From Nitrospirota bacterium (GTDB taxonomy: Bacteria; Nitrospirota; JACRHJ01): a stretch of DNA of 64,000 nt. The stretch covers positions 128,001 to 192,000 of the forward strand of contig CAVTDB010000026.1 of NCBI GenBank assembly GCA_963733375.1, given 5' to 3'. The translations under genes were made by a program, and so were the position numbers. The notes beneath the pieces were generated by a model that saw only the letters and a list, made by a program, of their open reading frames with translations, was not told where the DNA came from and made no database searches. Shown here one piece after another: positions 1 through 64,000 of this stretch. Each line of letters opens with the position of its first letter. The first letter of the stretch is position 1.

Positions 1-220
1 CTCCTTTTGCGGAAGAGATTGCAATATATCTCGCCAGGCCGACACCGAGACCCATGATAAGGACCGGTTCCATGAAGCTTGATGCCCGCCGTACAAGAGC
101 ATAAATCCCGAAGCCCTCGGGACCGAGCGACTTTGCGGCCAGTTTGTAAACCAGGATGCCGCAGAGGAAGCTAAAGGCATAACTTATAAAGGTAATTATA
201 AGGTCTTTTTTCATACTCAT
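1..220 (-). CDS. Wzx-like oligosaccharide flippase, N-terminal part (runs off window)
   Basis: Manual translation MSMKKDLIITFISYAFSFLCGILVYKLAAKSLGPEGFGIYALVRRASSFMEPVLIMGLGVGLARYIA; LGPExFGxY motif typical of Polysacc_synt flippases; AGAGG RBS upstream. Confidence 0.75.
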   Translation of the reverse strand, partial: MSMKKDLIITFISYAFSFLCGILVYKLAAKSLGPEGFGIYALVRRASSFMEPVLIMGLGVGLARYIAISSAKG

Positions 221-414
221 CCTCTTACTTATTCAGAAGCGTGGATTGTCGAGAGCAAAAACCTTGATGAAGGCTTAGAACGGGCTTAGAACTTTAAAAA
301 ACGATTTCTCGGTGGCTTCGGATGGTAGAAATGCTTTAATAAATATAACACCGGACAACTATTTGTCAACTACGGCAGGAATGGGTTTTAATTAAGAATT
401 AAGGATTAGATCCC

Positions 415-451
415 AAAAAAAAGGGGGTTGGGCAATAGCCCAACCCCTTTT
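415..451. terminator. Rho-independent terminator, probably bidirectional
   Basis: A-run, GGGGTTGGGC-AATA-GCCCAACCCC hairpin, T-run; lies just downstream of the minus-strand gene ending at 477. Confidence 0.75.
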
Positions 452-476
452 AATCTAAGGTTACCCGTCAGAGATG

Positions 477-3400
477 TTAGTACGCTCCTATGTCATATGA
501 CGGTCCGGGGGACATTATTAAATTTGTAAGTTAACTGGCTTATTGGCGTCCCCGCGCCAATCGCAGGGCTTCCGGCATTCAGCCGGTAATTCCCGATGAA
601 GAGCTTACATAGGAAGGGTTTGCGCTGATCGAATGCTGCTCGTTAGCGGATGTTGGCCTCTGTACTGCGCAAGGGAATAGTTCGATCCATTCCACTGGAT
701 ATCGGTCGCGTTGCCGTACCAGAGATTATAGTCGCCAGCGATCTTGGGTGTAATCAAACGAGCCGACCCTCATGCCCCACTGACTGCAATTGCTGATGAT
801 ATTGTTTTTCATCGTGAGGTTGACACTCCCACCGGATCGTTCTGCCCGGCTTGGCCGAAATCAAGGCCGTAATGGCATTCTGTCTATGGTGTTGTTATAG
901 CATCAACTAGTTTTGCCCGTCGTCGCCGAACAAAATCCCGAAATTGCAAGTTTGTTATAACGTTGTTGTAAATCAACGGCCATTTACGTCTGGGGCCGTG
1001 CCAGCCCTGGATGCCCCAGCTCGCAATGTGCTAATCAGGTTGTTCCGGATCGTTATGTTCGAGTAGATGCCATGATATAGATACCTGGTCCTGGCTATGT
1101 ATTAGTACCTATGTCGCAATCGAGAACGCAGTTTTGAATCGTAATGTTCGATGCGTTGCCGCCGCCCCAATCAGAAACTATATTGCCGTCAACACTGTAG
1201 TGCTGTATGGTCATTCCATCAAGGACTATGACCCTGAATTTTCAAAAACCACAAAAACACCCGGCAGACACACATGTCCCGTCAAAAACCGGCGTCTCGC
1301 CAGGATAGGCCTTGAAGGTAATCGGGGCAGTCGCCGTGCCGGATGGCGAGTACCAGTTCAGACCATTGTGCCCAAGCCCCCTGCCCCGTGTAAGTCCCGC
1401 CGCGGGCATAAAGGGTGTCTCCGGCCTTTAATTGCTTGCTTGCGTATGGCCAGCGTCTTCCACGGCGAGCTTATCGTCCCGCTGTTACTGTCCGAACCGG
1501 TCGGGAGACATGTAATAGGAGTTGCCCGTCGAGACGGTGGCCGCCGCCAGGGTGTAAGCGTCCGAATTCGTGGTGGTAGCGCCTGAACTGTCCTTAACGG
1601 TAACTTTGACGGTATTGCTGCCCGCCATGGCGCTGGTCGTGGCCCAGTTCCAGGAACTGGAAGTGCCATAGGCCTGCGTCACCACAAATGTGCCGCTGGT
1701 GTCAGGCCCGCTCCTGGAGAACTGGTACTGGTAGCCCCCGCTGCCGCCCGAAGCGGTTGAAGTGCATGTAACCGTCGTGCCGGCAGTCGCCGTAGTGGGA
1801 CTGACAGCAAGGCCGTCCGAGAGGGGAGGCGGCGTTGATGCTGGATAAAGTATATGCAACGGAAACGGTCGCCGTAGCACCTGTGCTGTCTTTTACGCTG
1901 ACAGATATGGTGTTGCTGCCCGCCATCGCGCTGGTCGTGGCCCAGTTCCAGGTATTAGAGGTGCCGTAGGCCTGAACCACAATGGATGACCCGCCGGTGT
2001 CCGGGCCGGTGCGAGAGAACTGGTACTGGTAACTGCCGGACCCGCCGGTTGCCGCGGCGGTCCAGGTGACAGATGCGCCCGCAGTCGCCGGTGACCGGGT
2101 TGGCCGTAAGCGAATTTACCGCTATCGGTGTATTGCTTACCGTGTAGGCCGGGAGCCGTGCTTGAGACCTGGCCCGTGCCGTCGGAATTCCTCACTCCGA
2201 CCGTTATCGTGTCGCTCCCGACCATTGCGCTGGTGGGAGTCCAGGTCCATGTCCTTGGACGTCCCCCAGGCTTGGGCCACCACGGCCGTCCCGCCGGTGT
2301 CCGGGCCGGTGCGTGAGAACTGGTACTGGTATGTGCCGCGTACCGCCGGAGGCTGACGCCGTCCAGGTTACCGGAGTCCCCACCGTAACAGGGACTTGGC
2401 ACGCTCGGGGTTATGGAGCCGATGACGATGGCCGTGACCACCTGCGCTATGGTATATGTCACTGATTTCGAGACCGTCCCGGAGCCGTCCGAGTTTCTGA
2501 CGCTGACCATGATGGTGTTTGTGCCTGCCATTGAAGATGTGGTGGCCCAGTTCCACGAACTGGAACTGCCCCAGCCCTGCGCTACCACGTAGGCTCCGCT
2601 CGTGTCAGGGCCCATCCTGGAGAACTGGTACTGGTATGTGCCGCTCCCGCCCGTGGCTGACGCCGTCCAGGTGACGGATGCGCCAGCCGTCGCAGGGCTT
2701 GCAACTGATGGTACCAACGAGTTTACCACAATAGCCGGAACTGTGGCCGGACTTACGGTATAGGCCGGGGCCGTGCTTGTGACCTGGCCCGTGCCGTCGG
2801 AATTCCTCACTCCGACCGTTATCGTGTCGCTCCCGACCATTGCGCTGGTGGGAGTCCAGGTCCATGTCTTTGCCGTCCCCCATGCCTGCGCCACCACGGC
2901 CGTCCCGCCGGTATCCGGGCCGGTGCGTGAGAACTGGTACTGGTATGTGCCGCGTTCCGCCCGTGGCCGACGCCGTCCAGGTTACGGAAGTGCCAACCGT
3001 CTCAGGGCTTGCAACTGATGGTGCCAACGAGTTTACCACAATGGCCGGAACAGTGGCCGGACTTACGGTATAGGCCGGGGCCGTGCTTGAAACCTCGCCC
3101 GTGCCGTCGGAATTTTTGACGTAAACCGATATCGTGTTGCTGCCCGCCATCGCCGAAGTCGTCGTCCAGGACCAGGTATTGGAAGTCCCGTATGCCTTCG
3201 CCACTACGGCCGTACCGCCGGTGTCCGGGCCGGTGCGCATGAACTGGTACTGGTATGTGCCGCTCCCGCCGGTGGCTGACGCCGTCCAGGTGACGGTGTT
3301 GCCCGCCACGGCCGAAGATACGCTTGGCGTTATGGAGCTTATAGTGATGGCCGAGGCGGCCCCCACGGTATAAGTTTTAGACTTGGAGCCTTTACCTTTC

Positions 3401-5369
3401 GAATTGGTCGATATGCCCGCCGCGGCCGTCGTAATGGACGAATCCATGACGTTGACTAAAATGCTGTTGGTGCCGACCGATGAACTACCGATGTCCCAGT
3501 TCCAGTTGTTCGAATTGCCCCAGTCCTGGACTAAAGCGTAAGCTCCCGCCGTGTCCGGACCCTTCCGGAGGAACTGGTATTTATAATTGCCGCTGCCGCC
3601 GGCGGCGGCGGCGGTCCATGTTACAGCCTGTCCCGGAACTGCGGCCGGCAGGCTTGGAGCAAGGTCATTTACAGTTACCGGTACGTTAGCTGTTACATTT
3701 ATGCCTGTCCCGGGCATTTCAACGTTTCCTGCCTTATCTGTAGCCCTTGTCATGATGGTGTAGGACCCATCCTGGGGCGGAGTCCAGCTGTAGCTCCATT
3801 GTGAGGCGCCCTTTGCCGTGTTCCAGGTCGTACCGCCGTCTGTGGATACTTCCACCTGGTCACGCCGCCAACCTTTCCGTCGGCCGCAACGCCATTCACT
3901 GCGACTGTGGAACCCGTAAGCCTCGCGCCGTTTTTCGGATGCGTTATTTTCGAGCCCGGCGGGGCAAGCCTGACGACATTCACGTATGAGCAACTGATTA
4001 TGGTCTCATGCGCGCCGCTCGAATCCGTCGCGCGGCTCATTATCAGATATGCGCCATTTGTCGCCGGTGTCCATTTATAGTTCCATGTTGTCGTGCCGCT
4101 GGCCGTATCCCCAGGTCGTCCCGCCGTCTGTCGATACTTCCACGAAAGAGACGCCGTCCGCGGCCGAAGCCGTGCCGGTGACGGTGAGACCGGAGCTGCC
4201 GGCAAATGCCTTGCCAGCGGTTACAGGCGAAGTTATTGTCGAGACCGGTAAGGCGTATGACGGCCCCTCGATCATCCTGATGCGGTTGTTCTTGCTGTCG
4301 GCTACGAATATATTGCCCTTTGAATCCGTAGTGAGGCCAAACGGGTAGCGAAGTCCGGCATTGCCCGCGGCAGCGCCGTCGCCGGAAAATCCGGCAACCC
4401 CGGTCCCGGCCATAGTGTTTATCGTGCCGGAGGTATTGACTACCCTGACGCTCTGGTTGTACCAATCAGAAATATATACATTTCCGGCGGCGTCAACCGA
4501 GACGCCGGAAGGATGGTTAAGCGAGGCGGATATGGCATGTACCTCCGTCACCGGATAAGCCAGGCAGTGCCGTCGCCCGCCAGCGTCGTTATCCCGCCGT
4601 CCGAGCTGACAACCCTGACGCGCTGGTTATAACAGTCGGCGATGTAAAGTTTGCCCGCCGCGTCCAGGGCAATGCCCACAGGCCTGTTAAGCTTCGCCGA
4701 AATGGCGGGGCCGCCGTCTCCGGAAAAACCCGCCGCGCCCGTCCCGGCGACGGTCTTTATTATGCCCGTCGCATCTATCATCCGGATGCGGTTGTTGCCG
4801 GTATCCGATACGTATATATTCCCCTTGGAGTCCACCGCTACGCCTTCGGCTTGCTTTATGGCCGCCGAGACAGCCGGCCCGCCGTCGCCTGAGAAACGGG
4901 CGGCGCCGGTCCCTGCAACGGTAGTTATAATGCCGGATGCGCTTATCTTCCTGATGCGGTTGTTGCTCATGTCCGCGAAAAACACGTTCCCGGCGCTATC
5001 GACGGCAATGCCCGAAGGGTTCTTCAGCTTTGCGAGTATGGCGGAGCCGCCGTCGCCTGAATAACCCGCGGCGCCAACGCCCGCGATGGTCGATATCTTG
5101 CCGGTGGCGTCAATTTTCCTGATGCGCTGGTTGGCCCTGTCCGAGACGTAGAGGTTGCCCGCGGCGTCAGACGCCACGCAGCTCGGGGCACTTAGCCGGG
5201 CCGCAGTAGCCTGGCCCCCGTCGCCTGAGAAACCTGCGTTGCCAAGACCTGCATAAGTGTGGATATCGCCGGAAGATGCGAATGCCTCTTGCGAGGCGAA
5301 TATGAGAAGCGGGAGTAGAAGGATGAATACATAGAAATTGAAAAGCTTGGAACTCTTTTGCAGACCCAT
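477..5369 (-). CDS. Large secreted protein, paralog 1: signal peptide, NHL beta-propeller, 2 bacterial Ig domains, 7 Ig-like repeats, right-handed beta-helix, C-terminal DIGAY; multiple frameshifts
   Basis: ORF fragments 4548-5447, 4075-4551, 2605-3993, 1893-2897, 1702-1980 and 1485-1880 join into one colinear architecture; GFSGDGG NHL repeats; VEVSTDGGTTW Ig motif; ends SYDIGAY* at 477. Confidence 0.75.
1545..3690 (-). repeat. Seven ~300-bp tandem intragenic repeats (Ig-like, VTWTASATGGSGTYQYQFxRxGPDT)
   Basis: GAACTGGTACTGGTA or a close variant recurs at ~300-bp spacing (about 1718, 2016, 2316, 2622, 2930, 3241, 3571). Confidence 0.8.
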
Positions 5370-5531
5370 TTTTTTTCCTCCGTGTTGCTTGAGGGCAAAG
5401 CACTTTAAGAACTGTTCCAACATACTCTGATGCGGTTTTTTTATCAAATTAATTGTTTTTAATTAATCCATATTAATCAAACAGTTAGCGGTAATGGTCT
5501 TAGGCGGCGCGTGGAGCATATACGTAAGCAT

Positions 5532-5562
5532 AAAAAAGCCCGCAACTTCACGTTGCGGGCTT
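5532..5562. terminator. Hairpin AAGCCCGCAAC-TTCAC-GTTGCGGGCTT with A-run
   Basis: Perfect 11-bp inverted repeat between the two paralogs. Confidence 0.6.
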
Positions 5563-5587
5563 AGAGATTTTGGAAGTTTATTCAACT

Positions 5588-5618
5588 AAAAAAAGGGGTT
5601 GGACATAGCCCAACCCCC
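5588..5618 (-). terminator. Rho-independent terminator of paralog 2
   Basis: A-run plus GGGGTTGG...CCAACCCC; homologous to the 415-451 hairpin. Confidence 0.65.
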
Positions 5619-5636
5619 ATCGCTTCCGTTCCTTTC

Positions 5637-8424
5637 CTAATAAGCGCCTATGTCCCAGGATGTACGGGTAGCGCCGGTTATATTGGTATTGAACAGCGTC
5701 TGCGGCGTCCCCGCGCCAATCGCAGGGCTACCGGCATTCAGCCGGTAATTCGATCGAGCTTACAAAGGAGGGGTTCGCGCCAATTGAATGCGCGTCGTTA
5801 GCGGTGTTGGCCTTGATACTGCGCAAGGGAATAGTTCGAACCTTTCCACTGGACATCGGTCGCGTTACCGTACCAGAGATTATAGTCGCCGGCGATCTGG
5901 CGTGTAATCAAACGACCCGACCCGCATGCCCCACTGACGCAGTTGCTGATGATATTGTTTTTCATCGTGAGGTTGACTACTCCCACAGGATTGTTCTGCC
6001 CGGCTTGGCTGAAATCAAGGCCGTATTGCGTTGCTGTCTATGGTATTGTTGTAAATCCCGTATGTTTTGCCCGTCATCGCCTAACAAAATCCCGAAATTG
6101 CAATTTGTTATAATGTTGTTGTAAATCAACAACCCATTTACGTTGGGGCCATGCCAGCCCTGGATGCCACAGCTCGCAATGTGCTGAATCAGGTTGTTTC
6201 GGATTGTTATGTTTGCAGTAGATGCCATGATATAGATACCCTGGTCCTGGCTTGTATTAGTACCTATGTGCTCGAGAACGCAGTTTTGAATCGTGATGTT
6301 CGTTGCATTGGTGTAAAAAATCAATGCCGTCAACACTGTAGTTCTGTATGGTGATTCCATCAAGGATTATGTACCCTGAATTTTCAAAAACGCACAAAGA
6401 CACCCGGCAGACACACCTGTCCCGTCAAAAATCGGCGTCTCTCCAGGATAGGCCTTGATGGTTATCGGGGCGGATGCGTGCCAGATGCGAGAGCATAGAC
6501 CATTGCAAGACCCTTGTCCCGTGTAAGTTCCGCCACGGACATAAAGGGTGTCGCCTGCTTTCAGGGCCGCCGCTCCGTGGGCTAGCGTCTTCCACGGCGA
6601 GCTTATCGTCCCGCTGTTGCTGTCCGAACCGGTCGGAGCTATGTAATAGGAGTTGCCCGTCGAGGTGGGGCTAGGGGTCGGGGTCGGGGTCGGAGTCGGA
6701 GTCGGGGTCGGAGAGGTGCCGCCAGTTGCCGACAGGCTGACGGTGACATTTATGCCTGTGCCGGGCGTTTCAACGTTTCCTGCCTTATCCGTAGCCCTTG
6801 TCATGATGGTGTAGGACCCATCCTGGGGCGGAGTCCAGCTGTAGCTCCATTGTGAGGCGCCCTTCGCCGTATTCCAGGTCGTCCCGCCGTCTGTGGATAC
6901 TTCCACCTTGGCCAAGCCGCAACCCTTTCCGTGGGCCGCAACGCCATTCACTGCGACTTTGGAAGCCGTAAGCCTCGCGCCGTTTTTCGGATGCGTTATT
7001 TTCGAGCCCGGCGGGGCAAGCCTGACGAGTACGTTCACGTATGAGCAACTGATTATGGTCTCATGCGCGCCGCTCGAATCCGTCGCACGGCTCATTATCA
7101 GATATGCGCCATCTGTCGTCGGGCTCCATTTATAGCTCCATGTTGCCGTGCCGCTGGCCGTACCCCAGGTAGCCCCGCCGTCTGTCGATACTTCCACGAA
7201 AGAGACGCCGCCCGCGGCCGAAGCCGTGCCGGTGACGGCGAGACCTGAGCTGCCGGCAAATATCTTGCCAGCGGTTACAGGCGAAGTTATTGTCGAGACC
7301 GGTAAGGCGTATGACGGCCCCTCGATCATCCTGATGCGGTTGTTCTTGCTGTCGGCTACGAATATATTGCCCTTTGAATCCGTAGTGAGGCCAAACGGGT
7401 AGCGAAGTCCGGCATTGCCCGCGGCAGCGCCGTCGCCGGAAAATCCGGCAACCCCGGTCCCGGCCAGAGTGTTTATCGTGCCGGAGGTATTGACTACCCT
7501 GACGCCCTGGTTGTGCCAGTCGGCTATATATACAGTTCCCGCGGCGGTAACCGACACGCCTGAAGGAAATCTAAGCGAGGCGGACATGGCATGTCCTCCG
7601 TCACCGGATAAGCCAGGCGTGCCGTCGCCCGCCAGCGTCGTTATCCCGCCGTCCGAGCTGACAACCCTGACGCGCTGGTTATAACAGTCGGCGATGTAAA
7701 GTTTGCCCGCCGCGTCCAGGGCAATGCCCACAGGCTTGTTAAGCTTCGCCGAAATGGCGGGGCCGCCGTCTCCGGAAAAACCCGCCGCGCCCGTCCCGGC
7801 GACGGTCTTTATTATGCCCGTCGCATCTATCATCCTGATGCGGTTGTTGCCGGTATCCGATACGTATATATCCCCTTTGGAGTCCACCGCTACGCCTTCG
7901 GCATGGTTTATGGCCGCCGAGACAGCCGGCCCGCCGTCGCCTGAGAAACGGGCGGCGCCGGTCCCTGCAACGGTAGTTATAATGCCGGATGCGCTTATCT
8001 TCCTGATGCGGTTGTTGCTCATGTCCGCGAAAAACACGTTCCCGGCGCTATCGACGGCAATGCCCGAAGGGTTTTTCAGCTTTGCGAGTATGGCGGAGCC
8101 GCCGTCGCCTGAATAACCCGCGGCGCCAACGCCCGCGATGGTCGATATCTTGCCGGTGGCGTCTATTTTCCTGATGCGCTGGTTGGCCCTGTCCGAGATG
8201 TAGAGGTTGCCCGCGGCATCAGACGCCACGCAGCTCGGGGCACTTAGCCGGGCCGCAGTAGCCTGGCCCCCGTCGCCTGAGAAACCTGCGTTGCCAAGAC
8301 CTGCATAAGTGTGGATATCGCCGGAGGATGCGAATGCCTCTTGCGAGGCGAATATGAGAAGCGGGAGTAGAAGGATGAATACATAGAAATTAAAAAGCTT
8401 GTAATTTTTTTTCAGACCCATCAT
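5637..8424 (-). CDS. Secreted protein, paralog 2: NHL propeller, 2 Ig domains, Pro-Thr linker, right-handed beta-helix, DIGAY end; frameshifted in 3' part
   Basis: ORF 6367-8496 plus fragments 5977-6363 and 5798-5986; YYIAPTGSDSNSGTISSPWKT beta-helix N-cap; ends WDIGAY* at 5637; likely start ATG 8424 after GGAGG. Confidence 0.8.
6673..6712 (-). repeat. Hexamer repeat encoding a (Pro-Thr)n linker
   Basis: (GGGGTC/GGAGTC)n on + strand; TPTPTPTP in translation. Confidence 0.8.
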
Positions 8425-8662
8425 TTTTGATTCCTCCGTGCTGTTTGGGGGTAATTCCCTTTCAGAACTGCCCCAAGATACGCTGGAGCGGGCCATGAAT
8501 CAAATTAAAAGTCTTTAATTAATCTTTATTAATCAAAGGTTAGCAGTAATGGTCTGTTAAAGAAATGGTTTTGGGTGGTAAGGAAAGCATGAAAAAGCTT
8601 TAAAAGCGGGCGCCTCGAACGATAAGTACATAGTTGTTTTTGTGTAGCGGCAATCACTGCCG

Positions 8663-8872
8663 TCATTGCATTTTTTCCTGCGTCATATCCTCCTTTCTTT
8701 CATCCTGCTTTAAGTGATATCCAAGATAGAAAGGACATATTCTGCATAAAACAGTAGTGCAGTACTCTCTTAGCTGGAAGTTACTGGGGCAGTACGATTC
8801 ATTCACTGTGCAACAGTGGTATGCAACCCTTTTTGACAGATGCGGACATCTTGTTTTAGGCATATTTAGCAC
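8663..8872 (-). CDS. Small Cys-rich hypothetical protein (putative metal-binding)
   Basis: CPHL...CC...YCPSNFQLREYC...CRICPF; GAGGGG RBS upstream. Confidence 0.55.
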   Translation of the reverse strand: MLNMPKTRCPHLSKRVAYHCCTVNESYCPSNFQLREYCTTVLCRICPFYLGYHLKQDERKEDMTQEKMQ

Positions 8873-9196
8873 CCCTCGCTGTTTAACCTTTTTTAAATAT
8901 GAGGGCTGATAGACTACTCTCTAGACGGTACGTGACGCGCTGAAGTTACAAAAAAAGCGAAACTATGGGAAACGTATTCAGTTTCAGGGAAGTCTTCAGG
9001 CAAAACGGCGGAAAATGCAGGTGCGGCTGAAACTCCCAGTAACAATTTCAAATTAGGTAAGTGATGGATTTATCCCATCAAGGAGTAGATACCCGTATGT
9101 TATGCTTAATTGAGGCAAAAGGGTATTTGCAATAATAAGGTTGACGCGGTAATCTTTAAATAATGCTGTCGGTTAATCTAATAAAGGGAGGCTGTT

Positions 9197-9487
9197 ATGG
9201 CGGGGTTGGGTGATATATTCAAGGGCAATATCGTTACTGCCGTAGTGATTGGGGTGGGTGCAATAATACTTGCGCCGGTGGCGGCCCGCGCGGCCAAACC
9301 GCTCGCCAAGGCCGCGTTAAAGGGCGGGCTGATTGCCTTTGAGAAGGGCAAGGAGGCGTTTCACGAGGTGAGCGAGGTGGTCGAGGACCTGGTGGCAGAG
9401 GTCAAGGCGGAGATGGAGAAGGAGGAGGCGAAGGAAACCCTTGAATCCATTGTCGCTGAAGGGGGAGAGATTACAAGTGCCTCCTAA
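9197..9487 (+). CDS. DUF5132-like small protein (Gly-rich hydrophobic segment plus amphipathic acidic helix; FezA-like)
   Basis: AVVIGVGAIILAPV...KPLAKAALKGGL...EVVEDLVAEVKAE; GGAGG RBS. Confidence 0.75.
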   Translation: MAGLGDIFKGNIVTAVVIGVGAIILAPVAARAAKPLAKAALKGGLIAFEKGKEAFHEVSEVVEDLVAEVKAEMEKEEAKETLESIVAEGGEITSAS

Positions 9488-10004
9488 AGCCGGGCCGGAA
9501 GCGCCGTCGGCCTATATAAGCCATGCGACAAAAGGAAGGGTGCGGTTCAAGATACCTTCCAAGAAGGGCAACGCCCGTTTCTTTGCAAATATCAAGGACG
9601 TTCTTGAAAAAAATACCAGGGTCGCGGGTGTTGAAGTCAATCCCGTGACCGGCAGCGCCCTTGTCACCCACAATGCCGACATGGATTCCATAATCAAGCT
9701 CGCGGAGTCGAACAAGTTCTTCAAGCTCGAAAAGCGCGGACGGCGGCATGTATCCAACAACGTGGTAGAGAGCTTCAAGAGCCTGGACAATACGTTGAAA
9801 TCCGCGACGGACGGAGAGCTTGACCTGCCCACCGCGTCATTCCTGACGCTGGCGGGAGTCGGGATATATGAAATTGCGAAAGGCAATTTCGCCGCGCCCG
9901 CATGGTATACCGCATTCTGGTATGCGCTCAACATATTCCTGAAGGCAAGGCCTGACGCCAATGAAATCGAAAGAGAGCTTGTTCCACTTGGCGTTATCGA
10001 ATAA
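9477..10004 (+). CDS. HMA2-domain protein with C-terminal membrane segment (FezC-like)
   Basis: SHATKGRVRFK R-rich motif; GVEVNPVTGSALV; C-terminal PAWYTAFWYA. Confidence 0.75.
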   Translation: MPPKAGPEAPSAYISHATKGRVRFKIPSKKGNARFFANIKDVLEKNTRVAGVEVNPVTGSALVTHNADMDSIIKLAESNKFFKLEKRGRRHVSNNVVESFKSLDNTLKSATDGELDLPTASFLTLAGVGIYEIAKGNFAAPAWYTAFWYALNIFLKARPDANEIERELVPLGVIE

Positions 10005-10016
10005 TGCAAGGGCAAT

Positions 10017-13000
10017 GTGGTACAGCCTATACATACTGCGGTCAGAGGGAGAGCACGGTATAAGGTAAAAGGACTTTACCACTCCGAATCCCTCAAAACA
10101 GATATCGAAAAGGGCCTCTTTAATGAGGCTCGTGTAATTTCTTTTTCCGTCAACATCCTGACCGGAAACGTCCTTGTATTTTTTCCTCCCGAAGAATCCA
10201 GCTCCGTAATAGCCTCACTGCTCAAATCCATTGTAGACAGCTACATAAAAAAACTTCAGGAATCCGGCCCGCCAGCCAGGACGGTAACCTCACCCGCAAA
10301 GGCAAAAGCTGAGCTTCGGGAAAAGTTCAAGAGAATCAGGCCGTCATGAAGAACAGGACGCGGCGCACTGGCATCTTATCAGTTCCGAAGACGCCCTCAA
10401 TCTCACACGCTCTCAGGCAGGCTACGGCCTCACGTCCGAGGCCGCGGCGGATAAGCTCAGGAAATTCGGACCGAACCTCCTGCCGGAGGCTGTAAAGCGC
10501 TCCGGCCTTGAGATATTCGCGGAACAGTTCAAATCGATTCCGGTTGCGCTTCTGGGTGTAGCCGCGGGCCTTTCAATCTTTACGGGAGGCATATCCGACG
10601 CGGTCCTTATCGCGGGCGTGGTCCTCATCAACGCCGCAATCGGTTATGTCACTGAAACCCAGGCCGAAAAAACCATCAGTTCGTTGAAAACCCTGGTCAG
10701 GCCTTACGCGACTGTCTTAAGAGACGGCTTGCCGACAGAACTGGATGCCAAAGACGTGGTGCCGGGCGACGTCATTATCCTGAAACCCGGCAGTTACGTG
10801 GCTGCGGACTCAAGGCTTATAGAGGCCGATTTTCTCACCGTCGACGAGTCGGCCCTCACCGGCGAGAGCATGCCGGTGACAAAGAATACCGAGACGCTGG
10901 TAAAGCTGGACGTGCCCCTTGCGGACAGATTGAATATGGCTTATATGGGGACTCTTGTAATCGGGGGACAGGGCTATGCCGTGGTCGTCGCCACAGGCGA
11001 GTTCACCGAAATAGGCAGGATTCAGACGATGATGGGGGAAGCCCAGTCGCCGGAGACTCCCATGGAGAGACAGCTCCGGGTAATGGGCGGACAGTTAGTC
11101 GTCATAAGCGGGGGCGTGTGCGCCGTCGTGTTCATAATCGGCCTGTTACGGGGATATGGGTTCCTGCAGATGCTGCAGTCGTCGATATCCCTTGCCGTGG
11201 CCGCGGTCCCCGAGGGCCTGCCCACGATCGCGACTACGACCCTTGCGCTCGGGATAAGGAAGATGCGAAGGCATAACGTGCTTATCCGGCATCTGGAAGC
11301 GGTGGAAACCCTGGGTTCAGTCCAGACCATCTCGTTCGACAAGACCGGCACGATCACGATGAACAGGATGACCGTGGTGGAGGTTTACGCAGGCGGCATA
11401 AGGTTAAAGATATCAGACGGCAAATTCATCTCGGATGCGGACAGAGTGAATCCCTATGCGATGAAAGAGCTGCTGATGCTGCTGCACGTATCGGTCATAT
11501 GCAATGAGACCAAAATAGACTTCAAAGACGGCGAATACGAGCTTCGAGGCTCGCCCACGGAAATCGCGCTGATTAACCTGGCTATAAACGCTGGCATAGA
11601 CGTAGTGGAACTAAGGGCAAGGCACCCCATCCGAAAGATAAGCCATCGCTCGGAGAGCCGCAACTACATGAGCACCATGCACGGGGCGAAGGGCGGCGGC
11701 AAAATTTTCGCGGTAAAGGGAAGCCCGTCGGAAGTCCTTGCGATGTGCAAGTGGCATATGAAGGGCGGGCAGACGCTTCAACTTACCGAGGATGACAGGC
11801 AGGAGATATTCACGGAAAACGAGAGGATGGCCGGCGCTTCCATGAGGATGCTGGGTGCGGCTTTCAATTATTCCGGTGAAAACGGCAATGGGCTGATATG
11901 GCTGGGCCTTATCGGCATGGCGGACCCCGTTAGGAAGGGACTCAAGAACCTTATGGCCGGTTTTCACCAGGCCGGCATCGATACGATAATGATAACGGGC
12001 GACCAGAGCCCTACCGCGTTTGCAATCGGCAAGGAGCTGAACCTGAGCCAGGACAAGCAACTCGAAATACTGGATTCGACGCATCTTGCCGATATGGACA
12101 AGGAAGTCCTGCGGGCGCTCGCCGCGAGGGTGCATGTTTACGCCAGGGTAAGTCCGGCGCATAAGCTCCAGATAGTCAGGGCATTGCAGGAATCCGGGAA
12201 GGTGGTCGCCATGACGGGCGACGGAATAAACGACGGCCCGGCGCTGAAGGCGGCGGACATCGGGATTGCGCTTGGGCATACCGGGACGGACGTAGCCAGG
12301 GAAGTGGCGGATATCGTCCTGGAAGACGATAACCTGGAGACGATGATAGTGGCGGTCAGCCATGGAAGGACAATATATAACAACATCCGCAAATCGGTCC
12401 ACTACCTGCTTGCCACCAACTTAAGCGAAATCAACGTAATGTTTCTTGCTATCGCGGGCGGCCTGGGCCAGCCCCTGAGCGCGATACAGCTCCTTTGGAT
12501 AAACCTCCTTTCGGATATCTTCCCCGGGCTTGCGCTGGCGCTCGAACTGCCCGAGCCGGACGTTCTGTCCCGGCCGCCCAGGGACCCGCACGAGCCGATA
12601 ATAAAGCGCTCTGACTTTAAAAGGATCGCTTTTGAGTCGGCGCTTTTGTCCGGCGGGGCGCTTGGGGCTTATGGATACGGAATAGCGAGGTATGGGATGG
12701 GGGCAAAGGCAAACACGATGGCGTTTACGACCCTGACGACCGCCCAGCTGGTGCACGCAATAAGCTGCCGCTCAGAGACGGAAAGCATCTTCGGCAAGGA
12801 AAAGATGCCGCCGAACCCTTATCTCAACACGGCGCTCGGGGTTTCTCTCGCCTTGCAGGTTCTGACCCTGGCGATACCGGGTTTAAGGAGGCTCCTTGGA
12901 ATTACGACGATCGGGTTTGCCGACGCGGCCGTTATCGGCGCCGGCTCCATACTGCCATTTCTGATAAACGAGGCGACGAAGAGTAAACCTTCGGAAAAAG

Positions 13001-13122
13001 CTGATCGCGAAAAAAGCGCCTCCGCGCTTGAAAGCACCGTACCTTCAACCGAACGGGAGACGAACGGATATGAGAAAGAATTTCATGTTTACCTCGGAGT
13101 CGGTAACGGAAGGACACCCTGA
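10017..13122 (+). CDS. P2A (Ca2+-type) P-type ATPase with N-terminal HMA2 domain; frameshift near 10340
   Basis: HMA2 fragment 10017-10349 (HTAVRGRARYK, NILTGNVLV); GLTSE...FGPN cation-ATPase N domain; TGES, AVPEGLP, DKTGT, TGD, GDGIND, LLWINLLSD. Confidence 0.9.
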
Positions 13123-14260
13123 CAAACTTTGCGACCTTATAGCCGACGGTATCGTGGACCACTTCCTCCAGCAGGACCCGCTCTCCAAGGTGGTCGCCGA
13201 GTGCGCGGTTTCCACGTCCATCGTATTCATCGCGGCGAGGTTCGCTTCCACGGCCATTGTGGATTTTCCGGCGGTTGCGAGACAGATAATAGACCAGGTA
13301 GGCTATGATCAGCCGGCCTTTAACGCGAAGACGTGCAGCATACTTACAAGCCTGAGGGAGCTTCCGGAGAAAGAGCGCCCGGCCGTGGACGAGAAGGACA
13401 TGTCGGATGAGGAGATCGAGGCGATGCCGGCAAGAAACCAGGTCACGGTCTTCGGTTATGCCTGCGATCAGACATCGGTATTGATGCCGCTCCCGATATG
13501 GCTCGCGCACAAGCTGGCCAGGCGGCTTACGATGGTGAGGCTGACGAAGACGCTTCCCTACCTCTGCCCGGACGGAAAGACCCAGGTGGGGGTGGAGTAC
13601 AGGGATTTTAAGCCGCACCGGATACACAGCATAACGATAGTCGCGAGCCAGGACAAAACCGGCGTGCCCGTCCTTAAAAACCTGCACGAAGAAATAAAGG
13701 GGGCGGTGATCGACGAGGTCTTCAAGGACGAGAGAATAAAACCGGACGACAAGACACATATATTCGTGAACCCGAGGGGGCAGTTGATAGTGGGCGGCCC
13801 CTCCGTGCATTCCGGCCTTACGGGCAGGAAAAACGCCATCGACACTTACGGCGAATATTCGAGGCAAAGCGGCGCGGCGCTCTCCGGCAAGGACCCGTCG
13901 AGGATTGACAGAGTCGGGGCCTATGCCGCGCGGCATGCGGCAAAGACAGTGGTCGCGGCGGGGCTTGCAACGGAGTGCGAGGTCCAGTTGAGCTATTCAA
14001 TCAACCTCTCAAGGCCGGTGAGCGTGCAGGTGGAGACGTTCGGCACCGGCAAAATTGGCGATGAGGAGATAGCCTCGATGCTGGAGAAAAATTTCGATTT
14101 CAGGCTAGCCGGAATAATAAAAAAGTTCAACCTGAGGCACCTGCCGTCTTTAATCAAGGGAGGCTTTTACAGGAAGCTTGCCGCATACGGCCATATGGGC
14201 AGGATGGACATGGGACTGCCCTGGGAAGTAACGGAAAAGATATCCGCGTTCAGGAGGTAG
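13070..14260 (+). CDS. metK: Methionine adenosyltransferase homolog (divergent active site)
   Basis: FTSESVTEGHPDK, PDGKTQV, GLTGRK, SGKDPSRIDR, AAYGH; the GAGDQG signature is altered to PARNQV. Confidence 0.85.
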   Translation: MRKNFMFTSESVTEGHPDKLCDLIADGIVDHFLQQDPLSKVVAECAVSTSIVFIAARFASTAIVDFPAVARQIIDQVGYDQPAFNAKTCSILTSLRELPEKERPAVDEKDMSDEEIEAMPARNQVTVFGYACDQTSVLMPLPIWLAHKLARRLTMVRLTKTLPYLCPDGKTQVGVEYRDFKPHRIHSITIVASQDKTGVPVLKNLHEEIKGAVIDEVFKDERIKPDDKTHIFVNPRGQLIVGGPSVHSGLTGRKNAIDTYGEYSRQSGAALSGKDPSRIDRVGAYAARHAAKTVVAAGLATECEVQLSYSINLSRPVSVQVETFGTGKIGDEEIASMLEKNFDFRLAGIIKKFNLRHLPSLIKGGFYRKLAAYGHMGRMDMGLPWEVTEKISAFRR

Positions 14261-14261
14261 C

Positions 14262-14495
14262 ATGCTGAATTATCTTTATGACGACGAGGCGGAACGGCAG
14301 ATACACCTGCACGCTATGCAAATACTCTGCAAGGAGATAATACTCCCGGAGGAGGAAATAAGGGAATTGTACGAGCGGGAACTGGAAAGACTGAAGGGAA
14401 CCGCGAGGGTCAAGGATTTTCTGGTCGTGCTCGTCTGCAGGGCCGTGAGAGACACCCTGCGCAGGCACCGGGAAAATGAGGAGTTGGCCTCATGA
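14262..14495 (+). CDS. Small helical protein (DUF3562-like)
   Basis: YERELERLKGTARVKDFLVVLV pattern; starts 2 nt after the metK-like stop. Confidence 0.6.
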   Translation: MLNYLYDDEAERQIHLHAMQILCKEIILPEEEIRELYERELERLKGTARVKDFLVVLVCRAVRDTLRRHRENEELAS

Positions 14496-14498
14496 CCC

Positions 14499-15359
14499 TC
14501 ACCCGGCCCCGTCTTTTTCTCCGTCTTTCGGTGTCACGTTTTTCATTAAAAAATCCACGATAACAGCCGCCGTCAGGGCCAGTATCAAGAGCCCCGCCGC
14601 AGTCATGATGCTGTTCAGCAGGTCGGGGCCGAACACCAGGACCAAACCAAGGCCGAACATCATGAAGCCGGAAACCAGGTTCAAAAACTTTCCCTGGCGG
14701 GCCTGCGTCTTTTTTGTCCCCAGGCTTACCGCGAAGATAAGGACAATGGCCGCGAGCGGTATGACATAGACGATGCAGTAAAGAAGAAGATAGGAGTAAT
14801 AATCGACCGTGGAGAGCTTGAACAGGGTCAGGCCCCTTGTGAATATCAGCGGGAACCCCAGCGAGCTGACCATCTCATAGACGTTTACGGCTATGGCAAG
14901 AAGGCTTGCGCCCGCTATCATCGGGACCGTGCGTTTTGAGTGCAGGAGCCCTTTAATCCTGGATATTACGGTATTGCCGGGTTTGTCGGAGTTTAAAAAA
15001 TTTTCTCCGTCACCATCCGTGAAATAGCTCCTTACATTCAGGCCGCCCACTATAACCGCGGCTATGCCTGCCGACATCGTTATTATCCTTAAGTGGCCGA
15101 CAAAAAGGAATACGTTCAGCCATGCGGCTATGAAGATGAAGTAGATTAAACCCGAGAATAAAACGAAGGTCCCGCCGATAAGGAGCATCCTGCTTCTCGA
15201 CCGCTCACTTATCAGCAGGCCCAGGAGAAACGAGAGGACGAAAAAAGCGACTGGGTTAACGCTGTCCAGCGCTGCGAGTATTACCGTAAACAAAGCTGGG
15301 GAGATTGATGAAGGATCAACCTTCCCCAGCAAAGGCAGGATTAATAAGGCATTGGACAT
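14499..15359 (-). CDS. Multi-pass membrane protein, CcdA/DsbD-TM-like
   Basis: C-terminal part of ORF 14499-15911 from MSNALL; LDSVNP..F.VL pattern and about 8 hydrophobic helices. Confidence 0.6.
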   Translation of the reverse strand: MSNALLILPLLGKVDPSSISPALFTVILAALDSVNPVAFFVLSFLLGLLISERSRSRMLLIGGTFVLFSGLIYFIFIAAWLNVFLFVGHLRIITMSAGIAAVIVGGLNVRSYFTDGDGENFLNSDKPGNTVISRIKGLLHSKRTVPMIAGASLLAIAVNVYEMVSSLGFPLIFTRGLTLFKLSTVDYYSYLLLYCIVYVIPLAAIVLIFAVSLGTKKTQARQGKFLNLVSGFMMFGLGLVLVFGPDLLNSIMTAAGLLILALTAAVIVDFLMKNVTPKDGEKDGAG

Positions 15360-16038
15360 TACCTGCTTTTCTTCCTCGCTTTTGCATGCTCTTCCGCGCC
15401 TCGGCCTCAGCCGGTTCCGCTTCTTCCGCCGCCGTCTTCCAACAGCCCTCTTCGGAAGCGCCGCGCTGGCTACATCTTTCAAGCCGCCCACCACGCCGAT
15501 AAGGACATCTTTCACGGTGGCCACGGCGGCATTTCCGATGGAGCCCGCCGCCTCAACGGCGCCGCCTACCGCGGAAACCGCGACTTCTTCGAGATTGCCG
15601 CCCACTTCCTTCGCGGCCTCGATTATCCCGTCTACCGCGCCCTTTGCCACAATAGCGACATCCGCGCCGACTTCGGCGGCGCCCTTAACGGCGCCTCTTG
15701 CGGTCTGGCTTGCGGCCGTGACAACGTCTCCGCTGATATCGCTTATCCCCATCACGGCGCCTTTAGCGACGCTTCTCGTGCTGTTGATAAGGTTCGCGCC
15801 CACTTCCTCGGAGGCCTGTATAGCCCCTTTCAGGACATCCGCCGTCACGTTCACGGCCTGGTCCGTCACCGTGCCCGTGGCCTTGATGGTATTTGAAACC
15901 GTATCGCGCACAAGACGTCACTATCTCGGCCTCTATCTCATTCAGCCCCTGCAGGCTTGAAGTTATCTCACCTTTTACGGTAGTACCTGCTTTTCCTATC
16001 GACATGCCGGGATGTTCCAACGCTTCTTCCTTAGCCAT
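15359..16038 (-). CDS. Ala/Gly/Val-rich amphipathic helical repeat protein; frameshift near 15915
   Basis: MAKEEALEH start (16038, GGAGG RBS) joins RDTVSNT...; ~22-aa repeats AxxGAVxGAAEVGxD; exact 3' end uncertain. Confidence 0.6.
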
Positions 16039-16153
16039 AAAGCCCTCCGTAGTTAAATGTACCATTTAAGTATAGCATTCCCGGAAAACTCATAACCCAT
16101 TGTCCCGCAGTGATTTTCATTACTTACCTATCATCAGGTAAGTATCGGTCAAT

Positions 16154-16444
16154 TCATACGACCTGCCTGAGCCTTTCGGCGTATGTGCCGCTTTTTACCA
16201 GGATTTCTCTCTTTATCTCGGCTAAAGTAACTATGACCTCGTCTATTTCCTCCGGCGCCAGGATGACCGTATCGTTTGTCTCCGTCGGACATTCGCCCGT
16301 ATTGCAGAGGTAGAGGTGTTTTTCACCCCGTACGCCAAAAAGAAGCGTCGTTCCCGATTTCAGCGGGATCATTTTTTTACCGTCTTTTAAGGCCACTATC
16401 ATTTTATCATCTCCTTTTCCGCTATAGACAGAAGCCAGACTCAA
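16154..16444 (-). CDS. Hypothetical protein
   Basis: ORF with AGGAG RBS before MIVALKDG (probable start 16402). Confidence 0.4.
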   Translation of the reverse strand: MSLASVYSGKGDDKMIVALKDGKKMIPLKSGTTLLFGVRGEKHLYLCNTGECPTETNDTVILAPEEIDEVIVTLAEIKREILVKSGTYAERLRQVV

Positions 16445-16609
16445 CCATACGGAGGTGATGTTACCACTTTATTGTTACAACCTTATTGTGTCTAAAAGAA
16501 TTTATTGTTAAGCAGAGGAACTGAACTGGTATGAAACTGGAAAAATACTACACTCTCCGCTTGAGCGGCAATGGCAGGACCGGCAGCGGTTATTTAAACT
16601 TGTTTTCTC

Positions 16610-16981
16610 TTACAGCAGTACGCTTAAAAGTGAAAGCGCGGAGCCCTCGAAGACCAGATCGACCGCGACGCCGAAGACAGCCTTGCTAACGGCGCGGCCG
16701 GCCTTATGGGCCGCCTGGTGCACGTACTGGTCGTTGGTTACAGCCTTTGAATAATCGAAATAACCTTTTTTTGCCATTTCGGAAACTATGGCTTTGTGCG
16801 TCACGGAGATGGGGTCGTAATTGATGACGATGCTGCCGGTAACGGTGTTGGTAGCGACGGCGGTAACTCCGTCAATGGAGCTTATCTCACCTTCGATCCT
16901 TGCAGCCATCAACTCCTTGCCCTTGATGACCGGGGTCTTGACTCTGAGCCTGCCAGGTACATTGTGCATGTAATAGCTCAA
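16610..16981 (-). CDS. HMA2-domain protein with hydrophobic C-terminus
   Basis: YYMHNVPGRLRVK, ATNTVTGSIVINYD; GGAGG RBS. Confidence 0.75.
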   Translation of the reverse strand: MSYYMHNVPGRLRVKTPVIKGKELMAARIEGEISSIDGVTAVATNTVTGSIVINYDPISVTHKAIVSEMAKKGYFDYSKAVTNDQYVHQAAHKAGRAVSKAVFGVAVDLVFEGSALSLLSVLL

Positions 16982-17286
16982 ATCTCACCTCCCTTGATTT
17001 TTATATACGTCCTGCAAACCGGATATCCGGAGCATCGGAACCTCCAGAAAACGTCCTCCCTCCGGTATATGTGCATATGTTTGCCGCAGACGGGACATAA
17101 AGGTTTGTGGTTTATAACAGGTCTTTTGCTCCCCAGGGTAAACTGTTTGTTGCATATCAGACACAGATACCGCTGTTTTTCCCGTGAAGTGTGCCCGTAC
17201 CTGTAAATTGCTTCGCTTCCGCATGAAGGGCATTCAATTTCCCCGGTCCATCCTTGGGCGGCTTTGTCATGCCTACAGTTATACAA
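16978..17286 (-). CDS. Double zinc-ribbon protein (IS1 InsA-like N-terminal ribbon plus topoisomerase-like ribbon)
   Basis: CPSCGS..IYRYG....KQRYLCLICNKQF and CPVCG...FRCSGYPVC; true start probably near 17251. Confidence 0.65.
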   Translation of the reverse strand: MYNCRHDKAAQGWTGEIECPSCGSEAIYRYGHTSREKQRYLCLICNKQFTLGSKRPVINHKPLCPVCGKHMHIYRREDVFWRFRCSGYPVCRTYIKIKGGEI

Positions 17287-17293
17287 TATTTAA

Positions 17294-17332
17294 ATTACAG
17301 GGTAATTAACGAATTGTTAAGATTTGGTTACA
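17294..17332 (-). promoter_or_regulatory. Four 11-bp-spaced direct repeats (PhoB/OmpR-type operator)
   Basis: ATTACA 17294, ATTAAC 17305, GTTAAG 17316, GTTACA 17327; minus-strand TATAAC -10 at 17278-17283. Confidence 0.6.
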
Positions 17333-17401
17333 GTCGAAATCAGAGGGGAATTTATATGGTTTGCCGAAATCAGGGGGGCCTTTATAAAGACCCCCATTGT
17401 G

Positions 17402-17803
17402 TCAACTTTTAGCTTTGGCCGCCTTGGTAGCCACTTTTTTTGCCGGTTTAGGCCGGGATACCGTCTCTTCCTTGCGCGGCGCCGCTTTCTTTATGGCCGC
17501 CTTCGCGGAAGACACATGCCGCGCCACCGTTCCTCCCACGCCTGCCCCGGCTGCCGCGGCTAAGAGAGGCTCGTCGGCTGCGGCGTGACGTTCGGATTTT
17601 ATTTCCGCCACCAGGTCGCCGACCACTTCGCCGACGTCATGGTACGCCTCCCTGCCTTTATCATACGCGACCAGCCCTCCTTTTATGGCCATCTTCACGA
17701 CCGGCTTCGCCACCCTGGCGATAATCGGCACGAATATGATGCCCCCGACGCCTATCGCCAGCGCCGTCACTATGTTCCCTTTGAACAGGTCATCAATTCC
17801 CAT
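17402..17803 (-). CDS. Second DUF5132-like protein with Lys/Ala-rich tail
   Basis: DDLFKGNIVTALAIGVGGIIFVP...KPVVKMAIKGGL; clear paralog of 9197-9487. Confidence 0.75.
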   Translation of the reverse strand: MGIDDLFKGNIVTALAIGVGGIIFVPIIARVAKPVVKMAIKGGLVAYDKGREAYHDVGEVVGDLVAEIKSERHAAADEPLLAAAAGAGVGGTVARHVSSAKAAIKKAAPRKEETVSRPKPAKKVATKAAKAKS

Positions 17804-17874
17804 GACCCCACCTCCGCTGAAATCCTGTTATTCAAATTTGCCTCTATTATTTAATTATAGCAAATTCGATGAAG

Positions 17875-18261
17875 TTATATACCCAGGAATTCAGCGACCT
17901 TGCTCCTTAATTCGTAAAGGTTGCCTTTGCATATATAACCCCGCAGCCCATGTTCCGCGGCCGATTTGCGCAGGCTGTCTTCGTCGTTCGACGAAAGAAA
18001 AGCTACCGGGATGTCTTTGCAGGACATGGTGTTTTTTATTACTTGCGCGAGCGATTCGCCCGAGAGTGCGGGCATGTTTATATCGATCAGGATAAGGTCC
18101 GGCCGCAGGTCCTTTATTACATTCGTGGAGCCTAAGGCCTGGCTGTGGGTATGCGCTTCGTAACCCTCGTTTTCCATGATCTCTTTTGTCGTCAGAAGAA
18201 GTCTCTCGTCGTCATCGATTATCAATATTTTTTTCTTTTTCTTTTCCATTTCCATTTCCAT
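17875..18261 (-). CDS. Single-domain response regulator (REC)
   Basis: ILIIDDD, PDLILIDINMP, YICK. Confidence 0.85.
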   Translation of the reverse strand: MEMEMEKKKKKILIIDDDERLLLTTKEIMENEGYEAHTHSQALGSTNVIKDLRPDLILIDINMPALSGESLAQVIKNTMSCKDIPVAFLSSNDEDSLRKSAAEHGLRGYICKGNLYELRSKVAEFLGI

Positions 18262-19450
18262 TTCCGTTTCCGTTCTCCATTAAGTCAAGTGGAAGGCTGA
18301 TTTCAAACTTCGTGCCTTCTCCGAAGGTACTGCTGATAGAGATATCGCCTCCAAGCAGGTCAACCAGGTGCTTCGTTATGGTGAGGCCAAGCCCCGTCCC
18401 TTCATGCCTCTTCGTATGCGCGTCCTCAAGCTGGGTGAATGCCGTGAAAAGTCTTTTTAGGTCTTCCTCTCTTATGCCTATGCCGGTATCCCGGACTGAA
18501 ACGAGGAACCTGCCTTCTTCCTTACGCGCCTCAAGGATGATCCTTCCTTCATCCGTGAACTTTGCCGCGTTGCTCATGAGGTTCGTCAGTATCTGGCGGA
18601 GCTTGACCCGGTCCGTATAAATACTGAACGGACTTCCTATTACGTGGACCTCCACGGAAACGGCTTTTTTCCCGAGAAGCACGCGGGTGGTATCCGCGAC
18701 TTCTTTCAATACCGGGGCCGGGTCGAATAATTCAGGGATGACTTCCATCCGGCCCGCCTCGACCTTCGACAGGTCGAGTATGTTGGTAATAATAGCGCGC
18801 AGGCCAAGGGCGCTTGACGAGAGCAGGTCCAGCCGGTCCGTCAGCTGGTCGATGTATCCCTTATCGCATGATATCTTCATCAACTCGGCCAGGCCTATGA
18901 TGGCGTTGACCGGAGCCCTCAGTTCATGAGTCACGTTGGCGATGAACTGGGATTTGATGTTGTTGACCTTCTCCAGTTCCTTCGCCTTGGCGTTGGCCAG
19001 TTCCTTCTGCATGATGCTGTTGGCCAGGGCGTTGCTCTGCTCTATGACTATCCTTTTTATGGAGAGAAGCCCGATGAACTTATCGTCGTCATCGACGACC
19101 ACTATATCGTCATAGACGTCCTGGAACGGCCTGCAAAGCGCCCTGTCGAGCGTTTCGTCTATGCCGCGCGACATATTGATCGACAGGGGCTCTTTATCGG
19201 CTATGGTAAAAATCGGCTTCCGCTCGTGAAGCTCGAAACCGAACCTTCTAAACAGCGTGAAAAGCAACTTGTTCCTCGTAACGAGGCCGACGGGTTTACC
19301 CATATCCACGATGGCGAGCGCGTCGAGATGCTTCTCCTGAAAGAACCTTTCAGCCACTTCTTTTACGCGCATATCGGGAAAGATATGCTCTGTTGAAGTG
19401 ATAAGCTCTCCGATAGGAGTTATAGTCTCTTCCATGATTTTCCTGTTCAT
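18212..19450 (-). CDS. CBS-domain sensor histidine kinase
   Basis: N-terminal CBS pair; H-box THELRAP, N-box NLMSNAAKFT, DTGIG, GTGLGL. Confidence 0.88.
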   Translation of the reverse strand: MNRKIMEETITPIGELITSTEHIFPDMRVKEVAERFFQEKHLDALAIVDMGKPVGLVTRNKLLFTLFRRFGFELHERKPIFTIADKEPLSINMSRGIDETLDRALCRPFQDVYDDIVVVDDDDKFIGLLSIKRIVIEQSNALANSIMQKELANAKAKELEKVNNIKSQFIANVTHELRAPVNAIIGLAELMKISCDKGYIDQLTDRLDLLSSSALGLRAIITNILDLSKVEAGRMEVIPELFDPAPVLKEVADTTRVLLGKKAVSVEVHVIGSPFSIYTDRVKLRQILTNLMSNAAKFTDEGRIILEARKEEGRFLVSVRDTGIGIREEDLKRLFTAFTQLEDAHTKRHEGTGLGLTITKHLVDLLGGDISISSTFGEGTKFEISLPLDLMENGNGNGNGNGKEKEKNIDNR

Positions 19451-19454
19451 ACGG

Positions 19455-20244
19455 CTAATATGCGAACCATTTATCGAGGCTGTACAGGCCGGACACAACG
19501 CTTTCGCGGCTCTTTGCGGAGAGGTAGTTTCTGCTGACGGACCCTTTTTTTGCACTGACATCAGATTTTATCGCCCGGCTGAAATAAAGGAATGACTTTA
19601 TCCTCCGGACGCCCAGCAGGCTCCAGAGGTGAGGGAGGAGGGTCATTTCTCCGTACCAGGGTATCTCCGCCTTCTTGTCGCCGGAATAATATTTGATGCT
19701 GACGGGGATGACAGCAATGCCGGAGCGCGCGGGCGCCTCAAACAACATCCTCTTGAAATCCCCCGTCCCGCTGCCGTCGGTCGTGGTGCCTTCAGGGAAC
19801 GTAACCACGTTTACCCCGTGCGACAGCGCCGTCTCCACGTCCGACAGCGATTTCCACGATGCGAGCGCCGAGCGCCGGTCTATGAATACCGTCCCGGCGA
19901 GCCGCGCCATCCAGCCTATCAGCGGCCAGGACCGCACCTCCATCTTCGATACGAAAACCGACGGGGAGAGGCTCGCCATCACTAAAATGTCGATATAGCT
20001 GACGTGATTGCAGACGGTAAAACCGGTATTTTGCACCCTGTGCCCGGTGGAGCCTACGTCTATTCCCAGTATCAGCGCAGACGGCCCTGGCCCAGACCAT
20101 GCATCCGAATGCTGAAAATTTTGCCTTAAGCCTTGCATCAAAAATGAGGATAAGACGCCCCGCCTGGACGGGCGGCAGCATCAAGGCTGTCCAAAGGACC
20201 AGGAGCAATAGTCTTATTAGCCTGAGCGGAAAACGGCTGTCCAT
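19455..20244 (-). CDS. Lyso-lipid O-acyltransferase (OlsA/PlsC-like); frameshift near 20080
   Basis: NHVSYID (HX4D), FIDR, FPEGT motifs; coupled to the upstream olsB-like gene. Confidence 0.8.
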
Positions 20245-21011
20245 CAGAAGTACCTGTTCCTGTAGCGGTTAATAAGGCGCTCGCGGTCGAGCAGGATTAA
20301 GAAGTCCGAAACGCCGAACGCGCCGTCGAATGCCGGCTCTCCGCAGATGCGCGCGCCAAGTTTGAGATAGGCGAGCAGCAGGGGCGGGACATGTTCAAGC
20401 ACCGTGCCCCTGTCAAAGTCGGCATGCGCGTCGAAACCCGGGACGTTTGCCAGAGGAAAGGTCCGGAATTCGGAGTCGGCCAGGTAAGACTTTTTGAAAT
20501 ATGCATATGCGTTGCTTATGACCTTCGGGTTTATGGTGTGGATGCTCCCGCATCCGAAGACGTACTTTATATCGTGCTCCAGTATATACTTCGCCACCCC
20601 GGACCACATGAGGTTAAGTACGGCCGAGCCCCGGTAATCCTTGTGCACGCATGCCCGGCCCAGTTCCAGTTTTTCTCCCTGATGCCTGAAAATATTCCGC
20701 AGGTCGAACTCGTTCTCCGAATAAAAACCGACCCCCGCGTCGGCCCTCTTTCCGGTCATCATCCGGTACGTGCCGACGACCATGTCACGGGATGAGTCCA
20801 CGACCATTATATGGTCGCAGTGCCTGTCGTAAACATCCCTGTCCAGGCCGGTCGCAAACGACGAGGCGAGCCCTTCGTTCAGTTCGAGGTTGAAGACTTC
20901 GAACCGGAGCCTCAGGACCGACTCCATCTCTTCCTCAGTGACCGCCTTCTTCAGTACCAGCGCGGACTGCGCTTTCTCCATTACCGTATTAAAACTCATC
21001 GATACCTCCAT
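20244..21011 (-). CDS. GNAT N-acyltransferase, ornithine-lipid OlsB-like
   Basis: LRFEVFNLE, DRDVYDRHCDH, VVGTYR, FYSENEF, ELGRACVHKDYR, PPLLLAYLKLGA. Confidence 0.8.
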   Translation of the reverse strand: MEVSMSFNTVMEKAQSALVLKKAVTEEEMESVLRLRFEVFNLELNEGLASSFATGLDRDVYDRHCDHIMVVDSSRDMVVGTYRMMTGKRADAGVGFYSENEFDLRNIFRHQGEKLELGRACVHKDYRGSAVLNLMWSGVAKYILEHDIKYVFGCGSIHTINPKVISNAYAYFKKSYLADSEFRTFPLANVPGFDAHADFDRGTVLEHVPPLLLAYLKLGARICGEPAFDGAFGVSDFLILLDRERLINRYRNRYF

Positions 21012-21058
21012 ATAGAATAATCACCGAGAGTAATATGCGGGAATCATAATGCCGGAAC

Positions 21059-21160
21059 GTTACAGGTTTATTAAGGAGGCGTTAAGATTTCTAAGGGGCG
21101 TGAAACTTAACAGAGCTTTAACAATTCATTAATCAACCGGTCACTAAATGAGAGTATAAC
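21059..21160. promoter_or_regulatory. Divergent promoter with two arrays of 11-bp-spaced PhoB-like half-sites
   Basis: Minus-facing GTTACA/ATTAAG/GTTAAG at 21059/21070/21081; plus-facing CTTAAC/TTTAAC/ATTAAT/GGTCAC at 21106/21117/21128/21139, then TATAAC at 21155. Confidence 0.6.
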
Positions 21161-21166
21161 GGACGC

Positions 21167-21661
21167 ATGGAGACAATAAGCGTAGCCTCTTTAGGACTGG
21201 GAGTCGCCTTTAGCCTCGGCTTGTCCTATTTCTTTTTCTATGTCGCCTATCCGTTCATCATCTGGAAACTCGGGTTGATAGAAGGCGGCATAACGATGAC
21301 CTGTTTCTCACCCATATTCAGCTATATGGGCATAACGTTCTACGACAGGTCGGGCAGGGATTGGTTCGGCATCGAGGCAATAAAGGAAAAACTGAGCGGG
21401 CTGAAGGGGAAGAGCAGGATAGGCAGGCTCATAGCGGCACAGGTAAAGAGGGGCGGCCCTTTGACGCTGGTCATAATGTCGATAAAATTCGACCCGTTCG
21501 TCACCACGGTCTACCTGAGGCATGGCCACAGGAAGTTCAAGGGCCTGGCCTTCCGGGACTGGATAATATTCTTTTCGAGCGCGGCCATAGGAAACGGATA
21601 TTGGATTTTCATCATGTTCGGAGGCGGGACGCTGCTTAAATACCTGGGGCATTATTTTTAG
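21167..21661 (+). CDS. Hypothetical membrane protein
   Basis: 164-aa ORF with 3-4 hydrophobic segments; DPFVTTVYLR. Confidence 0.6.
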   Translation: METISVASLGLGVAFSLGLSYFFFYVAYPFIIWKLGLIEGGITMTCFSPIFSYMGITFYDRSGRDWFGIEAIKEKLSGLKGKSRIGRLIAAQVKRGGPLTLVIMSIKFDPFVTTVYLRHGHRKFKGLAFRDWIIFFSSAAIGNGYWIFIMFGGGTLLKYLGHYF

Positions 21662-21723
21662 CCCGATATGCCGCCCATTAACGAGGCGAGGGGGCGGCGA
21701 CGCCCAAGGTGTTGACTGACCGC

Positions 21724-21754
21724 AAAAAAAAGGGGTTGCGATGTGCAACCCCTT
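21724..21754 (-). terminator. Rho-independent terminator
   Basis: A-run plus AAGGGGTTGC...GCAACCCCTT. Confidence 0.65.
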
Positions 21755-21769
21755 GCGTTTTGTTCAAGC

Positions 21770-22462
21770 TTAATCCTTCATAGAACGCCTTTCAATCATG
21801 GCACATATCCGTCCGCCTTTAGACGGCACGGAGCCTGAGATAAGTATGTCCGCAGGGCTCACGGCTTTTCCGTAATATTTGGCGTTATATTCCCCTTTCG
21901 CCGCCACAATCCCGCCTTCAACAGTCAGGCCCGCAAAGGCGCCCTTGGCCCTTACGAAAGCGATGAAAGCTGCGGCCGGCAAAGGAGATGCCTCACCCGC
22001 CGCGCCGGCGCCGACCGGTCCGGCGGCGATCGAAGCGTCCGCACCGAGCTTGAACTGGGGCGAAAGCATCGCATTGACTGCCTCGTCAGTCATGGCGAGG
22101 ATTACAACCTCCGCCTTCTCGGCGCCTATCTGAAGACCGTAGGTGACGGAACCCATGCCGTAAAATGCCGGGCCCCTGCACTCGCCGGTCTTAGGGTCTG
22201 TAGAGAAATAGACGCCGCTGCCGCCCGAGCCGCCGAGGATCAATCCCGCCTTTACCAGGCTCGGAACTATCAATACCCCTTTCGCCTTGGGCAACTCTTT
22301 TCTAAACCAGGTCATTTCAGGGGCTTTTTGAAAATCCCTGAGGGTTATCTGCGCCTGGTCAACCAATATCTGCTGCTCGTTCGGCTCCGATGCATACGCC
22401 GGAAACGAAAAGCCGACGGCCAGCATTGCTACACCTAAAGAGGCTAGTGATAATCCTTTCAT
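21770..22462 (-). CDS. Lipid-binding SYLF/Ysc84 domain protein, secreted
   Basis: AKGVLIVPSLVKAG..GGSGGSG, GLQIGAE, AAGPVG, AKGAFAG; signal peptide. Confidence 0.85.
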   Translation of the reverse strand: MKGLSLASLGVAMLAVGFSFPAYASEPNEQQILVDQAQITLRDFQKAPEMTWFRKELPKAKGVLIVPSLVKAGLILGGSGGSGVYFSTDPKTGECRGPAFYGMGSVTYGLQIGAEKAEVVILAMTDEAVNAMLSPQFKLGADASIAAGPVGAGAAGEASPLPAAAFIAFVRAKGAFAGLTVEGGIVAAKGEYNAKYYGKAVSPADILISGSVPSKGGRICAMIERRSMKD

Positions 22463-22603
22463 GGTCGCCTCCGTCATAGAATCCTTATTGCTAATCACTC
22501 CTAATAGTATAGCACTTTTTTAAAGTGCTTGCTTAGTGTGGTCGGCGGTGAAATTTGTAAAGTAGCTCACTCGCCCCTGTGTTTTTGTTCGCCCGCGCCC
22601 CCT

Positions 22604-23427
22604 TCACCTGGTGCGCGTCCCTGCTCCTTTTTCTGCCCGCGCGGCTGTTGAGCTTTCTCCTGAGGCTGTCTCTGTGCCGCTGAACTTTCTCCTGAGGTTG
22701 TCTCTGCTGCTGCTGGACCTGAGTGTCTCTGCTGCGGCTGCTCTCTGCTGCTGTTGTGGCTCTCTCCTGAGGTTGTCTCTGTTGCTGCTGAACTTTCTCC
22801 TGAGGTTGTCTCTGCGGCTGCTGAATTTCTCCTGAGGTTGTCTCTGTTGCTGCTGAGCTTTCCCCTGAGGTTGTTTCTGCTGCCGCTGAACCTCAGGCCT
22901 CTGTTGATATTGCTGTTGCCTTTGTTGTCTTAGTTCCTGTCTCTGTTGTTGTGGTCGAGGTTGATAGCTCTGGACGCCCCAGGTTCCTTGCCTTTCCCAA
23001 TGTCGATCATTTTGCCAGCTCTTCCAGTTCTGTTGAAGTCGTTGGTAAGGAATCCGTTCATAGTTCCACCGGTGCCCGTACCAATTATGGTCTCTGTAGT
23101 ATCCTCTCCAACCCGGGTCTACATCAAAATAAAAACTTGGAACATTGTTATAATAACCCCAGCCCCGGTTATAATAATGTGAGCGATACCAACGACCTTC
23201 CCATAGACGCCACCACCAACCATTCCAGAAAAACAGGTCTACATCAATATCAGGAGCAACGTAAACATCATTCGTATCAGGCATCACTATCACATCTGGT
23301 GGTGCGGCAAATACGATGGGCGGCGGCAGAGGAATACTGATACGTTATATTTACATCCTGCCATCGTTGGAATAGGAACTACAATTATCAACGCCAAAAG
23401 CAATGTTCCAAAAAATAACTTTTTCAT
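22604..23427 (-). CDS. Secreted Trp/Tyr-rich protein with Gln-rich C-terminal repeats; frameshifted
   Basis: MKKLFFGTLLLALII start at 23427; PPPIVFAAPP..VYVAPD..FFWNGWWW. Confidence 0.6.
22640..22900 (-). repeat. ~33-bp tandem repeats (QQQQRQPQEKV-like)
   Basis: Repeated TTTCTCCTGAGGTTGTCTCTG(C/T)TGCTG, about 7 degenerate copies. Confidence 0.75.
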
Positions 23428-23480
23428 TTTGTTGCCTCCTTTAAAGTTGCCTCCTTTAAACTTCACGGTCTTTTCGCCCT

Positions 23481-23702
23481 TCAGCCTTTCCTGCCTCCCG
23501 CAACTAACAGCGCGACGCCGCCCGCGAGCGCAATAGCGCCCACGATCGGAGTCAGCGGGATCGTTTTAGTCGTATCAGCCGTCAGATGGATCGGCCCGAT
23601 ATCTACGACTTTCTCTCTGCTCGTGTAGGTAATGCCTTGATACGCCAAGGACGCGATCCCTACAACAATGAGGAGGATGCCTATCATCGTATATGCTTTC
23701 AT
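23481..23702 (-). CDS. Small membrane protein (DUF3185-like)
   Basis: IGILLIVVGIASLAYQGITYTSREKVVDIGP...PIVGAIALAGG; AGGAG RBS. Confidence 0.7.
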   Translation of the reverse strand: MKAYTMIGILLIVVGIASLAYQGITYTSREKVVDIGPIHLTADTTKTIPLTPIVGAIALAGGVALLVAGGRKG

Positions 23703-23810
23703 TTCACTCCTTTTTTGAGCGGTCCACAAATGTGGAGCCAGAAACAAACAAGGCCGCGTAAAACGGCCTTGCCTGTAGGCAAACAGTGGACCCCGCCATC
23801 TCGTTACCCT

Positions 23811-23975
23811 TTAATGCCTGTCCTGGTCGTAGTCGCCCCGGTCGCCGCGGTCGTGCATCTCACCATGCTCATGGTCCCGGCCCCTTTCGTCCTCGTGTCG
23901 ATCATGCCAAAAACATCCGGAAAACATAACCGTCGCTAACAGAACGGCAATCAACCCCAGCAATGTACGTTTCAT
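23811..23975 (-). CDS. Small lipoprotein with His/Asp/Arg-rich tail
   Basis: MKRTLLGLIAVLLATVMFSGC lipobox. Confidence 0.55.
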   Translation of the reverse strand: MKRTLLGLIAVLLATVMFSGCFWHDRHEDERGRDHEHGEMHDRGDRGDYDQDRH

Positions 23976-24188
23976 CTCGCCCTTCCTCCAGTAATAATTA
24001 ACGCCTAACGAAATTAATAACCTATTATAAAATATACTAAAAACTCCATCTTCCGTCAAATTTCCGGACTACGGCCACTGTCTGAAGAGCTCACGTGCAC
24101 GGATGTTCAAAAATCTCCGGCAACAAAAAAAGCCCGCAAATCACCGCTGCGTGCTTCCGTGGTTTTGGCTGAGATTAGCAGAGAATTT

Positions 24189-25764
24189 TCAGAGGGTTTT
24201 TGGATTAACCGGAAGGAATAACCTGAACGTGCTGCCCTTGCCGGGCTCGCTCTCCACCTCGACACGGCCGCCGTGCGCTTCAGCGGCGGCCTTTACAATA
24301 GCGAGCCCGAGGCCGCTGCCTTTAACCCTTGCGGTTTTTTTAGAGCGGTAATATTTTTCAAATACGGCTTTCTGCTCGCTGGGGGTTATTCCCTTCCCCG
24401 TATCCGTCACGGAAATTATTATAAAATCCTTGCCGTCAAAAACCCCGCTTTAAGAGTGATTGTCCCGGGGCCGGTGGTGTAATTAACCGCATTGTGAAGC
24501 AGGTTCAAGACTGCCCGCTCGATTAACTTGGAATCCACCGTTGCTTCCGGCAGGCCGTCGGATATTTCTATTTTTAAATCGAGCTTCTTTTTTTGTGCGG
24601 CATTTTCAATTTCCGAGCAGGCATCCCGCAGGAGGGCGGCTATATCGGTTGGAGCGGGATTTAGAACAACTTTCGCGGATTCCATTTTCGAGATAGCCAG
24701 AAAGTTTTCAATCAGGTGGTTAATCCGCTCGCCGCTTCTCATTATCGCGGCAACCATCTCGTTTGTGTCGGCGTCATATTTATCGGCCTTGGCCATCATA
24801 AGCTCGGAATAACCCAGTATGCTGGTAAGAGGGCTTTTCACGTCATGCGTAACCATTGCGTAAAAATCGGCCTTCTGCTTTTCCATCTCTTTTCTATCCG
24901 AAATGTCGCTGATGACCATGGCGGTCCGCACTCTGCCGCCCTCCCGACAGCGTAAACGATGAAGCTTCCCCCTCAAACAATGGGCCGTCGCTTCGGTTCA
25001 GCGTCAGTTTTCACCCTGGAAGCATTCGGGCTTGCATGACAGGACTCCCTTTTCATGCGGCTGTACTATATCGCTCCTTCAAAGCGTGCCGCATATTTCT
25101 TTCTCGGGCCTGAACAGCTTCCAGGCGGCGTCTTGATGGCGATCAACTTTCCTGCTGAAATAAGATCATTTCGTCCAGATTGCTCTCGAAAACCCGCGGA
25201 AACGCTCCGCGCTCTGCAGCAGTATCCCTCTGTGCGCTTCGCGCAGATTTTCAAAGAAATTACGGTACTTACTAAGTTCCTCATCGAAACGCTTGCGCTC
25301 GGCGATTTCGGCTTGCAGCCGCGCGTTCAACTTTTCCGAGCGTTTCCATAAGTTCATGCTGCCGCACCGCGGAAAGCATCAGCTCCTGGTTCATCGCGGC
25401 GGCCTGCTCGCGGAACCGCGCGTCCCCGGTCTTATCCGTCACCAGGACCACGACGCCTGCCTGGCGTCCCCCCCCGCCCGGGACCGCCCACATCGCATAA
25501 GACCAGCGTGCCTCGCATTCTTCAGGCTTGCCCGTGCTGTACACCCGGTCGAGGACGGGTAGGCATGCCTCCGCCTCGGGCACGGCCTGGGCGAAGTGGA
25601 TCCCGGCCATCTCTTCGCACTTCTTCCCGATCAGGCGGCAGAAGGCGGGGTTGACATACCTCACGATATGCCCGTCCCCTTCCACGGCGGCCATGGGCAG
25701 GGGCGAGTACTTAAAGAGCTAGTTCGGGCATCGAGTCCTCCGCACGGGCATTTTTTGCGCCCAT
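24189..25764 (-). CDS. PAS-domain sensor histidine kinase; several frameshifts
   Basis: Fragments 25281-25694 (PAS, YVNPAFC), 24419-24976 (THDVKSP, NLLHNAVNYT) and 24189-24410 (DTGKG, GSGLGL). Confidence 0.75.
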
Positions 25765-25773
25765 GATATTTGC

Positions 25774-27288
25774 CTATTTCTTGCCGGCAGGCTTATCCGG
25801 GGCCTGTCTTTTGGGGCTACCGTCAAGCGGCTCCGGGATCCCGGTGGTCAAGGCCCGGTAGCCTTTGAGGCGGGGGCCTATGATGACCAGCCCCTCGGCC
25901 GGTGATCTCATATTCGCGGATGTCGTTGCTGTGATTGCCGCCCCGCATCTTGACGACGATCATGATCTTGCGAAGCTGGCCCTCGATCTCCACGTAACGA
26001 AGCCGGATGATATCGTCGGTGAGAAACGAGATGGAGTAGGAACTGAAGGCAACTCGGTAAAGGACTCCGTCGTCTCGACCGTGCTCAAGATGGTAACGCC
26101 GGCCCCGGTCAAAGCGCCGATCATGCGGTAGAGCGATTCGCGGAAGTCGTCGCGGAAGCCGGGGGCCAGCGCCATCTCGAAACCCGCCAGCGAATCGATC
26201 ACCAGGCGCTTGGCGCCGGTCTTCTGACCGCGTCGAGGATCTCCTGCATGGTCTCGTCCACCGAGAGGTCGAGGGGACGGAGGTAGAGGATATCGAGCTT
26301 GCCGTCTTTCTGCGGCGTTTCCAAGTCCAGGCCGAAGCTATCGGCCCGCGCCGTATACTCCTGCGGGCGTTCTTCGAAGACGGCCACGATGCCCGGCTCC
26401 CCCTGCCGCAAACCTTCGGCGATGAACTGGGTCGCCAGGACCGATTTCCCCGTTCCCGAGGGGCCTGCCATCAGGAGGCTGTCGCCTTCGGGGATTCCGC
26501 CGCCCAGCATCTCGTCCAAGTCCGGCGATGCCGATGGAAAGGCGCTTCCGGGCGGCCTTTTTCTCTTTTCTTCCGGTCAGGCCGAGGGTGCGCGGGAAGG
26601 CCTGCATCCCGGCATCGGTAATGCGGAAGGTGTGCAGGCCCGGGCACGGACGCCTGCCCGCGGAGTTTCATGATCTGCAGCTTGCGCACGATGGAATTCC
26701 GCTCCACGCTCTGGTAGAGCCAGAAGAGGCCATCGGCGACGGTGAACACGGGGTTGTCGCGCATTTCCGCCTCGGCGTACTCCCCGACCAGGAAAGTCGT
26801 GGCCTGCCAACTGGTCAGGTGCAGGGCCAGCCGCTGGACGAAGCCCTGCAGTTCCATTTCGCTTGCGCCTGCCCGCGCCTTGCGCACCACGGTGCGAAAG
26901 GAGTCCACGACGACGATGCCGGGGCTGGCCGCCTCGACCTCTCTGGAGATCTCGTCCAGGACCGCGCTCAAGTCCTTCTCCAGCACGACCTGGCTCAGGT
27001 TGATAAAACGGATGGCGCTGTTCAGCTTGGCATGGTCGAAGAACGTATACTGCTGCTGGTAGCGCAGCATCTTGAGGGCGGGTTCGCCCAGGACGGTGAA
27101 ATAGAGCGCGGGGCGCTCCGGGGTGGCATTGGCGAAGACGAATTGGTGCGCGAGCGTGGTCTTTCCGCATCCCGGGGCGCCCGCGATGATGTTGAAAGAG
27201 TATTCCGGGAGGCCGCCGCCCAGGATCTCGTCAGGCCCGGGACCCCGGTCGGCAGCTTGCGGATATTCACCTTGCCTTGTTCGTTCAT
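25774..27288 (-). CDS. Double-domain KaiC-like/RAD55 ATPase; frameshifted
   Basis: LPTGVPG.DEILGGG, Walker A GAPGCGKT and GPSGTGKS, VVDSF and VIDSL Walker B. Confidence 0.85.
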
Positions 27289-27746
27289 GGCTTCTCCGTT
27301 TCAGAACCGGTACCATCGAATGGCGCATCCGGCCACACGTCGCGCACCAGTTGCATCGTCAAACCTATACCTATAAAGGTGGCGAGCAGCCCGAGCAACT
27401 CCGTCACGAGCGCGACTTCGCCCTCCGCGGCTTTGTCCGTGTGCCGCTCCGGATTGACGGGGCCCGGCACCTCTAAAGACCCGTCTTCCTTGACCTGCAC
27501 GGAGGCAAGCGAGGGGACTGCCACCTTTGCCAGCGCCAGGGCGCGGGAAACGAGGGCTTTGTACCCGGCGACTCCCGCAAGCGTGGCCAGGGGCTTGCGC
27601 AACTTCTCACAGACGCAAACGCACACCGCCGCTTTAGCTGTTGCCTCGGAGGGATTGACCTCGCATCGCTCGTGAGCGAGCAGCCAGCGGGCCAGATTTT
27701 GCATCTCGGAAAAATCGTTCATTTTAATAATATATGGTATAAGCAT
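27285..27746 (-). CDS. Hypothetical helical protein coupled to the KaiC-like gene
   Basis: EKLRKPLATLAGVAGYKALVSRAL...LLGLLATFIG..LT..LVRDVWP; ATGA overlap with the kaiC-like start. Confidence 0.65.
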   Translation of the reverse strand: MLIPYIIKMNDFSEMQNLARWLLAHERCEVNPSEATAKAAVCVCVCEKLRKPLATLAGVAGYKALVSRALALAKVAVPSLASVQVKEDGSLEVPGPVNPERHTDKAAEGEVALVTELLGLLATFIGIGLTMQLVRDVWPDAPFDGTGSETEKP

Positions 27747-27939
27747 AAAACATTCAAGGCGATTTCAAATTTTATAAGTATCATAATCATTTTCCGTCCC
27801 TTCTCGGTCTCTTCGTCAACAACGGGCAAGACGTACTCTTTAGATTTTTAATTCTGCTATAATAGTAAAAAATACTCTTTCTCTTCCAAAACGAGCCGTT
27901 CGTTCGGCCTTTTATATCCCGAAAAGCCCCGAATAAAAC

Positions 27940-28517
27940 ATGAATACGAAACGATGTGCCTGGGTCAGCATGGACGATCCGCTGATGGTCCAGTATCACG
28001 ATCACGAATGGGGTGTGCCAGTCCACGACGACCGCAAACACTTTGAGTTCCTGGTGCTCGAAGGGGCGCAGGCCGGACTCAGTTGGTCGATCGTGCTCAA
28101 AAAACGGGAAGGTTATCGCCGTGCCTTCAGCCAGTTCGATCCTGAAAAAGTGGCGCGATATACCGAAAGCGAATTCAGAAGCTCACATTGGACCCGGCGA
28201 TCATTCGAAACCGGATGAAAATCGAAGCCGCGGTACGCAACGCGCGGGCGTTTCTCGCAATTCAGGAAGAGTTCGGAAGTTTTGACGCCTATTGCTGGCG
28301 GTTCGTCGATGGACGGCCCAAGCTGAACCGGTGGAAGGCATACGGGAGATTCCGGCGACCTCGCCCGAATCCGACGCGTTCAGCAAGGACCTCAAGCGGC
28401 GCGGATTTCGGCTTCGTCGGTCCTACCATCATTTATGCGCACATGCAGGCGGTCGGCATGGTGAACGATCACCTCGTCGAGTGTTTCCGATATCGAGAGA
28501 TTCGGCAACTTAACTGA
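27940..28517 (+). CDS. tag: DNA-3-methyladenine glycosylase I; frameshifted
   Basis: RCAW, YHDHEWG, LEGAQAGLSW, IIRNRMKI, FVGPTIIYAHMQAVGMVNDH..CF. Confidence 0.9.
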
Positions 28518-28522
28518 CGGAT

Positions 28523-29437
28523 ATGATTTCAAAATCGCGCTATTTATCACGAAACTTTGTAATCGCCCTCGTCATTCTTTCAGCCACCCTGACTGGCTGC
28601 CTCGGGATGATCGAGGGAGTAAGAAGCCGCAAGATACTGGCGGAGGAGAAATCCCTGCCAAGGGACAGCGCCGGCATCCTCATTGGGGCCGAACCATTCT
28701 CTTTTCCGCTGGAAGGGAGTGAGCGGGCGGTACTCTTAATACACGGCTTCGGAGGCACGCCGTTTGACCTTAAGCCCCTCGGCGAGTATCTGTCTGAAAA
28801 TGGTATAGCGGCATACGGAGTGCTCCTTCCCGGGTTCGGGACATCCGAACTCGACCTCGAAAAGACTAATTGGCGGCAGTGGGCGGCAGCGCCGGAGAAG
28901 GTCCTCGACACCCTTACGGCACGGTATAAAAAGGTTTACATAGCCGGGTTTTCGATGGGCGGCTCCATAGCGCTGCACCTTGCCGCCAAGCACAAGGTGG
29001 CTGGAGTCATACTTCTTGCGCCTTGCATTTACATTAACGGACAGAGCAGACTGATAACCCCGGAGTATTCAATAAAGCATCTCGCGCAGTTCATGATGAC
29101 GGACTATATTATTAACGACAAGATGAGGGCGTTCGATTTCAGCGCCATGAAGGACCGGCCGTATTACCACCTCTTCCCGATCAAAAGCCTTAAGGAGCTT
29201 GTTGGACTCGAAGAGACGGCTCGTGGAGAGGTTGGAGCGGTCGAGGAGCCTGTGATAATAATTCAGTCCGTAAACGACCACACAGTGGATAAGTCCGGAC
29301 CGGCATACCTGATCTCTCACCTGCCCCGCAAAGACGCCGAGGTTTTCTGGGTAGAGCGCTCGATGCACCTCCTTGCCCTTGACGCCGAACGGGACCGGGT
29401 ATTTAAGAAAACCCGTGAATTCATACTCAGTCATTAG
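28523..29437 (+). CDS. Alpha/beta hydrolase (carboxylesterase), lipoprotein
   Basis: LLIHGFGG, GFSMGG nucleophile elbow, D..V, H; LTGC lipobox. Confidence 0.85.
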   Translation: MISKSRYLSRNFVIALVILSATLTGCLGMIEGVRSRKILAEEKSLPRDSAGILIGAEPFSFPLEGSERAVLLIHGFGGTPFDLKPLGEYLSENGIAAYGVLLPGFGTSELDLEKTNWRQWAAAPEKVLDTLTARYKKVYIAGFSMGGSIALHLAAKHKVAGVILLAPCIYINGQSRLITPEYSIKHLAQFMMTDYIINDKMRAFDFSAMKDRPYYHLFPIKSLKELVGLEETARGEVGAVEEPVIIIQSVNDHTVDKSGPAYLISHLPRKDAEVFWVERSMHLLALDAERDRVFKKTREFILSH

Positions 29438-29459
29438 TCTGTAGTTCAACCCTGTGCAG

Positions 29460-30915
29460 CTACAGCCCTATCTCTCCCTCCACCTTGCCCATATCGAATA
29501 CCGGCAGCTTCGGCGCGTCCTTGCCGAGGAGTTCGTTTACGACGGACTGCGGCGCGCTTCGGTAGCGGACCTCGACTTGATAACTGAGCGGGCCTGCCGC
29601 ATCCTCTGGGATGACGAAGCTGTACTCCGCTATGTCATAGCCCTTGGGCCGGATGCGCCTGTCGAGCAGTATCTCGCTCGCCTCCGGCAGGAAAGACGTC
29701 GCCTCCGGCTTCTGGCTCGGCTTGCCGAGGACGGTATGGTATATTACCGCGCCCGGTTTGATAGTCCCTTTCTCATCTAAGTCCCGGAGCGGGATATCAC
29801 CCTTTTCTTGCTGTCCATGACTGTGACGTCCACCCACATCTCGCGCACGAAAGTGAGGCCAGTAGGGAGGTAGTGCCCCGCGCCGGAGTTCGTCACCTTT
29901 ACCGGCATACGGTAGAGGGTCCCCTTCTGCGCCTTCGGCTCGCCGATGAATTCGACCGTGCAGGAGTGGCTGAGACGCTGCTCGGCCATTTTGTCCTGAG
30001 GGTGATAACCCAAGAGAGCAGTGACGGCAAGGTTCCCGCCGACGAAGTAATGCTGCCAGATATGCGGTCGCTGTTTTCCGCCCATGGCTTCCGGCGCGGC
30101 ATAACCCGGCAGGTTCGGCCTTACGGTGCTGCCCGTCGAGGGGTACTCCGGCGTCTGACGCATATGGCAGTCTTGGCAGGTTACGGTCGTGGCGGGGTCG
30201 CCCGTGTTATACGGCCCGGTGCGCCACTCCGAGTACGTGTTTTCAATGGCCATTATATTATGCGCATGGTTACGTCGTGGCACATCCCGCATAGCTCCGA
30301 GCGGGTGTGCAGCTCGGAGTATTCAGTGCTGTGGAAGGAGGACACCGCGTCCTTGAACGGCCCGTACTTGGTCCCGGGATTCGCGTTGGCCGCGTCCCCG
30401 GGGCTTAGTATGAAAGCGCCGTTGCCTATGCCCGCGGACTTGGAGACACTGTGGCAGAAGTCGCACTGCACCCCGGCGGCCTCGATGTCGGGCAATTTTT
30501 TGTCGGCCTTGTACCTGTTAAGGTCATCCGCCAAATAGCCCACCGGCGTGTGGCAGCGCGAGCACATGGCAACCTCGGACTTCTCCTGGCCGCTTGAAGC
30601 CTTGCTCACGTATTCGAAATAGACGGCGCGAAATACCGGGTCGGTCCACGCATTAGCCATCATCGAGCCCTTCCACTGGCCGAATATGTCGGCATGACAG
30701 CCGGAGCATACCTCTGGCGAGTAGAACTGCCCGGCTTTGTGCGAGCCCGGCATGTCAGGCACTGTCCAATCCATGTTTGAAGGAGCCGTCGCCTTCGGCA
30801 GTACCCAGATGGGCGTCGCTTTAGGGTGCTCCTTCGCCCAGTCGGCATAGTCCTCGGCAAATGCGGGCATGGCCTGAAGCAAAAGCAATAATATGATGGC
30901 TGCAGCTTTATTCAC
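29460..30915 (-). CDS. Periplasmic multiheme cytochrome c (5 CxxCH; c554-like); frameshifted
   Basis: CSGCH, CSRCH, CDFCH, CGMCH, CQDCH; TYSEW, GAGHYLPTG; signal peptide. Confidence 0.8.
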
Positions 30916-31063
30916 TATGGCCTCCTATCAAATAAAAACCTTTTAAAATGCCTACTTAAATAAACCATCGTTAAGTCCGGTTGTCAATGAGCCACGGGGT
31001 TATTTTGTTGCCGGCATGCGGGTAGGGCCCCCAAAAACCCATTTTGAGCCGTTTTGGGAAACG

Positions 31064-31098
31064 AAAAAGGGGTTGCGCGTAACGCGCAACCCCTTTTT
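31064..31098. terminator. Terminator of the tRNA operon
   Basis: AAAAAGGGGTTGCGCG-TAA-CGCGCAACCCCTTTTT. Confidence 0.8.
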
Positions 31099-31103
31099 AA
31101 ATA

Positions 31104-31179
<76 letters not shown>

Positions 31180-31262
31180 ATAAATTTAAATTTTGATGAC
31201 CCGCGGATTAAGAAATGAGCAGGATGCTACAGTATAACTAATATCTGCACCCGGAAAAATTT

Positions 31263-31338
31263 TGGTGCGCCTGGAGGGAGTCGAACTCCCGACCACGGAT
31301 TCGGAGGCCGATGCTCTATCCAGCTGAGCTACAGGCGC
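31263..31338 (-). tRNA. tRNA-Arg(CCG), stem mismatches
   Basis: GCGCCTGTAGCTCAGCTGGATAGAGC..CT CCG AA..TTCGA..ACCA. Confidence 0.8.
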
Positions 31339-31411
31339 ATCTATTTCGGATTGCGGATTAGGCCTGTTTCAAGATTTCAATCCACATTTTGAAATCCGCA
31401 TTCCGGTTTCC

Positions 31412-31488
<77 letters not shown>

Positions 31489-31546
31489 ATGTCAAGCCTC
31501 AAAAACATCAGAGACGGCCAGATCGGCCGTCTCTACGATAAAAAAA

Positions 31547-31623
31547 TGGGGTGAGCGACGGGGCTTGAACCCGCGGCCACCAGGGCCACAACCTGGTGCT
31601 CTACCAACTGAGCTACGCCCACC
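31547..31623 (-). tRNA. tRNA-His(GTG)
   Basis: G-1; TT GTG GC anticodon loop; GGTTCAAGCCC; CCCA end. Confidence 0.93.
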
Positions 31624-31739
31624 ATGAAATTTAAGATTATGGATTTACCTTAGAATGAGGATTTTAAGAATTTAGTGTGACACGGATGTCAAGCTATACA
31701 ATCCCATCCACGATCCTGAACGTTCTGCATTATGATTAT

Positions 31740-31816
31740 TGGCGCGCCTGAAGGGATTCGAACCCCTGACCCACAGCTTAGAAGGCTGTTGCTCTATCCA
31801 CCTGAGCTACAGGCGC
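31740..31816 (-). tRNA. tRNA-Arg(TCT)
   Basis: ACAGC-CT TCT AA-GCTGT anticodon arm; GGTTCGAATCC; GCCA. Confidence 0.95.
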
Positions 31817-31861
31817 CCGGCTGGGACCGTTTGGCTTCGCCGACCAGTTTCCGTAGTTAAA

Positions 31862-31938
31862 TGGTCGGGGCGAGAGGATTTGAACCTCCGGCTTTCTGCT
31901 CCCAAAGCAGACGCGCTACCGGGCTGCGCCACGCCCCG
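31862..31938 (-). tRNA. tRNA-Pro(TGG)
   Basis: CGGGGCGTGGCGCAGCCCGGTAGCGC..TT TGG GA..GGTTCAAATCC..ACCA. Confidence 0.95.
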
Positions 31939-31951
31939 CTCAGAATGCAAA

Positions 31952-31980
31952 TTTATACACCAGCTATTGAATAATGTCAA
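31952..31980 (-). promoter_or_regulatory. Sigma70 promoter of the tRNA operon
   Basis: TTGACA-17 nt-TATAAA just upstream of tRNA-Pro. Confidence 0.75.
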
Positions 31981-32107
31981 CAGTTTTTGCACTGTAAAAA
32001 GTATAACATAACGCTTCCCCTTGCCCCTGCTATGCTAAGGCGCATACTTTTCATCTTCGGCCCCTTCGCGGGCAAGGTGGCTAAAGTAGCGGGAAGGGCA
32101 GGCGGAT

Positions 32108-33202
32108 TTACAGTACTGCCCCCAGGTCCTCGTACACTCCCTGCGATACGGGCGTCTGCCCGGAGCGGGCCACCAACAGCCTTTTCGCGCCGGGAAAGAA
32201 GATTACGCTCTGCACCGTCGTCCGGTTCCCGACCGGTTCGGCGGACAAAACGGAAACGGCGTCGGATACGGCGACTTTATCTTTTGACGCCAGGGCCATT
32301 ACGGAATCGTAACGCATTTTTGAGTACGCGTAGGAGAAATATTCCTCAGGCACGTCCGTCCTGGGCGGCTTTTTTACACTACCCTGAGAGCCGGCCATGA
32401 GGGGGGTCTCAAAGTGGTTCGTGCAGGCGAGGATGTTATCCGGCGCGCTTCTTGAGACTACCTGCCTGGCGGAAACCTCAAGCACCCGCGCGTCTTCCGG
32501 CGATGCGATCAGTAGATTTTTGCCCACTGTGCGCTTTGCTTTGCGTAGGATATCCTCCATCTCGTCCAGCGTCCGGCTTTGCTGTATCGCGATGCGGTTT
32601 TGCAGCAGGGCGGGCGTGCCTTTCAGTGTCCTGTCGCGGGACAGAGAAGTCAGGTCTGCGATGAAGAGGCCGGAGGCATTCATCCCCGTGACGACGGCGC
32701 AGAATCCGGGCCATGCGACGGAGACGAACGGCTGGCCCTTTTCAGGGTGAATTTTGAATACGGTGTTGAGTGTTGGAAGCGTATCGTGGAACAGGGGATA
32801 GTCGAGGTTCCGGGCCACGAATAGCTGTCCGTTTTCCGAGCGGGATGCGGGGACGGCGAACGACGAGCAGGCGAGGTTCACCAATACGTCGTCCAAGGCG
32901 TTTATCAGAAAGATAAATTTGAAGCTCTGCCCGGAGCCTTCCGCAACGCCGCGCATCTCGTCGATCAATTCGTCCGGGACATACCGCACCATCCTCAAAG
33001 CAAGCTTCTCAAAATACCAGAGAAGAAACCTCCCGCCGATGCCGAGGGAGATGGAGGACAGATAATCCATCAGCCGCTTTTTCATCAAGGCGATCTCCGG
33101 CGCAAACGCCTTCCCGTGCGCGAGACCTATCTCGCGAGGGGAGCCGGAAAGCTCGATTACCGTGAGGCCGGGGAGACGTTTGACGATGCGGTTTTCGTTC
33201 AT
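32108..33202 (-). CDS. C45 family autoproteolytic acyltransferase/peptidase (Ntn hydrolase)
   Basis: ACSSF nucleophile Cys, ARNLDY, TGMNASG, TNHF. Confidence 0.85.
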   Translation of the reverse strand: MNENRIVKRLPGLTVIELSGSPREIGLAHGKAFAPEIALMKKRLMDYLSSISLGIGGRFLLWYFEKLALRMVRYVPDELIDEMRGVAEGSGQSFKFIFLINALDDVLVNLACSSFAVPASRSENGQLFVARNLDYPLFHDTLPTLNTVFKIHPEKGQPFVSVAWPGFCAVVTGMNASGLFIADLTSLSRDRTLKGTPALLQNRIAIQQSRTLDEMEDILRKAKRTVGKNLLIASPEDARVLEVSARQVVSRSAPDNILACTNHFETPLMAGSQGSVKKPPRTDVPEEYFSYAYSKMRYDSVMALASKDKVAVSDAVSVLSAEPVGNRTTVQSVIFFPGAKRLLVARSGQTPVSQGVYEDLGAVL

Positions 33203-33225
33203 TTGTTTATTCTATCATTGAACGG

Positions 33226-33263
33226 AAAAAAAAAAGCCCGCAACGAAAAATTGCGGGCTTTTT
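33226..33263. terminator. Bidirectional terminator
   Basis: A10-GCCCGCAA-CGAAAAA-TTGCGGGC-TTTTT. Confidence 0.7.
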
Positions 33264-33339
33264 ATTTAACCCTCTCCCGGGAACCCATTCATATTGGTCG
33301 GTGGGAGAGGCAGGGAGAGGGTGAAAATCCTACTGCGTC

Positions 33340-34296
33340 GGGATCCTGGTCACGCTGTTGTTCCCTGGTTCGTCACCCAGAATTGGCGCCGTCATAGGCT
33401 ATGCTACAGGGATATTACCCCGACGGGGTAAGTGCCCAGGACGGCCTCCGTCGCTGGCGCGCAACTTTGCTTACGTCACTCACGGGTGCTTGTCGTCAGC
33501 GTTAGCCACCCACATATGTGCGCCGTCGAAGGCTATGCCCTAGGGGTCCGACTCCCCACTTGTAGGTGCCGGGGATGGTGCCGTGCTGGGACTACGGTCC
33601 CGGTCACGGAAGCAGCGGTAGCTGCCGGTGCTGTTGCCAAAGTTAGTCACCCACATATCGCGTGCCGTCGAAGGCCATGCCCGCGGGGGACGAAAGGCCC
33701 CGCAGGGGCCGGTAGTAGGCCCTTCGGTGGCCCAAAGCCGTGGCGGTCGCCACGGTCACGGAGTCGTTGCTAAAGTTTGCCACCCAGATATTCGTACCGT
33801 CGAAGGCTAAGGCATCGGGCCGGGGCCCCACCGCAGACTGGGCACCGGCGACGCGCGCCACCACTGTCGGCGTACGACCCGGACGCGCGTGCTTGGTTAC
33901 GCCCCCCTCGTTCGTCACCCAGACTATGTCCGTCGAAGGCTACGGCATTGGGAGCATCCCCCACTGCCATGGGGCTCCCGGTTAGCTGGGTCCCGTCACT
34001 GGCGTTAAATGCGGCCACGCTGTTGCTACGCCTGGTTCGCCACCCAGATATGCGTGCCGTCGAAGGCTATGCCGACTGGGGAGGCACGGTCCCCTTCCCA
34101 CGGTAACAGGGCCAAAGCTCACGGGAACCCCGGTGCTGGCGTGCAGCTCGGTCACGGTCGTTGTCGTGCTCGTGTTCGCCACCCAGATGTTCGTGCCGTC
34201 GAAGGCTATGCCCTGGTGGAGCTGGATCCGATTCCGGTCGTGATGTGTCTGAGGATACCATTGCAGTGTCGCCGCCCTCTCATTTCCTAAGGCCAA
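33340..34296 (-). pseudogene. Degraded beta-propeller repeat gene (xAFDGxxIWVAN repeats)
   Basis: About 6 copies of GCCTTCGACGGCAC..ATxTGGGTGGC in different frames; may be sequencing error rather than decay. Confidence 0.6.
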
Positions 34297-34507
34297 TCAA
34301 TATATAAATGGCTTATGCCCCGAATTTTATCGCGCATCAAAAAAGCGGCCTTTTTTGCCGTTTACGACGCTATTTCGGGGGTCAGGGAGGGGTTTTTGAG
34401 ACACGTGTTTTAAAGGGGCCGGAGGGATTATTTCCTTTATATAATAAGGAGTTGCGTCCTATTTTCGGCCCGTTTTCGGATGGCGGAAAATCGGGTTCCT
34501 GATTCTG

Positions 34508-34520
34508 CAACTAATTGATA
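34508..34520 (-). promoter_or_regulatory. IHF-like binding site
   Basis: TATCAATTAGTTG matches WATCAANNNNTTR in an AT-rich intergenic region. Confidence 0.3.
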
Positions 34521-34588
34521 TAAAAGGATATTTTTTAACGGCTAATAAGCGGTTTTCCGTTTCCGGCGAGGATATATATGGAAGATAT

Positions 34589-35167
34589 TTATCTGACCAG
34601 TTCCCGTCCCGTCTCGTACGCCTCTTTCATCGCCGTGAGATGGGATTTTATCTCGCCCTTATCGTCGATTTTTCCGTACAGGAGGTTCTTCCATGGCACG
34701 ACGCCTACCGCGTCGAAGAAATATTTCATCGTGAATACCGCGCCGTCGAACGCGCCCGGCACTCCGGAGCCCGCGGTGGATATGAAAACTCCGCGCCTCT
34801 GTAGGCTGCCGCGGTACTGCGGCACAGGCTCCTTCAGAATGTATTTCTTCGCCCAGAAGCACTGGCAGCGGTCGATTAAGGTTTTAGCCCAGGCCGTGAC
34901 GCCCATGAAGTAGATAGGGGAGGCGAGGACGATATGGTCGGCTTCGACTATTTTATCGTAGATGGGCTGGAAGGCGTCCTCCACCTCGCACCGCCCGGTC
35001 TTGAAGCACCGGTTGCAGGAGATGCACGGGTCAAACCGGACCTTGCGGACCTGTATAAGCTCCGTATCCGCGCCAGCGTCAGACGCCCCGCGCAGGAGTT
35101 CCTTTAAAAGAAGCTCCGTATTTCCGTTTACCCTTGGGCTTCCCGAAAAACCTAAAACTTTCATCAT
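34589..35167 (-). CDS. Iron-sulfur flavoprotein / flavodoxin family
   Basis: GSPRVNGNT, CISCNRC....C, ASPIYF, IDRCQ. Confidence 0.85.
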   Translation of the reverse strand: MMKVLGFSGSPRVNGNTELLLKELLRGASDAGADTELIQVRKVRFDPCISCNRCFKTGRCEVEDAFQPIYDKIVEADHIVLASPIYFMGVTAWAKTLIDRCQCFWAKKYILKEPVPQYRGSLQRRGVFISTAGSGVPGAFDGAVFTMKYFFDAVGVVPWKNLLYGKIDDKGEIKSHLTAMKEAYETGRELVR

Positions 35168-35186
35168 GCTCTCATGAAATCCCCGT

Positions 35187-35513
35187 CTATTTTACCGACC
35201 TGATGTACATGACGAGCGAGTCCATCCTCGCGGAATTTTCCGGCAGAGGCTTGCCCTTCAAATTTCCCTCTATGCAGCCGTTAATTACATTTTTAAGGCT
35301 GGCGTCATCCGGGTGTTTGGCGGCGTCTTTCTTGATGTTCTCATCCGTGTTATGGCAGGACGCGCATGATTTTCCATTCGTTCCGAGGGATGGGTCGTTG
35401 AAAAGCTTCTTTCCAACCGCGACGGAAGGCGGATTATCTGCATAAGCCACATATGACCCGTGACAAAACGCGATAACGGCCAATGCAGCCCAGACAAGCG
35501 AGATATGTTTCAT
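35187..35513 (-). CDS. Monoheme cytochrome c
   Basis: Signal peptide; GKKLFNDP; CASCH; INGCI. Confidence 0.8.
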   Translation of the reverse strand: MKHISLVWAALAVIAFCHGSYVAYADNPPSVAVGKKLFNDPSLGTNGKSCASCHNTDENIKKDAAKHPDDASLKNVINGCIEGNLKGKPLPENSARMDSLVMYIRSVK

Positions 35514-35613
35514 TGGATGGTCCCTCCTGAAAATGTAGACACCGATTCATTGGGCGGTTTGTAAAAACGCCGAAAACTGGCCTGATTAAAGATTATTATA
35601 GCAGAGAGCGGAA

Positions 35614-36522
35614 TTATGGGTTGCACTTCCCGCAGATGGACTTGAATAACGTGGTGCTCAGGTAGCGGTCGCCCCTGTCCGGGAACAGGGTGACGACGGT
35701 GCCGGATTTAAGATTTTTTGCTATCTGGATTGCCCCGGCCATCGCCGCACCGGAAGACATCCCGACGAATATGCCTTCTTTAAGAGCTAAGTCGCGGGCG
35801 GTTTCGTAGGCCAGGTCATCCTGGACGACTATTGTGTCATCCAGTTTTGATGGATCGAAAATACTTGGGACGATTGCCTCTTTCATGTTCTTAAGACCCT
35901 GGATCTTGTGTCCCTTGATAGGCTCGACGCCGATTATTTTAATAGAAGAGTCATATTCTTTCAGCCTTTTCCCCACGCCCATAATAGTTCCCGTGGTCCC
36001 GATACCGGCGACGAACGCGGCGATATCTCCCCGTGTCTGATTATATATCTCCGGCCCGGTGGTCTCGTAATGGGCGCTGACGTTGTAGCCATTTGCGAAC
36101 TGGTTCGGCATGAAATATATTTCGGGTGCGGCATCCAGTATCTTGTGCGCCTCGCGTATCGCCCCATCCGTACCCTCTTCCGCCTTCGTCAGGACGATCT
36201 CCGCCCCCAGGGCCTCGAGGATACTTCTGCGCTCCATCGATACGCACGCCGGCATTGTTAATTTCAGGCGATATCCTTTGGCCGCGGCTACCATGGCAAG
36301 CCCAATGCCGGTATTGCCGGAGGTTGCTTCCAGTATTATCTTATCCCTGGTCAGAACGCCCTGCTCCTCCGCCTTCAGTATCATATACAGGGCAGGCCTG
36401 TCCTTGACGGAGCCGCCGGGATTCGCGCCTTCCAGCTTCGCCATTATACGGACATTCGGGTTCGGGTTTATGTTCCTTATCTCGACCAGGGGGGTATTCC
36501 CTATGGAGTCCAGTACGCTCAT
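35614..36522 (-). CDS. cysM: Cysteine synthase B-type (PLP)
   Basis: IGNTPLV, KLEGANPGGSVKDR, TSGNTG, GTTGT, IQG, PDRGDRYLST. Confidence 0.85.
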   Translation of the reverse strand: MSVLDSIGNTPLVEIRNINPNPNVRIMAKLEGANPGGSVKDRPALYMILKAEEQGVLTRDKIILEATSGNTGIGLAMVAAAKGYRLKLTMPACVSMERRSILEALGAEIVLTKAEEGTDGAIREAHKILDAAPEIYFMPNQFANGYNVSAHYETTGPEIYNQTRGDIAAFVAGIGTTGTIMGVGKRLKEYDSSIKIIGVEPIKGHKIQGLKNMKEAIVPSIFDPSKLDDTIVVQDDLAYETARDLALKEGIFVGMSSGAAMAGAIQIAKNLKSGTVVTLFPDRGDRYLSTTLFKSICGKCNP

Positions 36523-36567
36523 CTGCTGCCGTCCTTTCAAAAAAGTTCCTACAATGAATCCATTATC

Positions 36568-36596
36568 AGTATAAATTCATGGACAGAAGGTGTCAA
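36568..36596 (-). promoter_or_regulatory. Sigma70 promoter of cysM
   Basis: TTGACA-17 nt-TATACT. Confidence 0.65.
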
Positions 36597-36702
36597 CTTC
36601 CGTTTAAACGCAAAAGAGGGGCTTTTAGCCCCTCCCTTTGCGGAATCGCAAGTGACGGTGTCCCGGAAATTCTGCGGAATTGTGAATTCTGTCGCCGTAA
36701 TT

Positions 36703-38390
36703 CTATTTCATGAAAATTAAGGTGATGCGTTTTTTTAAGTCAACTGCAGGGGGAACGGATGTCTTTATATTAATTTTATCCTTTGGTGGTGTTCCGAATT
36801 TAACTTCAAAAGGTATACCGCTCTTTGTTTTTACCAGTGGCTGCATCGATAGTGGAACCGAACTCTGGCTATAGAACGTTATATAACAAACATCCGCCCA
36901 GTCCCAACCAGTAGCATTAGGACCGGTATTACTACTGTCGCTGTATGCCAAATTGCCTCTGAAGGTATAATTACTCTCCAAGTCAGTACCTTCATTAAGC
37001 TTGACATTAACGGTATAATTACTCGGGCTGTTGCCGTGGTCGCTGTAATAATGAAGCCTTACGTAATAGGGGCTGTCAAGGCTAAGGGTGTCCGTGTCCA
37101 TGAGAGTCCAGTGTTCCGGGCCGTAACCAGTAGTGCAGTCATAATCAAGTTCGCCACCGTCGGCGGTAACTTTATGATAGTAGCATGAATAATCACCGGT
37201 AGGATCTATGACATACGTGTCGATATCCGTATCGTAAGTATCCACGTGGTGGTGACTAGTATGAGAGATTTAGGAAGGTTAAGATTAAGCACAAAACCGC
37301 TGTATTCGATATTGTTGTGAAGCGTTATTGGCCTAAACTTTTGCTCTGACAGGCTGTATACATCCCCGGTTGTTACAAATTGCAGATAATTATCACCGCT
37401 TACGAGATTAACGGCCACGGAAAAATCCCCGTTTGGGGCTACGTCCGTTTTATAACATGTATCTCCTACGAATACCTCCAAACTGTTTACTAAGATATCG
37501 CCGCTGTTTTCAATATTGCCGTCAATAAAATGTGCGGTGGAACTGCTGACAGAAACGGGTGAAGTGATATTTATTGTTACTGGTACACCGTCACTCATAA
37601 TATCTTCATAATTTTCGAAACGAATAGAACCGTCACCGCATATCTGATTAGATCATAACTACCACCAAACCCCAAAGTATGAATAGCATCAAAGTATTAT
37701 TTGCATAATTATATTTTATGCTTCTATTTTCGCCTGGTAAATTTGGGTCATATATCAATATTTCCCCTGAAGGGCCATTCACCCATAGGCAAGGACGGAA
37801 TGAGTATCACGTTGATTACTATCTTTGTGTCCAATAATATAAACACGGGATTTTGTGTGTCTTTAATATTTTTATATATTAAATTGAAAGTATCTTATCG
37901 TCTAACTTGTTGATTATCATCAAAAGGTTCTGAAGGTACGAAACCATCTGCTGAATTGAAGTTTCTGCCTTATAGAATTAAATCTTGCCAGTAAGCGCTG
38001 TTCATCACGTTAGCCACTATATTCATATAATTAGGGGTAAATGCCAAGGTTGCCTTTTTGCTCATAAAATACCATAATGAGAAAGAAGTCATTCCGAAAC
38101 ATTATTGGACGGGTAAGCGTTATTATTTTTTTGAATCCATCGTCCGCTGGATGATATTTGTAGGACATTTCATAACCGTAATTCGTAGGCGATTTCATTC
38201 CATGTGTAAGACGCTGAAATGTATCTGTAAATGTGTGGGCTACCGGTCATATTTATTAACTGGACAGGGCGTAGAATTGCCTTGATGTCACGTATATGGC
38301 GCGTACATTGTTCCCGTCATCGGCAAATGGTACCGTTACCTGTACAGGCTGATCAACTGATATACTACCGGAACATTAATATAAAGAAGT
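36703..38390 (-). pseudogene. AT-rich, fragmented gene with C-terminal YfaP/DUF2135-like domain
   Basis: Fragments 36703-37245 (DIDTYVIDPTG..LDYDCTTGYGPEH) and 37206-37598; upstream part has no long frame; GC far below neighbours. Confidence 0.5.
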
Positions 38391-38392
38391 TT

Positions 38393-39478
38393 GGGCGGCA
38401 CGCGCGGAAAAGCGCCAGACGCGACAGGAGACCAGGCGGACGGCGCGCCGGGGGAACCAGACGGCGACGGCGGCCGCGCGGCCACGCCGGAAAGCGGGAC
38501 GGGGGCACCGGACAAGCCGACGCGAAGCAACGAGCGCCCAAGAGGAGCGGGAAAGAGCAGCCGCGGAGGAGCAAGAGGGAGAGGAGGGACAAAGACAGCC
38601 GGGAGCAAGAAGAGAGAGCAGCGGAGCCGCCCCAGGGAAGGAAGCCGGGCGAAAAGGCAGCGGGCCCGCGGCGAACACACCACCCGGCCGCGGACAGAAA
38701 GACGGCCGAAGCGCGGCCGCACGCAAACGGAGAGACAAAACGGGGCCAAGCGCCGGCAGCCACAGAGCACCCACGGCCAGCGGCACAACGACGCGCAACA
38801 GAAGGACACGCCAGCGGCCCGCGACAAAGGAACGACCCCAGAACGGGGGGGGAAGGACGGAACGCCAGGGCAGGCGCGCCCGACAAACGACCCGGCACCA
38901 AGCCGCCCCCAGCGCAGAGGGCGACCGGCAGGCCGCGGACGAAAAAGGCGCGACCGCAGGCCGGCAAGCGAAAAAACAAAAGGAAAAAACACGCCCGGCA
39001 GAACGGGCGCGGACCAACACGCCCCAGGACAGCGAAACACACGAAGGCCGAAAGAAACCAGCCGGCCGCACCAGCGGAAACCAACACCGGGCCGACCGAC
39101 AACAGCAGCGCAGGCAAGGGCCGGGAAGGCGGGCGACGAGCACGCGCGAACCCGCACCGACGCACGCGAGGACGCCAGCGCCCACGGGGCCAGCGCCGGG
39201 CCGGGCCCAGGCCCACGGCCCCACGCCGACACCAGACAGGCCAGGGCACGGCAAGACCAGAACAACAACGAACAAGAGGAAAGCGGAGAAACAAAACAAC
39301 AAGACAAAGACCAACACAGAAAAGCAAAAAGCGGGCACAGGGCAGGGAGGAAGAAGAAAGGAGGAAAAAGAAGAAAGAAAGAAGGGGAGGAAAAAGAAAA
39401 AAGAAAAAAAAGAGAGGGGAAAAAAAGAAAAAAAAAAAAAAAAGAGAAAAAAAAAAGGGAAAAAAAGAAAAGAAAAAA
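38393..39478. other. 1086-nt stretch with no T on the + strand (probable sequencing/consensus artefact)
   Basis: Only A, C and G from 38393 to 39478, ending in a pure A/G run. Confidence 0.85.
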
Positions 39479-39482
39479 TTCA

Positions 39483-39511
39483 TGGACAACCCTGTCAACC
39501 GAAGTTATAAT
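39483..39511 (+). promoter_or_regulatory. Sigma70 promoter of dsrN (near-leaderless)
   Basis: TGGACA-17 nt-TATAAT, 8 nt before ATG 39520. Confidence 0.55.
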
Positions 39512-39519
39512 GGCACGTT

Positions 39520-40890
39520 ATGTATTTATCTATTCCAAGACTCACGATATCAGCCCCGCACCGGAGCTCCGGCAAAAGCACCGTCACTATCGGCCTGTGC
39601 GCCGCGCTTTCGGCAAGGGGCCTGAAAGTGCAGCCGTTCAAGAAAGGCCCGGATTTCATAGACCCCATGTGGCACGAGGCCGCGACGGGCAGGCCGTCAT
39701 ATAACCTTGATTTTTTTATGATGGGCCCTGAAAAGATAGAAAAAAGCTTCCAAAAACGTGCGAAAGGCGCCGATATATCCATAATAGAGGGCAACATGGG
39801 CCTCTATGACGGGATAGATATAGAGGGATCGGACTCCACGGCGGGCTTGGCAAGGCTCCTTAAATCGCCCGTCATCCTGGTGGTCGACTGCTCCGGCATG
39901 ACCAGGGGTATTGCCCCGCTGGTCAACGGGTTCTGCAAATTCGAGCCGGAGACTAACGTCGCCGGGATTATCCTTAATAAGGTAAAAGGTTCAAGGCATG
40001 AAAAGAAGCTCCGGGAGGCTGTAGAGCGTTTTTGCGGAGTGCCGGTGCTTGGTGCGCTGCCGCACCAGGAGGAAATGGGCATCAGAATGCGCCACCTCGG
40101 ACTTGTTCCCCTGAAGGAAGAGGAAGGGCTCCTGCCGGTGGTTACGGAGATGCAGAAGGTCATAACCGAAAATCTGGACCTTGATAGGGTAATCGACATA
40201 GCCTCTTCCGCCCAATCCCTTGAGGAACTTCCGCAGGAGGATATATTAATTCCGGAGCCGGTGGTCCGTATAGGGGTGGCGATGGATAGGGCGTTTACCT
40301 TCTATTATCCGGAGAATTTAGAAGGGCTGCGGGCGGCCGGTGCGGAATTGGTTCCCTTTTCACCGCTTGAGGACAAGGACCTGCCTGCGGTGGACGCGCT
40401 ATATATAGGAGGGGGGTTCCCTGAAGTTCATATGGAAGCCCTGGAAAAAAACGCCTCTATGCGGAAAGCGGTAAAGGATGCCGCAGAGGGGGGTATGCCT
40501 GTTTACGCCGAGTGCGGGGGGTTGATGTACCTTTGCGGCAGCCTTGTCTGGGAGGGGCTGATGTGCCGGATGGCGGAGGTTTTTCCCTGCGCCATAAGGA
40601 TGTCGAAGCGGCCCATGGGCCACGGCTACGTCCTGCTCCGTCCGACGGCGGAGGGCTCCTGGCCCGTCTTTGCCGAAGAGATAAGGGCGCACGAGTTCCA
40701 TCACTCCAGTATTGACAGGGCGGGTGAGGATATAAAATTCGCTTTTCAGGTCCTTAGGGGCAGGGGAGTGGACGGCAGCCATGACGGGATGGTCTATAAA
40801 AATGTCCTGGCGGCGTATACGCACATACATTCCCTTGGGACGCCGGGGTGGGCCCCGTCTTTCGTGCAGTTCGTAAAAAGCATATGTTAA
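39520..40890 (+). CDS. dsrN: Siroheme amidase / cobyrinate a,c-diamide synthase homolog
   Basis: SSGKST, FKKGPDFID, IEGNMGLYDG, GGGFPE, YAECGGLMYL, HEFH; located directly before dsrC. Confidence 0.85.
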   Translation: MYLSIPRLTISAPHRSSGKSTVTIGLCAALSARGLKVQPFKKGPDFIDPMWHEAATGRPSYNLDFFMMGPEKIEKSFQKRAKGADISIIEGNMGLYDGIDIEGSDSTAGLARLLKSPVILVVDCSGMTRGIAPLVNGFCKFEPETNVAGIILNKVKGSRHEKKLREAVERFCGVPVLGALPHQEEMGIRMRHLGLVPLKEEEGLLPVVTEMQKVITENLDLDRVIDIASSAQSLEELPQEDILIPEPVVRIGVAMDRAFTFYYPENLEGLRAAGAELVPFSPLEDKDLPAVDALYIGGGFPEVHMEALEKNASMRKAVKDAAEGGMPVYAECGGLMYLCGSLVWEGLMCRMAEVFPCAIRMSKRPMGHGYVLLRPTAEGSWPVFAEEIRAHEFHHSSIDRAGEDIKFAFQVLRGRGVDGSHDGMVYKNVLAAYTHIHSLGTPGWAPSFVQFVKSIC

Positions 40891-41191
40891 AACCTATTAA
40901 TTAAAATTATAATGACTTTAAAATTATCTATATAGTCACTTTTCAAAAAAGCTTGACAAACGCGCTTTGACGGACTTATAGTATCACTGAAAATAAACAG
41001 CGTTTTAAAATTAACCCTTAAGTAGTATAACCTTCGGCAATAAAACGCAAAGTTTATAATTTCCCGTCTGTCCATTCAGGCTCAATTAAGGTCTGAAAAC
41101 AAGATAGAATGACCAAGTATTTTAAAGAATCACAGGTGTCGATGGGGCGTCTGTGGGTGACAGGGTAACTCTCTAACAGGAGGTAAGTAAG

Positions 41192-41527
41192 ATGCCGAAT
41201 ATCGAATTTAAGGGCAGATCCTATGAAGTGGACGAGGACGGGTATCTCATTAACCTGGACGACTGGAACGAAGATGTCGCGGGTTATTTAGCGGAGCAGG
41301 AAGAAGTCGAGATGACCCCCGCCCACTGGGAAGTGGTCAACTTCCTCAGGGATTACTACGCCGAATACAAAATAGCCCCGATGATCAAGATCTTGGTCAA
41401 GGCCCTGGGCGCGAAACTCGGACCGGAGAAGGGCAACACGAAGTACCTTTACGAGCTCTATCCGGCCGGACCCGCGAAGCAGGCTTGCAAGATCGCAGGG
41501 CTTCCCAAACCGACCGGCTGCGTATAA
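41192..41527 (+). CDS. dsrC: Sulfur carrier DsrC (both C-terminal Cys)
   Basis: GPAKQACKIAGLPKPTGCV (Cys-X10-Cys). Confidence 0.97.
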   Translation: MPNIEFKGRSYEVDEDGYLINLDDWNEDVAGYLAEQEEVEMTPAHWEVVNFLRDYYAEYKIAPMIKILVKALGAKLGPEKGNTKYLYELYPAGPAKQACKIAGLPKPTGCV

Positions 41528-41549
41528 GGCAATCGGAAACGTTCCCCTG

Positions 41550-41579
41550 TCCCGTCCCGCCTGAAAAGGCGGGACGGGA
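41550..41579 (+). other. 13-bp GC stem-loop with GAAA loop between dsrC and dsrM
   Basis: TCCCGTCCCGCCT-GAAA-AGGCGGGACGGGA, no U-tract. Confidence 0.7.
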
Positions 41580-41612
41580 TAAGCGTCAACCGGTCTGGAA
41601 GGAAGGATATCG

Positions 41613-42344
41613 ATGGAATTCTCTCTTATTACGGTAATCTTTTCCCTGATGGCCTATGGAGCGGCGGCCATTTTTATCTTCGGCCTTCTCTCGAAGATAA
41701 TAAATTACGCCAGAACCCCATCCCCGCTTATAATCCCTACGACCCCGGCCCCCACGACTTCTTTCGGCGCGATGGTCCGGGTCCTGAGTGAGGTATTTCT
41801 GTTCAGGAGCCTTTACAAGGGCAACAAATGGACATGGGTAGGCGGCGTGGTCTTCCACTGGGCCTTCCTGTTCGTGATACTCCGGCACCTCCGTTATTTC
41901 TTCTTTCCCGTGCCAGCCTGGGTTATGGGACTCCAGAATATAGGCATCTATGCCGGGATAATCCTTCCCATAGGCGTGCTGTACCTGCTGATGAGGCGCA
42001 CCACGGTAGACAGGACAGTTTTCATTTCATCCCTGGCGGATTATTTCGCGCTTGCCCTTATTTTCTTTATCGCCGGGACCGGCCTCATTATGAAATACTA
42101 TGAGCGGCCGTTCATGGTGGACATAAAAGGCTTCGTGTACGGCCTTATGACCTTTAATCTCTCTACCATGCCGCTGGACCCGCTCTTCCTCGTACACTTC
42201 ACCCTGGTGCTGATGCTGCTTGCGTACTTCCCGTACAGCAAGCTGGTGCACGCGGCAGGAATATTCTTCAGCCCGACGAGGAACCAGGCGGACAACCCGA
42301 GGGAGAAAAGGCATGTAACCCCCTGGTCGCCGAACCTTACTTAA
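41613..42344 (+). CDS. dsrM: DsrM (NarI-like diheme b membrane subunit), short type
   Basis: PLIIPTTPAP, FHW..VILRHLRYF, H..LV..L..YFPYSKLVH, FFSPTRNQ.DNPRE.RH. Confidence 0.93.
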   Translation: MEFSLITVIFSLMAYGAAAIFIFGLLSKIINYARTPSPLIIPTTPAPTTSFGAMVRVLSEVFLFRSLYKGNKWTWVGGVVFHWAFLFVILRHLRYFFFPVPAWVMGLQNIGIYAGIILPIGVLYLLMRRTTVDRTVFISSLADYFALALIFFIAGTGLIMKYYERPFMVDIKGFVYGLMTFNLSTMPLDPLFLVHFTLVLMLLAYFPYSKLVHAAGIFFSPTRNQADNPREKRHVTPWSPNLT

Positions 42345-42356
42345 GGAGATTTCAAA

Positions 42357-43860
42357 TTGGCTAAAGTAAAGTTTGAGGCCCCGGAATTAACCGGTGAGTT
42401 AACGATACCCGGCCTGAAAGAAGACGCCGCCGCATCCGCCCAAAGCCAACATGCGCCGGTAAAGGATATGATCGACCTGGGCTTCCCCACGGAGCTTGTT
42501 CCGGATTGGCAGGAGAAGGCGATCGCCAAGTTCGACGAGCTTCTCAAGAAGTACCGCTCACTGAAGGTCTTCCTGGATATCTGCGTCAAATGCGGCGCAT
42601 GCACTGACAAGTGTCAGTTCTACCTTGGCACTAAAGACCCGAAGAACATGCCGGTGGCGAGGGCGGAGCTCCTCCGCAAGGTTTACCGCCGCTACTTTAC
42701 GACTGCGGGAAAAGTGCTGGGCAAACTGTCCGAGGCAGATGACCTGACCAAGGAAGTGCTGGACGAGTGGTATACCTACTTCCACCAGTGTTCTGAGTGC
42801 AGGCGCTGTTCGGTATTTTGTCCTTACGGCATCGATACAGCGGAGGTAACCATGGCCGCGAGGGAGATCATGGACACCGTAGGCTACGGTGCAAAATATC
42901 CCCTCCAGACCATCAACAAGGCCATCACCGTAGGCAACAACCTCGGCATGCCCGGCCCTGCTATCCAGAGCACGCTGGACTTTATGGCTGAAGAAGTACT
43001 GGAACAGACCGGCGTTCCGGTGAAATTTCCGATGGACGTAAAGGGCGCGGACGTATTGCTTGTAACTCCCTCGGCGGATTTCTTCGCCAGTCCGCACGTA
43101 GAGTCGCTTGCCGGATATGCAAAGGTATTTCATCAGGCGGGTATAAGCTGGACGCTCTCGTCGTATGCGTCCGAGGCCGGCAACTTCGGCATGTTCAACG
43201 GCAACTATGAGCATATGCGCAAGATAGCCGCCAGAATCAAGGTGGCCATAAATGAATTAAAGCCAAAGAGGCTTATACACGGCGAATGCGGTCATGCATG
43301 GCGCGTAGCCTACAGCTTCTGGAACACGCTCATCGGGCCGTTTGATACGCTCGACCCGAAATACCCCGCCCCGCAGCACATCTGCGATTTCACGAACGAC
43401 CTGATTAAGAGGGGAGCCTTGAAGCTGGACAAGACGGCAAACGACCAGTTCGTCGTCACCTTCCACGACTCCTGCAACGTCGCCAGGGCCACCCGGATAG
43501 GCAGCTATGCCGGCAGCCAGTTCGAGATACCCAGGGAAATAATAAGGGCGACCTGCAACAAGTTCGTGGACATGCGCGCCGGACACCATACGCGAGAGGA
43601 CATTCTGCTGCGGCGCCGGCGGCGGGCTCCTCGCGGACGAGATTATGGATCTTCGTCTAAAAGGGGCGATGCCGAGGATGCAGGCGTACAAGGAAATCAA
43701 GGACAAGGACGGCGCGAATTTCTTTGCCCTCATCTGCGCCATATGCAAGGCGCAGTTCACCAAGGTCTTCCCGTACTACGGATACGATATGGAAGAGGTC
43801 GGCGGTATACACCAGCTCGTGGGCCGCGCGATAGTGTTGGGCGGGAAGGAGGGGATATAA
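42357..43860 (+). CDS. dsrK: DsrK (HdrD-like Fe-S subunit); frameshift near 43595
   Basis: CVKCGACTDKC, CSECRRCSVFCPYG, GECGH, TFHDSCN, FCCGAGGG, CAICK. Confidence 0.95.
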
Positions 43861-44166
43861 ATGAAAAAATCGATCTTGGCCGTGCTGTTCATATCCCTCC
43901 TGGCAATGGTAGCCGTCGGCTGTTCGAACAAGCGGGTGACGAAGCCCGAGCTTAAGGGTACGGGGCCGCTGGCACTTAAACTTCCCGCGGGAATACTCTC
44001 CCCGGAATACCACCAGCCGGTCGATTTCTGGAAACAGCATCACATGGACATCCTTAAAAGGGGCGACTACAGCAAGCACGAGTGCATGCTCTGTCACGAC
44101 GCGGACACCTCGTGCAACAACTGCCATGAATATGTGGGCGTCGCAAAGGTCGAAGGATACGAATAA
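43861..44166 (+). CDS. Diheme c-type lipoprotein, DsrJ-like (truncated)
   Basis: AVGC lipobox; HHMDIL; CMLCH..CNNCHEYVGV; directly follows dsrK. Confidence 0.7.
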   Translation: MKKSILAVLFISLLAMVAVGCSNKRVTKPELKGTGPLALKLPAGILSPEYHQPVDFWKQHHMDILKRGDYSKHECMLCHDADTSCNNCHEYVGVAKVEGYE

Positions 44167-44183
44167 TAGGGGAGCCCAATACG

Positions 44184-44669
44184 ATGGAAGAGAAGAAAGA
44201 TACGGCTCAAGCGGGCGCCGCACCGGCGCCTGAGGAACATCACGGCGGAAAATTCATGGCCGGAAGGCGCGCCTTTCTGGGCGTTTTCGCCGGATGCATA
44301 GGCGCTCTGGGCGCCGGGCTCGTCGGTGTCCCGCTCCTGGCGTCGTTTACGCCGGTCCAGAGGGGCAAGCCGGAGCCCGCGGTAATGAACCTGGGGGACA
44401 TACCTCTGGGTGGTTACGCGCAGGGTGTTTATGCCGGATACTCGTTCCTGGTATTTAACAGGAAGACCGGAATCGAGTGCATATCCTTGAAATGCTCTCA
44501 TCTGGGCTGCACCGTCAAATGGGTCGAGGCGGAGAAGAAGTTCAAATGCCCGTGCCATGACGGCACGTTCGACGAGCACGGGATAAATAAGAGCGGCCCT
44601 CCACCAGTGCCGCTCGATAAGCTGGATTATAAAATCGCCGGCGACAAACTAATAGTCGGAGGTGCATAG
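44184..44669 (+). CDS. Rieske [2Fe-2S] protein with Tat signal anchor
   Basis: GRRAFLG; CSHLGC; CPCHDG; GPPPVPL. Confidence 0.93.
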   Translation: MEEKKDTAQAGAAPAPEEHHGGKFMAGRRAFLGVFAGCIGALGAGLVGVPLLASFTPVQRGKPEPAVMNLGDIPLGGYAQGVYAGYSFLVFNRKTGIECISLKCSHLGCTVKWVEAEKKFKCPCHDGTFDEHGINKSGPPPVPLDKLDYKIAGDKLIVGGA

Positions 44670-44670
44670 G

Positions 44671-45327
44671 ATGAGCAAGGTGATTGATTGGGTTGATTCC
44701 CGAACGGGGGTCTCCGAACTGCTGGACGACGAGGTATTTTCCAAAAAGGCTCCGAGGCTCGCGAAGTGGTACGAGTTCTTCGGCTGTTTTGGGGGGATGT
44801 CGCTTATACTCTTCATAATCCAGGTGCTATCAGGTACCTTCCTCCTGATCTACTATACGCCTTCTCCAGCGGATGCTTTCTCCAGCGTCGTCTTCATCGA
44901 CAACGGCGTCTACTTCGGCTGGCTCTTCAGGCGTCTGCACGCGGTCGGCGCGAATGTGATGATCCTCCTGGTGATGATACACATGCTCAAGGTTATAATC
45001 ACCGGGGCGTACAAGGCTCCCAGGGAGTTTCACTGGATATCCGGCTTCGTCCTTCTGATGCTCACGCTGATGATGGGCATCTCCGGTTATCTCCTGCCCT
45101 GGACCCAGCTCTCGTACTGGGCGGTCACCGTGCTCACGACCTCGTTCTCGGTCGTCCCCGTTCTCGGGCCCACAATGATGAAGGTTATACGCGGAGCTGA
45201 TACCGTCTCTGGACCGACCTTGGGCAGGTTCTACGCCCTGCACCTGGCGCTCCCGGTGGTCATGTCGCTCTTCTTGGCTTTCCATTTCATGATGATAAGA
45301 AGGTCTGGTATCCAGGAGCAGTTATAA
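44671..45327 (+). CDS. Cytochrome b6-like N-terminal subunit
   Basis: FGCFGG, QVLSG, RRLHAVGAN....IHM, SGYLLPW..SYWA, RFYALH...FH. Confidence 0.93.
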   Translation: MSKVIDWVDSRTGVSELLDDEVFSKKAPRLAKWYEFFGCFGGMSLILFIIQVLSGTFLLIYYTPSPADAFSSVVFIDNGVYFGWLFRRLHAVGANVMILLVMIHMLKVIITGAYKAPREFHWISGFVLLMLTLMMGISGYLLPWTQLSYWAVTVLTTSFSVVPVLGPTMMKVIRGADTVSGPTLGRFYALHLALPVVMSLFLAFHFMMIRRSGIQEQL

Positions 45328-45342
45328 GGAGAGGATGGGAGA

Positions 45343-45775
45343 ATGAAATACAACAAAGACAACTGGAAGGGCGAGCTCGAACCTTTCTGGCCGCACGATG
45401 TCATCGACAAGGGGTTAATAGCCTGCATCGTAATAGGCATCTTCTTCGCGATAGCCTTCTTCATGCCGGACCTCTTCCTTCCGCCCCATGAAATGCCGGC
45501 GGACTCGACGAACACGCCTCTGGCCGTGAAACCTGAATGGTACTTCCTGGCGGCTTACCAGACGCTGAAGCTATTCCCGACGAAAATTTTTCGGGGGCGC
45601 TGCCGAGCTGATGGGGATGGGCGTGCAGGTAATAGCCATCACGGGTCTCTTCCTCCTGCCGTTTCTAGACAGGGGCAGCGAGAAGAGGTGGAAGATGCGG
45701 CCCACGTTCCAAAAGGGAGTCATAGCCGGGGTAATAGTATTCGTAGGCCTGACCATTTGGGGCCACTTATCTTAA
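45343..45775 (+). CDS. Cytochrome b/b6 C-terminal subunit (subunit IV); frameshift near 45590
   Basis: PFWPH, PAD..NTP..VKPEWYFL; LPFLDR in the shifted frame; TAA at 45773-45775. Confidence 0.88.
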
Positions 45776-45797
45776 TTTTGCACGGAAGGAGCAACCA

Positions 45798-46334
45798 GTG
45801 ACAGGGAGAGTAAGAGGACTTCTTTTCGTAGCGGCTCTCGCCGTACTTCTCACTCCCGCTTTCGCGGCGGCGAAGGACAACTACTGCGGAGAGTGCCATA
45901 CCGCAAGAGAGATTGCGTCCTTCGGGAGTCTGACGAGGTGGGACAGGAGCATATACCAGCAGAAGGACACGCTCTGCCCGGGGCTCTTTGAGATTAAGAA
46001 AGAGCAGTACTTCACGGAGAGCAGGCTCCTGAAGTACGACAACTTCCTCACCGTGATGGAAGAGCAGACGCGGAGATACCCGGAATATTTAAAAGAGGAC
46101 CTGGTTAAATACGGAGTGCAGTACGCGGATCTGAAAAGCCAGAATGTAGATTCGATAGATGCATTCGCGGTACCGAACTTGAAGATCAAAAAGAACCTGG
46201 GGGGGGTGTACGAGACCTTCAACAAGCTCCGTGAAGACTACAAAATGGAAAAAGTGATCGGACTGGGGCTGCTGGCGGTAGTCATTATCTCCCTGCTCTT
46301 CTTCATGGGGCTCAAGAAAACCGTAAAGGAATAA
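45798..46334 (+). CDS. Membrane-anchored monoheme cytochrome c
   Basis: Signal peptide; CGECH near N-terminus; C-terminal TM helix. Confidence 0.7.
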   Translation: MTGRVRGLLFVAALAVLLTPAFAAAKDNYCGECHTAREIASFGSLTRWDRSIYQQKDTLCPGLFEIKKEQYFTESRLLKYDNFLTVMEEQTRRYPEYLKEDLVKYGVQYADLKSQNVDSIDAFAVPNLKIKKNLGGVYETFNKLREDYKMEKVIGLGLLAVVIISLLFFMGLKKTVKE

Positions 46335-46347
46335 CGAGGTCTAAAGG

Positions 46348-48136
46348 ATGCTCAAAAGAATATTCGCAATAACATGTGCTGTTGCACTTCTGGCAGTCCT
46401 TGCCTCCTGCAATGAGAAGGAAGGCAAATCAGTAGACCCCAAGGTGGTAGCGGCCGCCGTCGAAAAGGCGGGTAAGACCGCCGACGCTCTGGACAACACG
46501 AACCTGAAGGCTTATGAGCTTGGAAGGCTTGGAGCCGCGATGGCGGAGCAAGGCGTACCCGGCGCGTCCGAGACCCTTGACGAAGCCCTGAAGCTGGCAA
46601 CGGGCGTGCGGGCGCCGTCGAACCTGGCGCTGGCGACAGAGCTTCGCGACCAGTCGAAGGACTGGGGGCCGAAGGACCGTGAAGCCATCGATCCCGCACT
46701 GGAAAGAATTACCAACGACTCCACCCGCGTCTGGGTAATCCGCTCCATAGCGGAAGGCATTGCAAAGTCAGACCGGGCGAAGGCCGTTGGAATTCTGGCA
46801 CAGGCCGCAAAAGATGCGCAAACCATCCCTAACCCGAGATATCGCGACCTGGACCTCCGGGGAATATCAGCGGCGCTCGCCGAGCTTGATTTTTCGGCCG
46901 GGATGGGCGTGGCCGCGAATATCTCCGACCCGAGGGTCAGGTCCTGGGCTTTAATGGAAGCGGGGAAGGCGGCAAAGGCCAATGGCTCAAAGGACGCAGC
47001 CCAGGCGTTTACGGCCGCTGGCGACGCGGCGGAGGCGGTTTTGAAGATGGAGCCTTCGAGTGAGCTGATAACCGATGCGACTCCTGCGGACGTGAAGGCG
47101 AAAGTCCTCGCTGCGGATAAGGGGAGGCTCGAGGCATATGCGGCCAGGGCAATGGCCAACGCCGCCCTTGCGATGAAAGATTACGACCCGGCAAAAGTCG
47201 TCGGCGATGTTCGCCAAGGCGGAGGAAATCGCCGATTCGATAGAGCAGCCGTACACCAAGTCATACGCGATGAGCGACGTCGCTATAGCGCTTGCCGGAT
47301 CGAACGCGACCGAAGCGGACGCCTATGCCTCCAAGATTGCGGCGGGCCATGAAGACGCGAAGTTCGCGGCGATGATGAAGTCCGGGGCCTCGGAAACCGA
47401 CAAATGCCGCGCCGGCTGCGATTCCGGCGAGATGGCCAAGGCTGTCAGTGTCGCGGAATCCATATCCGATCCCTACGACAGGGCGAAGGCGCTGGAGCTT
47501 ACGGCAACCGCCCTGGCGGCCTGTGACCCGAAGCAGGCCGAGGAAATTGCGGGGAAGATGGAGTATGTCGCGCTTAAAAATTCGGTATTGGCATCCCTTG
47601 CGGTCGCGGCCTCAAAAGGGGGAGATGAGCAGTTTAAAAAGGCCCTCGATAAGATAGATGAGCCGAGGTTCGCCAAGGATGAGGCGGTTTACGCCAAAGC
47701 CTGCGCGCTGGTCGGCGCCGCCGAAATAAAGGCGAAGACGGAACCAGCCGCCGCCGTAAAGATCTACGGGAAGGCCGCCACGGCAGCGGCCGATGCAAAA
47801 AGCCAGGCGCTCCAGTGGAAGATAGCGGTGGAACTTTGCAGGCTGGACCCGGACAAGCTTGTGAATTATGCCGCAAAGCTCGAAGGGGACGACGCTACCA
47901 AGGCAGCCGCTCTCACCGAGGTCGCGGCGGATTGGTCGGCTAAGGGCGATTACCGTTCTCCCATGGTCTGGGACATGGCGGTGAAGTCCGCGATGGCAGT
48001 GGATGACAAGACCGCTTCGGCGGAGCTTCTGAGCAAGATCGCTTCGTCCTGCGCGAAATATGATAAGGCCAGGGCCGCAGCCATATTCAGCAAAGCCCTT
48101 GAGAAGGCCGGGAAAATAGGCGTAGTCCAGAGTTGA
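46348..48136 (+). CDS. Ala-rich alpha-solenoid lipoprotein; frameshift near 47200
   Basis: LASC lipobox; repeated A..A..I.DP..R..AL helical pairs across ORFs 46348-47352 and 47207-48136. Confidence 0.65.
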
Positions 48137-48164
48137 CGGCAAGAACCTTAAGAGGAGGAACTCA

Positions 48165-48521
48165 ATGAAAATAGGCGTAATGATACAGGAAGGCCCGTAC
48201 AACCACGAGGCCTCCGACACCGCCTACAATTTTATCGAAGCGGCAATGGCGAAAGGCCATTCCATCCAGGGTGTTTTCTTGTATGACGACGCAGTAACGA
48301 ACGTCGCCAAAAGCATGGAGCCGCCCATGGATGACAGGCATATAGCCAGGAGATGGTCGGAATTGGGAGCGAAAGGCGTGGATATAATAGTCTGCGTAGC
48401 GGCGGCCAAGAGGCGCGGCATAAGCCCAAGCCTTATCGTGGACAATACCAGGATTTCCGGCCTGGGCCAGCTTAGCGAGATATGCACCGAAGCTGAGCGC
48501 GTCGTCACCTTCGGCGACTGA
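48165..48521 (+). CDS. dsrE: Sulfurtransferase DsrE
   Basis: EGPYNHEASDTAYNF, VFLYDDAV, VCVAAAKRRG, ISGLGQL. Confidence 0.93.
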   Translation: MKIGVMIQEGPYNHEASDTAYNFIEAAMAKGHSIQGVFLYDDAVTNVAKSMEPPMDDRHIARRWSELGAKGVDIIVCVAAAKRRGISPSLIVDNTRISGLGQLSEICTEAERVVTFGD

Positions 48522-48538
48522 GGAAAGGAGACTCAAAA

Positions 48539-48895
48539 GTGGCAAAGATAATGTTCGTAAACAGAAATGCACCCCACGGGACGATATATGCCTGGGAGGG
48601 TCTCGAGGTCATCCTTATCTTCGGCGCGTATGAAAACGAACTCGCTGCGGTATATATGGACGACGGCGTATTCTGCCTGAAGAAGGGCCAGGATACCTCC
48701 GGAATAGGCATAAAAGGGTTTATCAAGACCCTTCCGGTGCTCGAAGATTACGGCTGCGAAAAGATATACGTCGATAAGGAATCGATGGAGAAAAGGGGCC
48801 TGACGCCGGACGATTTCGCGATACCGGTTGAGGTGATGGATTCGGCGGGGATCGGGAAGGTTATGGCGGAGCAGGACGTTATCCTGCCGTTTTAG
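48539..48895 (+). CDS. dsrF: Sulfurtransferase complex subunit DsrF
   Basis: APHGTIYAWEGLE, DDGVF.LKKGQ, IYVDKESMEKRGL. Confidence 0.93.
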   Translation: MAKIMFVNRNAPHGTIYAWEGLEVILIFGAYENELAAVYMDDGVFCLKKGQDTSGIGIKGFIKTLPVLEDYGCEKIYVDKESMEKRGLTPDDFAIPVEVMDSAGIGKVMAEQDVILPF

Positions 48896-48911
48896 ATAAG
48901 GAGGAGCAACC

Positions 48912-49205
48912 GTGCTTCATATAGTAAATAAATCTCCGTACATGAAGGGTAGTCTGGAGAGCTGCATAAGGGTCGCGCAGAAGGACGACCCGATCCTGCT
49001 GATTGAAGACGCCGTACTCGGCGTCGCCGCCGGCGGAGGCATTGAGAGCCTGATTCAGGGCGCGATGAAAGATCATCAGATCTATGCCCTGGGCGCGGAC
49101 CTCCTGGCGAGAGGCATAGACGGCCTGACTCCTGGCGTGAAGGTGGTGGACTACGGCGGGTTTGTCGAGCTTGTCGAACAGCACAGGACGATGACCTGGC
49201 TTTAA
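48912..49205 (+). CDS. dsrH: Sulfurtransferase complex subunit DsrH
   Basis: MLHIVNKSP, ILLIEDAV, DLLARG, VDYGGFVELV. Confidence 0.93.
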   Translation: MLHIVNKSPYMKGSLESCIRVAQKDDPILLIEDAVLGVAAGGGIESLIQGAMKDHQIYALGADLLARGIDGLTPGVKVVDYGGFVELVEQHRTMTWL

Positions 49206-49879
49206 TGAGTATGGACAGGAACATCCTGTCGGACCTTCTGCTTGCGCGAAAATATCGGGAAGCGATGGACCTGATAAAAAAAAGACATAGCCGTTTAAGG
49301 ATCCTCCTGGGCCTTTTGTATTCCGAGGAAGAGCTGGTCAGGTGGAGGGCCGTGACATTGCTGGGGCTGATTGCCGCCGACGGCGAAACCGACCTGGCCC
49401 CGGCGGTGAAGAAGCTGCTGTGGTTTCTTAACGAAGAATCCAGCACGGTCGGCTGGTGTTCCGCGCAGGCTATCGCCGAGATATACAGAAATAATCCGGG
49501 CATGGCCAGGGACGCGATACGGGTCGTGCTCCACCTGTCGGACGATCCGGAGATATCTCTGCCCGCCAACAGGAACACTCCTATACTCGCGGGGTCCATC
49601 TGGGCCATCGGGATACTGGCGGAAGACGAGCCGGCGCTTGTCTCGGAGATGGGTCCGGCGCTGACGGAATTTTTAAAAGACCCCGACCCCTCGATAAGGG
49701 GCTTTTCCGCATGGGCCCTGGGCAGAATGGGTTTCCAGGAGGCGGAAGAAGGACTCAGGGCGCTTGCCCATGATGACTCATTCGTTAATCTTTACGAGGA
49801 TGATTCACTTAAAAATATTACTGTAGCGCGCGCCGCAGGAGACGCGCTTGAGAATATTCAGAAAAAAAACGGAGAATGA
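49205..49879 (+). CDS. HEAT-repeat protein (DVU0298-like)
   Basis: [24 protein letters not shown]; translationally coupled to dsrH. Confidence 0.7.
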
Positions 49880-49953
49880 AGGAGGTGAGGAAAGCCAGGC
49901 CGGCTTTAGATTTTAGAGGTCTATTTTATACACCAGAAAAGGAGAAAGTACTG

Positions 49954-51138
49954 ATGTCTGATACCCCATTGATTGACCAGCTTGAAACCGGCCCATGGCC
50001 GAGCTTCATCAGCGACATTAAAAGGATGGCCAAAACGAATGCCATGTGCAAGGACCTTCTGGGGCTCCTCGAAATGTCCTACAAGGACAAGAGGACGCAC
50101 TGGAAACACGGCGGCATAGTCGGTGTCCGCGGCTACGGCGGCGGCATCATAGGCCGCTATTCCGATTCTCCGGAGATGTTCCCGAACGTATCCCACTTCC
50201 ACACCGTCCGCGTCAACCAGCCGGCCGGGTGGTTCTACAACACGTCTTCTCTCCGTTACCTCTGCGACCTCTGGGAGAAGCACGGCTCGGGCCTCACGAA
50301 CATGCACGGCTCGACCGGCGACATGGTCATGCTCGGCACCACCACCGAACACCTTGAGGACATCTTCACCGACCTCTCGGAGCATGGCTGGGATCTGGGC
50401 GGCTCCGGCTCGGACGTCCGCACCCCGTCCTGCTGCAACGGCATGGCCCGCTGCGAGTACGCCTGCATCGATACCATGAACATATGCCACGACATAACGA
50501 ACGAGTACCAGGACGAGCTTCACAGGCCGGCCTTCCCGTACAAGTTCAAGTTCAAATTCTCGGGTTGCCCGAACGACTGCGTCGCATCCATCGCGCGTTC
50601 CGACTGCTCCGTCATCGGCACCTGGAGGGACGCCATCCAGCAGGACGACGCCGCCGTGGCCGAGTACGCCAAGGGCGGAAAAATCGACATAGCGAACGAC
50701 GTCGTCGGGAAATGCCCCACGGGCTGCATGTCCTGGGACGGCTCGAAGCTCTCGATAGACAACTCCAACTGCAACCGCTGCATGCACTGCATAAACCTCA
50801 TGCCGAAGGCGCTCCGCCCCGGCAAGGACAAGGGCGCGATGGTACTGCTTGGCGCGAAGGCCCCGATCGTCCAGGGCGCGCTGCTCGCATCCGTTGTAGT
50901 GCCGTTTATAAAGATGGAAGCCCCTTACACCGAGTTCAAGGAGCTTATCGCGAAGATATGGGAAGTATGGGACGAGCACGGCGAGAGCAGGGAGCGCATA
51001 GGCGAGATGATCGTGCGCATAGGCAAGGGCAACTTCATCGAAGAGGTAGGCCTGGAGCCGGTCCCGTCCATGATAAAGGAGCCGAGGTCCAACCCCTACA
51101 TCTTCTACGAAGAGTTCTTTGAAGAAGAAGAGGCGTAG
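49954..51138 (+). CDS. dsrA: Dissimilatory sulfite reductase alpha subunit
   Basis: [33 protein letters not shown]5-C...SGCPNDC, CNRCMHC; AGGAG RBS before ATG 49954. Confidence 0.98.
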
Positions 51139-51220
51139 GCGGGAGGTTCATCCGGGTTGTTGTGGTAGTTTAATATAAATAAACTGATGAATAAATAAAT
51201 CAGACGGAGGGATTAAGAAA

Positions 51221-52297
51221 ATGGCAGCTCCGAAGAGAAAGACAGACATAGGGCCACCCCATTACGAACAGATGCTCCACCCGACGGTGAAGGCCAATTA
51301 CGGAAAATGGAAGTACCATGAGAATATCAAGCCGGGCGTCCTCATGCACGTCTCCGAGACCGGCGACAAGATCTACACCGTCAGGGGCGCGTCCTCGAGG
51401 CTTATCAGCATCGAGAAGATAAGGGATTACTGCAACCTGGCCGACAAGTACTGCGACGGCTACTTAAGGTTCACAAGCCGCAACAACGTCGAGTTCCTGA
51501 CCGAAAAGGAAGCCAACGTCCAGCCGCTGATCGACGAGATGAACAAGCAGGGCATCCCCGTCGGCGGCACCGGCAACAGCATATCCAACATCGTCCATAC
51601 CCAGGGCTGGGTACATTGCCACAGCTCCGCGACGGACGCCTCCGGCGTGGTCAAGGCCACGATGGACGAGCTGATGGACTACTTCACGTCCATGACCCTG
51701 CCCGCGCATTTAAGGATAGCGGTCGCCTGCTGCCTGAACATGTGCGGCGCCGTCCACTGCTCGGACATCTCGATCCTCGGCATACACAGGACCCCGCCGA
51801 CCATCGACCACTCCAAGCTCGGCAACATGTGCGAGATACCGTCAACCGTCGCCTCCTGCCCGAAGGCCGCCATACGCCCGAAGATGGTCGATGGCAAGCA
51901 GTCGGTCGAGGTCATCGAAGACCTCTGCATGTACTGCGGCAACTGCTACACGGTCTGCCCGGCGATGCCGATAGCCAACCCGCTTAACGACGGCATCTCG
52001 ATATGGGTCGGCGGCAAGGTCTCGAACTCCAGGCACGAGCCGATGTTCTCGAAGCTCGCGATACCGTACCTCCCGAACAACCCGCCGCGCTGGCCGGAAG
52101 TCACCTCAGCGGTAAAGAACATCGTCGAGACCTACGCCGGTGACGCGAAGAAGTACGAGAGGGTCGGCGAGTGGATAAACAGGATAGGCTGGCAGAAGTT
52201 CTTCGAGAAGACCGGCCTCGAGTTCACGAAGTACCACATTGACGACTTTACCCTGGCGTCCAGCACGTACAATTCCTCTACACATGTCAAATTTTAG
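51221..52297 (+). CDS. dsrB: Dissimilatory sulfite reductase beta subunit
   Basis: [49 protein letters not shown]. Confidence 0.98.
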
Positions 52298-52309
52298 GGG
52301 GGTATGATC

Positions 52310-52555
52310 ATGGCGTCCATAGAAGAGATCAAAGACTACATATTCCACAAAGTGGAGTCTTACGCTGGCAAGAAGCAGGTGAAGGTGCCGATTCTCAGCC
52401 AGGAAGTGATCGAACATTTCGGCGAGGCCGAATGCTCGAAGAAGGACGTGAAGCAAGCCCTGAAGGAGCTTATAGACGACGAGAAACTCGTATATGGCTA
52501 CTTCGGCGGCACTACACTCGAAATACCGCACACAGAAGGAAGCGCGAACGCGTAA
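52310..52555 (+). CDS. dsrD: DsrD-like winged-helix protein
   Basis: 81 aa immediately after dsrB; KDVKQALKELIDDEKLVYGYFGG. Confidence 0.75.
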   Translation: MASIEEIKDYIFHKVESYAGKKQVKVPILSQEVIEHFGEAECSKKDVKQALKELIDDEKLVYGYFGGTTLEIPHTEGSANA

Positions 52556-52568
52556 ACGGAGATGAACA

Positions 52569-54246
52569 ATGGCGTTAGTTAAGAAGAAAAAGAAGGATTA
52601 CGGCGCAAAATCCGGCTCCGACTCAGACCTCTACCCTGAGGCCTAAGTACCAGCCGAAAACGCCGCCGTGCACGTTCAAATGCCCGTCGGGAGTTGACGT
52701 CAGGGGCTATGTGATGCACATCAGCCAGTCCGAGATGTACGGCAGGACGGTTGAGCAGTCGATTAACGAGGCATGGTACATGCTGACGGACAAGAACCCG
52801 CTCCCGGCGACGACGGGAAGGGTATGTCCGCACCCCTGCGAGAGCGAATGCAACAGGGGGGGCATAGAGGGCCCGCTCAACATCAACAACATTGAGCGGT
52901 TCATGGGAGATTTCGGAATAAAGAACGCCCTCCCGCTCAAGAAGATGACCGATGAAAAAAAGGCCGAGAACGTTGCGGTAGTCGGCTCCGGACCGGCAGG
53001 CCTTTCCTGCGCCTATCAGTTAGCCAGGCGCGGCTACGGTGTGACTATCTATGAATCCTTCGAAAAGGCAGGCGGAATGCTGCGCTACGGCATACCGGCC
53101 TACAGGCTGCCGGAGGATGTGCTGGATGCCGAGATCAAGAAAATCCTTGACCTGGGCGTACAGCTTAAGCTGAATACGAAGGTAGGCAAGGACGTCCCAT
53201 TCGATGAACTCCGGAAATCCAACAGCGTCGTATTCATGGGCATAGGCGCCCACGCTGGAAAGAAGCTCGGAGTCCCCGGAGAAGACGCGGCGAACGTGAT
53301 GACCGGCGCGGAGTTCCTCCACAAGGTCAATAGCGGCGAAAAGGTCGAGATAGGGGACAAGGTCATAGTAATCGGCGGCGGCAACAGCGCCATCGATGCA
53401 GCCAGGGTCGCAGTCAGGCTCGGCGCTGACGTTACTCTATCCTACCGCAGGACCCGCGCGGAGATGCCCGCCATCGAGCACGAGATCCATTCCGCGGAAG
53501 AGGAAGGGGTCAAGTTCGAGTACCTTACCGCCCCCGTCGAGGTGGTTGTAAAGGACGGCAAGGCTGCGGGCCTGAAGCTCCAGAGGATGGAGCTTGGCGA
53601 GCCGGACGCATCCGGCAGGCGCAGGCCTGTCCCGGTCGCGGGTTCCGAGTTCGTGGTGGACGCGACATTTGTCTGTCCGTCCATCAGCCAGGAGCCTGAG
53701 TTCGACGGCCTGGATACGCTGAAGAACGAGAAGGGCTGGATATCGGCGGACGCTGGCGGGAAGACCGCGGCCGAAGGCGTATTCGCGGCCGGCGACGTGA
53801 CCAACCAGCTCGGTCTGGTGACTGAGGCCATAGGCCTTGGCAGGAAAGCGGCGGAAGCCATCGACGACTTCATCCAGAAGAAGGAGAAGCCGGAAGTGGC
53901 CCCGCTGGCGGTAATCCGCTATCAGAACATGTACCGCGACTTCTTCCCGAAGAAGGAGAGGACTTCCACGAAGTTCCTCTCGGCGGCCGAGGTAAAGGGG
54001 AGCATGACGAAAGAGCCCATGCTGCCTCTCTCGGACGAAGAGTTCAAGGAAGAAGTATCCCGCTGCATGAGCTGCGGGCTCTGCTTCGACTGCGACAACT
54101 GCTGGATGTACTGCTCGGACGGCGCCGTGCAAAAGACGTCGAAGGACCTGCCGCGAGGCACGCATTACGAGTTCATCCTGGAGAAGTGCCAGGGTTGCAA
54201 GAAATGCGCTGAAGCCTGTCCCTGCGGCTACATAGACATGTTATAA
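52569..54246 (+). CDS. dsrL: NAD(P)H:acceptor oxidoreductase DsrL (YRR, DsrL-2 type); frameshift near 52620
   Basis: LRPKYQPKTPPC...CPSG, GRVCPHPCE..CNR, GSGPAG, GGGNSAID, SYRRT, RCMSCGLCFDCDNC, CQGCKKCAEACPCGYI. Confidence 0.9.
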
Positions 54247-54330
54247 AAATGTTCTGTTTCGTCTCCCGGGGGGCCGCCCGTCCAAGGGGGCCCTCCGGGT
54301 TGTTTTTTAAGGGCATATCAGGAGATCTGA

Positions 54331-54801
54331 ATGGAAGATATTACGCTGAGAGAGATCATCGACTACGCCAGGATAAACGAGGAAAACTCCAAGCGCTTCT
54401 ATTCCGAAGCCGCGGAAAAGTCCACAGTGGAGAACGTCCGGGCTTTCCTGACGCACCTGGCGAAGGAAGAGCAGAAGCACATCGACCATTTAAACGATCT
54501 GGATAAGACGGTCGATAAGGGCGGAGCGATACCGAAGCCGCATGAGGTGGCGAAGCCGCTGGGATATGCCGAGTTCGTCGGCAATGTAAGGCTGGACGAC
54601 ACGGCGAGCTATCAGGACGTGCTCAAGGCGGCTATGGCTAAGGAGAAAGAGGCGCTGGAGTCTTACAAGAAGTACGCCGCTCTGTCTGACGACCCGAAGG
54701 CGAAGGAGCTGTTCCTTTTCCTGGCGGCCGAAGAGAGCGTGCACTTGAGGGGCTTCGAGGAGAAGTATGATGATTTCATGAGAGAGATCGAAAACAACTA
54801 A
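54331..54801 (+). CDS. Rubrerythrin/ferritin-like diiron protein
   Basis: E..S..FY, LAKEEQKH, AMAKE, LAAEESVH. Confidence 0.8.
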   Translation: MEDITLREIIDYARINEENSKRFYSEAAEKSTVENVRAFLTHLAKEEQKHIDHLNDLDKTVDKGGAIPKPHEVAKPLGYAEFVGNVRLDDTASYQDVLKAAMAKEKEALESYKKYAALSDDPKAKELFLFLAAEESVHLRGFEEKYDDFMREIENN

Positions 54802-54812
54802 GGGTGGGCTGA

Positions 54813-55664
54813 ATGTACGAAATCTTAAAGAAGACAATTTGGTCTGCGCAGGAACCGAGGATAACGGAGTTCGTGCTGGATGCTCCGGAGATTGCGAGGG
54901 CGCACAAGGCAGGGCAGTTCGTCATCATCATCCCATGCGATACGGGCGAGAGAATTCCTCTTACGATTGCCGATAAGGACGCCGAGAAGGGCACCATAAG
55001 CATCCTGTTTCAGGAAGTTGGCGCCTCCACAATGCTCCTGGGCTCGTTTAAGGAAGGCGACAAGTTGATGCACGTGGCGGGGCCGCTTGGCAAGCCCACG
55101 CACGTGGAGAAATTCGGCACGGTTGTCTGCGTCGGAGGCGGCGTTGGCATTGCGCCGGTCCATCCGATAGCGAAGGCGATGAAAGATGCGGGCAATAAGG
55201 TCATATCCATCCTGGGAGCCAGGACGAAGGACCTTTTAATATATGAGGACCTGATGAGGAAGGCCTCGACCGAAGTGCGTATCACTACGGACGACGGCTC
55301 ATACGTGAAAAAAGGCTTCGTGACGGACGAATTGAAGCAGATGATAGAGGTCGAGAAAATCCCCATCGACCTGGTGGTGGTAATCGGTCCGCCGATCATG
55401 ATGAAGTTCGTCTGCAAGGTCACGGAGCCGCACAAGATAAAAACCTTCGCCAGCCTCAACACCATAATGGTGGACGGCACCGGGATGTGCGGCGCGTGCC
55501 GCGTGACCGTAGGCGGGAAGACAAAGTTCGTCTGCGTGGACGGGCCCGAGTTCGACGGCCACGAGGTGGATTACGACGAGATGATGGCGCGCCAGAGGCA
55601 GTACCTGCCGGAGGAGAAGCAGGCCGTCGATATCTGCAAGAAGAAACTCTGCCATTCGGCTTAG
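54813..55664 (+). CDS. nfnA: NfnA/SudB electron-transfer subunit
   Basis: GQFVII, GERIPLTI, GPLG, GGGVG, MVDGTGMCGACRV..CVDGPEF. Confidence 0.85.
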   Translation: MYEILKKTIWSAQEPRITEFVLDAPEIARAHKAGQFVIIIPCDTGERIPLTIADKDAEKGTISILFQEVGASTMLLGSFKEGDKLMHVAGPLGKPTHVEKFGTVVCVGGGVGIAPVHPIAKAMKDAGNKVISILGARTKDLLIYEDLMRKASTEVRITTDDGSYVKKGFVTDELKQMIEVEKIPIDLVVVIGPPIMMKFVCKVTEPHKIKTFASLNTIMVDGTGMCGACRVTVGGKTKFVCVDGPEFDGHEVDYDEMMARQRQYLPEEKQAVDICKKKLCHSA

Positions 55665-55683
55665 GAATAAAGGAAGGGTAACG

Positions 55684-57132
55684 ATGACCGAAGAGAAAAA
55701 GGAAGGTAAGGGCAAGCCTAAGGTCCCAAGGCAGGGCATGCCGGAGCAGGACCCGCACGTAAGGGCGAAAAATTTTGAAGAGGTTACGCTTGGTTATACC
55801 GAGGAGCAGGCGCTCCTGGAGTCCTCCCGGTGTCTTCAGTGCAAGAAGCCTTTCTGCACCACGGGCTGTCCGGTAGGCATCGACATCAAGTCTTTTATCG
55901 GCCTTATCCAGAGCAAAGAGTATCTGGCGGCGCTGGGAAAGATTAAGGAGTCGAGTCTTCTTCCGGCGGTCTGCGGCCGGGTCTGCCCGCAGGAGATCCA
56001 GTGCGAGAAACTCTGCGTCCTGGGCAAGAAGGGCGATTCCGTCGCCATAGGCCGGCTGGAGAGGTTCGTGGCGGATTTCCAGGCGAAGCACGGCGGGGGC
56101 GAACTCCCGAAAGCCGCGGCGCCATCCGGCAAGAAGATAGCCATAGTCGGCGCGGGCCCCTCCGGACTGACCGCCGCTTTCGACCTCACGATCATGGGCC
56201 ACAAGGTAACGGTTTTCGAGGCGCTGCATAAGGCCGGCGGCGTGCTGGTATATGGCATACCCGAGTTCAGACTCCCGAAGGCGATAGTGGACCGCGAAGT
56301 GAAGGTCTTAGAGCAGATGGGCGTGGAGATAAAGCTGAATTATGTCATAGGCAAGATAAAGACGATCGACCAGCTCATGGAAGAGGGTTTCGACGCCGTA
56401 TATATCTGCAACGGCGCGGGCCTGCCGTGGTTCATGGGCATCCCCGGCGAAAACCTGAACGGCGTCTATTCCGCAAACGAGTTCCTGACCCGCTCAAACC
56501 TGATGAAGGCCTTCCGGTTCCCGGAGTACGAGACGCCGATAAAGAGGTTCAAGAATGTCGCGGTGGTCGGCGGCGGAAACGTGGCAATGGACTCGGTGCG
56601 CACGGCGCTTCGCCTCGGCGCGGACAACGCATATATCGTATACAGGCGCTCGAAGGACGAGCTCCCGGCCAGGAAGGAAGAAGTCGAGCACGCTGGGCAC
56701 GAGGGTGTAAAGTTTCAGCTTTTGACCGCGCCGGTGAAAGTCCTGGGGAACGAGCAGGGCTGGGTACGGGGCCTTGAGTGTATAGAGATGGAGCTTGGCG
56801 AGCCGGACGAGTCCGGAAGGCGCAGACCCGTCGCAAAACCCAATTCGGAGTTTGTGCTTGAGGTGGACGCGGTAATCGTTTCCATCGGGACGAGCTCAAA
56901 CCCGCTCCTGTTCCAGACCACTCCGGGCCTGGGCCAGACGAAGAAGGGATATATCGAGGTGGAGAACGAGCAGACCTGCCGGACGACCAAAAAGGGCGTA
57001 TTCGCGGGCGGGGACATCGTTACCGGCTCGGCTACGGTCATCCTGGCGATGGGCGCGGGCCGGAGCGCCGCCAAGAGCATAGACCAGTACTTGAACACCG
57101 GCGAATGGTGGAGCAAGGAAGCTAAAGCGTAG
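55684..57132 (+). CDS. nfnB: NfnB/SudA (GltD-like) bifurcating transhydrogenase large subunit
   Basis: RCLQCKKP.C..GCPV, CGRVCPQE.QCE..C, YGIPEFRLP, VYRR, GDIVTGSATVILAMGAG. Confidence 0.85.
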   Translation: MTEEKKEGKGKPKVPRQGMPEQDPHVRAKNFEEVTLGYTEEQALLESSRCLQCKKPFCTTGCPVGIDIKSFIGLIQSKEYLAALGKIKESSLLPAVCGRVCPQEIQCEKLCVLGKKGDSVAIGRLERFVADFQAKHGGGELPKAAAPSGKKIAIVGAGPSGLTAAFDLTIMGHKVTVFEALHKAGGVLVYGIPEFRLPKAIVDREVKVLEQMGVEIKLNYVIGKIKTIDQLMEEGFDAVYICNGAGLPWFMGIPGENLNGVYSANEFLTRSNLMKAFRFPEYETPIKRFKNVAVVGGGNVAMDSVRTALRLGADNAYIVYRRSKDELPARKEEVEHAGHEGVKFQLLTAPVKVLGNEQGWVRGLECIEMELGEPDESGRRRPVAKPNSEFVLEVDAVIVSIGTSSNPLLFQTTPGLGQTKKGYIEVENEQTCRTTKKGVFAGGDIVTGSATVILAMGAGRSAAKSIDQYLNTGEWWSKEAKA

Positions 57133-57138
57133 CGTGGG

Positions 57139-57167
57139 AGGCCGCACGGTTCAAGTGCGGCCTTTTT
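57139..57167 (+). terminator. Rho-independent terminator
   Basis: AGGCCGCAC-GGTTCAA-GTGCGGCCT-TTTT. Confidence 0.8.
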
Positions 57168-57207
57168 ATTAAAATTTCCGGTAAATCCGGGAGAAGGGGG
57201 TTATAAT

Positions 57208-57441
57208 ATGGACATCAAGGCTGATCAGGTATTAGATTGCTCGGGAATGGTATGCCCGGAGCCGATACTGAAGACCAACATGGCCGTAAAGAAGATGGAG
57301 TCCGGGAAAATCCTGGAGATGATAGGCACGGACCTCGGCACCGTCAACGACATGGTCGCCTGGGCGAAGAGGACGGGCAACGAGCTTCTCGGCACGGAAG
57401 ACATTGACGGCAAGCAGCATTATTTCGTCAAGAAAAAATAG
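57208..57441 (+). CDS. tusA: Sulfurtransferase TusA family
   Basis: LDCSGMVCPEP motif. Confidence 0.85.
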   Translation: MDIKADQVLDCSGMVCPEPILKTNMAVKKMESGKILEMIGTDLGTVNDMVAWAKRTGNELLGTEDIDGKQHYFVKKK

Positions 57442-57596
57442 TTTTGGGCAGCACGGGGCCCCGGAAGGCCGGGGCCTCCAGATCCCGGCAAGGCGGCAGG
57501 CCAAGAGGGCGGATAAGGTTTTAGACAAGAGAGGGGCAAAAGGGGCGAAGAGTTACAGGCGAAGCGGGCAACGAGGTTACAGGCAAAGGGGGGTAC

Positions 57597-58040
57597 ATGA
57601 AGATTAAAGATATTCTTGATACCAGCAGGGGCCTCATTACGGCAAACGTGGACCAGAAAGTCTCGGAGGCTCTTAAGACCCTCATTGTCAACAAGATTAG
57701 CTGCCTGCCCGTTATTGACAGCAATGGTGACCTGAAGGGCATTATATCGGAGAGAGACCTGCTCCGCGAAATCAATGAAAACCCTAACGGCTTCTCCGTC
57801 CGCAAGGTCAGCGAAGTAATGTCCCACAACATCCTGATCGGCCTGATCGAGGATGACCTCGACTATGTCATGAACATCATGAGCCAGAACAACATCCGCC
57901 ATATGCCCGTAATGTCCGGGCAGAACCTGACCGGCATCATCTCCATAAGAGACGTAGTCAAAGGGCTGATGCACAAGGTGACGGCGGAGAACCGGTATCT
58001 TAAAGACTATATCGAAGGCAAGTACGAAGGCTATCAATAA
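57597..58040 (+). CDS. CBS-domain protein
   Basis: ISCLPV, GIISERD, IRHMPV, GIISIRD. Confidence 0.85.
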   Translation: MKIKDILDTSRGLITANVDQKVSEALKTLIVNKISCLPVIDSNGDLKGIISERDLLREINENPNGFSVRKVSEVMSHNILIGLIEDDLDYVMNIMSQNNIRHMPVMSGQNLTGIISIRDVVKGLMHKVTAENRYLKDYIEGKYEGYQ

Positions 58041-58057
58041 CCGGAGGACTGAAACTG

Positions 58058-58408
58058 ATGCCATCGCTAAAATATGAAGGCGGTACCGTAGAGCTGGACA
58101 AAAATGGCTACCTGACTAACATTAACGCCTGGAACGAGGCCGTAGCGGAAGCTATCGCGAAGCGGGAAGGCATTAAAAAGCTGACCGAAGACCGCCTGGA
58201 AGTAATCAGGTTCCTCAGAAGTTATTACATGAAATTCAACTCTTTCCCGCTGCTCGATATGGTATGCACCAACGTGCACCAGCCAAAAAACTGCACGTCG
58301 AAGCCGTTCAAGATGGACCCGCTGAAGGCATGGAAGGTGGCGGGGCTGCCATATCCGGGTGAAGAAGTCCTGGTATATCTCCAGGGGCCGCTTCATCCCG
58401 AAGAATAG
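58058..58408 (+). CDS. DsrC/TusE-family protein lacking the C-terminal cysteines (RspA-like)
   Basis: LDKNGYL....WNE.VA; PLKAWKVAGLPYP. Confidence 0.8.
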   Translation: MPSLKYEGGTVELDKNGYLTNINAWNEAVAEAIAKREGIKKLTEDRLEVIRFLRSYYMKFNSFPLLDMVCTNVHQPKNCTSKPFKMDPLKAWKVAGLPYPGEEVLVYLQGPLHPEE

Positions 58409-58415
58409 GATTTAA

Positions 58416-59219
58416 ATGAAAGAAGCTGCAAAAATCGGAACTGTTTACCTTATAGGCGCGGGTCCGGGAGACCCGGAGCTTATAACCCTTAAAGGCGCGG
58501 CCATCCTTAAAAAGGCGCAGGTGGTGGTTTATGACGCGCTGGTGCAGGAGTCGCTCCTTTCGCTTGCGCCGCAGGACGCGCGGCTCATATACATGGGCAA
58601 GCGCGCGGGGAGGACGTGTCCTTCGCAGGAAGAGATAAACCGGACGCTCATCGAGCAGGCGCTCGCGGGTAAGATGGTCGTGAGGCTGAAAGGCGGCGAC
58701 CCATTCGTCTTCGGGCGCGGCGGCGAAGAAGTCATGGCGTTAGGCGAGGCGGGCGTGCCCTGCGAGGTGGTGCCGGGAGTGACTTCGGGTGTCGCGGTAC
58801 CAGGTTCCCTGGGTATTCCCGTAACGCACAGGGGCGTCTCCGGAAGCGTCGCGTTTGTCACCGGACATCCGGGAAGCGGCCTTGATGACCCGGTAGACTG
58901 GGAGGGTCTCGCGACTGCGGTAGGCACGATAGTAATTTATATGGGGCTTACACGTCTGCCGGAGATAGCGGAGCGCCTGATTTCGGCGGGCCGCCCGGCC
59001 AGTACGCCCGCGATCGTCATCAGCCACGGGACCTCGCACGAGCAGCGGCAGATAGTCGCTCCGCTCAACGAGCTTTTCGCGGCGGCATGCTCGGCTGGGC
59101 TCGATACGCCGGCGCTTATCGTCATTGGGGACGTGGTAGAACTCCGGAAGGAATTCAAGACGCTCCTGTCCGCATACCTTCCGGCGGAAGTTAAGCCGCA
59201 GAAGGAAAGCGCGAAATAA
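58416..59219 (+). CDS. cobA: Uroporphyrinogen-III C-methyltransferase
   Basis: VYLIGAGPGDPELITLKG, RLKGGDPFVFGRGGEE, VPGVTS, PVTHR. Confidence 0.92.
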   Translation: MKEAAKIGTVYLIGAGPGDPELITLKGAAILKKAQVVVYDALVQESLLSLAPQDARLIYMGKRAGRTCPSQEEINRTLIEQALAGKMVVRLKGGDPFVFGRGGEEVMALGEAGVPCEVVPGVTSGVAVPGSLGIPVTHRGVSGSVAFVTGHPGSGLDDPVDWEGLATAVGTIVIYMGLTRLPEIAERLISAGRPASTPAIVISHGTSHEQRQIVAPLNELFAAACSAGLDTPALIVIGDVVELRKEFKTLLSAYLPAEVKPQKESAK

Positions 59220-59267
59220 ATTCCGCCCCCGTAATGCCCGCCTGAAAATAATAAGGAGCCTTTCAAT

Positions 59268-59747
59268 ATGGGAAACGATCCGGAGCTTCAACTCGAAAAT
59301 TATAAAGAGAAAGTGAAAAGTTCCATGAAGGGTTTCCTCTTCTGGGAGAGGGATCTGCTCTTCAAGGGTATGACCCAGTCTGGCTATGAGATAGAGTTCG
59401 ATGCGGAAGTCCAGTGGGGCTGCATGCCAACTGAGTCCCTGATGCTCTCGCTCGCCGGGTGCATGGGGATAGACGTCCTGAGCTTCCTTAAAAAGATGAA
59501 GTGCAAAATCGCGAAGTTCAAGGTGGATATCGACGCCGAGAGAAACGCCACCCCGCCACAGTATTTCAAGGTCATAACGATGCAGATACACGTGAGCGGA
59601 AGCGGCATTACCGAACGGCATTTAGAGCGGGCCGTATCGCTGTCGCAGGATAAATACTGTTCCGTCTATCACTCCCTCAGGAAAGACTTGAAGGTGAAGG
59701 TCGGCTGGACGATAACGGACGTGGAAGTCCCGCACGAGGTTAAATGA
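59268..59747 (+). CDS. OsmC family protein
   Basis: P.E.LMLSLAGCMGIDV, S.DKYCSV. Confidence 0.85.
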   Translation: MGNDPELQLENYKEKVKSSMKGFLFWERDLLFKGMTQSGYEIEFDAEVQWGCMPTESLMLSLAGCMGIDVLSFLKKMKCKIAKFKVDIDAERNATPPQYFKVITMQIHVSGSGITERHLERAVSLSQDKYCSVYHSLRKDLKVKVGWTITDVEVPHEVK

Positions 59748-60319
59748 AGTACTCCGGGATGAACCATCTCGCGTTCGCTACCGGCGATATGGACATGACG
59801 GTACGCTACTGGCGCGACCTTCTGGGGATGAGGCTTGTCGCGGGACATGGAGACGAAAAGCACAGGCAATATTTTTTCCAGGTTTCACCTACGGAGTTCG
59901 TGGCGTTCTTTGAATGGCCGGAGGTGCGGCGCGTGCCATACAAGCGGCACGGCGAGCCGGTAAAAGGTCCGTTCGTTTTCGACCACTTCTCTATCGGTGT
60001 GGCTTCGGACGAGGATTTATGGAGCATCGCGGACAAGCTGATTTCGGCTGATTTCCCCTGTTCCAACCTGGTGGACCACGGCTTCATCCATTCCATATAT
60101 ACCTTTGATCCAAACGGGATTCCGCTTGAGTTCTCCGCGTTCGTTCCCGGAGTGGACCTGATAAACCACCCGGTGCTGGCGGATTCAGGCAGGGGGAAAG
60201 CGGGTCTTCAGGGGACGGAGCCGGTTAGTTTCTGGCCAGCGGCCGATTCGCCTTTTTCCGAGGAAGAAAAGATATTAGTGCCCGGAGAGGGCAGCGAGGT
60301 CTTCGGCCTTAAAAAATAA
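59744..60319 (+). CDS. VOC (glyoxalase) family protein
   Basis: GMNHLAF, FDHFSI, SIYTFDPNGIPLE. Confidence 0.85.
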   Translation: MKYSGMNHLAFATGDMDMTVRYWRDLLGMRLVAGHGDEKHRQYFFQVSPTEFVAFFEWPEVRRVPYKRHGEPVKGPFVFDHFSIGVASDEDLWSIADKLISADFPCSNLVDHGFIHSIYTFDPNGIPLEFSAFVPGVDLINHPVLADSGRGKAGLQGTEPVSFWPAADSPFSEEEKILVPGEGSEVFGLKK

Positions 60320-61155
60320 TCCCTGCGTAACCCACCGCCATTTTGAACTCTCTTTCCGGCCGTACGTCATAGCTCGTCACATGTTCCAATAATATCCCTT
60401 CCCGCGCGCCCATCGATTTCGCGGCGGATACCGTCGCGGCTATCGCACCGGCCCCGCATGCGTTCAAGTTCGCATCGGCCTCGGGGATTATCTCGTCAGC
60501 CCGCATATCGAGCACGGTCCTGATAATCTTCAGGTCGTTTCCCAGCATCCATCTTTTTGCGTCTTCTCCATAACCGGCGGGGGTAAAGCCGTAGTCGTCG
60601 CCGTAATGCGTGAGGTCGGAGGAGCCTATGACCACTGCGTCCATCCCCGCAATTATTTTCCCTATCCTGCCGCCAAGCTCTACCGCGCCATCCATCGGCG
60701 GGACCGCGACCGGCAATATCTCCGCATCCGGAAACAGGTACTTTATCATCGGAACCTGGACCTCTATCGAGTGTTCGTATGCATGAGCGCGCGGGTCTGA
60801 AACTATTAAATCCCGCATCTCGTCCAGCAGTTTTTCGGCCAGATCATGGTTTACCCGCACTTCGCCTATCGGAGTTTGCCAGGCGCCGTTCGGATAAAGA
60901 GCGAAAGACCGGACGCCGGGGACGTGTACCGCCCCGAACAGTACGAAGACTTTTGGAGACTGCCTTTGTTTAATGGAAAGATATACCTTGGACGCGGTTC
61001 CGCCTGAGTAGTACCACCCGGCATGGGGGACAATCCCGCCCGCAATCCTGTCCGGTAGTCCCGGAGAAGGTTTGAACATCCTTTTCAAATTCCCCCATCT
61101 GCGCGCGGACGTCGCCGGAATAAAAAGGCGCTGCAACCGGAACTCTGACAGGCAT
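60309..61155 (-). CDS. AmmeMemoRadiSam system protein B (MEMO1 family); frameshift near 61100
   Basis: MPVRVPVAA.FY start; PHAGWYYSG, EHSIEVQ.P, SSDLTHYG, ACG, VGYA. Confidence 0.85.
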
Positions 61156-61207
61156 AAAAATTTACCTCCGAATGTTAAGGTATTATACCGTACGCCGGTT
61201 ATAAAAT

Positions 61208-61234
61208 AAAAAGGCGGCCTCCGAAGAGGCCGCC
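61208..61234 (-). terminator. Terminator of the hydrogenase operon
   Basis: GGCGGCCTC-TTCG-GAGGCCGCC-TTTTT on the minus strand. Confidence 0.8.
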
Positions 61235-61250
61235 AGATGTTACCTTTCTA

Positions 61251-61874
61251 TTACTCCATCTCCCGATAACAATACCCGTCCACCATGGACATTAGCGACC
61301 TGTCTTTGTCAACCGCAGTCTGCCTGATCGCGAAATAGAGGTGGATGAGCGACAGGACGATAAGCGCCCACATCCCGAAGAAATGCACGAGGCGCGTATA
61401 GACCAGTCCGCCCAGCAGGCCGTTCACCCAGGCGAACTGGCCGTGCAGCCAGCCGCCCGAAAGCGCGAAGCCGGTGCATGCCATCACTATGACACATAAG
61501 CCCATGCAGGTATATGCCAGAGCCTGGAGCGGGTTGTACCTGTGGTAATGCCTATGCGTGTCCTTCATGAACAGGTAATAAGCTGCAATATCCGGGATGT
61601 GTTTTACGTTCCTCCAGAGCGGCAGTATCTCACGCCAATCAGCCCCCTCATAGGAATTGAACATGAGGTACACTCTGAAGATAAACGCGAACACCAGCAC
61701 GTATGCGCCTATTAAATGAAACCACTTGTTCCACGCCATCGACTCGCCCGTCCCGGGATAGAAGGCGGAGTGAATATAGAAGCCGGTAAAAACCAGCGTC
61801 AGTATCGCGGCCAGATGGAGCCAGTGCTGGATCCTGAAGGCCGCCGACCAATGATAAAACCGCTGCTTCGCCAT
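61251..61874 (-). CDS. Ni/Fe-hydrogenase b-type cytochrome subunit
   Basis: RIQHW, TGFYI, FH..GAY, YNPLQ, RLVHF....IHLY. Confidence 0.88.
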   Translation of the reverse strand: MAKQRFYHWSAAFRIQHWLHLAAILTLVFTGFYIHSAFYPGTGESMAWNKWFHLIGAYVLVFAFIFRVYLMFNSYEGADWREILPLWRNVKHIPDIAAYYLFMKDTHRHYHRYNPLQALAYTCMGLCVIVMACTGFALSGGWLHGQFAWVNGLLGGLVYTRLVHFFGMWALIVLSLIHLYFAIRQTAVDKDRSLMSMVDGYCYREME

Positions 61875-61886
61875 GTACGCCTCCCT

Positions 61887-63483
61887 TTAAGAGACCCGGA
61901 ATTTATAGACCTCGTTCGTGCCGGGGTCTATCACGTGTACCGTACAGGCGAGGCACGGGTCGAAAGAATGCACCACGCGCAGGATTTCCAGGGGCTTCGC
62001 CGGATCCACGACGGGAGTCCCGATGAGGGCCTCCTCTATCGGCCCGCGTATGCCCTTGTCGTCTCTCGGCCCCACGTTCCAGGTAGTCGGTACGACCAAC
62101 TGGTAGCTTTTCAGCACCTTGTTCTCGATGGTGTTCCAATGTCCTAACGCGCCCCGCGGCGCTTCCCAGAGGCCGATGCCGCTTGCCTTGTCCGGCAGCT
62201 CGTACTGCTGGAAGAGCTTGGTATCGCCGGCGCCTAAATTCTTTGCGAGCTGGGCCGTCCAGCCCACCATCGCATCGGCGACAATCTTCGTCTCAAGCGC
62301 CCTTGCCGCGATTCGGCCAAGCACGGACATCAGGACCTCCGGCTTTCCCGCCACTCCCAGCGCTTTCAGCGTGCCGTCGATAAGTTCCTTCGCCTGCGGC
62401 TGTCCTGAAACATATGCCACCAGCATTCTGGACAGTGCGCCGACTTCCATAGGCTTGCCGTTAAGCCTGGGAGCCTTTGCCCAGGTATATTTGGAATTTG
62501 TATCAAAACCGGTATAATCCGGCAGCGTCTCGCCCTGCGCCGGGTTGAGGGCGGGGCCCTTCTTGTAGAAGCCGTGGGTGACGTCCTCCGTGACCATCTC
62601 CGGGCCGACCTTCTGAGGCGTGAGGCCCTTGTCCGCAAACACCGCGCCGCGGGGCAGAAGCCTCTTGTACGGGTCCCTGGTCGCCAGGTCTTCGAACACG
62701 CCCCAGGCCAGGTAATTTCCGTGCCCCTTGCCTATGCCCGCCCAGTCGAGATAAAAAGGCGCCACGGCAAGGACGTCCGGGATGAACACAGTTGTCAATG
62801 AACGTTTGAAGCTTCTTCAGCCTGTAAAGGAAGTGGGCTATCAGATCCAGGTTGACTATCGCGTTTACGCCTCCGGGCGGCGAGGTCATGGTCATGGGCA
62901 TCCTGCCGCCGAACAGGGCGGACATGCTCGCGGCTTCCGCCTGCATGTCGAGCGCGTCCAGATAATGCGAGACTGCCAGCAGGTTAACCTCCGGCGGCAG
63001 CTTATATGCCGGATGTCCCCAGTAGGCATTTGCAAATGGGCCGAGCTGGCCGGACTCCACGAACGTCTTCAGCTTGCCTTGTACGGCCAGGAGTTTCGGG
63101 TCGCTCGTTTTCGCCGAGAGCGCGGAAACCACGTCCACGTAATCCAGCGCCGCCAAGTGGTAAAACCAGAGTATGTGCGAGTGCAGGAACTGGCAGCCTT
63201 CTATCATGTTCCTCAGTATCAAGGCGTTGTCCGGTATCTTCACCTTGAAAGAGTCGTCCAGGCTCATCGAGGCGGTATGGCCATGGGAGGTGGGGCAGAC
63301 GCCGCATACCCGCTGGGTAAACTGCCAGGCGTCCCTGGGGTCTCTGCCCTGGAGAATTATCTCGAATCCCCGGAAGAGAGTGCCGGAAGTCCAGGCGTCT
63401 TTTACCTTGCCCCCTTCAACCTCGACTTCGAGCTTTAAGTGGCCCTCTATTCTGGTTATGGGATCTATTACTATTCTAGCCAT
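61887..63483 (-). CDS. Group 1 [NiFe]-hydrogenase large subunit; frameshift near 62795
   Basis: DPITRIEGH, QRVCGVCPTSH (L1), EAPRGALGHW, SFDPCLACTVH (L2) plus cleavable tail. Confidence 0.93.
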
Positions 63484-63484
63484 A

Positions 63485-64000
63485 TTATTTCTCCTCCTTC
63501 TTGCTGCCTTTGCCGGCAGTAATGGCGGCATGTGCCGCAATACCGACAACCGTCGCGGCGCCAACTACTTTGCCTATGGTGTCGGCGGAGGTTTCGCCGC
63601 CGAAGCCGGGAACCGATACGTTCTTTAGTTGGGCGTAGAACGGGTGGAATACGTCCGGCCACTTCATGTCGTAACAGCCTATGCACGGCCCGCCCGCCAT
63701 GATGCACCAGCTCGCATTGTCGTTGTAACGGATAGTGGGGCAGGGGGCGTACGTCATCGGGCCCTTGCAGCCCATCTTGTACAGGCAGTACCCTTTATCC
63801 ATTTCAGGGGTGCCGAAAGCCTCCACGAACTTGCCCGCCTCGAAATATGCCCGGCGCTCGCATTGCTCATGGATGGTCTTGGAATAGAACATCTTGGGCC
63901 TGCCCATCTCGTCCAAATCCGGGAGCTTGCCGAAAAGCAGGTAATTCACGATTACCGCCACCAGCATCTTCGGGTCCGCGGGACAGCCCGGAAGGTTCAC
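63485..64000 (-). CDS. [NiFe]-hydrogenase small subunit, C-terminal part with TM anchor
   Basis: PGCP, IHEQCERR, CLYKMGCKGP, WCIMAGGPCIGC, TM helix ending AAHAA. Confidence 0.92.
   Translation of the reverse strand: MNLPGCPADPKMLVAVIVNYLLFGKLPDLDEMGRPKMFYSKTIHEQCERRAYFEAGKFVEAFGTPEMDKGYCLYKMGCKGPMTYAPCPTIRYNDNASWCIMAGGPCIGCYDMKWPDVFHPFYAQLKNVSVPGFGGETSADTIGKVVGAATVVGIAAHAAITAGKGSKKEEK

Follow-up and report, generated by a model that had tools for sequence, protein, structure and literature searches.

A conserved P2A-pump gene cluster was identified at positions 9197–17803 of the window, the 64,000-nucleotide stretch of DNA analysed here, and represents a cluster type that is widespread among bacteria yet undescribed. 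Its products include a P-type ATPase of the P2A (calcium-type) class, two DUF5132 proteins, a helical-repeat protein and a MetK-like protein, and HMA_2 (CoBaHMA) domains occur in it three times; every feature named in an earlier note on this DNA was found where it had been placed. We tentatively interpret the cluster as a conserved operon in which the CoBaHMA-P2A pump may load a divalent cation into a phosphate-rich deposit, bounded by or attached to a membrane, that would be built with the aid of the accessory proteins. The features are as follows.

9197..9487 (+), DUF5132 protein a, 96 aa; Pfam DUF5132, 48.6 bits (cut-off 25)
9477..10004 (+), CoBaHMA (HMA_2) protein ending in a helical hairpin, 175 aa if started at GTG 9477; Pfam HMA_2, 65 bits
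10017..13122 (+), CoBaHMA::P2A P-type ATPase; split between frames in the window, a single gene in relatives
13070..14260 (+), MetK2, a divergent second S-adenosylmethionine-synthetase paralogue; TIGR01034, 375.7 bits
14262..14495 (+), DUF3562 small protein; Pfam DUF3562, 39.5 bits; in 13 of 29 full-flank loci
14499..16037 (−), helical-repeat protein with basic linker and multi-pass membrane domain; gene start ATG 16037, N-terminal leader, 157-aa repeat domain
16113..16130 (−), conserved 17-nt element, then −35-like and −10-like hexamers; the genome's best match
16154..16444 (−), 96-aa ORF with no Pfam or NCBIfam match
16610..16981 (−), small CoBaHMA protein; Pfam HMA_2, 49.4 bits, and HMA, 31 bits; hydrophobic C-terminal tail, residues 101–123
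16978..17286 (−), double zinc-ribbon protein (IS1/IS1595-type N-terminal ribbon and Top1-type ribbon); in 19 of 29 full-flank loci
17402..17803 (−), DUF5132 protein b, 133 aa; Pfam DUF5132, 40.2 bits (cut-off 25); basic C-terminal extension, net +11

Profile searches of the 2.39-Mb genome placed all three of its HMA_2 matches and both of its DUF5132 matches within the cluster, indicating more than a chance grouping. Conservation was assessed in 79 related loci from Nitrospirota, Desulfobacterota, Brocadiales, Binatia and cyanobacteria, 58 of them non-cyanobacterial, with denominators varying by feature. Genes for a DUF5132 protein, the HMA_2-hairpin protein and the repeat protein all lay upstream of the pump in 32 of 41 non-cyanobacterial loci; counted singly, they did so in 37, 38 and (directly upstream) 34 of the 41. 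MetK2 was encoded directly 3' of the pump in 48/49 non-cyanobacterial and 11/21 cyanobacterial loci, pump and MetK2 being the sole pair kept together in the latter. The survey thus shows the neighbourhood to be strongly conserved, and the objection foreseen in the earlier note, a neighbourhood that is not conserved, falls away. The small CoBaHMA gene was paired with the zinc-ribbon gene, a possible regulator, in many loci, and a homologue of the 96-aa ORF was found in one locus only (L002). The upstream element is specific to the cluster, scoring 26.8 bits at 16113..16130 (−) against 19.7 bits for the runner-up in the 2.39-Mb genome. It stood 5' of DUF5132 in 26 of 37 loci, 31 of the 40 sites of at least 19 bits within loci were directly upstream of DUF5132, and the genome's own pst-phoU genes (contig C21) carried no copy.

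The pump was assigned to class P2A, not P1B, in agreement with the earlier note, based on its Pfam domains (E1-E2_ATPase, Cation_ATPase_N and Cation_ATPase_C), its closest solved relatives (SPCA1, 3e-148; Listeria LMCA1, 1.7e-139; SERCA, about 1e-112), its ion-site motifs and its top NCBIfam models, which were PMR1-type and SERCA-type, with scores under both equivalog cut-offs (633 versus 798 and 542 versus 703). The motifs AVPEGLP, YLLATNLSE and LLWINLLSD, noted before, are all present in its translation. PEGLP in M4 was kept in 69 of 70 fused pumps, the remaining one reading PEGLT, and the N and E of M5 (TNxSE) and the N and D of M6 (NLxS/TD) were retained in all of the commonest fused-pump variants listed. 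The window pump has Q in M8 at what is probably the position of SERCA E908, and the ion is therefore given as a prediction only, Ca2+ or possibly Mn2+. Retention of a basic N-terminal domain on a P2A pump, also claimed earlier, was confirmed by the fusion of HMA_2 and pump in one ORF in 47/49 non-cyanobacterial and 19/19 cyanobacterial loci. The HMA_2 domain and the pump had been noted as such and both are present; they form one gene in relatives and lie in different frames here, where the N-terminal piece (10017–10349, +), corresponding to the pump N-terminus in relatives, scored 24.2 bits for HMA_2 alone, under the cut-off of 30.

In the hairpin protein, whose reading frame could alternatively begin at TTG 9441, the HMA_2 match spans profile positions 10–153 of 154 and the N-domain has a net charge of +10. 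Cysteine is absent from all three HMA_2 domains of the window. The motif H-x-x-x-G-R-x-R-x-K, previously ascribed to all three, is exact in two; the pump copy has one extra residue (H-x-x-x-x-G-R-x-R-x-K). The two small Gly-rich proteins proved to be paralogues as suggested, both being DUF5132 proteins with 62.5% identity over 72 aa. In protein a, a Gly-rich hydrophobic N-terminal segment (residues ~6–34) is followed by an amphipathic stretch that is basic (net +4); the C-terminal helix is acidic, and its net charge of −11 is opposite to that of the CoBaHMA N-domain.

The amphipathic repeat protein of the earlier note is present, with its gene beginning at 16037 and split between frames; only residues 1–157 of the 470-aa ORF represent the conserved repeat protein, and the C-terminal membrane domain is fused to it only in the window and L002. 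Mean column identity of the repeat protein was 78% in 33 sequences from four phyla, compared with a best-segment identity of 57–68% in most pumps. The predicted structure (pLDDT 75) has six helices with a 22-residue period, and its structural matches were designed repeat proteins only. A search of three Fischerella/Chlorogloeopsis-group genomes with the repeat-protein profile gave no match. A second copy in the genome is followed by a gene for a ParA/MinD-type ATPase, with another P2-type pump beside it; in 4 of the 79 loci an ATPase of this type is encoded next to the cluster. MetK2 probably starts at ATG 13070 (ORF open from 13028), and its TIGR01034 score compares with 615.6 bits for the housekeeping MetK elsewhere on the contig. 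Its GAGDQG motif is changed to x-R/K-N-Q-V and GGPxGD to GGPS-V/I-H; two acidic residues are altered and the change is conserved.

The pstSCAB-phoU genes occurred in the fetched flanks of 17 of 58 non-cyanobacterial loci, lending support to an earlier guess that phosphate is involved. They were placed upstream and divergent, upstream and co-directional, or downstream, and in several clades of the pump tree; in the common arrangement a small HMA_2 gene is first in the pst gene set, divergent from DUF5132. The adjacency is mainly a feature of Nitrospirota; in the window no pst genes lie beside the cluster, the genome's pst-phoU being that of contig C21. Genes for OlsB-like (PF13444) and PlsC-like acyltransferases adjoin the cluster in the window, and a PlsC-like gene was near it in 11 other loci.

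In the mechanism that we propose, the P2A pump would move the divalent cation from the cytosol into the phosphate-rich deposit, with phosphate imported by Pst as the putative counter-ion. The basic CoBaHMA domains of the pump and of the hairpin-anchored and tail-anchored proteins may dock on an anionic partner, either lipid of the membrane or the acidic DUF5132 helix, while DUF5132 and the hairpin protein could shape or mark the membrane. The unusually conserved 22-residue helical-repeat protein would serve as a scaffold or coat, and MetK2 might act on a different substrate or handle triphosphate; the earlier idea that it supplies PPi/Pi is speculative. Toward this reading we counted the pump class, the conservation, the exclusivity of HMA_2 and DUF5132, the links to organelle systems, the pst adjacency, the scaffold-like repeat protein, the ParA/MinD ATPase and the charge complementarity. 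Against it we counted plasma-membrane export by studied P2A pumps, the sub-equivalog scores, the Q at the putative E908 position, a DUF5132 family not demonstrably FezA-like, the restriction of pst mainly to Nitrospirota and its absence from the window, the failure to find PPK1, the cyanobacteria that keep just pump and MetK2 together, and the frameshifts here in pump and repeat protein.

The main alternative, which we consider somewhat less probable, is that no organelle is formed and that the pump, controlled by regulatory subunits, expels cations through the plasma membrane. On this view anionic lipids would be the signal read by CoBaHMA, the small regulatory subunits would be DUF5132 and the hairpin protein, comparable to the phospholamban-type peptides of SERCA, and Ca2+/Mn2+ export would be tuned during membrane remodelling under phosphate stress. 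Those bacterial P2A pumps studied to date act as exporters in the plasma membrane, and the pst-phoU adjacency and the OlsB-like and PlsC-like genes also fit such a pump. A regulatory role for CoBaHMA via anionic lipids has been proposed (Gaschignard 2024, as given in a citing passage). However, efflux leaves unexplained the 78%-identical repeat protein, the dedicated and altered MetK and, as far as excerpts describe fez systems, the HMA_2-hairpin component in organelle-forming fez-type clusters.

Decay of the cluster in this strain, with pump and repeat protein as true pseudogenes and the system inactive, appears improbable. Both central genes are broken: the pump gene is 2 nt short after ~10336 relative to L001 and L003 (gap at ~10337), such that the N-domain frame stops at 10349 and the pump frame, open from 10288, offers no start codon ahead of 10618, and the repeat-protein gene, when set against L002, has a 1-nt insertion near 15917, parting the leader (ATG 16037) from the rest. 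Gene order is also rearranged compared with most relatives, and the plus-strand operon has no upstream element. However, the remainder of both genes is intact and conserved, and contigs of relatives from two peat runs contain the missing TG and an intact pump frame. At the same site L002 lacks 3 nt, which keeps its frame, so that only one base separates it from the window. Further genes are split in the assembly, namely the ParA-like gene and second ATPase (C3), the H+-PPase (C6) and PstA (C21), a pattern that fits an indel-prone consensus; the two frameshifts are probably consensus errors.

That the locus is a true, iron-storing ferrosome (fez) cluster is highly improbable: HMA_2/R-rich domains, a hairpin protein and small Gly-rich hydrophobic proteins are in common, but the pump belongs to class P2A, shows Ca-type residues at its ion site and is without the D[Y/F]SCA and HNxxT motifs that excerpts of bioRxiv 10.1101/2020.01.10.902569 give for P1B-6 pumps, and no iron gene was among the conserved neighbour families annotated. 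Fez clusters, according to the same source in excerpt, comprise FezB (a P1B-6 ATPase), FezC and FezA, whose products form organelles (Grant et al., bioRxiv 10.1101/2020.01.10.902569); a published abstract states that ferrosome iron is stored as iron phosphate. We compared the window with L080, a fez-type cluster from a Syntrophobacter MAG that encodes HMA_2 on a P1B-6-type pump (DYSCG, HNATT), a second P1B pump, and FezC-like and hairpin proteins. Both have a P-type ATPase with an Arg-rich N-domain (HMA_2 by Pfam in L080), further HMA_2 membrane proteins, and small proteins with a Gly-rich hydrophobic N-terminal segment. By sequence comparison the two hairpin proteins are full-length homologues (28% identity, 141 aa, E 8e-14). 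In contrast, the pump class differs, and DUF5132 appears to be a family different from the FezA-like protein: the 81-aa FezA-like protein of L080 gave no DUF5132 match at E up to 1, and profile–profile comparison aligned only 16 columns of the Gly-rich hydrophobic segment with 78% probability. The idea of a fez toolkit on a different pump is supported for the HMA_2 domains and the hairpin protein, but DUF5132 is not detectably of the FezA family. The window-type cluster also adds the conserved helical-repeat protein and MetK2, and its neighbours are phosphate-uptake genes, not iron genes.

The pump resembles LMCA1, SPCA1 and SERCA in its domain set and its M4, M5 and M6 ion-site residues, but differs in its N-terminal CoBaHMA, its sub-equivalog NCBIfam scores and its fixed partner genes. 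The acidocalcisome or volutin granule (Seufferheld et al., PMC3198990) is alike in the idea of an electron-dense body, rich in calcium and phosphate, that ion pumps fill; the genome's H+-PPase is on contig C6, apart from the cluster, and PPK1 was not found in the 81%-complete genome.

In all five heterocystous cyanobacterial genomes examined (L083–L087), a DUF5132 and HMA_2-hairpin pair flanks a CoBaHMA-fused P-type pump as in the window. Unlike the window, the pump is P1B (TIGR01525, 513 bits), with LDFATG in place of the P1B-6 motif D[Y/F]SCA and NNGST in place of HNxxT, and these clusters encode two multi-HMA_2 proteins, without repeat protein or MetK2. No literature on this HMA_2::P1B cluster was found; that found on DUF5132 and PF19991 concerns Microcystis ccyA. 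The closest published parallel, absent from the earlier note, is the ccyA neighbourhood of Microcystis aeruginosa PCC 7806, in which, according to excerpts, two DUF5132 genes, a CoBaHMA-hairpin protein, a second CoBaHMA protein and a Ca2+/H+ exchanger are co-expressed with ccyA, a calcium-carbonate marker gene (Bruley et al., bioRxiv 10.1101/2024.07.07.602159). As excerpted, its transporter is an exchanger, not a P-type ATPase, it includes the calcyanin gene, and MetK2, present in the window, is not reported. The Microcystis host forms intracellular calcium carbonate; what the two clusters share, on the excerpted account, is a DUF5132 pair, a CoBaHMA-hairpin and another CoBaHMA protein, and a calcium-type transporter side by side.

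The cluster at 9197–17803 was resolved by ORF listing and family scans into two convergent units, with the following features.

9197–9487, + strand: DUF5132 protein a (Pfam DUF5132, 48.6 bits against a gathering score of 25)
9477–10004, + strand: HMA_2 protein with a C-terminal helical hairpin, the hairpin protein (family scan)
10017–10349, + strand: HMA_2 N-domain of the pump (24.2 bits alone against a Pfam cut-off of 30)
10288–13122, + strand: open frame of the P2-type ATPase body (family scan)
13070–14260, + strand: MetK-like gene, designated MetK2 (TIGR01034 match)
14262–14495, + strand: DUF3562 (family scan)
14499–15911, − strand: ORF of 470 amino acids, of which residues 1–157 form a Gly/Ala/Val-rich repeat, the repeat protein (ORF listing)
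16154–16444, − strand: ORF of 96 amino acids (ORF listing)
16610–16981, − strand: small HMA_2 protein with a hydrophobic tail (family scan)
16978–17286, − strand: double zinc-ribbon protein (family scan)
17402–17803, − strand: DUF5132 protein b (Pfam DUF5132, 40.2 bits against a gathering score of 25)

Two HMA_2 proteins of the window exceeded the Pfam gathering score (65 and 49.4 bits). All three HMA_2 and both DUF5132 matches in the whole genome (2.39 Mb, 26 contigs, 81% complete) lay inside the cluster, which confirmed the gene set reported in the earlier note. Pfam lists the CoBaHMA domain as HMA_2; the domain is described as lacking Cys, with conserved basic residues and a His that precedes strand 1 (PMC8890360; Bruley et al., bioRxiv 10.1101/2024.07.07.602159). 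Translations and alignments of the HMA_2 domains of the window lacked CxxC and had the His ahead of strand 1 as well as the basic strand-1 residues. No RNA family or riboswitch was detected in 8300–18400, the single snoRNA match being below threshold, and scans of the cluster for sigma-70 promoters and terminators gave signals no higher than in shuffled sequences. Upstream of the cluster, an NHL-repeat/Ig-domain protein gene (6367–8496, − strand) has paralogous copies nearby (region 5001–8600), and BLAST searches with 5001–5576 and 6674–8598 matched several places in the related loci L001 and L002. At 38001–40000 the AT skew was 0.46, a value far exceeding that elsewhere in the window.

Both the pump and the repeat-protein gene are frameshifted in the window. 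The first start codon in the pump frame is a GTG at 10618, and when compared with L003 and with L001 (95% protein identity) the window proved to be 2 nt short after approximately 10336. L002, whose DNA is the most similar to that of the window, shows an in-frame gap of 3 nt here, so that the window differs from it at this site by one base. Two metagenome runs from peat yielded contigs, about 94% alike, in which the missing TG is present; of the nearest contigs, those of run X1 at about 98%, none reaches across 10322–10359. The repeat-protein gene, a single frame in relatives (reading ...NEIEAEIVSLVRDTV...), contains an additional base near 15917 in the window; its true start is ATG 16037, with a good ribosome-binding site in front. 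Other genes of the assembly are split likewise: on contig C3 those for a ParA-like protein and a second ATPase, and elsewhere H+-PPase (C6:48814–50848) and PstA (C21:6037–6862), each represented by two overlapping ORFs. The assembly seems prone to single-base indels and, since these other genes are also split, consensus errors seem a likelier origin than decay in the strain for the pump and repeat-protein frameshifts.

Assignment of the pump to the P2A rather than the P1B ATPases, made in the earlier note, was borne out by its motifs, domains and solved relatives. The best solved relatives were human SPCA1 (3e-148), Listeria LMCA1 (1.7e-139) and SERCA (about 1e-112), and the best NCBIfam models were of PMR1 type (633.1 bits, cut-off 798.3) and SERCA type (542.1 bits, cut-off 703.4), both scores being under the equivalog cut-offs. 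The P2A domain set and the Ca-site residues in M4, M5 and M6 were present, with the P2A motifs PEGLP, TNLSE and NLLSD; D[Y/F]SCA and HNxxT, the transmembrane signature of the P1B-6 ferrosome pump FezB (bioRxiv 10.1101/2020.01.10.902569), were absent. A comparison of ion sites in 70 full-length relatives with the same fusion of HMA_2 to the pump (HMA_2::pump) found PEGLP in M4 of 69 and PEGLT in one, and the commonest variants keep TNxSE in M5 and NLxS/TD in M6. The conservation of the M4, M5 and M6 residues gives good support to a calcium-type ion site, the ion itself being predicted. M8 of the fused pumps carries a conserved Q, at what we take to be the position of SERCA E908. The N-domain of the pump contains H..GRARYK, and the HMA_2 family model matched this domain in 70/70 fused pumps.

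Using the pump as a query against one genome per species, 194 stretches were matched and 160 confirmed, of which the best 80 were kept, yielding 79 loci (58 non-cyanobacterial and 21 cyanobacterial). Their six-frame ORFs were searched with the window proteins and with profiles built from the matches. The loci came from Nitrospirota/Thermodesulfovibrionales, Desulfobacterota (Syntrophobacteraceae, Geobacteraceae, Desulfobulbaceae and Syntrophorhabdales), Brocadiales and Binatia, and from heterocystous or related cyanobacteria.

Table. Neighbourhood of the pump in the 79 loci; denominators count the loci whose flanks sufficed for a judgement.
HMA_2 and pump in a single ORF: non-cyanobacterial 47/49 (exceptions, the frameshift-laden L002 and the partial L028); cyanobacterial 19/19
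MetK-like gene directly 3' of the pump: non-cyanobacterial 48/49; cyanobacterial 11/21
Repeat protein directly 5' of the pump: non-cyanobacterial 34/41; cyanobacterial 0/18
Hairpin protein upstream: non-cyanobacterial 38/41; cyanobacterial 0/18
DUF5132 upstream: non-cyanobacterial 37/41; cyanobacterial 0/18
DUF5132, hairpin protein and repeat protein all upstream: non-cyanobacterial 32/41; cyanobacterial 0/18

The usual gene order was small HMA_2 (divergent, not always present), DUF5132, hairpin protein, repeat protein, HMA_2::pump, MetK2 and, in some cases, DUF3562. The genes from DUF5132 to MetK2 make up a five-gene core, and the full operon is present in the Brocadia (anammox) locus L032. 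This check of neighbourhood conservation, which the earlier note had proposed, found the gene set to be conserved, and the cluster is a real, conserved operon. It was undescribed in the literature searched, although the paper describing CoBaHMA may list the domain architecture. In the pump tree the window and L001–L003 formed a clade of their own, in which the repeat protein is not 5' of the pump; the window and L002 encode it on the opposite strand, fused to a membrane domain. All 21 cyanobacterial pumps formed one clade, sister to Brocadiales and nested among anaerobe lineages, a placement suggesting that the pump–MetK2 pair was transferred into cyanobacteria.

An alignment of 33 repeat-protein sequences from four phyla had a mean column identity of 78%, higher than that of most of the neighbouring pumps (57–68% best-segment identity). 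The AlphaFold2 model consisted of six helices of approximately 19 residues with 3-residue turns (pLDDT 75, pTM 0.68). Foldseek identified no solved structural relatives at E up to 1e-3; the top matches of the model in both Foldseek and VIA-align were de novo designed helical repeats, which say little about function, and the best VIA-align Z of 13.5 may, for helical repeats, reflect a common arrangement only. A profile search of 5.8 billion proteins retrieved 78 relatives, none functionally named, five of which (P0127, P0137, P0186, P0197 and P0198) had a precomputed match to PF05443 (ROS/MucR). Within the phylum the repeat protein was found in 32 of 201 sampled genomes, representing 16 of 81 genera. 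Similarity to calcyanin, the (GlyZip)3-domain product of the ccyA gene of calcium-carbonate formers, was considered but not supported: single-sequence matches were weak (E 0.016 and 0.04) and lay in ORFs of about 1850 amino acids in 2/5 cyanobacterial genomes, and a profile search matched 0/3 cyanobacterial genomes. The membrane domain of the 470-amino acid ORF had no Pfam match; its Atlas features were nearest to SfLAP/DsbD_TM-like clusters (0.87–0.93), a lead only. The genome encodes the repeat protein a second time (locus L091, C3:86001–97000); behind this copy come genes for a ParA/MinD-type ATPase (in two ORFs), a DUF4177 protein and a further P2-type ATPase, likewise split. A ParA-like gene adjoins the cluster itself in 4/79 loci.

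MetK2 is accompanied by a housekeeping metK on the same contig, which scored 615.6 bits against about 375.7–375.9 bits for the cluster copy (TIGR01034 cut-off 309.4), and both kinds were present in four of five other carriers examined. Comparison with solved MetK structures and with the housekeeping copy showed that cluster MetK copies keep GHPDK, the lysines of DGK, GRK and SGKD and the aspartate of DR, and have x-R/K-N-Q-V in place of GAGDQG and GGPS-V/I-H in place of GGPxGD. The window MetK2 reads PARNQV and GGPSVH; the housekeeping copy keeps both canonical motifs. His replaced the Asp of GGPxGD in 62/67 cluster-linked MetK ORFs, the other five falling outside the search pattern. Judged from these motifs, MetK2 is a conserved subfamily in which two acidic residues of the substrate pocket are changed, and we infer a change of substrate or role. 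The fixed pairing of an altered MetK and the pump operon poses an enzymological question of its own.

Clustering of all locus ORFs and annotation of the recurrent families identified pstS, pstC, pstA, pstB and phoU, genes of phosphate uptake, within the flanks examined of 17/58 non-cyanobacterial and 0/21 cyanobacterial loci. They were mostly upstream and divergent, being upstream and co-directional in L033 and L053 and downstream in L019 and L038, and the loci concerned belonged to several clades of the pump tree, nearly all labelled Nitrospirota. The link of the operon to phosphate uptake is thus recurrent. In its common form a small HMA_2 gene heads pstSCAB-phoU on the strand opposite DUF5132 (L004 5637–5903, − strand, with equivalents in about 16 loci), so that the two divergent units have one common intergenic region, which holds a conserved element. 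This element, of 17 nt, was found 77–157 nt 5' of the DUF5132 start in 26/37 loci, with hexamers resembling −35 and −10 boxes behind it. Scanning 1.15 Mb of loci with a weight matrix derived from the locus sequences gave, at a threshold of 19 bits, 40 sites, 31 of them directly 5' of DUF5132 on the same strand; others were 5' of extra repeat-protein copies. The double zinc-ribbon protein is a candidate for binding the element.

The window contains no pst genes, those of its genome being on contig C21. The best element site of this genome (26.8 bits, the next scoring 19.7) was 5' of the repeat-protein gene at 16113–16130 (− strand), and the fourth best (19.6 bits) lay about 80 nt 5' of the second repeat-protein ORF on C3. 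A shared Pho-type signal was rejected, there being no match of 12 bits or more at the pst operon of the genome among the matches listed; with its top site at the cluster, the element marks the cluster and not a general phosphate regulon in this genome. A PlsC-like acyltransferase gene (19455–20141, − strand) lies beside a gene for a PF13444 (OlsB-like) N-acyltransferase (20244–21011, − strand), and a PlsC-like gene was near the cluster in 11 other loci; the pair suggests, possibly, the synthesis of an aminolipid. Both acyltransferase genes stand behind those for a CBS-domain histidine kinase (18212–19561) and a response regulator (17875–18261).

From its genes, the system is predicted to sequester a cation, along with phosphate, inside or at the surface of an internal membrane; the repeat protein would provide the scaffold. 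We offer this reading tentatively, as plausible but somewhat short of probable. The main rival, which we consider possible but somewhat less likely, takes the pump to act in efflux at the plasma membrane, its CoBaHMA domains sensing anionic lipids during phosphate stress. The sequestration reading can be extended to a new storage organelle, a body of calcium (or manganese) phosphate built by anaerobes belonging to four or more phyla; this extension is possible but doubtful. Such a body would combine the calcium-type pump, CoBaHMA and DUF5132 proteins that shape the membrane, a self-assembling coat of repeat protein, feeding by Pst, a retooled MetK that would act on tri- or pyrophosphate instead of producing SAM and, in some genomes, ParA-type positioning. 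If the body forms, it would be a new prokaryotic organelle and would open the storage of calcium and phosphate by anaerobes of peat, soil and groundwater to genetic study.

To our knowledge, CoBaHMA-type gene sets have been discussed for only two bacterial mineral-storing systems, ferrosomes and intracellular calcium carbonate. For an acidocalcisome-like body, polyphosphate synthesis and an H+-PPase linked to the cluster would be expected; PPK1 was not found in the genome (81% complete), and H+-PPase is encoded on C6. With regard to carbonate formation, cultured cyanobacteria, among them Fischerella muscicola PCC 7414 (L056), carry the pump–MetK2 pair, and this one strain is named among intracellular-carbonate formers in a figure legend (PMC8890360).

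The ferrosome (fez) comparison used a cluster, L080, from a Syntrophobacter MAG that also has the P2A operon. Its fez-type pump contains DYSCG and HNATT, matching the P1B-6 signature of the ferrosome preprint, and Pfam HMA_2 matches were carried by this P1B-6-type pump, a second P1B pump, a FezC-like protein of 280 amino acids, a soluble protein and a hairpin protein of 183 amino acids (151 bits over the whole model). The last aligned with the window hairpin protein over 141 residues (28% identity, E 8e-14). Thus, the Arg-rich HMA toolkit of fez clusters, including the N-domain of the pump, is truly shared, as had been claimed at the outset: both systems have an Arg-rich N-domain on the pump, and the further Arg-rich/HMA membrane proteins of fez clusters (FezC-like) are matched in the window by two more HMA_2 proteins. 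The pumps themselves differ, that of fez being P1B-6 and that of the window P2A. DUF5132 has a Gly-rich hydrophobic N-segment, and hhalign against the FezA-like family, small proteins with a hydrophobic GxxxG region, aligned this segment only, over 16 columns (probability 78%); Pfam gave no DUF5132 match on the FezA-like 81-amino acid protein of L080 and no domain on any of its 120 listed relatives.

In all five genomes of heterocystous cyanobacteria examined (G001, G005 and G011–G013; loci L083–L087), another HMA_2-fused pump has DUF5132 and an HMA_2-hairpin protein on its flanks and is accompanied by two multi-HMA_2 proteins. This pump is of P1B type (TIGR01525, 513 bits), is 28% identical to the FezB-like pump of L080 and has LDFATG and NNGST in place of the P1B-6 motifs; no published description of the cluster was found in the literature searched. 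In one genome (L089) a plain PMR1-type pump also has a DUF5132 gene ahead of it, and ccyA of Microcystis is described as lying among, and being co-expressed with, two genes each for DUF5132 and CoBaHMA proteins and one for a Ca2+/H+ exchanger (bioRxiv 10.1101/2024.07.07.602159). With these neighbourhoods added, the DUF5132 and CoBaHMA-hairpin pair appears to be a portable companion of cation transporters. The same accessory proteins accompany at least three kinds of transporter, namely P1B-6 pumps, a second P1B type found in cyanobacteria and the present P2A pump, in addition to the exchanger of Microcystis, which points to a general, portable module for cation handling at a membrane.

What the first reader, a model, noticed from the sequence alone, without database searches (positions are those of the whole stretch)
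13070..14260. MetK homolog with a systematically remodelled methionine pocket
By-eye alignment to E. coli MetK (numbering from memory). Triphosphate/metal residues are retained: E8, H14, D16, E42, D163, K165, R244, K245, K265, D271. Substrate-pocket residues are changed: GGEIT to AARFA (E55 to R), the KQSPDI loop lost (Q98), GAGDQG to PARNQV (D118 to N), GRF to GQL (adenine-stacking F230 to L), GDCG to VHSG (D238 to H), GGG to SGA, K269 to R. These are in-frame substitutions, not indel noise. Inference: acidic-to-basic swaps suggest a different, perhaps anionic, nucleophile, or an ATP/tripolyphosphate hydrolase or sensor role rather than SAM synthesis. It sits directly behind the P-type ATPase.
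Basis: partly seen in the sequence, partly recalled or inferred. Interest (0 to 1): 0.78.

Follow-up and report, generated by a model that had tools for sequence, protein, structure and literature searches.

The report
Pump-linked MetK paralog without methionine pocket
This gene is a second, well-conserved copy of the enzyme that normally makes S-adenosylmethionine, but it has lost every residue that holds methionine and always sits behind one particular calcium-type ion pump, so databases probably name it wrongly and its real job with the pump is unknown.

Summary
Window 13070-14260 (+) is an intact 396-aa MetK-fold protein, 42% identical to E. coli MetK.

The genome also has a canonical metK beside an AdoHcy hydrolase gene.

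The ORF belongs to a large monophyletic paralog family found in Nitrospirota, Desulfobacterota-like MAGs, Binatia, Methylomirabilota, Brocadia and many Nostocales and Pleurocapsales. It is under purifying selection, with dN/dS 0.05-0.12.

Across 82 members:
- The triphosphate/metal site is kept.
- E55R, I56F, D238H and K269R are invariant.
- Q98, S99, D118 and the gating loop are replaced.
- F230L is a peculiarity of a few clades only.

The gene lies directly behind a CoBaHMA-fused SPCA/LMCA1-like P-type ATPase in 79 of 80 loci. In 301 genomes of the phylum, 42 have the paralog and all 42 have the pump ortholog.

Best reading: a neofunctionalised, pump-dedicated MetK-fold protein that uses the triphosphate site and does not make SAM. 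Its exact chemistry is open. I found no description in the searchable literature.

The parts
13070..14260 (+). MetK-fold paralog (396 aa). The triphosphate/metal site is kept. The methionine pocket and gating loop are replaced.
10288..13122 (+). Body of an SPCA1/LMCA1-like P2A-type P-type ATPase. The frame is open from 10288, but the first usual start codon is only at 10618.
   Evidence: Orthologs lie directly upstream of the paralog in 79 of 80 loci.
10017..10349 (+). CoBaHMA (Pfam HMA_2) domain. In relatives it is the N-terminus of the same pump. Here a 2-nt deletion after about 10336 puts it in another frame.
   Evidence: (single ORF of 1024-1074 aa in 9 of 9 relatives)
9441..10004 (+). Stand-alone CoBaHMA/HMA_2 protein with a hydrophobic C-terminal part
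   Evidence: PF19991, 9.8e-18. A relative is present in 32 of 80 loci.
9197..9487 (+). DUF5132 small membrane-associated protein, first gene of the + strand run
   Evidence: A relative is present in 37 of 80 loci.
14262..14495 (+). DUF3562 protein. It starts 2 nt after the paralog's stop.
   Evidence: A relative is present in 11 of 80 loci.
14499..15911 (-). 470-aa ORF. An N-terminal repetitive helical part of about 155 aa is followed by an Arg-rich linker and a membrane domain. In many relatives the N-terminal part is a separate gene just upstream of the pump.
   Evidence: only a sub-threshold 'Senescence' match; 28 of 80 loci
16610..16981 (-). Third CoBaHMA/HMA_2 protein
   Evidence: A relative is present in 27 of 80 loci.
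16978..17286 (-). Zinc-ribbon protein paired with the CoBaHMA gene
   Evidence: A relative is present in 18 of 80 loci.
17402..17803 (-). Second DUF5132 protein
   Evidence: A relative is present in 33 of 80 loci.

Best explanation
The ORF is a functional member of a distinct, widespread subfamily of the MetK (methionine adenosyltransferase) superfamily. It is not the cell's SAM synthetase. It arose by duplication and was rebuilt once.

What was kept: the half of the active site that grips Mg2+/K+ and the triphosphate chain, and the R244-E42 dimer salt bridge.

What was replaced: all residues that hold methionine's amino-acid head (E55, Q98, D118, D238) and the gating loop that closes over the substrates. 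In their place is a new, fixed, more basic set: R55, F56, H238, R269.

It is encoded as the obligate downstream partner, often with overlapping stop and start, of a Ca2+-type (SPCA/LMCA1-like) P-type ATPase. That pump carries an N-terminal CoBaHMA domain.

Most likely mechanism (inferred, about 45% within this reading). The dimer binds Mg-triphosphate at the conserved site, as inorganic tripolyphosphate or polyphosphate or as the triphosphate of a nucleotide. The new basic pocket binds a further anionic group. The protein then hydrolyses or senses that ligand in the service of the pump, as an accessory enzyme or regulatory subunit. It does not transfer adenosine to methionine.

Shown: fold, paralogy, residue pattern, selection, gene linkage, co-occurrence.
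Inferred: loss of SAM synthesis, the nature of the ligand, any physical contact with the pump.
For: Paralogy.
- The own genome has two MetK-C domain matches. The stronger one (235.7 against 184.9 bits) is a 383-aa gene 63% identical to E. coli MetK, next to AdoHcyase.
- All 7 of 41 relatives that carry the paralog also carry a copy about 44-46% identical to the query, the canonical type.
- 5 of 5 further genomes with the paralog, including 4 complete cyanobacterial chromosomes, also have a canonical copy.

A distinct family.
- The 82 paralogs are monophyletic against 12 canonical sequences, with a long stem.
- Mean identity inside the family is 75%, against 48% to canonical copies.
- 3400 90%-identity clusters score E <= 1e-120. 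Only the best 120 were listed, and all of these are >=71% identical. The best canonical-type sequence I checked by alignment scored 2.5e-103 in the other library.

Selection.
- 79 of 80 ORFs are complete and the other is cut by a contig end.
- dN/dS is 0.05-0.12 in 7 of 7 pairs.

Residues.
- Of 144 columns invariant in 12 canonical MetKs, 93 are kept in >=90% of paralogs. These include E8, H14, D16, E42, D163, K245, K265 and D271 (82 of 82), R244 (81) and K165 (79).
- E55R, I56F, D238H, K269R, F262L and V270I are 82 of 82.
- G258S is 81, D118N 75, Q98L 72 and S99P 65.
- Gating-loop positions 100-105 are variable.
- The adenine contacts are variable: T227 becomes D in 70 and E in 8; R229 becomes P in 54; F230 stays F in 68.

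Literature (PMC6850014, passages read; eMAT/hMAT2A residue pairs from PMC8715544).
- Methionine N binds Glu70 and Asp258 (E. coli E55 and D238). Methionine O binds Gln113 (Q98).
- S114A (S99) leaves 2.5% of SAM formation.
- The D258G and K289N patient variants and gating-loop swaps lose SAM formation but keep phosphatase activity.
- The authors conclude that the two activities use different parts of the pocket.

Linkage to the pump.
- A pump ortholog lies directly upstream on the same strand in 79 of 80 loci. The 80th locus starts 236 nt before the gene.
- Gaps run from -124 to +295 nt in 76 loci, and 31 of them overlap.
- In 41 relatives, pump orthologs (>=62% identity) occur in exactly the 7 genomes with the paralog.
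- In 301 genomes of the phylum, 42 have the paralog and all 42 have the pump ortholog. They are adjacent on one contig in 41. One more genome has the pump 17 nt from a contig end.
- More divergent members also follow a pump: 5 of 7 paralog-type metagenome loci, against 1 of 73 canonical-type loci with any P-type ATPase hit.
Against: - No activity was measured.
- The protein still passes NCBI's equivalog model for MetK.
- It keeps H14 and K165. From recall of E. coli mutant work that I did not see here, these matter more for adenosyl transfer than for tripolyphosphate hydrolysis. That fits the rival 'new nucleophile' reading better than a pure hydrolase or sensor.
- F230, which stacks on adenine, is kept in 68 of 82, so a nucleotide substrate is not excluded.
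- No conserved fusion with the pump exists. The only 3 'fusions' found are singleton internal-deletion chimeras.
- In this window the pump gene itself carries a frameshift. Here the partner may be broken, or the assembly may be wrong.
- The monomer model was of low confidence (pLDDT 54.3), so pocket geometry is argued from alignment only.
Confidence: 0.7

Rival explanations
1. It is still an adenosyltransferase but uses another nucleophile. ATP binds as in MetK, and H14 and K165 assist cleavage of the C5'-O5' bond. The group that attacks C5' is not L-methionine. It would be a molecule without a free alpha-amino group and with an anionic head, for example a thioether acid, an N-acylated methionine or an inorganic anion, held by R55, H238 and R269. 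The product, or the released tripolyphosphate, would serve the pump or the compartment it feeds.
For: - Residues of the adenosyl-transfer step are kept: E8, H14, D16, D163 and D271 in 82 of 82, K165 in 79 of 82 and F230 in 68 of 82.
- The replacements in the nucleophile pocket are invariant rather than random (R55, F56, H238 in 82 of 82). This argues for recognition of a specific ligand.
- The two acidic ligands of methionine's amino group become basic.
- In a minority of non-cyanobacterial loci, an OlsB-like N-acyltransferase (8 of 80) and an OlsA-like acyltransferase (4 of 80) lie a few genes away. This includes the window, at 19455-21011. Such a pair could make N-acyl amino-acid lipids. That is speculative.
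Against: - The gating loop and S99, needed to close the site for SAM formation, are unconserved in the family.
- The adenine contacts vary, and in the window's own clade all three differ (R227, Q229, L230).
- Cyanobacterial loci conserve nothing but the pump and the paralog, so there is no enzyme nearby to use a special product.
- K165 is S or N in 3 of 82.
Confidence: 0.3
2. It is an ordinary second SAM synthetase, an isozyme that binds methionine in a somewhat different way and supplies SAM locally or under particular conditions.
For: - It scores above the TIGR01034 equivalog cut-off.
- Every source that names a member calls it methionine adenosyltransferase or SAM synthetase.
- The catalytic and metal residues are present.
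- From recall: archaeal MATs show that methionine can be bound by a different residue set.
Against: - All four reported methionine-head contacts are replaced, and the two acids become bases, in 82 of 82 (E55, D238), 75 of 82 (D118) and 82 of 82 (Q98 is never Q).
- Equivalent single changes in human MAT abolish or strongly lower SAM formation.
- A canonical copy was found in all 13 paralog-bearing genomes that were checked for one.
- Strict linkage to a cation pump is not expected of a housekeeping isozyme. Only 1 of 73 canonical loci has such a neighbour.
Confidence: 0.08
3. It is a decaying duplicate, a pseudogene in the making, or the pattern is an artefact of a poor assembly.
For: - The window's genome is an 81%-complete assembly with 5% contamination.
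- The neighbouring pump gene has a 2-nt frameshift here.
- The closest relative's pump gene shows several frame breaks.
Against: - The frame is intact here and in 79 of 80 relatives, with one cut by a contig end.
- dN/dS is 0.05-0.12.
- The same substitutions are fixed across several phyla.
- Mean identity within the family (75%) is higher than among the 12 canonical MetKs compared (67%).
Confidence: 0.02

Closest known systems
Canonical bacterial and eukaryotic methionine adenosyltransferase (E. coli MetK, human MAT2A; TIGR01034, EC 2.5.1.6)
   Same: - Three-domain MetK fold along the full length.
- Triphosphate, Mg2+ and K+ ligands (E8, H14, D16, E42, D163, K165, R244, K245, K265, D271) and the R244-E42 dimer contact.
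   Different: - E55R, Q98L, S99P, D118N, D238H and K269R.
- A longer, unconserved gating loop.
- A changed triphosphate-recognition loop (I246N, I247A, G253E) and HGGGAF changed to HSGSAL.
- A 7-residue C-terminal insertion.
- It is a second copy, not next to AdoHcyase but behind a P-type ATPase.
Loss-of-SAM-synthesis variants of human MAT (D258G, K289N, S114A, gating-loop swaps) described in PMC6850014
   Same: Changes at the same positions (E. coli D238, K269, S99, gating loop). In those variants SAM formation falls while phosphatase activity stays.
   Different: Those are single disease or laboratory mutations in a working enzyme. Here a whole co-adapted set is fixed by selection in a natural family, so a new ligand is likely rather than mere loss.
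CoBaHMA / DUF5132 gene neighbourhoods around calcyanin (ccyA) in cyanobacteria that form intracellular amorphous CaCO3
   Same: The same accessory families are present. HMA_2 equals CoBaHMA, and DUF5132 proteins sit next to a Ca2+ transporter. They are proposed to act at an intracellular compartment (bioRxiv 10.1101/2024.07.07.602159, passages; PMC8890360, passages). The window has 3 CoBaHMA and 2 DUF5132 genes.
   Different: - Those papers have no occurrence of 'adenosyl' in the main text.
- Their transporter is a Ca2+/H+ exchanger.
- No calcyanin-like gene was seen in the one Chlorogloeopsis locus I inspected, and that look was only by composition and tblastn.
- Most hosts here are anaerobic Nitrospirota or Desulfobacterota-type MAGs.
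SPCA1 / LMCA1-type P2A Ca2+(/Mn2+) ATPases (the neighbour gene)
   Same: - Best solved relatives are human SPCA1 (2.8e-148), Listeria LMCA1 (1.6e-139) and SERCA (4e-112).
- The PEGL motif in TM4 and the N and D of TM6 align.
   Different: - It carries an N-terminal CoBaHMA domain: one ORF of 1024-1074 aa in 9 of 9 relatives.
- It always comes with the MetK paralog.
- It scores below the NCBIfam equivalog cut-offs for the PMR1 and SERCA types.
Ferrosome (fez) clusters: a P1B-6 ATPase with small membrane proteins that build an iron-storage organelle
   Same: General logic only: a P-type pump encoded with small membrane and HMA-like proteins for an intracellular metal store.
   Different: A different pump class (P1B against P2A-like here), and no MetK-like gene as far as I recall. 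This is a resemblance from memory, not a test.

Membership tests
MetK / methionine adenosyltransferase (TIGR01034 equivalog) | Three MetK domains (N, central, C) over the full length | tested here: met
   PF00438, PF02772 and PF02773 at 1.2e-32, 1.3e-35 and 5.2e-54. PDB MetKs align over residues 3-395 at 1.1e-93.
MetK / methionine adenosyltransferase (TIGR01034 equivalog) | Score above the curated equivalog cut-off | tested here: met
   375.8 bits against a cut-off of 309.4. The own canonical copy scores higher on the C-domain (235.7 against 184.9 bits).
MetK / methionine adenosyltransferase (TIGR01034 equivalog) | Triphosphate, Mg2+ and K+ ligands and catalytic residues (E8, H14, D16, E42, K165, R244, K245, K265, K269, D271) | tested here: met
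   9 of these 10 are identical in the window and in >=79 of 82 family members. K269 is R in 82 of 82.
MetK / methionine adenosyltransferase (TIGR01034 equivalog) | Methionine-head ligands E55, Q98 and D238 (human E70, Q113, D258), plus D118 | tested here: not met
   R, L, H and N in the window. Family-wide: R in 82 of 82, L in 72 of 82 (never Q), H in 82 of 82, N in 75 of 82. Roles are taken from PMC6850014. The role of D118 is recalled.
MetK / methionine adenosyltransferase (TIGR01034 equivalog) | Conserved gating loop (S99, D101, I102, G105, V106) | tested here: not met
   Invariant in 12 of 12 canonical sequences. In the paralogs the loop is longer, S99 is P in 65 of 82, and positions 100-105 have no residue above 35 of 82.
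MetK / methionine adenosyltransferase (TIGR01034 equivalog) | Adenine contacts T/S227, R/K229 backbone and F230 | tested here: inconclusive
   The window has R, Q and L. In the family, 227 is D in 70 and E in 8, 229 is P in 54, and 230 is F in 68, L in 8 and V in 6.
MetK / methionine adenosyltransferase (TIGR01034 equivalog) | Being the genome's SAM synthetase (usually the single copy) | tested here: not met
   A canonical copy is present in the own genome, in the 6 other relatives that carry the paralog, and in 5 of 5 other hosts.
MetK / methionine adenosyltransferase (TIGR01034 equivalog) | Formation of SAM from ATP and L-methionine | not testable with these tools
   Needs an enzyme assay or complementation.
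CoBaHMA-fused P2A-type pump module (neighbour; context of the finding) | P-type ATPase core with a Cation_ATPase_C domain; nearest solved relatives are Ca2+ pumps | tested here: met
   PF00122, PF00702, PF13246 and PF00689. SPCA1, LMCA1 and SERCA are the best PDB matches.
CoBaHMA-fused P2A-type pump module (neighbour; context of the finding) | N-terminal CoBaHMA domain with a conserved His and basic residues | tested here: met
   H6, G11, R12 and R14 are invariant in 49 of 49 sequences. Pfam HMA_2 scores only 24.2 bits against a cut-off of 30 for the window's piece. The domain is fused to the pump in 9 of 9 relatives but frameshifted in the window.
Calcyanin-based intracellular CaCO3 biomineralisation system | Presence of ccyA (the glycine-zipper protein) in the locus or genome | tested here: inconclusive
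   I held no calcyanin sequence. One 40-kb Chlorogloeopsis region around a module showed no Gly/Ala-rich ORF, judged by composition only. The window was not searched for it.

The most novel reading that the evidence does not exclude
The paralog is a MetK-fold enzyme with new chemistry. Either it transfers adenosine to an anionic substrate that is not an amino acid, or it makes or handles tripolyphosphate or polyphosphate. It works as the obligate partner of a CoBaHMA-tagged Ca2+-type pump. Together with DUF5132, CoBaHMA and coat-like proteins, the pair would form the core of a horizontally spread module. That module would load cations into an intracellular store or mineral inclusion in Nitrospirota, Desulfobacterota-like bacteria and heterocystous cyanobacteria.
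Probability: 0.3. Interest if true: 0.88.

Novelty: new variant of a known kind. Interest (0 to 1): 0.76.

Why it matters
1. Annotation. At least thousands of database proteins are named methionine adenosyltransferase, including by NCBI's pipeline because they pass the equivalog model. They very probably do not make SAM. Metabolic reconstructions of these genomes count a metK that is not one.

2. Enzymology. MetK is one of the most conserved enzymes known. A natural, strongly conserved family keeps the triphosphate half-site and swaps the whole methionine half-site for a fixed basic pocket. That is a ready-made case of active-site repurposing and a candidate for new adenosyl or polyphosphate chemistry.

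3. Cell biology. The strict two-gene pairing with a CoBaHMA-fused Ca2+-type pump gives a concrete handle on how bacteria build cation stores. So does the company of CoBaHMA and DUF5132 genes, families so far discussed only around intracellular carbonate biomineralisation. The pair occurs in culturable, genetically tractable Nostocales, so it is directly testable.

Tried and rejected
Physical contact with the pump. Complex prediction with two copies of the paralog plus the pump's CoBaHMA domain (alignments A2, A3) gave a score of 0.01. The verdict was no support. I take it as no evidence either way.

Structure. An AlphaFold2 monomer from 49 family sequences gave mean pLDDT 54.3. That is too poor for pocket analysis or fold search, so I ran no fold search. 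The second structure job was not used.

Fused forms. The 'longer' search returned 75 proteins. Only 3 join a P-type ATPase to the paralog (P0123, P0124, P0168). Each is a singleton. In each, the join cuts out the pump's last membrane helices and, in two of them, the MetK N-domain. I read them as deletion or assembly chimeras, not Rosetta-stone fusions. Two apparent in-frame read-throughs in my gap script (values near -1190) were artefacts of the frame tracing.

RNA elements and signals. Rfam at gathering thresholds found only six tRNAs in the window and no riboswitch before the operon. Promoter-like and terminator-like sites were at shuffle level.

Plasmids. The named Nostoc plasmid record is not in the plasmid collection. 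A tblastn of the plasmid collection at E <= 1e-100 found nothing.

Link to calcyanin. One 40-kb region of Chlorogloeopsis around its second module showed no Gly/Ala-rich ORF and no relatives of the window's accessory genes other than the pump pair and histidine kinases. This was a composition and tblastn look only.

Literature. None returned a paper that describes a MetK paralog beside a P-type ATPase. 'DUF5132' occurs in 1 paper and 'CoBaHMA' in 5 of the library. In the four I opened, the terms I searched (adenosyl in three, adenosyltransferase and MetK in the fourth) do not occur in the main text. The paper that defines CoBaHMA (Proteins 2024, doi 10.1002/prot.26668) is not held. What I say of it is from citations and recall. 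It may describe CoBaHMA-ATPase architectures or neighbourhoods that I could not see. Supplements were closed and may hold gene-neighbourhood tables.

Full report
WHAT IS THERE

Window 13070-14260 (+) is an intact ORF of 396 codons. Pfam finds the three MetK domains. NCBI's equivalog model for methionine adenosyltransferase is passed, at 375.8 bits against a cut-off of 309.4. All 45 solved sequences matched are named SAM synthetase or methionine adenosyltransferase, the best at 1.1e-93 over residues 3-395.

I aligned it with E. coli MetK, taken from the annotated K-12 record, and with the second MetK of the same genome. The window protein is 42% identical to E. coli. The other copy is 63% identical.

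- Kept: E8, H14, D16, E42, D163, K165, R244, K245, K265, D271.
- Changed: E55 to R, Q98 to L, S99 to P, D118 to N, R229 to Q, F230 to L, D238 to H, HGGGAF to QSGAAL, K269 to R.
- There is also a longer loop after position 98 and a 7-residue insertion near the C-terminus.

IT IS A PARALOG, NOT THE HOUSEKEEPING GENE

The own genome is 81% complete, in 26 contigs. It has a canonical metK about 335 kb away on the same contig, directly beside an S-adenosylhomocysteine hydrolase gene.

Among 41 genomes (the own one and 40 relatives), 7 carry a close relative of the window protein (71-100% identity). All 7 also carry a copy about 44-46% identical, the canonical type. The other 34 have only that type or, in one 79%-complete genome, no match. 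In 5 of 5 further hosts a canonical copy is present as well. These are four complete cyanobacterial chromosomes and one Nitrospiraceae MAG. One host, Chlorogloeopsis, has two paralogs.

A LARGE, CONSERVED FAMILY

A scan of one genome per prokaryotic species returned 80 loci at 68-97% identity. By their record titles they come from:
- Nitrospirota and Thermodesulfovibrionia;
- 'Deltaproteobacteria', Syntrophales, Syntrophorhabdus and Deferrimicrobium;
- Binatia and Methylomirabilota;
- 45 cyanobacteria, mostly Nostocales, plus Pleurocapsales, Chroococcidiopsis, Coleofasciculus and a Leptolyngbyaceae MAG.

The 5.8-billion-protein collection holds 3400 clusters with E <= 1e-120 among the 8000 candidates scored. 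The 120 listed are all >=71% identical. Every source name is 'methionine adenosyltransferase' or 'S-adenosylmethionine synthetase', including Brocadia and Limnocylindrales records. I did not check the signature in the unlisted ones.

79 of the 80 ORFs are complete, and one is cut by a contig end. dN/dS is 0.05-0.12 in 7 of 7 pairs.

In a FastTree of 82 paralogs and 12 canonical sequences, the paralogs form one clade on a long stem. Branch lengths are 0.54 and 0.26 on the two sides of the midpoint root. Local supports are printed as 0.60 and 1.0. The cyanobacterial copies, together with one untitled 'uncultured bacterium' MAG copy (L077), nest inside the non-cyanobacterial ones. Rooting was by midpoint only, so the direction of transfer is a suggestion.

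Mean identity is 75% within the family, 67% among the 12 canonical sequences and 48% between the two groups.

WHICH RESIDUES ARE FIXED

Of 144 columns invariant in the 12 canonical MetKs, 93 are kept in at least 90% of the paralogs and 51 are not.

- Kept: the triphosphate, metal and catalytic set. E8, H14, D16, E42, D163, K245, K265 and D271 are 82 of 82, R244 is 81 and K165 is 79.
- Newly fixed: E55R, I56F, D238H, K269R, F262L, V270I and I18L (82 of 82); G258S (81); E129Q, I247A and A301S (80); I246N (79); G253E (77); D118N (75); Q98L (72); S99P (65).
- Gating loop: invariant in canonical enzymes at S99, D101, I102, G105 and V106. In the paralogs it is longer and variable.
- Adenine contacts: relaxed, not fixed. 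T227 is D in 70 and E in 8. R229 is P in 54. F230 stays F in 68, is L in 8 and V in 6.

WHAT THOSE POSITIONS DO

This section uses passages of PMC6850014, with E. coli/human residue pairs from PMC8715544.
[quoted passage not shown] Its oxygen binds Gln113 (Q98). Asp258 also binds ribose O3'.
- Ser247, Arg249 and Phe250 hold the adenine.
- Glu23, His29, Lys181, Lys265, Lys285, Lys289 and Asp291 are catalytic.
- Arg264 binds the gamma-phosphate and pairs with Glu57 across the dimer.
- S114A (S99) leaves 2.5% of SAM formation.
- The patient variants D258G and K289N and gating-loop swaps lose SAM formation but keep phosphatase activity.
- The authors conclude that the two activities use different parts of the pocket.

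The paralog therefore keeps the part used for triphosphate and replaces the part used for methionine. Both acids that hold the amino group become bases. From recall, not seen here: E. coli D118 was also proposed to contact methionine, and H14 and K165 were reported to matter mainly for the adenosyl-transfer step.

THE PARTNER

Directly upstream, on the same strand, lies a P-type ATPase. Its best solved relatives are human SPCA1 (2.8e-148), Listeria LMCA1 (1.6e-139) and SERCA (4e-112). The PEGL motif and the TM6 Asn and Asp are aligned. It stays below NCBIfam's equivalog cut-offs.

In 9 of 9 relatives examined, the pump is one ORF of 1024-1074 aa that begins with a CoBaHMA (Pfam HMA_2) domain. 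This domain's His and Arg signature is invariant in 49 of 49 sequences.

In the window the two parts are in different frames. The window lacks 2 nt after about position 10336 that the 95%-identical ortholog of a sister genome has. This is either a real frameshift or an assembly error.

Linkage of the paralog to the pump:
- Relatives of the pump lie directly before the paralog in 79 of 80 loci. The 80th locus begins 236 nt before the gene.
- Stop-to-start distances are -124 to +295 nt in 76 loci, and 31 overlap.
- In the 41 genomes (own plus 40 relatives), pump orthologs (>=62% identity) occur in exactly the 7 with the paralog. The others have only pumps of at most 43% identity.
- In a sample of 301 genomes of the phylum, 42 have the paralog. 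All 42 have the pump ortholog (>=60% identity), adjacent on the same contig in 41 and on two contig ends in one. One further genome, 65% complete, has the pump 17 nt from a contig end. Two other hits are only 43% identical.

THE WIDER CLADE

The 50%-identity representative library shows more divergent relatives at 41-56% identity. These share L18/C19, H238 (N in one), R269 (H in one) and the C-terminal insertion. Position 55 varies among R, H, S, D and G.

In a metagenome scan seeded with them, 7 of 80 loci were of this type.
- 5 have a pump ortholog (49-56% identity) directly upstream.
- One contig is too short to tell.
- One has a 35%-identical P-type ATPase downstream.
- Of the 73 canonical-type loci, 1 has any P-type ATPase hit.

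THE REST OF THE NEIGHBOURHOOD

In the window the + strand run is DUF5132, then CoBaHMA protein, then CoBaHMA-pump, then paralog, then DUF3562. On the other strand lie a repetitive helical/membrane ORF, a third CoBaHMA protein, a zinc-ribbon protein and a second DUF5132.

Across the 80 loci these accessory genes recur mainly in the non-cyanobacterial hosts:
- DUF5132 in 37;
- CoBaHMA proteins in 32 and 27;
- the helical protein in 28;
- the zinc ribbon in 18;
- DUF3562 in 11;
- a CorA channel gene directly after the paralog in 9.

Cyanobacterial loci conserve little beyond the pump-paralog pair.

HMA_2 is the CoBaHMA domain first seen in calcyanin. DUF5132 and CoBaHMA genes flank ccyA and a Ca2+/H+ exchanger in Microcystis. 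This makes an intracellular cation store a reasonable context, but it is association only.

HOW IT MOST LIKELY WORKS

Shown: a selectively maintained MetK-fold dimer-type protein with an intact triphosphate/metal site, a rebuilt and more basic second half-site, a relaxed adenine site and lid, and an obligate genetic tie to a Ca2+-type pump.

Inferred: it no longer makes SAM.

My odds:
- About 45%: it binds and hydrolyses or senses a triphosphate or polyphosphate ligand (or an NTP) and acts as an accessory enzyme or regulator of the pump.
- About 30%: it still transfers adenosine, but to an anionic nucleophile without an amino group.
- About 8%: it is an unusual SAM synthetase.
- About 2%: it is a decaying copy.
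- The rest is unknown.

The variable lid and adenine contacts and the lack of any conserved product-using enzyme favour the first option. The invariant H14, the near-invariant K165 and the fixed, specific-looking pocket favour the second.

NOVELTY

I found no paper in the searchable library that describes this family or its pairing. The CoBaHMA paper and all supplements were out of reach.

I file it as a new variant of a known kind. It is a member of the MetK superfamily by fold. It is not a member of the MetK equivalog by its defining substrate site.

Noticed in passing
window 10330-10350 (pump gene): The window lacks 2 nt after about 10336 relative to the 95%-identical ortholog of a sister genome, which has one 1037-aa ORF. 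This separates the CoBaHMA domain (frame of 10017) from the ATPase body (frame of 10288; no usual start codon before 10618). It is either a real frameshift or an assembly error. The closest named relative (L016) shows several frame breaks in the same gene.
   Followed up: partly
window 19455-20141 (-) and 20244-21011 (-): A PlsC-type acyltransferase and an Acetyltransf_5 (GNAT) protein lie side by side. This is the arrangement I recall for OlsA/OlsB aminolipid synthesis. Relatives recur near the paralog in 4 and 8 of 80 loci, all non-cyanobacterial.
   Followed up: partly
window 17875-18261 (-) and 18212-19561 (-): A response regulator and a CBS-domain histidine kinase lie next to the cluster. 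Close relatives (57-70% identity) are found near the module in a few Nitrospirota loci (L017, L030, L084, L089).
   Followed up: no
window 14499-15911 (-): A 470-aa ORF joins a repetitive Ala/Gly/Val-rich helical part of about 155 aa to a membrane domain through an Arg/Lys-rich linker. In 20 non-cyanobacterial loci the helical part is a separate gene of about 230 aa just upstream of the pump, with no Pfam match.
   Followed up: partly
L031 11210-12178 and 8 other non-cyanobacterial loci: A CorA-family channel gene (Pfam 8e-53) lies directly downstream of the paralog. It shows an SMN motif where I recall GMN in CorA.
   Followed up: partly
22 cyanobacterial loci, e.g. L053 5209-5670 (-): A pyridoxamine-5'-phosphate-oxidase-like gene is transcribed divergently from the pump.
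   Followed up: no
P0123, P0124, P0168: Three singleton database proteins join a truncated pump to a truncated or whole paralog. They look like internal deletions across the gene pair.
   Followed up: yes
P0198-P0214; L108-L112: Deeper-branching MetK-like subfamilies share H238, R269 and the C-terminal insertion but have R, H, S, D or G at position 55. The ones with context also follow a P-type ATPase.
   Followed up: partly
G042 (Chlorogloeopsis), loci L101/L187-L188 and L067/L106: This genome has two pump-paralog modules. In the one at L187-L188 the pump reads as two ORFs (961 + 106 aa).
   Followed up: partly
window 31107-31938 (-): A cluster of six tRNA genes lies within about 830 nt.
   Followed up: no
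window 4548-5447 (-) and 6367-8496 (-): Two NHL-repeat / bacterial Ig-domain proteins lie upstream of the cluster. The region is rearranged and repetitive in the closest relative (L016).
   Followed up: no
L001 202-1209 (-), own genome: The canonical metK sits next to an S-adenosylhomocysteine hydrolase gene, as expected for the methyl-cycle copy.
   Followed up: yes

Follow-up and report, generated by a model that had tools for sequence, protein, structure and literature searches.

Quinol is oxidized at DsrP in the DsrMKJOP complex of Archaeoglobus fulgidus, as described from cryo-EM, and electrons then pass from DsrO through DsrJ and DsrM to DsrK (10.64898/2026.08.25.746951), so a DsrMKJ assembly that lacks DsrO and DsrP needs another partner on its outer side. 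The question of what that partner might be is raised by a locus from a soil Nitrospirota bacterium, within a window of 64,000 nucleotides (the whole stretch of DNA analyzed here), where dsrM, dsrK and a dsrJ remnant, here called dsrJ', directly precede genes for a Rieske protein and a split cytochrome b.

Gene order and the absence of DsrO and DsrP

The locus reads, on the + strand, dsrN-dsrC-dsrM-dsrK, dsrJ', Rieske protein, cytochrome b6, subunit IV, cytochrome c, lipoprotein, dsrEFH, dsrAB and dsrL, with spacing of 0-28 nt within the eight-gene module that runs from dsrM to the lipoprotein (dsrM-K-J'-Rieske-b6-IV-c-lipoprotein). The 5' context consists of a dsrN of the sirohaem amidase type (39520..40890; Pfam GATase_3 and CbiA) and dsrC (41192..41527; Pfam DsrC 159 bits, TIGR03342 166 bits), whose product has both Cys residues of the C-terminal arm. 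Promoter-like sites, each with 11/12 matches, occur near dsrN (39483-39511) and upstream of dsrC (40953-40982). The module is followed by dsrE, dsrF and dsrH (48165..49205; Pfam DsrE and DsrH; TIGR03012, TIGR03010 and TIGR03011 all above cut-off), a gene for a DVU0298-family HEAT-repeat protein (49205..49879; NF045662 146 bits, cut-off 75), dsrA and dsrB (49876..52297; TIGR02064 585 bits, TIGR02066 523 bits), a gene in the DsrD position for an 83-aa winged-helix protein that stays below the Pfam DsrD cut-off (52304..52555; 15.4 bits, E 0.024, cut-off 24.2), and a dsrL-like NAD(P)H oxidoreductase gene (52569..54246; NF009410 554 bits; 558-560 aa in relatives, start inferred from locus L011). 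All module genes named in the initial annotation, from dsrMK and the DsrJ-like gene to the lipoprotein, were found where it had placed them; its listing of dsrEFH and then dsrAB is right as to the genes, with the HEAT-repeat gene intervening between dsrH and dsrA.

In the window, a single extra base disrupts the frame of each of three genes, those for DsrK, subunit IV and the lipoprotein. The extra bases lie near 43578 in dsrK, located by comparison with loci L012 and L046; near 45582-45589 in subunit IV, seen against L011, L046, L047 and an RNA-library contig at 45589; and near 47198 in the lipoprotein gene, which is unbroken in L011, L013, L014, L016 and L017. Comparison with relatives and, at 45589, with the RNA-library contig identifies the three frameshifts as assembly errors. 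The dsrL-like gene also contains one extra base, near 52618.

Neither dsrO nor dsrP is present in the cluster, as had been noted from the sequence at the outset. Across the genome (MAG 81% complete) the best match to the DsrP model NF045798 reached 32.5 bits against a cut-off of 350, and no protein exceeded the DsrJ cut-off. The same holds for the class, where DsrP exceeds its cut-off in 0/12 genomes (best 69 bits against 350) and canonical DsrJ likewise in 0/12, compared with 188/401 genomes of the phylum sample for DsrP. Matches to the DsrO model at 200-213 bits were found in the genome and rejected; they adjoin PsrC-like and molybdopterin genes and score better as TtrB, and the DsrO model exceeds its own cut-off in E. 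coli too. These surveys support the view that DsrOP is missing rather than merely displaced.

Conservation and descent of the module

Synteny is retained in 7/7 related Nitrospirota MAG loci, and the module is present in every class genome that has assembled DNA after dsrK (9/9). The dsr-linked cytochrome b6 occurs in 9 of 12 class genomes; in two of the other three dsrK sits at a contig end, and the third has no dsrK. The same linkage recurs in metagenomes: in a sample of 80 cytochrome b6 loci, 27 of which had too little upstream DNA, dsrK or dsrJ' lay directly upstream in all 18 informative loci whose cytochrome b6 was at least 50% identical and in none of 35 others, likewise informative, with identity of 49% or lower. 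In a second lineage, of high GC (0.64), all eight genes recur in unchanged order but the flanking genes differ: dsrNAB and a DsrD-like gene precede the module, a second DsrK-like CCG protein is encoded downstream of it, and dsrEFH and dsrL gave no match in these loci. Identity between the lineages is about 52% for DsrK, 57-62% for DsrA and 50-54% for cytochrome b6.

In a cytochrome b tree of 108 sequences, a single clade (SH-aLRT 98) holds 14/14 A-lineage rows and 8/10 B-lineage rows, and dsr-unlinked sequences fall in other clades. The linkage of dsrK with Rieske and cytochrome b genes in other genomes, on which the initial annotation had made its proposal depend, holds well beyond the source genome. 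The module is conserved and of shared descent, although conserved gene order can also stem from co-regulation.

Subunits of the module

DsrK (42357..43860; 500 aa in clean relatives) is assigned by NF045796 (cut-off 400): the frameshifted copy of the window still reaches 461 bits, and relatives score 550-582 bits. DsrM (41613..42344; Pfam Nitrate_red_gam) is a short form of 243 aa, where canonical Nitrospirota DsrM has about 330 aa, and it scores 187 bits against the MKJOP-type model NF038037 (cut-off 300). Alignment with canonical DsrM shows four absent segments, including one of 10 residues in the TMH3 region, with the RHLRY motif retained and a Pro present in TMH3. DsrM here lacks the TMH3 loop insertion of the DsrMKJOP type, which has been linked with a blocked quinol site (10.64898/2026.08.25.746951). 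If the quinol site of DsrM itself were open, no partner would be needed; the AlphaFold2 model has an unbroken TMH3, but at pLDDT 64 it is too uncertain for deciding the state of the site. A short DsrM and the lack of DsrOP are also features of the minimal DsrMK known from sulfite reducers among Gram-positive bacteria and archaea, from which this locus departs in having a DsrJ remnant and five further conserved membrane or periplasmic genes after dsrK, spaced by 0-22 nt.

The start of dsrJ' (43861..44166) is the base directly after the dsrK stop, and it encodes a 101-aa lipoprotein with a lipobox and two CxxCH motifs. The protein is a truncated DsrJ homologue, a relationship that emerges only when profiles are compared with each other. 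Against four canonical DsrJ sequences, hhalign gives a probability of 95% (E 4e-8) over 71 columns, a match that extends beyond the haem motifs to the KPE..G.GP and H-M stretches of the N-terminal part. The trihaem DsrJ model NF038038, by comparison, gives 10.6 bits over the haem-motif region (E about 1, cut-off 100). Compared with canonical DsrJ, the protein lacks 21 residues, among other losses that comprise the third CxxCH and the position of the Cys ligand. The earlier description of this gene as DsrJ-like therefore stands as to homology, with two haem motifs in place of three. C21, H51, H61 and both CxxCH motifs are invariant across the two lineages. Co-folding of DsrM with DsrJ', the one pair so modeled, gave a weak pass (score 0.44, best control 0.02), with contact agreement between runs of at least 68% and partner pLDDT of at least 66. 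The mark was reached by 116/157 solved complexes and 2/215 mismatches; at scores of 0.60 or under it was reached by only 18/157 solved complexes, plus both passing mismatches. DsrMKJOP, as in A. fulgidus and Nitrospirota loci L041-L044, has in common with the locus dsrC, dsrM, dsrK, a DsrJ homologue directly after dsrK and a likely shared role at DsrC; it differs in having DsrO and DsrP, and a trihaem, helix-anchored DsrJ where DsrJ' has two haems, a lipid anchor and no Cys at the His/Cys ligand position.

The genes that follow encode a Rieske/cytochrome b6-type complex, recognizable by both Rieske boxes, a split cytochrome b with four His and PEWY in subunit IV. The Rieske 2Fe-2S protein (44184..44669; Pfam Rieske 38 bits; UCR_Fe-S_N E 0.0014, below cut-off) has a twin-arginine signal and the boxes CSHLGC and CPCHDGTF; as initially pointed out, the latter has neither the Ser nor the Tyr of the Ser/Tyr type, to which the second Rieske protein of the genome belongs (CPCHGSVY). 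Cytochrome b6, the N-terminal half of cytochrome b (44671..45327; Pfam Cytochrome_B 181 bits), scores 215 bits as NCBIfam cytochrome b6 and 213 bits as ExtP, both below cut-off. It has His90, His104, His191 and His205 and a single Cys39 in GCFGG, a position we take to be the covalent haem ci site and which is invariant at the sequence level in alignment A5. The helix-D His pair is 13 residues apart, compared with 14 in b6f. Subunit IV (45343..45775; Pfam Cytochrom_B_C, TIGR01156) has 143 aa in relatives. The one-haem cytochrome c (45798..46334; 178 aa) has a signal peptide, one CxxCH and a C-terminal membrane helix, and no Pfam or NCBIfam family matched it above cut-off, cytochrome f and c1 included; it is kept in both lineages with invariant CxxCH and Cys60, and in its structure model the haem region is poorly predicted (pLDDT <50). 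The alanine-rich helical-repeat lipoprotein (46348..48136; lipobox; 590-597 aa in relatives) yielded only TPR-like leads in family searches and has a 25% identical counterpart in locus L067. The split b6/subunit IV, the four haem-ligand His, the Cys at the haem ci position, PEWY and the Tat Rieske protein are common to cytochrome b6f, the Firmicute and heliobacterial b6c-type complexes and the module, which differs from them in a c-type subunit that matches no known family and in genes tied to dsrMKJ'.

A proposed quinol-side partner for DsrMKJ'

While the initial annotation knew of no description of this arrangement, a study of Electryoneota already mentions, for Candidatus Tariuqbacter and two other MAGs, dsr operons with 'cytochrome b6f instead of dsrJOP' (petBCD), and reports two dsrK copies and no aerobic pathways in the carrier (PMC10439189). 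As in that operon description, dsrO and dsrP were not found here and Rieske and b6f-type genes adjoin dsrMK; the second DsrK-like protein of the high-GC lineage also resembles the two dsrK copies (PMC10439189). The likeness is one of description rather than of sequence, and the account, a few sentences and a figure, gives no DsrJ remnant, cytochrome c, lipoprotein or distribution, while the module here belongs to Nitrospirota and adjoins dsrEFH and dsrL (PMC10439189). This passing mention from another phylum is the only one known, and the arrangement is not known to have been studied. Cable bacteria are described as having DsrMKJ without adjacent OP, as here; a further electron partner may be required according to the authors, and the genomes contain a Rieske/cytochrome b unit. 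Unlike here, that unit is encoded outside the dsr operon, OP homologues occur at another locus, and DsrJ and DsrM are reported to be canonical and of the reductive type (PMC13047784; 10.64898/2026.08.25.746951).

The co-occurrence of these genes may instead reflect two separate complexes that are merely co-transcribed, which we regard as possible though doubtful. DsrM would then use its own NarI-type menaquinone site, and the Rieske/b6 proteins would be an ordinary complex III that draws electrons from the pool and, by way of c-type cytochromes, supplies terminal oxidases or periplasmic reductases, their location in the dsr operon ensuring joint production during sulfur oxidation. Consistent with this, two haem-copper oxidases and one bd oxidase are encoded in the genome, so that an ordinary respiratory role is possible; the presence of dsrEFH and dsrL suggests a pathway of oxidative or mixed type in this lineage, and PMC11406059 discusses Nitrospirota that carry dsrD together with dsrEFH and dsrL; DsrM lacks the insertion tied to a blocked quinol site; and the Rieske/cytochrome b unit of cable bacteria is proposed to drain a pool filled by sulfur oxidation (PMC13047784). 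Moreover, in G006 (97% complete) the cytochrome b of the module is the only one. However, three cytochrome b genes are present in 8 of the 9 module-bearing genomes, and the copy on contig C1 accompanies the Ser/Tyr-type Rieske protein and adjoins sdh/suc genes, which makes the dsr-linked copy an additional one. Co-regulation alone, furthermore, rarely holds an eight-gene order at about 50% identity between different flanks, the retained two-haem DsrJ' would be left without a partner, and the only published carrier is reported to lack aerobic pathways (PMC10439189).

It is improbable that the low-potential electron from Qo passes partly sideways from cytochrome b6 to DsrM and DsrK while the high-potential electron exits via the Rieske cluster and haem c, a quinol-based bifurcation driving low-potential sulfur reduction; such a route would escape the energetic difficulty of transfer through the c haems, but nothing in the window indicates contact between b6 and DsrM, and the retained DsrJ' and extra haem c would go unexplained. 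About as improbably, the 101-aa protein might be a two-haem subunit of the Rieske/cytochrome b complex unrelated to DsrM, its likeness to DsrJ a convergence of haem motifs, as its low score with the DsrJ model and its place directly before the Rieske gene would allow, against which stand the profile match outside the haem motifs, a start one base past the dsrK stop and the weak co-fold pass with DsrM.

We consider it an even chance that DsrMKJ' has, in place of DsrOP, a dedicated Rieske/cytochrome b6-c unit as its partner on the quinol side; physical association of the two halves, carrier order, flow direction and energy yield are what we infer. The extra charge translocation first envisaged for such a unit meets a limit of driving force. 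Counted from textbook stoichiometry, each electron that reached DsrM through a full Q cycle would entail the movement of 2 charges. The potential difference this requires between menaquinol and the sulfur couple on DsrC, roughly at least 300 mV, seems too large, so that a full Q cycle in the module is thermodynamically doubtful; reverse electron flow, also envisaged, is unnecessary with a low-potential sulfur donor.

On this dedicated-partner reading, the eight genes from dsrM to the lipoprotein would form one functional unit, in which DsrK would act on the sulfur carrier DsrC in the cytoplasm, the two b haems of DsrM would carry electrons across the membrane, and DsrJ' would sit on the outer face of DsrM as a lipid-anchored two-haem remnant. 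The place of DsrO and DsrP would be filled by a private menaquinol-oxidizing Rieske/cytochrome b6 complex with its anchored c haem. Electrons may thus run from menaquinol at Qo to the Rieske cluster, the haem c of the 178-aa protein, the haems of DsrJ', those of DsrM, DsrK and finally DsrC, and in sulfur oxidation this order of carriers would be reversed.

Gene order and integrity of the dsr cluster

The source metagenome-assembled genome (MAG; 26 contigs, 2.39 Mb; completeness 81%, contamination 5%) has Nitrospirota MAGs as its near relatives, and its class comprises 12 species genomes of a single family in the genome set used, six of which are at least 90% complete. The dsr cluster lies on the + strand of the window from 39.5 to 54.2 kb. 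It begins with dsrN, dsrC, dsrM and dsrK, followed by a 101-aa lipoprotein with two CxxCH motifs (43861-44166; dsrJ'), a Rieske protein bearing a twin-arginine signal, cytochrome b6 and subunit IV, a 178-aa cytochrome (one CxxCH, C-terminal helix; 45798-46334), and a large lipoprotein; dsrE, dsrF, dsrH, a DVU0298-family HEAT protein, dsrA, dsrB, an 83-aa winged-helix protein and finally dsrL complete the series. We refer to the eight genes from dsrM through the large lipoprotein as the module. Between dsrM and dsrE, adjacent genes are 0-28 nt apart, and the first base of dsrJ' directly follows the dsrK stop. The residues singled out in the initial annotation are all in place: cytochrome b6 carries His90, 104, 191 and 205 and a single Cys39 in GCFGG, PEWY lies in subunit IV, and the Rieske motif reads CPCHDGTF, with CSHLGC as the other box.

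Comparison with four relatives (L011, L012, L046, and L047) places one extra base in each of dsrK (~43578), subunit IV (~45582-45589), the lipoprotein (~47198) and dsrL (~52618). Because short-read relatives have intact genes (DsrK 500 aa, subunit IV 143 aa, lipoprotein 590-597 aa), the base at 45589 is also missing from an RNA-library contig, and AprA on contig C17 of the same genome is likewise split into pieces, we read these frameshifts as assembly errors rather than pseudogenes. Single-base indels break many genes in this genome and in L011, including cytochrome bd, and gene calls on both assemblies will yield false pseudogenes and split genes.

Upstream of the cluster, the ~2.88 kb that separate dsrN from a cysK-like gene (36598-39475) are missing in L011 and L012, two relatives for which the alignments share ~25 bp of overlap at the junction. 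This stretch is single-copy in the genome, has a low-GC left end and a purine-rich + strand (AT skew 0.46), and ends in an A-rich tract (39391-39478) directly before the promoter-like site of dsrN. It has no Pfam or Rfam match, and an Rfam scan of 36400-41700 was empty up to E 0.01; the stretch may be inserted DNA or an artefact of assembly. Downstream of dsrL, 54331-57132 encodes a rubrerythrin-like protein, a DHODB-type Fe-S/NAD-binding protein and a GltD-like flavoprotein, which may provide NAD(P)H-linked electron input beside DsrL. Further on, a NiFe hydrogenase large subunit and a cytochrome b561-type membrane subunit are encoded on the - strand (61251-63564).

Promoter-like sites are no more frequent than expected (10 found, compared with 8.1 from shuffles), and the dsrC-dsrL interval holds no + strand promoter-like site with at least 10 matches, which is not evidence of one transcript. 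One soil metatranscriptome library contains contigs that match a relative at 90-99% over 23 of the 30 bins of 40900-54400, with 18 of the 22 placed contigs at 95-99%, covering dsrC, dsrM, dsrK, dsrJ', the b6/subunit IV junction and dsrF-H; its two rows probably represent one data set, since their figures are identical. Two further RNA runs (X3 and X4) gave short partial matches only, to other organisms. These data place the cluster of a relative in an RNA library and are weak evidence of expression: contigs cannot show one transcript and may include DNA carry-over.

DsrOP and the DsrJ homologue

DsrOP are truly missing from this Nitrospirota class, as represented by 12 genomes. DsrP exceeds its cut-off in none of them (best 69 bits), compared with 188 of 401 genomes in a phylum sample used as a control, and DsrJ likewise exceeds its cut-off in none of the 12. 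The DsrO model places seven of the 12 just over its cut-off, and E. coli as well; as the class matches are Psr-like NrfC proteins, the model is not specific. The lack of dsrOP that had been noted for the cluster thus holds genome-wide. In the source genome, NrfD-family genes are confined to contig C25, with DsrP scores of 35-38 bits (cut-off 350). This contig carries a Psr/Ttr-like cluster (95949-103207), with NrfC-like, NrfD-like and molybdopterin subunits between 10-haem and 15-haem cytochromes, and a separate Tat NrfC-like and NrfD-like pair (112862-114922), both frameshifted; neither locus scores as DsrOP.

The product of dsrJ' is recognized by no Pfam or NCBIfam model and scores 10.6 bits with the DsrJ model. 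We compared it with canonical DsrJ from the dsrC-T-M-K-J-O-P clusters of four other Nitrospirota genomes. In the alignment both proteins have KPE..G.GP near the N-terminus, an H-M motif, and haem motifs one and two; DsrJ' is without the third CxxCH and a 21-residue segment, has Tyr-His at the position of the Cys of the DsrJ His/Cys ligand pair, and carries a lipobox where DsrJ has its membrane helix. Profile-profile comparison (eight against four sequences) matched them over 71 columns with a probability of 95% and an E value of 4e-8. Judged from these alignments, the small 101-aa cytochrome is a cut-down DsrJ. Cys21, His51, His61 and both CxxCH motifs are invariant across both lineages compared, and four His for two haems would fit two bis-His haems. 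One DsrJ haem takes a His ligand from DsrO, according to a recent preprint on the A. fulgidus DsrMKJOP cryo-EM structure (bioRxiv 10.64898/2026.08.25.746951); a ligand of its own and the loss of one haem in DsrJ' would match the loss of DsrO.

The 178-aa cytochrome has no family and no Atlas match, and its predicted model has pLDDT < 50 over residues 18-62. Its alignment contains a Cys60 invariant in both lineages and no invariant Met or second His that could act as sixth ligand. That it carries a His/Cys-type haem, whose Cys DsrJ' lost, is pure conjecture. The lipoprotein gave only TPR-like leads, with scores of 0.90 and below.

Conservation and descent of the module

The gene order is identical in all seven related MAG loci, and nine of the 12 class genomes have a dsr-linked cytochrome b6 (identity 81-100%). 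Of the remaining three, two have dsrK at a contig end facing the module and one is without dsrK. The next cytochrome b genes in the phylum sample, from other Nitrospirota families, are 46-48% identical and lie amid multihaem cytochromes; they have no dsr genes nearby and were rejected as linked copies.

A protein search recovered a continuum of cytochrome b6 relatives from 94% to ~50% identity, including two matches at 52-53% labelled 'candidate division KSB1' in the source. From an alignment of these relatives we took 80 metagenome loci and used every cluster protein as a tblastn query to screen them. In 18 loci, with cytochrome b6 50-100% identical to that of the window, dsrK or dsrJ' lies directly upstream; 35 loci, at 49% identity or less, have upstream DNA without either gene, and 27 loci of mixed identity have too little upstream DNA. 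The link of dsrK to Rieske and cytochrome b genes, for which the initial annotation had proposed a search, therefore recurs well outside this genome.

Divergent lineages account for 12 of the 18 linked loci. Three of these (L059, L064, and L067) have a GC content of 0.63-0.65, with DsrK ~52% and DsrA 57-62% identical to the window. L067 reads dsrN, dsrA, dsrB, a DsrD-like gene, dsrC, dsrM (239 aa), dsrK, dsrJ' (107 aa, with a lipobox and two CxxCH), Rieske (CPCHAASF), b6, subunit IV, a one-haem anchored cytochrome and a 575-aa lipoprotein, and matches to dsrEFH or dsrL are absent within 9 kb. The differing neighbors indicate that the eight genes move as a block between dsr contexts. After the module, L067 encodes a QmoC/HdrC-like membrane Fe-S protein, TauE, a second DsrK/HdrD-like CCG protein and an NrfC-like ferredoxin (12473-18186).

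A quick maximum-likelihood tree of 108 cytochrome b sequences places all 14 sequences of the Nitrospirota lineage and eight of the 10 from the divergent lineage in a single clade (SH-aLRT 98). The nine 'unlinked' members of this clade all come from contigs on which the cytochrome b gene is preceded by too little DNA, and the linked loci L054 and L055 fall in a neighboring, weakly resolved group. Collectively, the link between dsrK and the module is conserved and old, with shared descent in several lineages.

Three cytochrome b genes occur in the source genome and in eight of the nine module-bearing genomes; the ninth (G006, 97% complete) has only the linked one. On contig C1 (~94279-96295; 5279-7295 of locus L010), a conventional set adjoins sdh and suc genes, which encode succinate dehydrogenase and succinyl-CoA synthetase. 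Its members are a Rieske protein whose motif reads CPCHGSVY, a fused cytochrome b of 401 aa and a frameshifted cytochrome c with one haem. The third gene, on contig C2 (5473-6729 of locus L009), encodes a 220-aa N-terminal part that belongs to no known family, and no gene for subunit IV lies close to it. In contrast to the C1 Rieske protein, the dsr-linked one is without Ser and Tyr in both lineages, as had been pointed out for the window. These two residues raise the potential of Rieske proteins. The genome also has two haem-copper oxidases, a bd oxidase and AprA.

Possible mechanism and significance

The simplest reading is that a Rieske/b6 complex with an extra c haem replaces DsrOP after DsrMKJ', so that one quinol oxidase would have been swapped in for another, with the cut-down DsrJ as the likely adapter. 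According to the preprint, quinol is oxidized at DsrP and electrons pass from O through J and M to K. There, the NarI-type quinol site of MKJOP-type DsrM is described as blocked, by two arginines together with a loop insertion in TMH3, that of MK-only DsrM as looking open, and a Pro-type block is reported for proteobacterial sulfur oxidizers; cable-bacterial DsrMKJ, it is suggested, may need another partner. The preprint mentions neither Rieske proteins nor bc1.

The main rival to replacement is that DsrMKJ' and the Rieske/b6 proteins form two co-expressed but separate complexes, which we consider somewhat unlikely. It retains this standing because the DsrM of the window has no TMH3 loop insertion yet keeps RHLRY and has a Pro in TMH3, and because its AlphaFold2 model (pLDDT 64) is too uncertain for quinol-site typing; a PDB search with DsrM gave NarI as best match (E 0.007). 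On the side of DsrJ', co-folding with DsrM scored 0.44 (best control 0.02), with contact agreement of at least 68% and partner pLDDT of at least 66. The mark used is reached by 116 of 157 solved complexes and two of 215 mismatches, and scores of 0.60 or under comprise 18 of the 157 solved complexes and both passing mismatches. The co-fold thus weakly suggests a contact between DsrM and DsrJ', for which homology provides a favorable prior.

A more novel reading, which we regard as unlikely, would unite DsrMKJ' and Rieske/b6-c in one supercomplex, with quinol oxidation coupled to DsrC chemistry by bifurcation at the Qo site. Such an assembly could act as a Q-cycle-boosted DsrC-trisulfide reductase, or it could be a bifurcating device, with one electron going to a high-potential acceptor while the other enters the sulfur pathway. 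A Q cycle at one charge per electron and a DsrM transmembrane step at one more would together owe two charges per electron between menaquinol and the sulfur couple, and this sum is counted against a literal Q-cycle reading.

Literature searches pairing dsr genes with Rieske, cytochrome b, bc or b6f terms found no description in Nitrospirota, and the text portions available from four comparative dsr papers (PMC10591310, PMC13293266, PMC10504309, and PMC11406059) contain no Rieske, cytochrome b or bc1. The initial annotation knew of no description, without excluding one; however, PMC10439189 mentions in passing petBCD/cytochrome b6f replacing dsrJOP in the dsr operon of Candidatus Tariuqbacter, and two other Electryoneota MAGs with 'cytochrome b6f instead of dsrJOP'. 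What is new here is that the host belongs to Nitrospirota and has dsrEFH and dsrL, that a two-haem DsrJ is recognized as retained, that the module is described in full with its eight genes, and that it shows shared descent in several lineages. The module is a real, conserved and uncharacterized form of the Dsr membrane machinery, and its kind has appeared in print once.

Energy conservation by DsrMK(JOP) is an open question in the field, and here DsrOP would have been exchanged for another, well-understood quinol oxidase. The arrangement occurs in no fewer than two deep lineages, whose dsr genes look reductive in one and mixed or oxidative in the other. The module offers a defined eight-gene set for expression, purification and measurement. 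It would also alter the interpretation of dsr gene sets in MAGs, where 'DsrMK only' genomes may hide it. The preprint asks what organisms gain from DsrJOP and points out that DsrMKJ lacking OP must have some other partner; if true, the supercomplex would explain naturally why DsrJOP is carried by most organisms, and it would stand as an evolutionary alternative to NrfD-type quinol modules.
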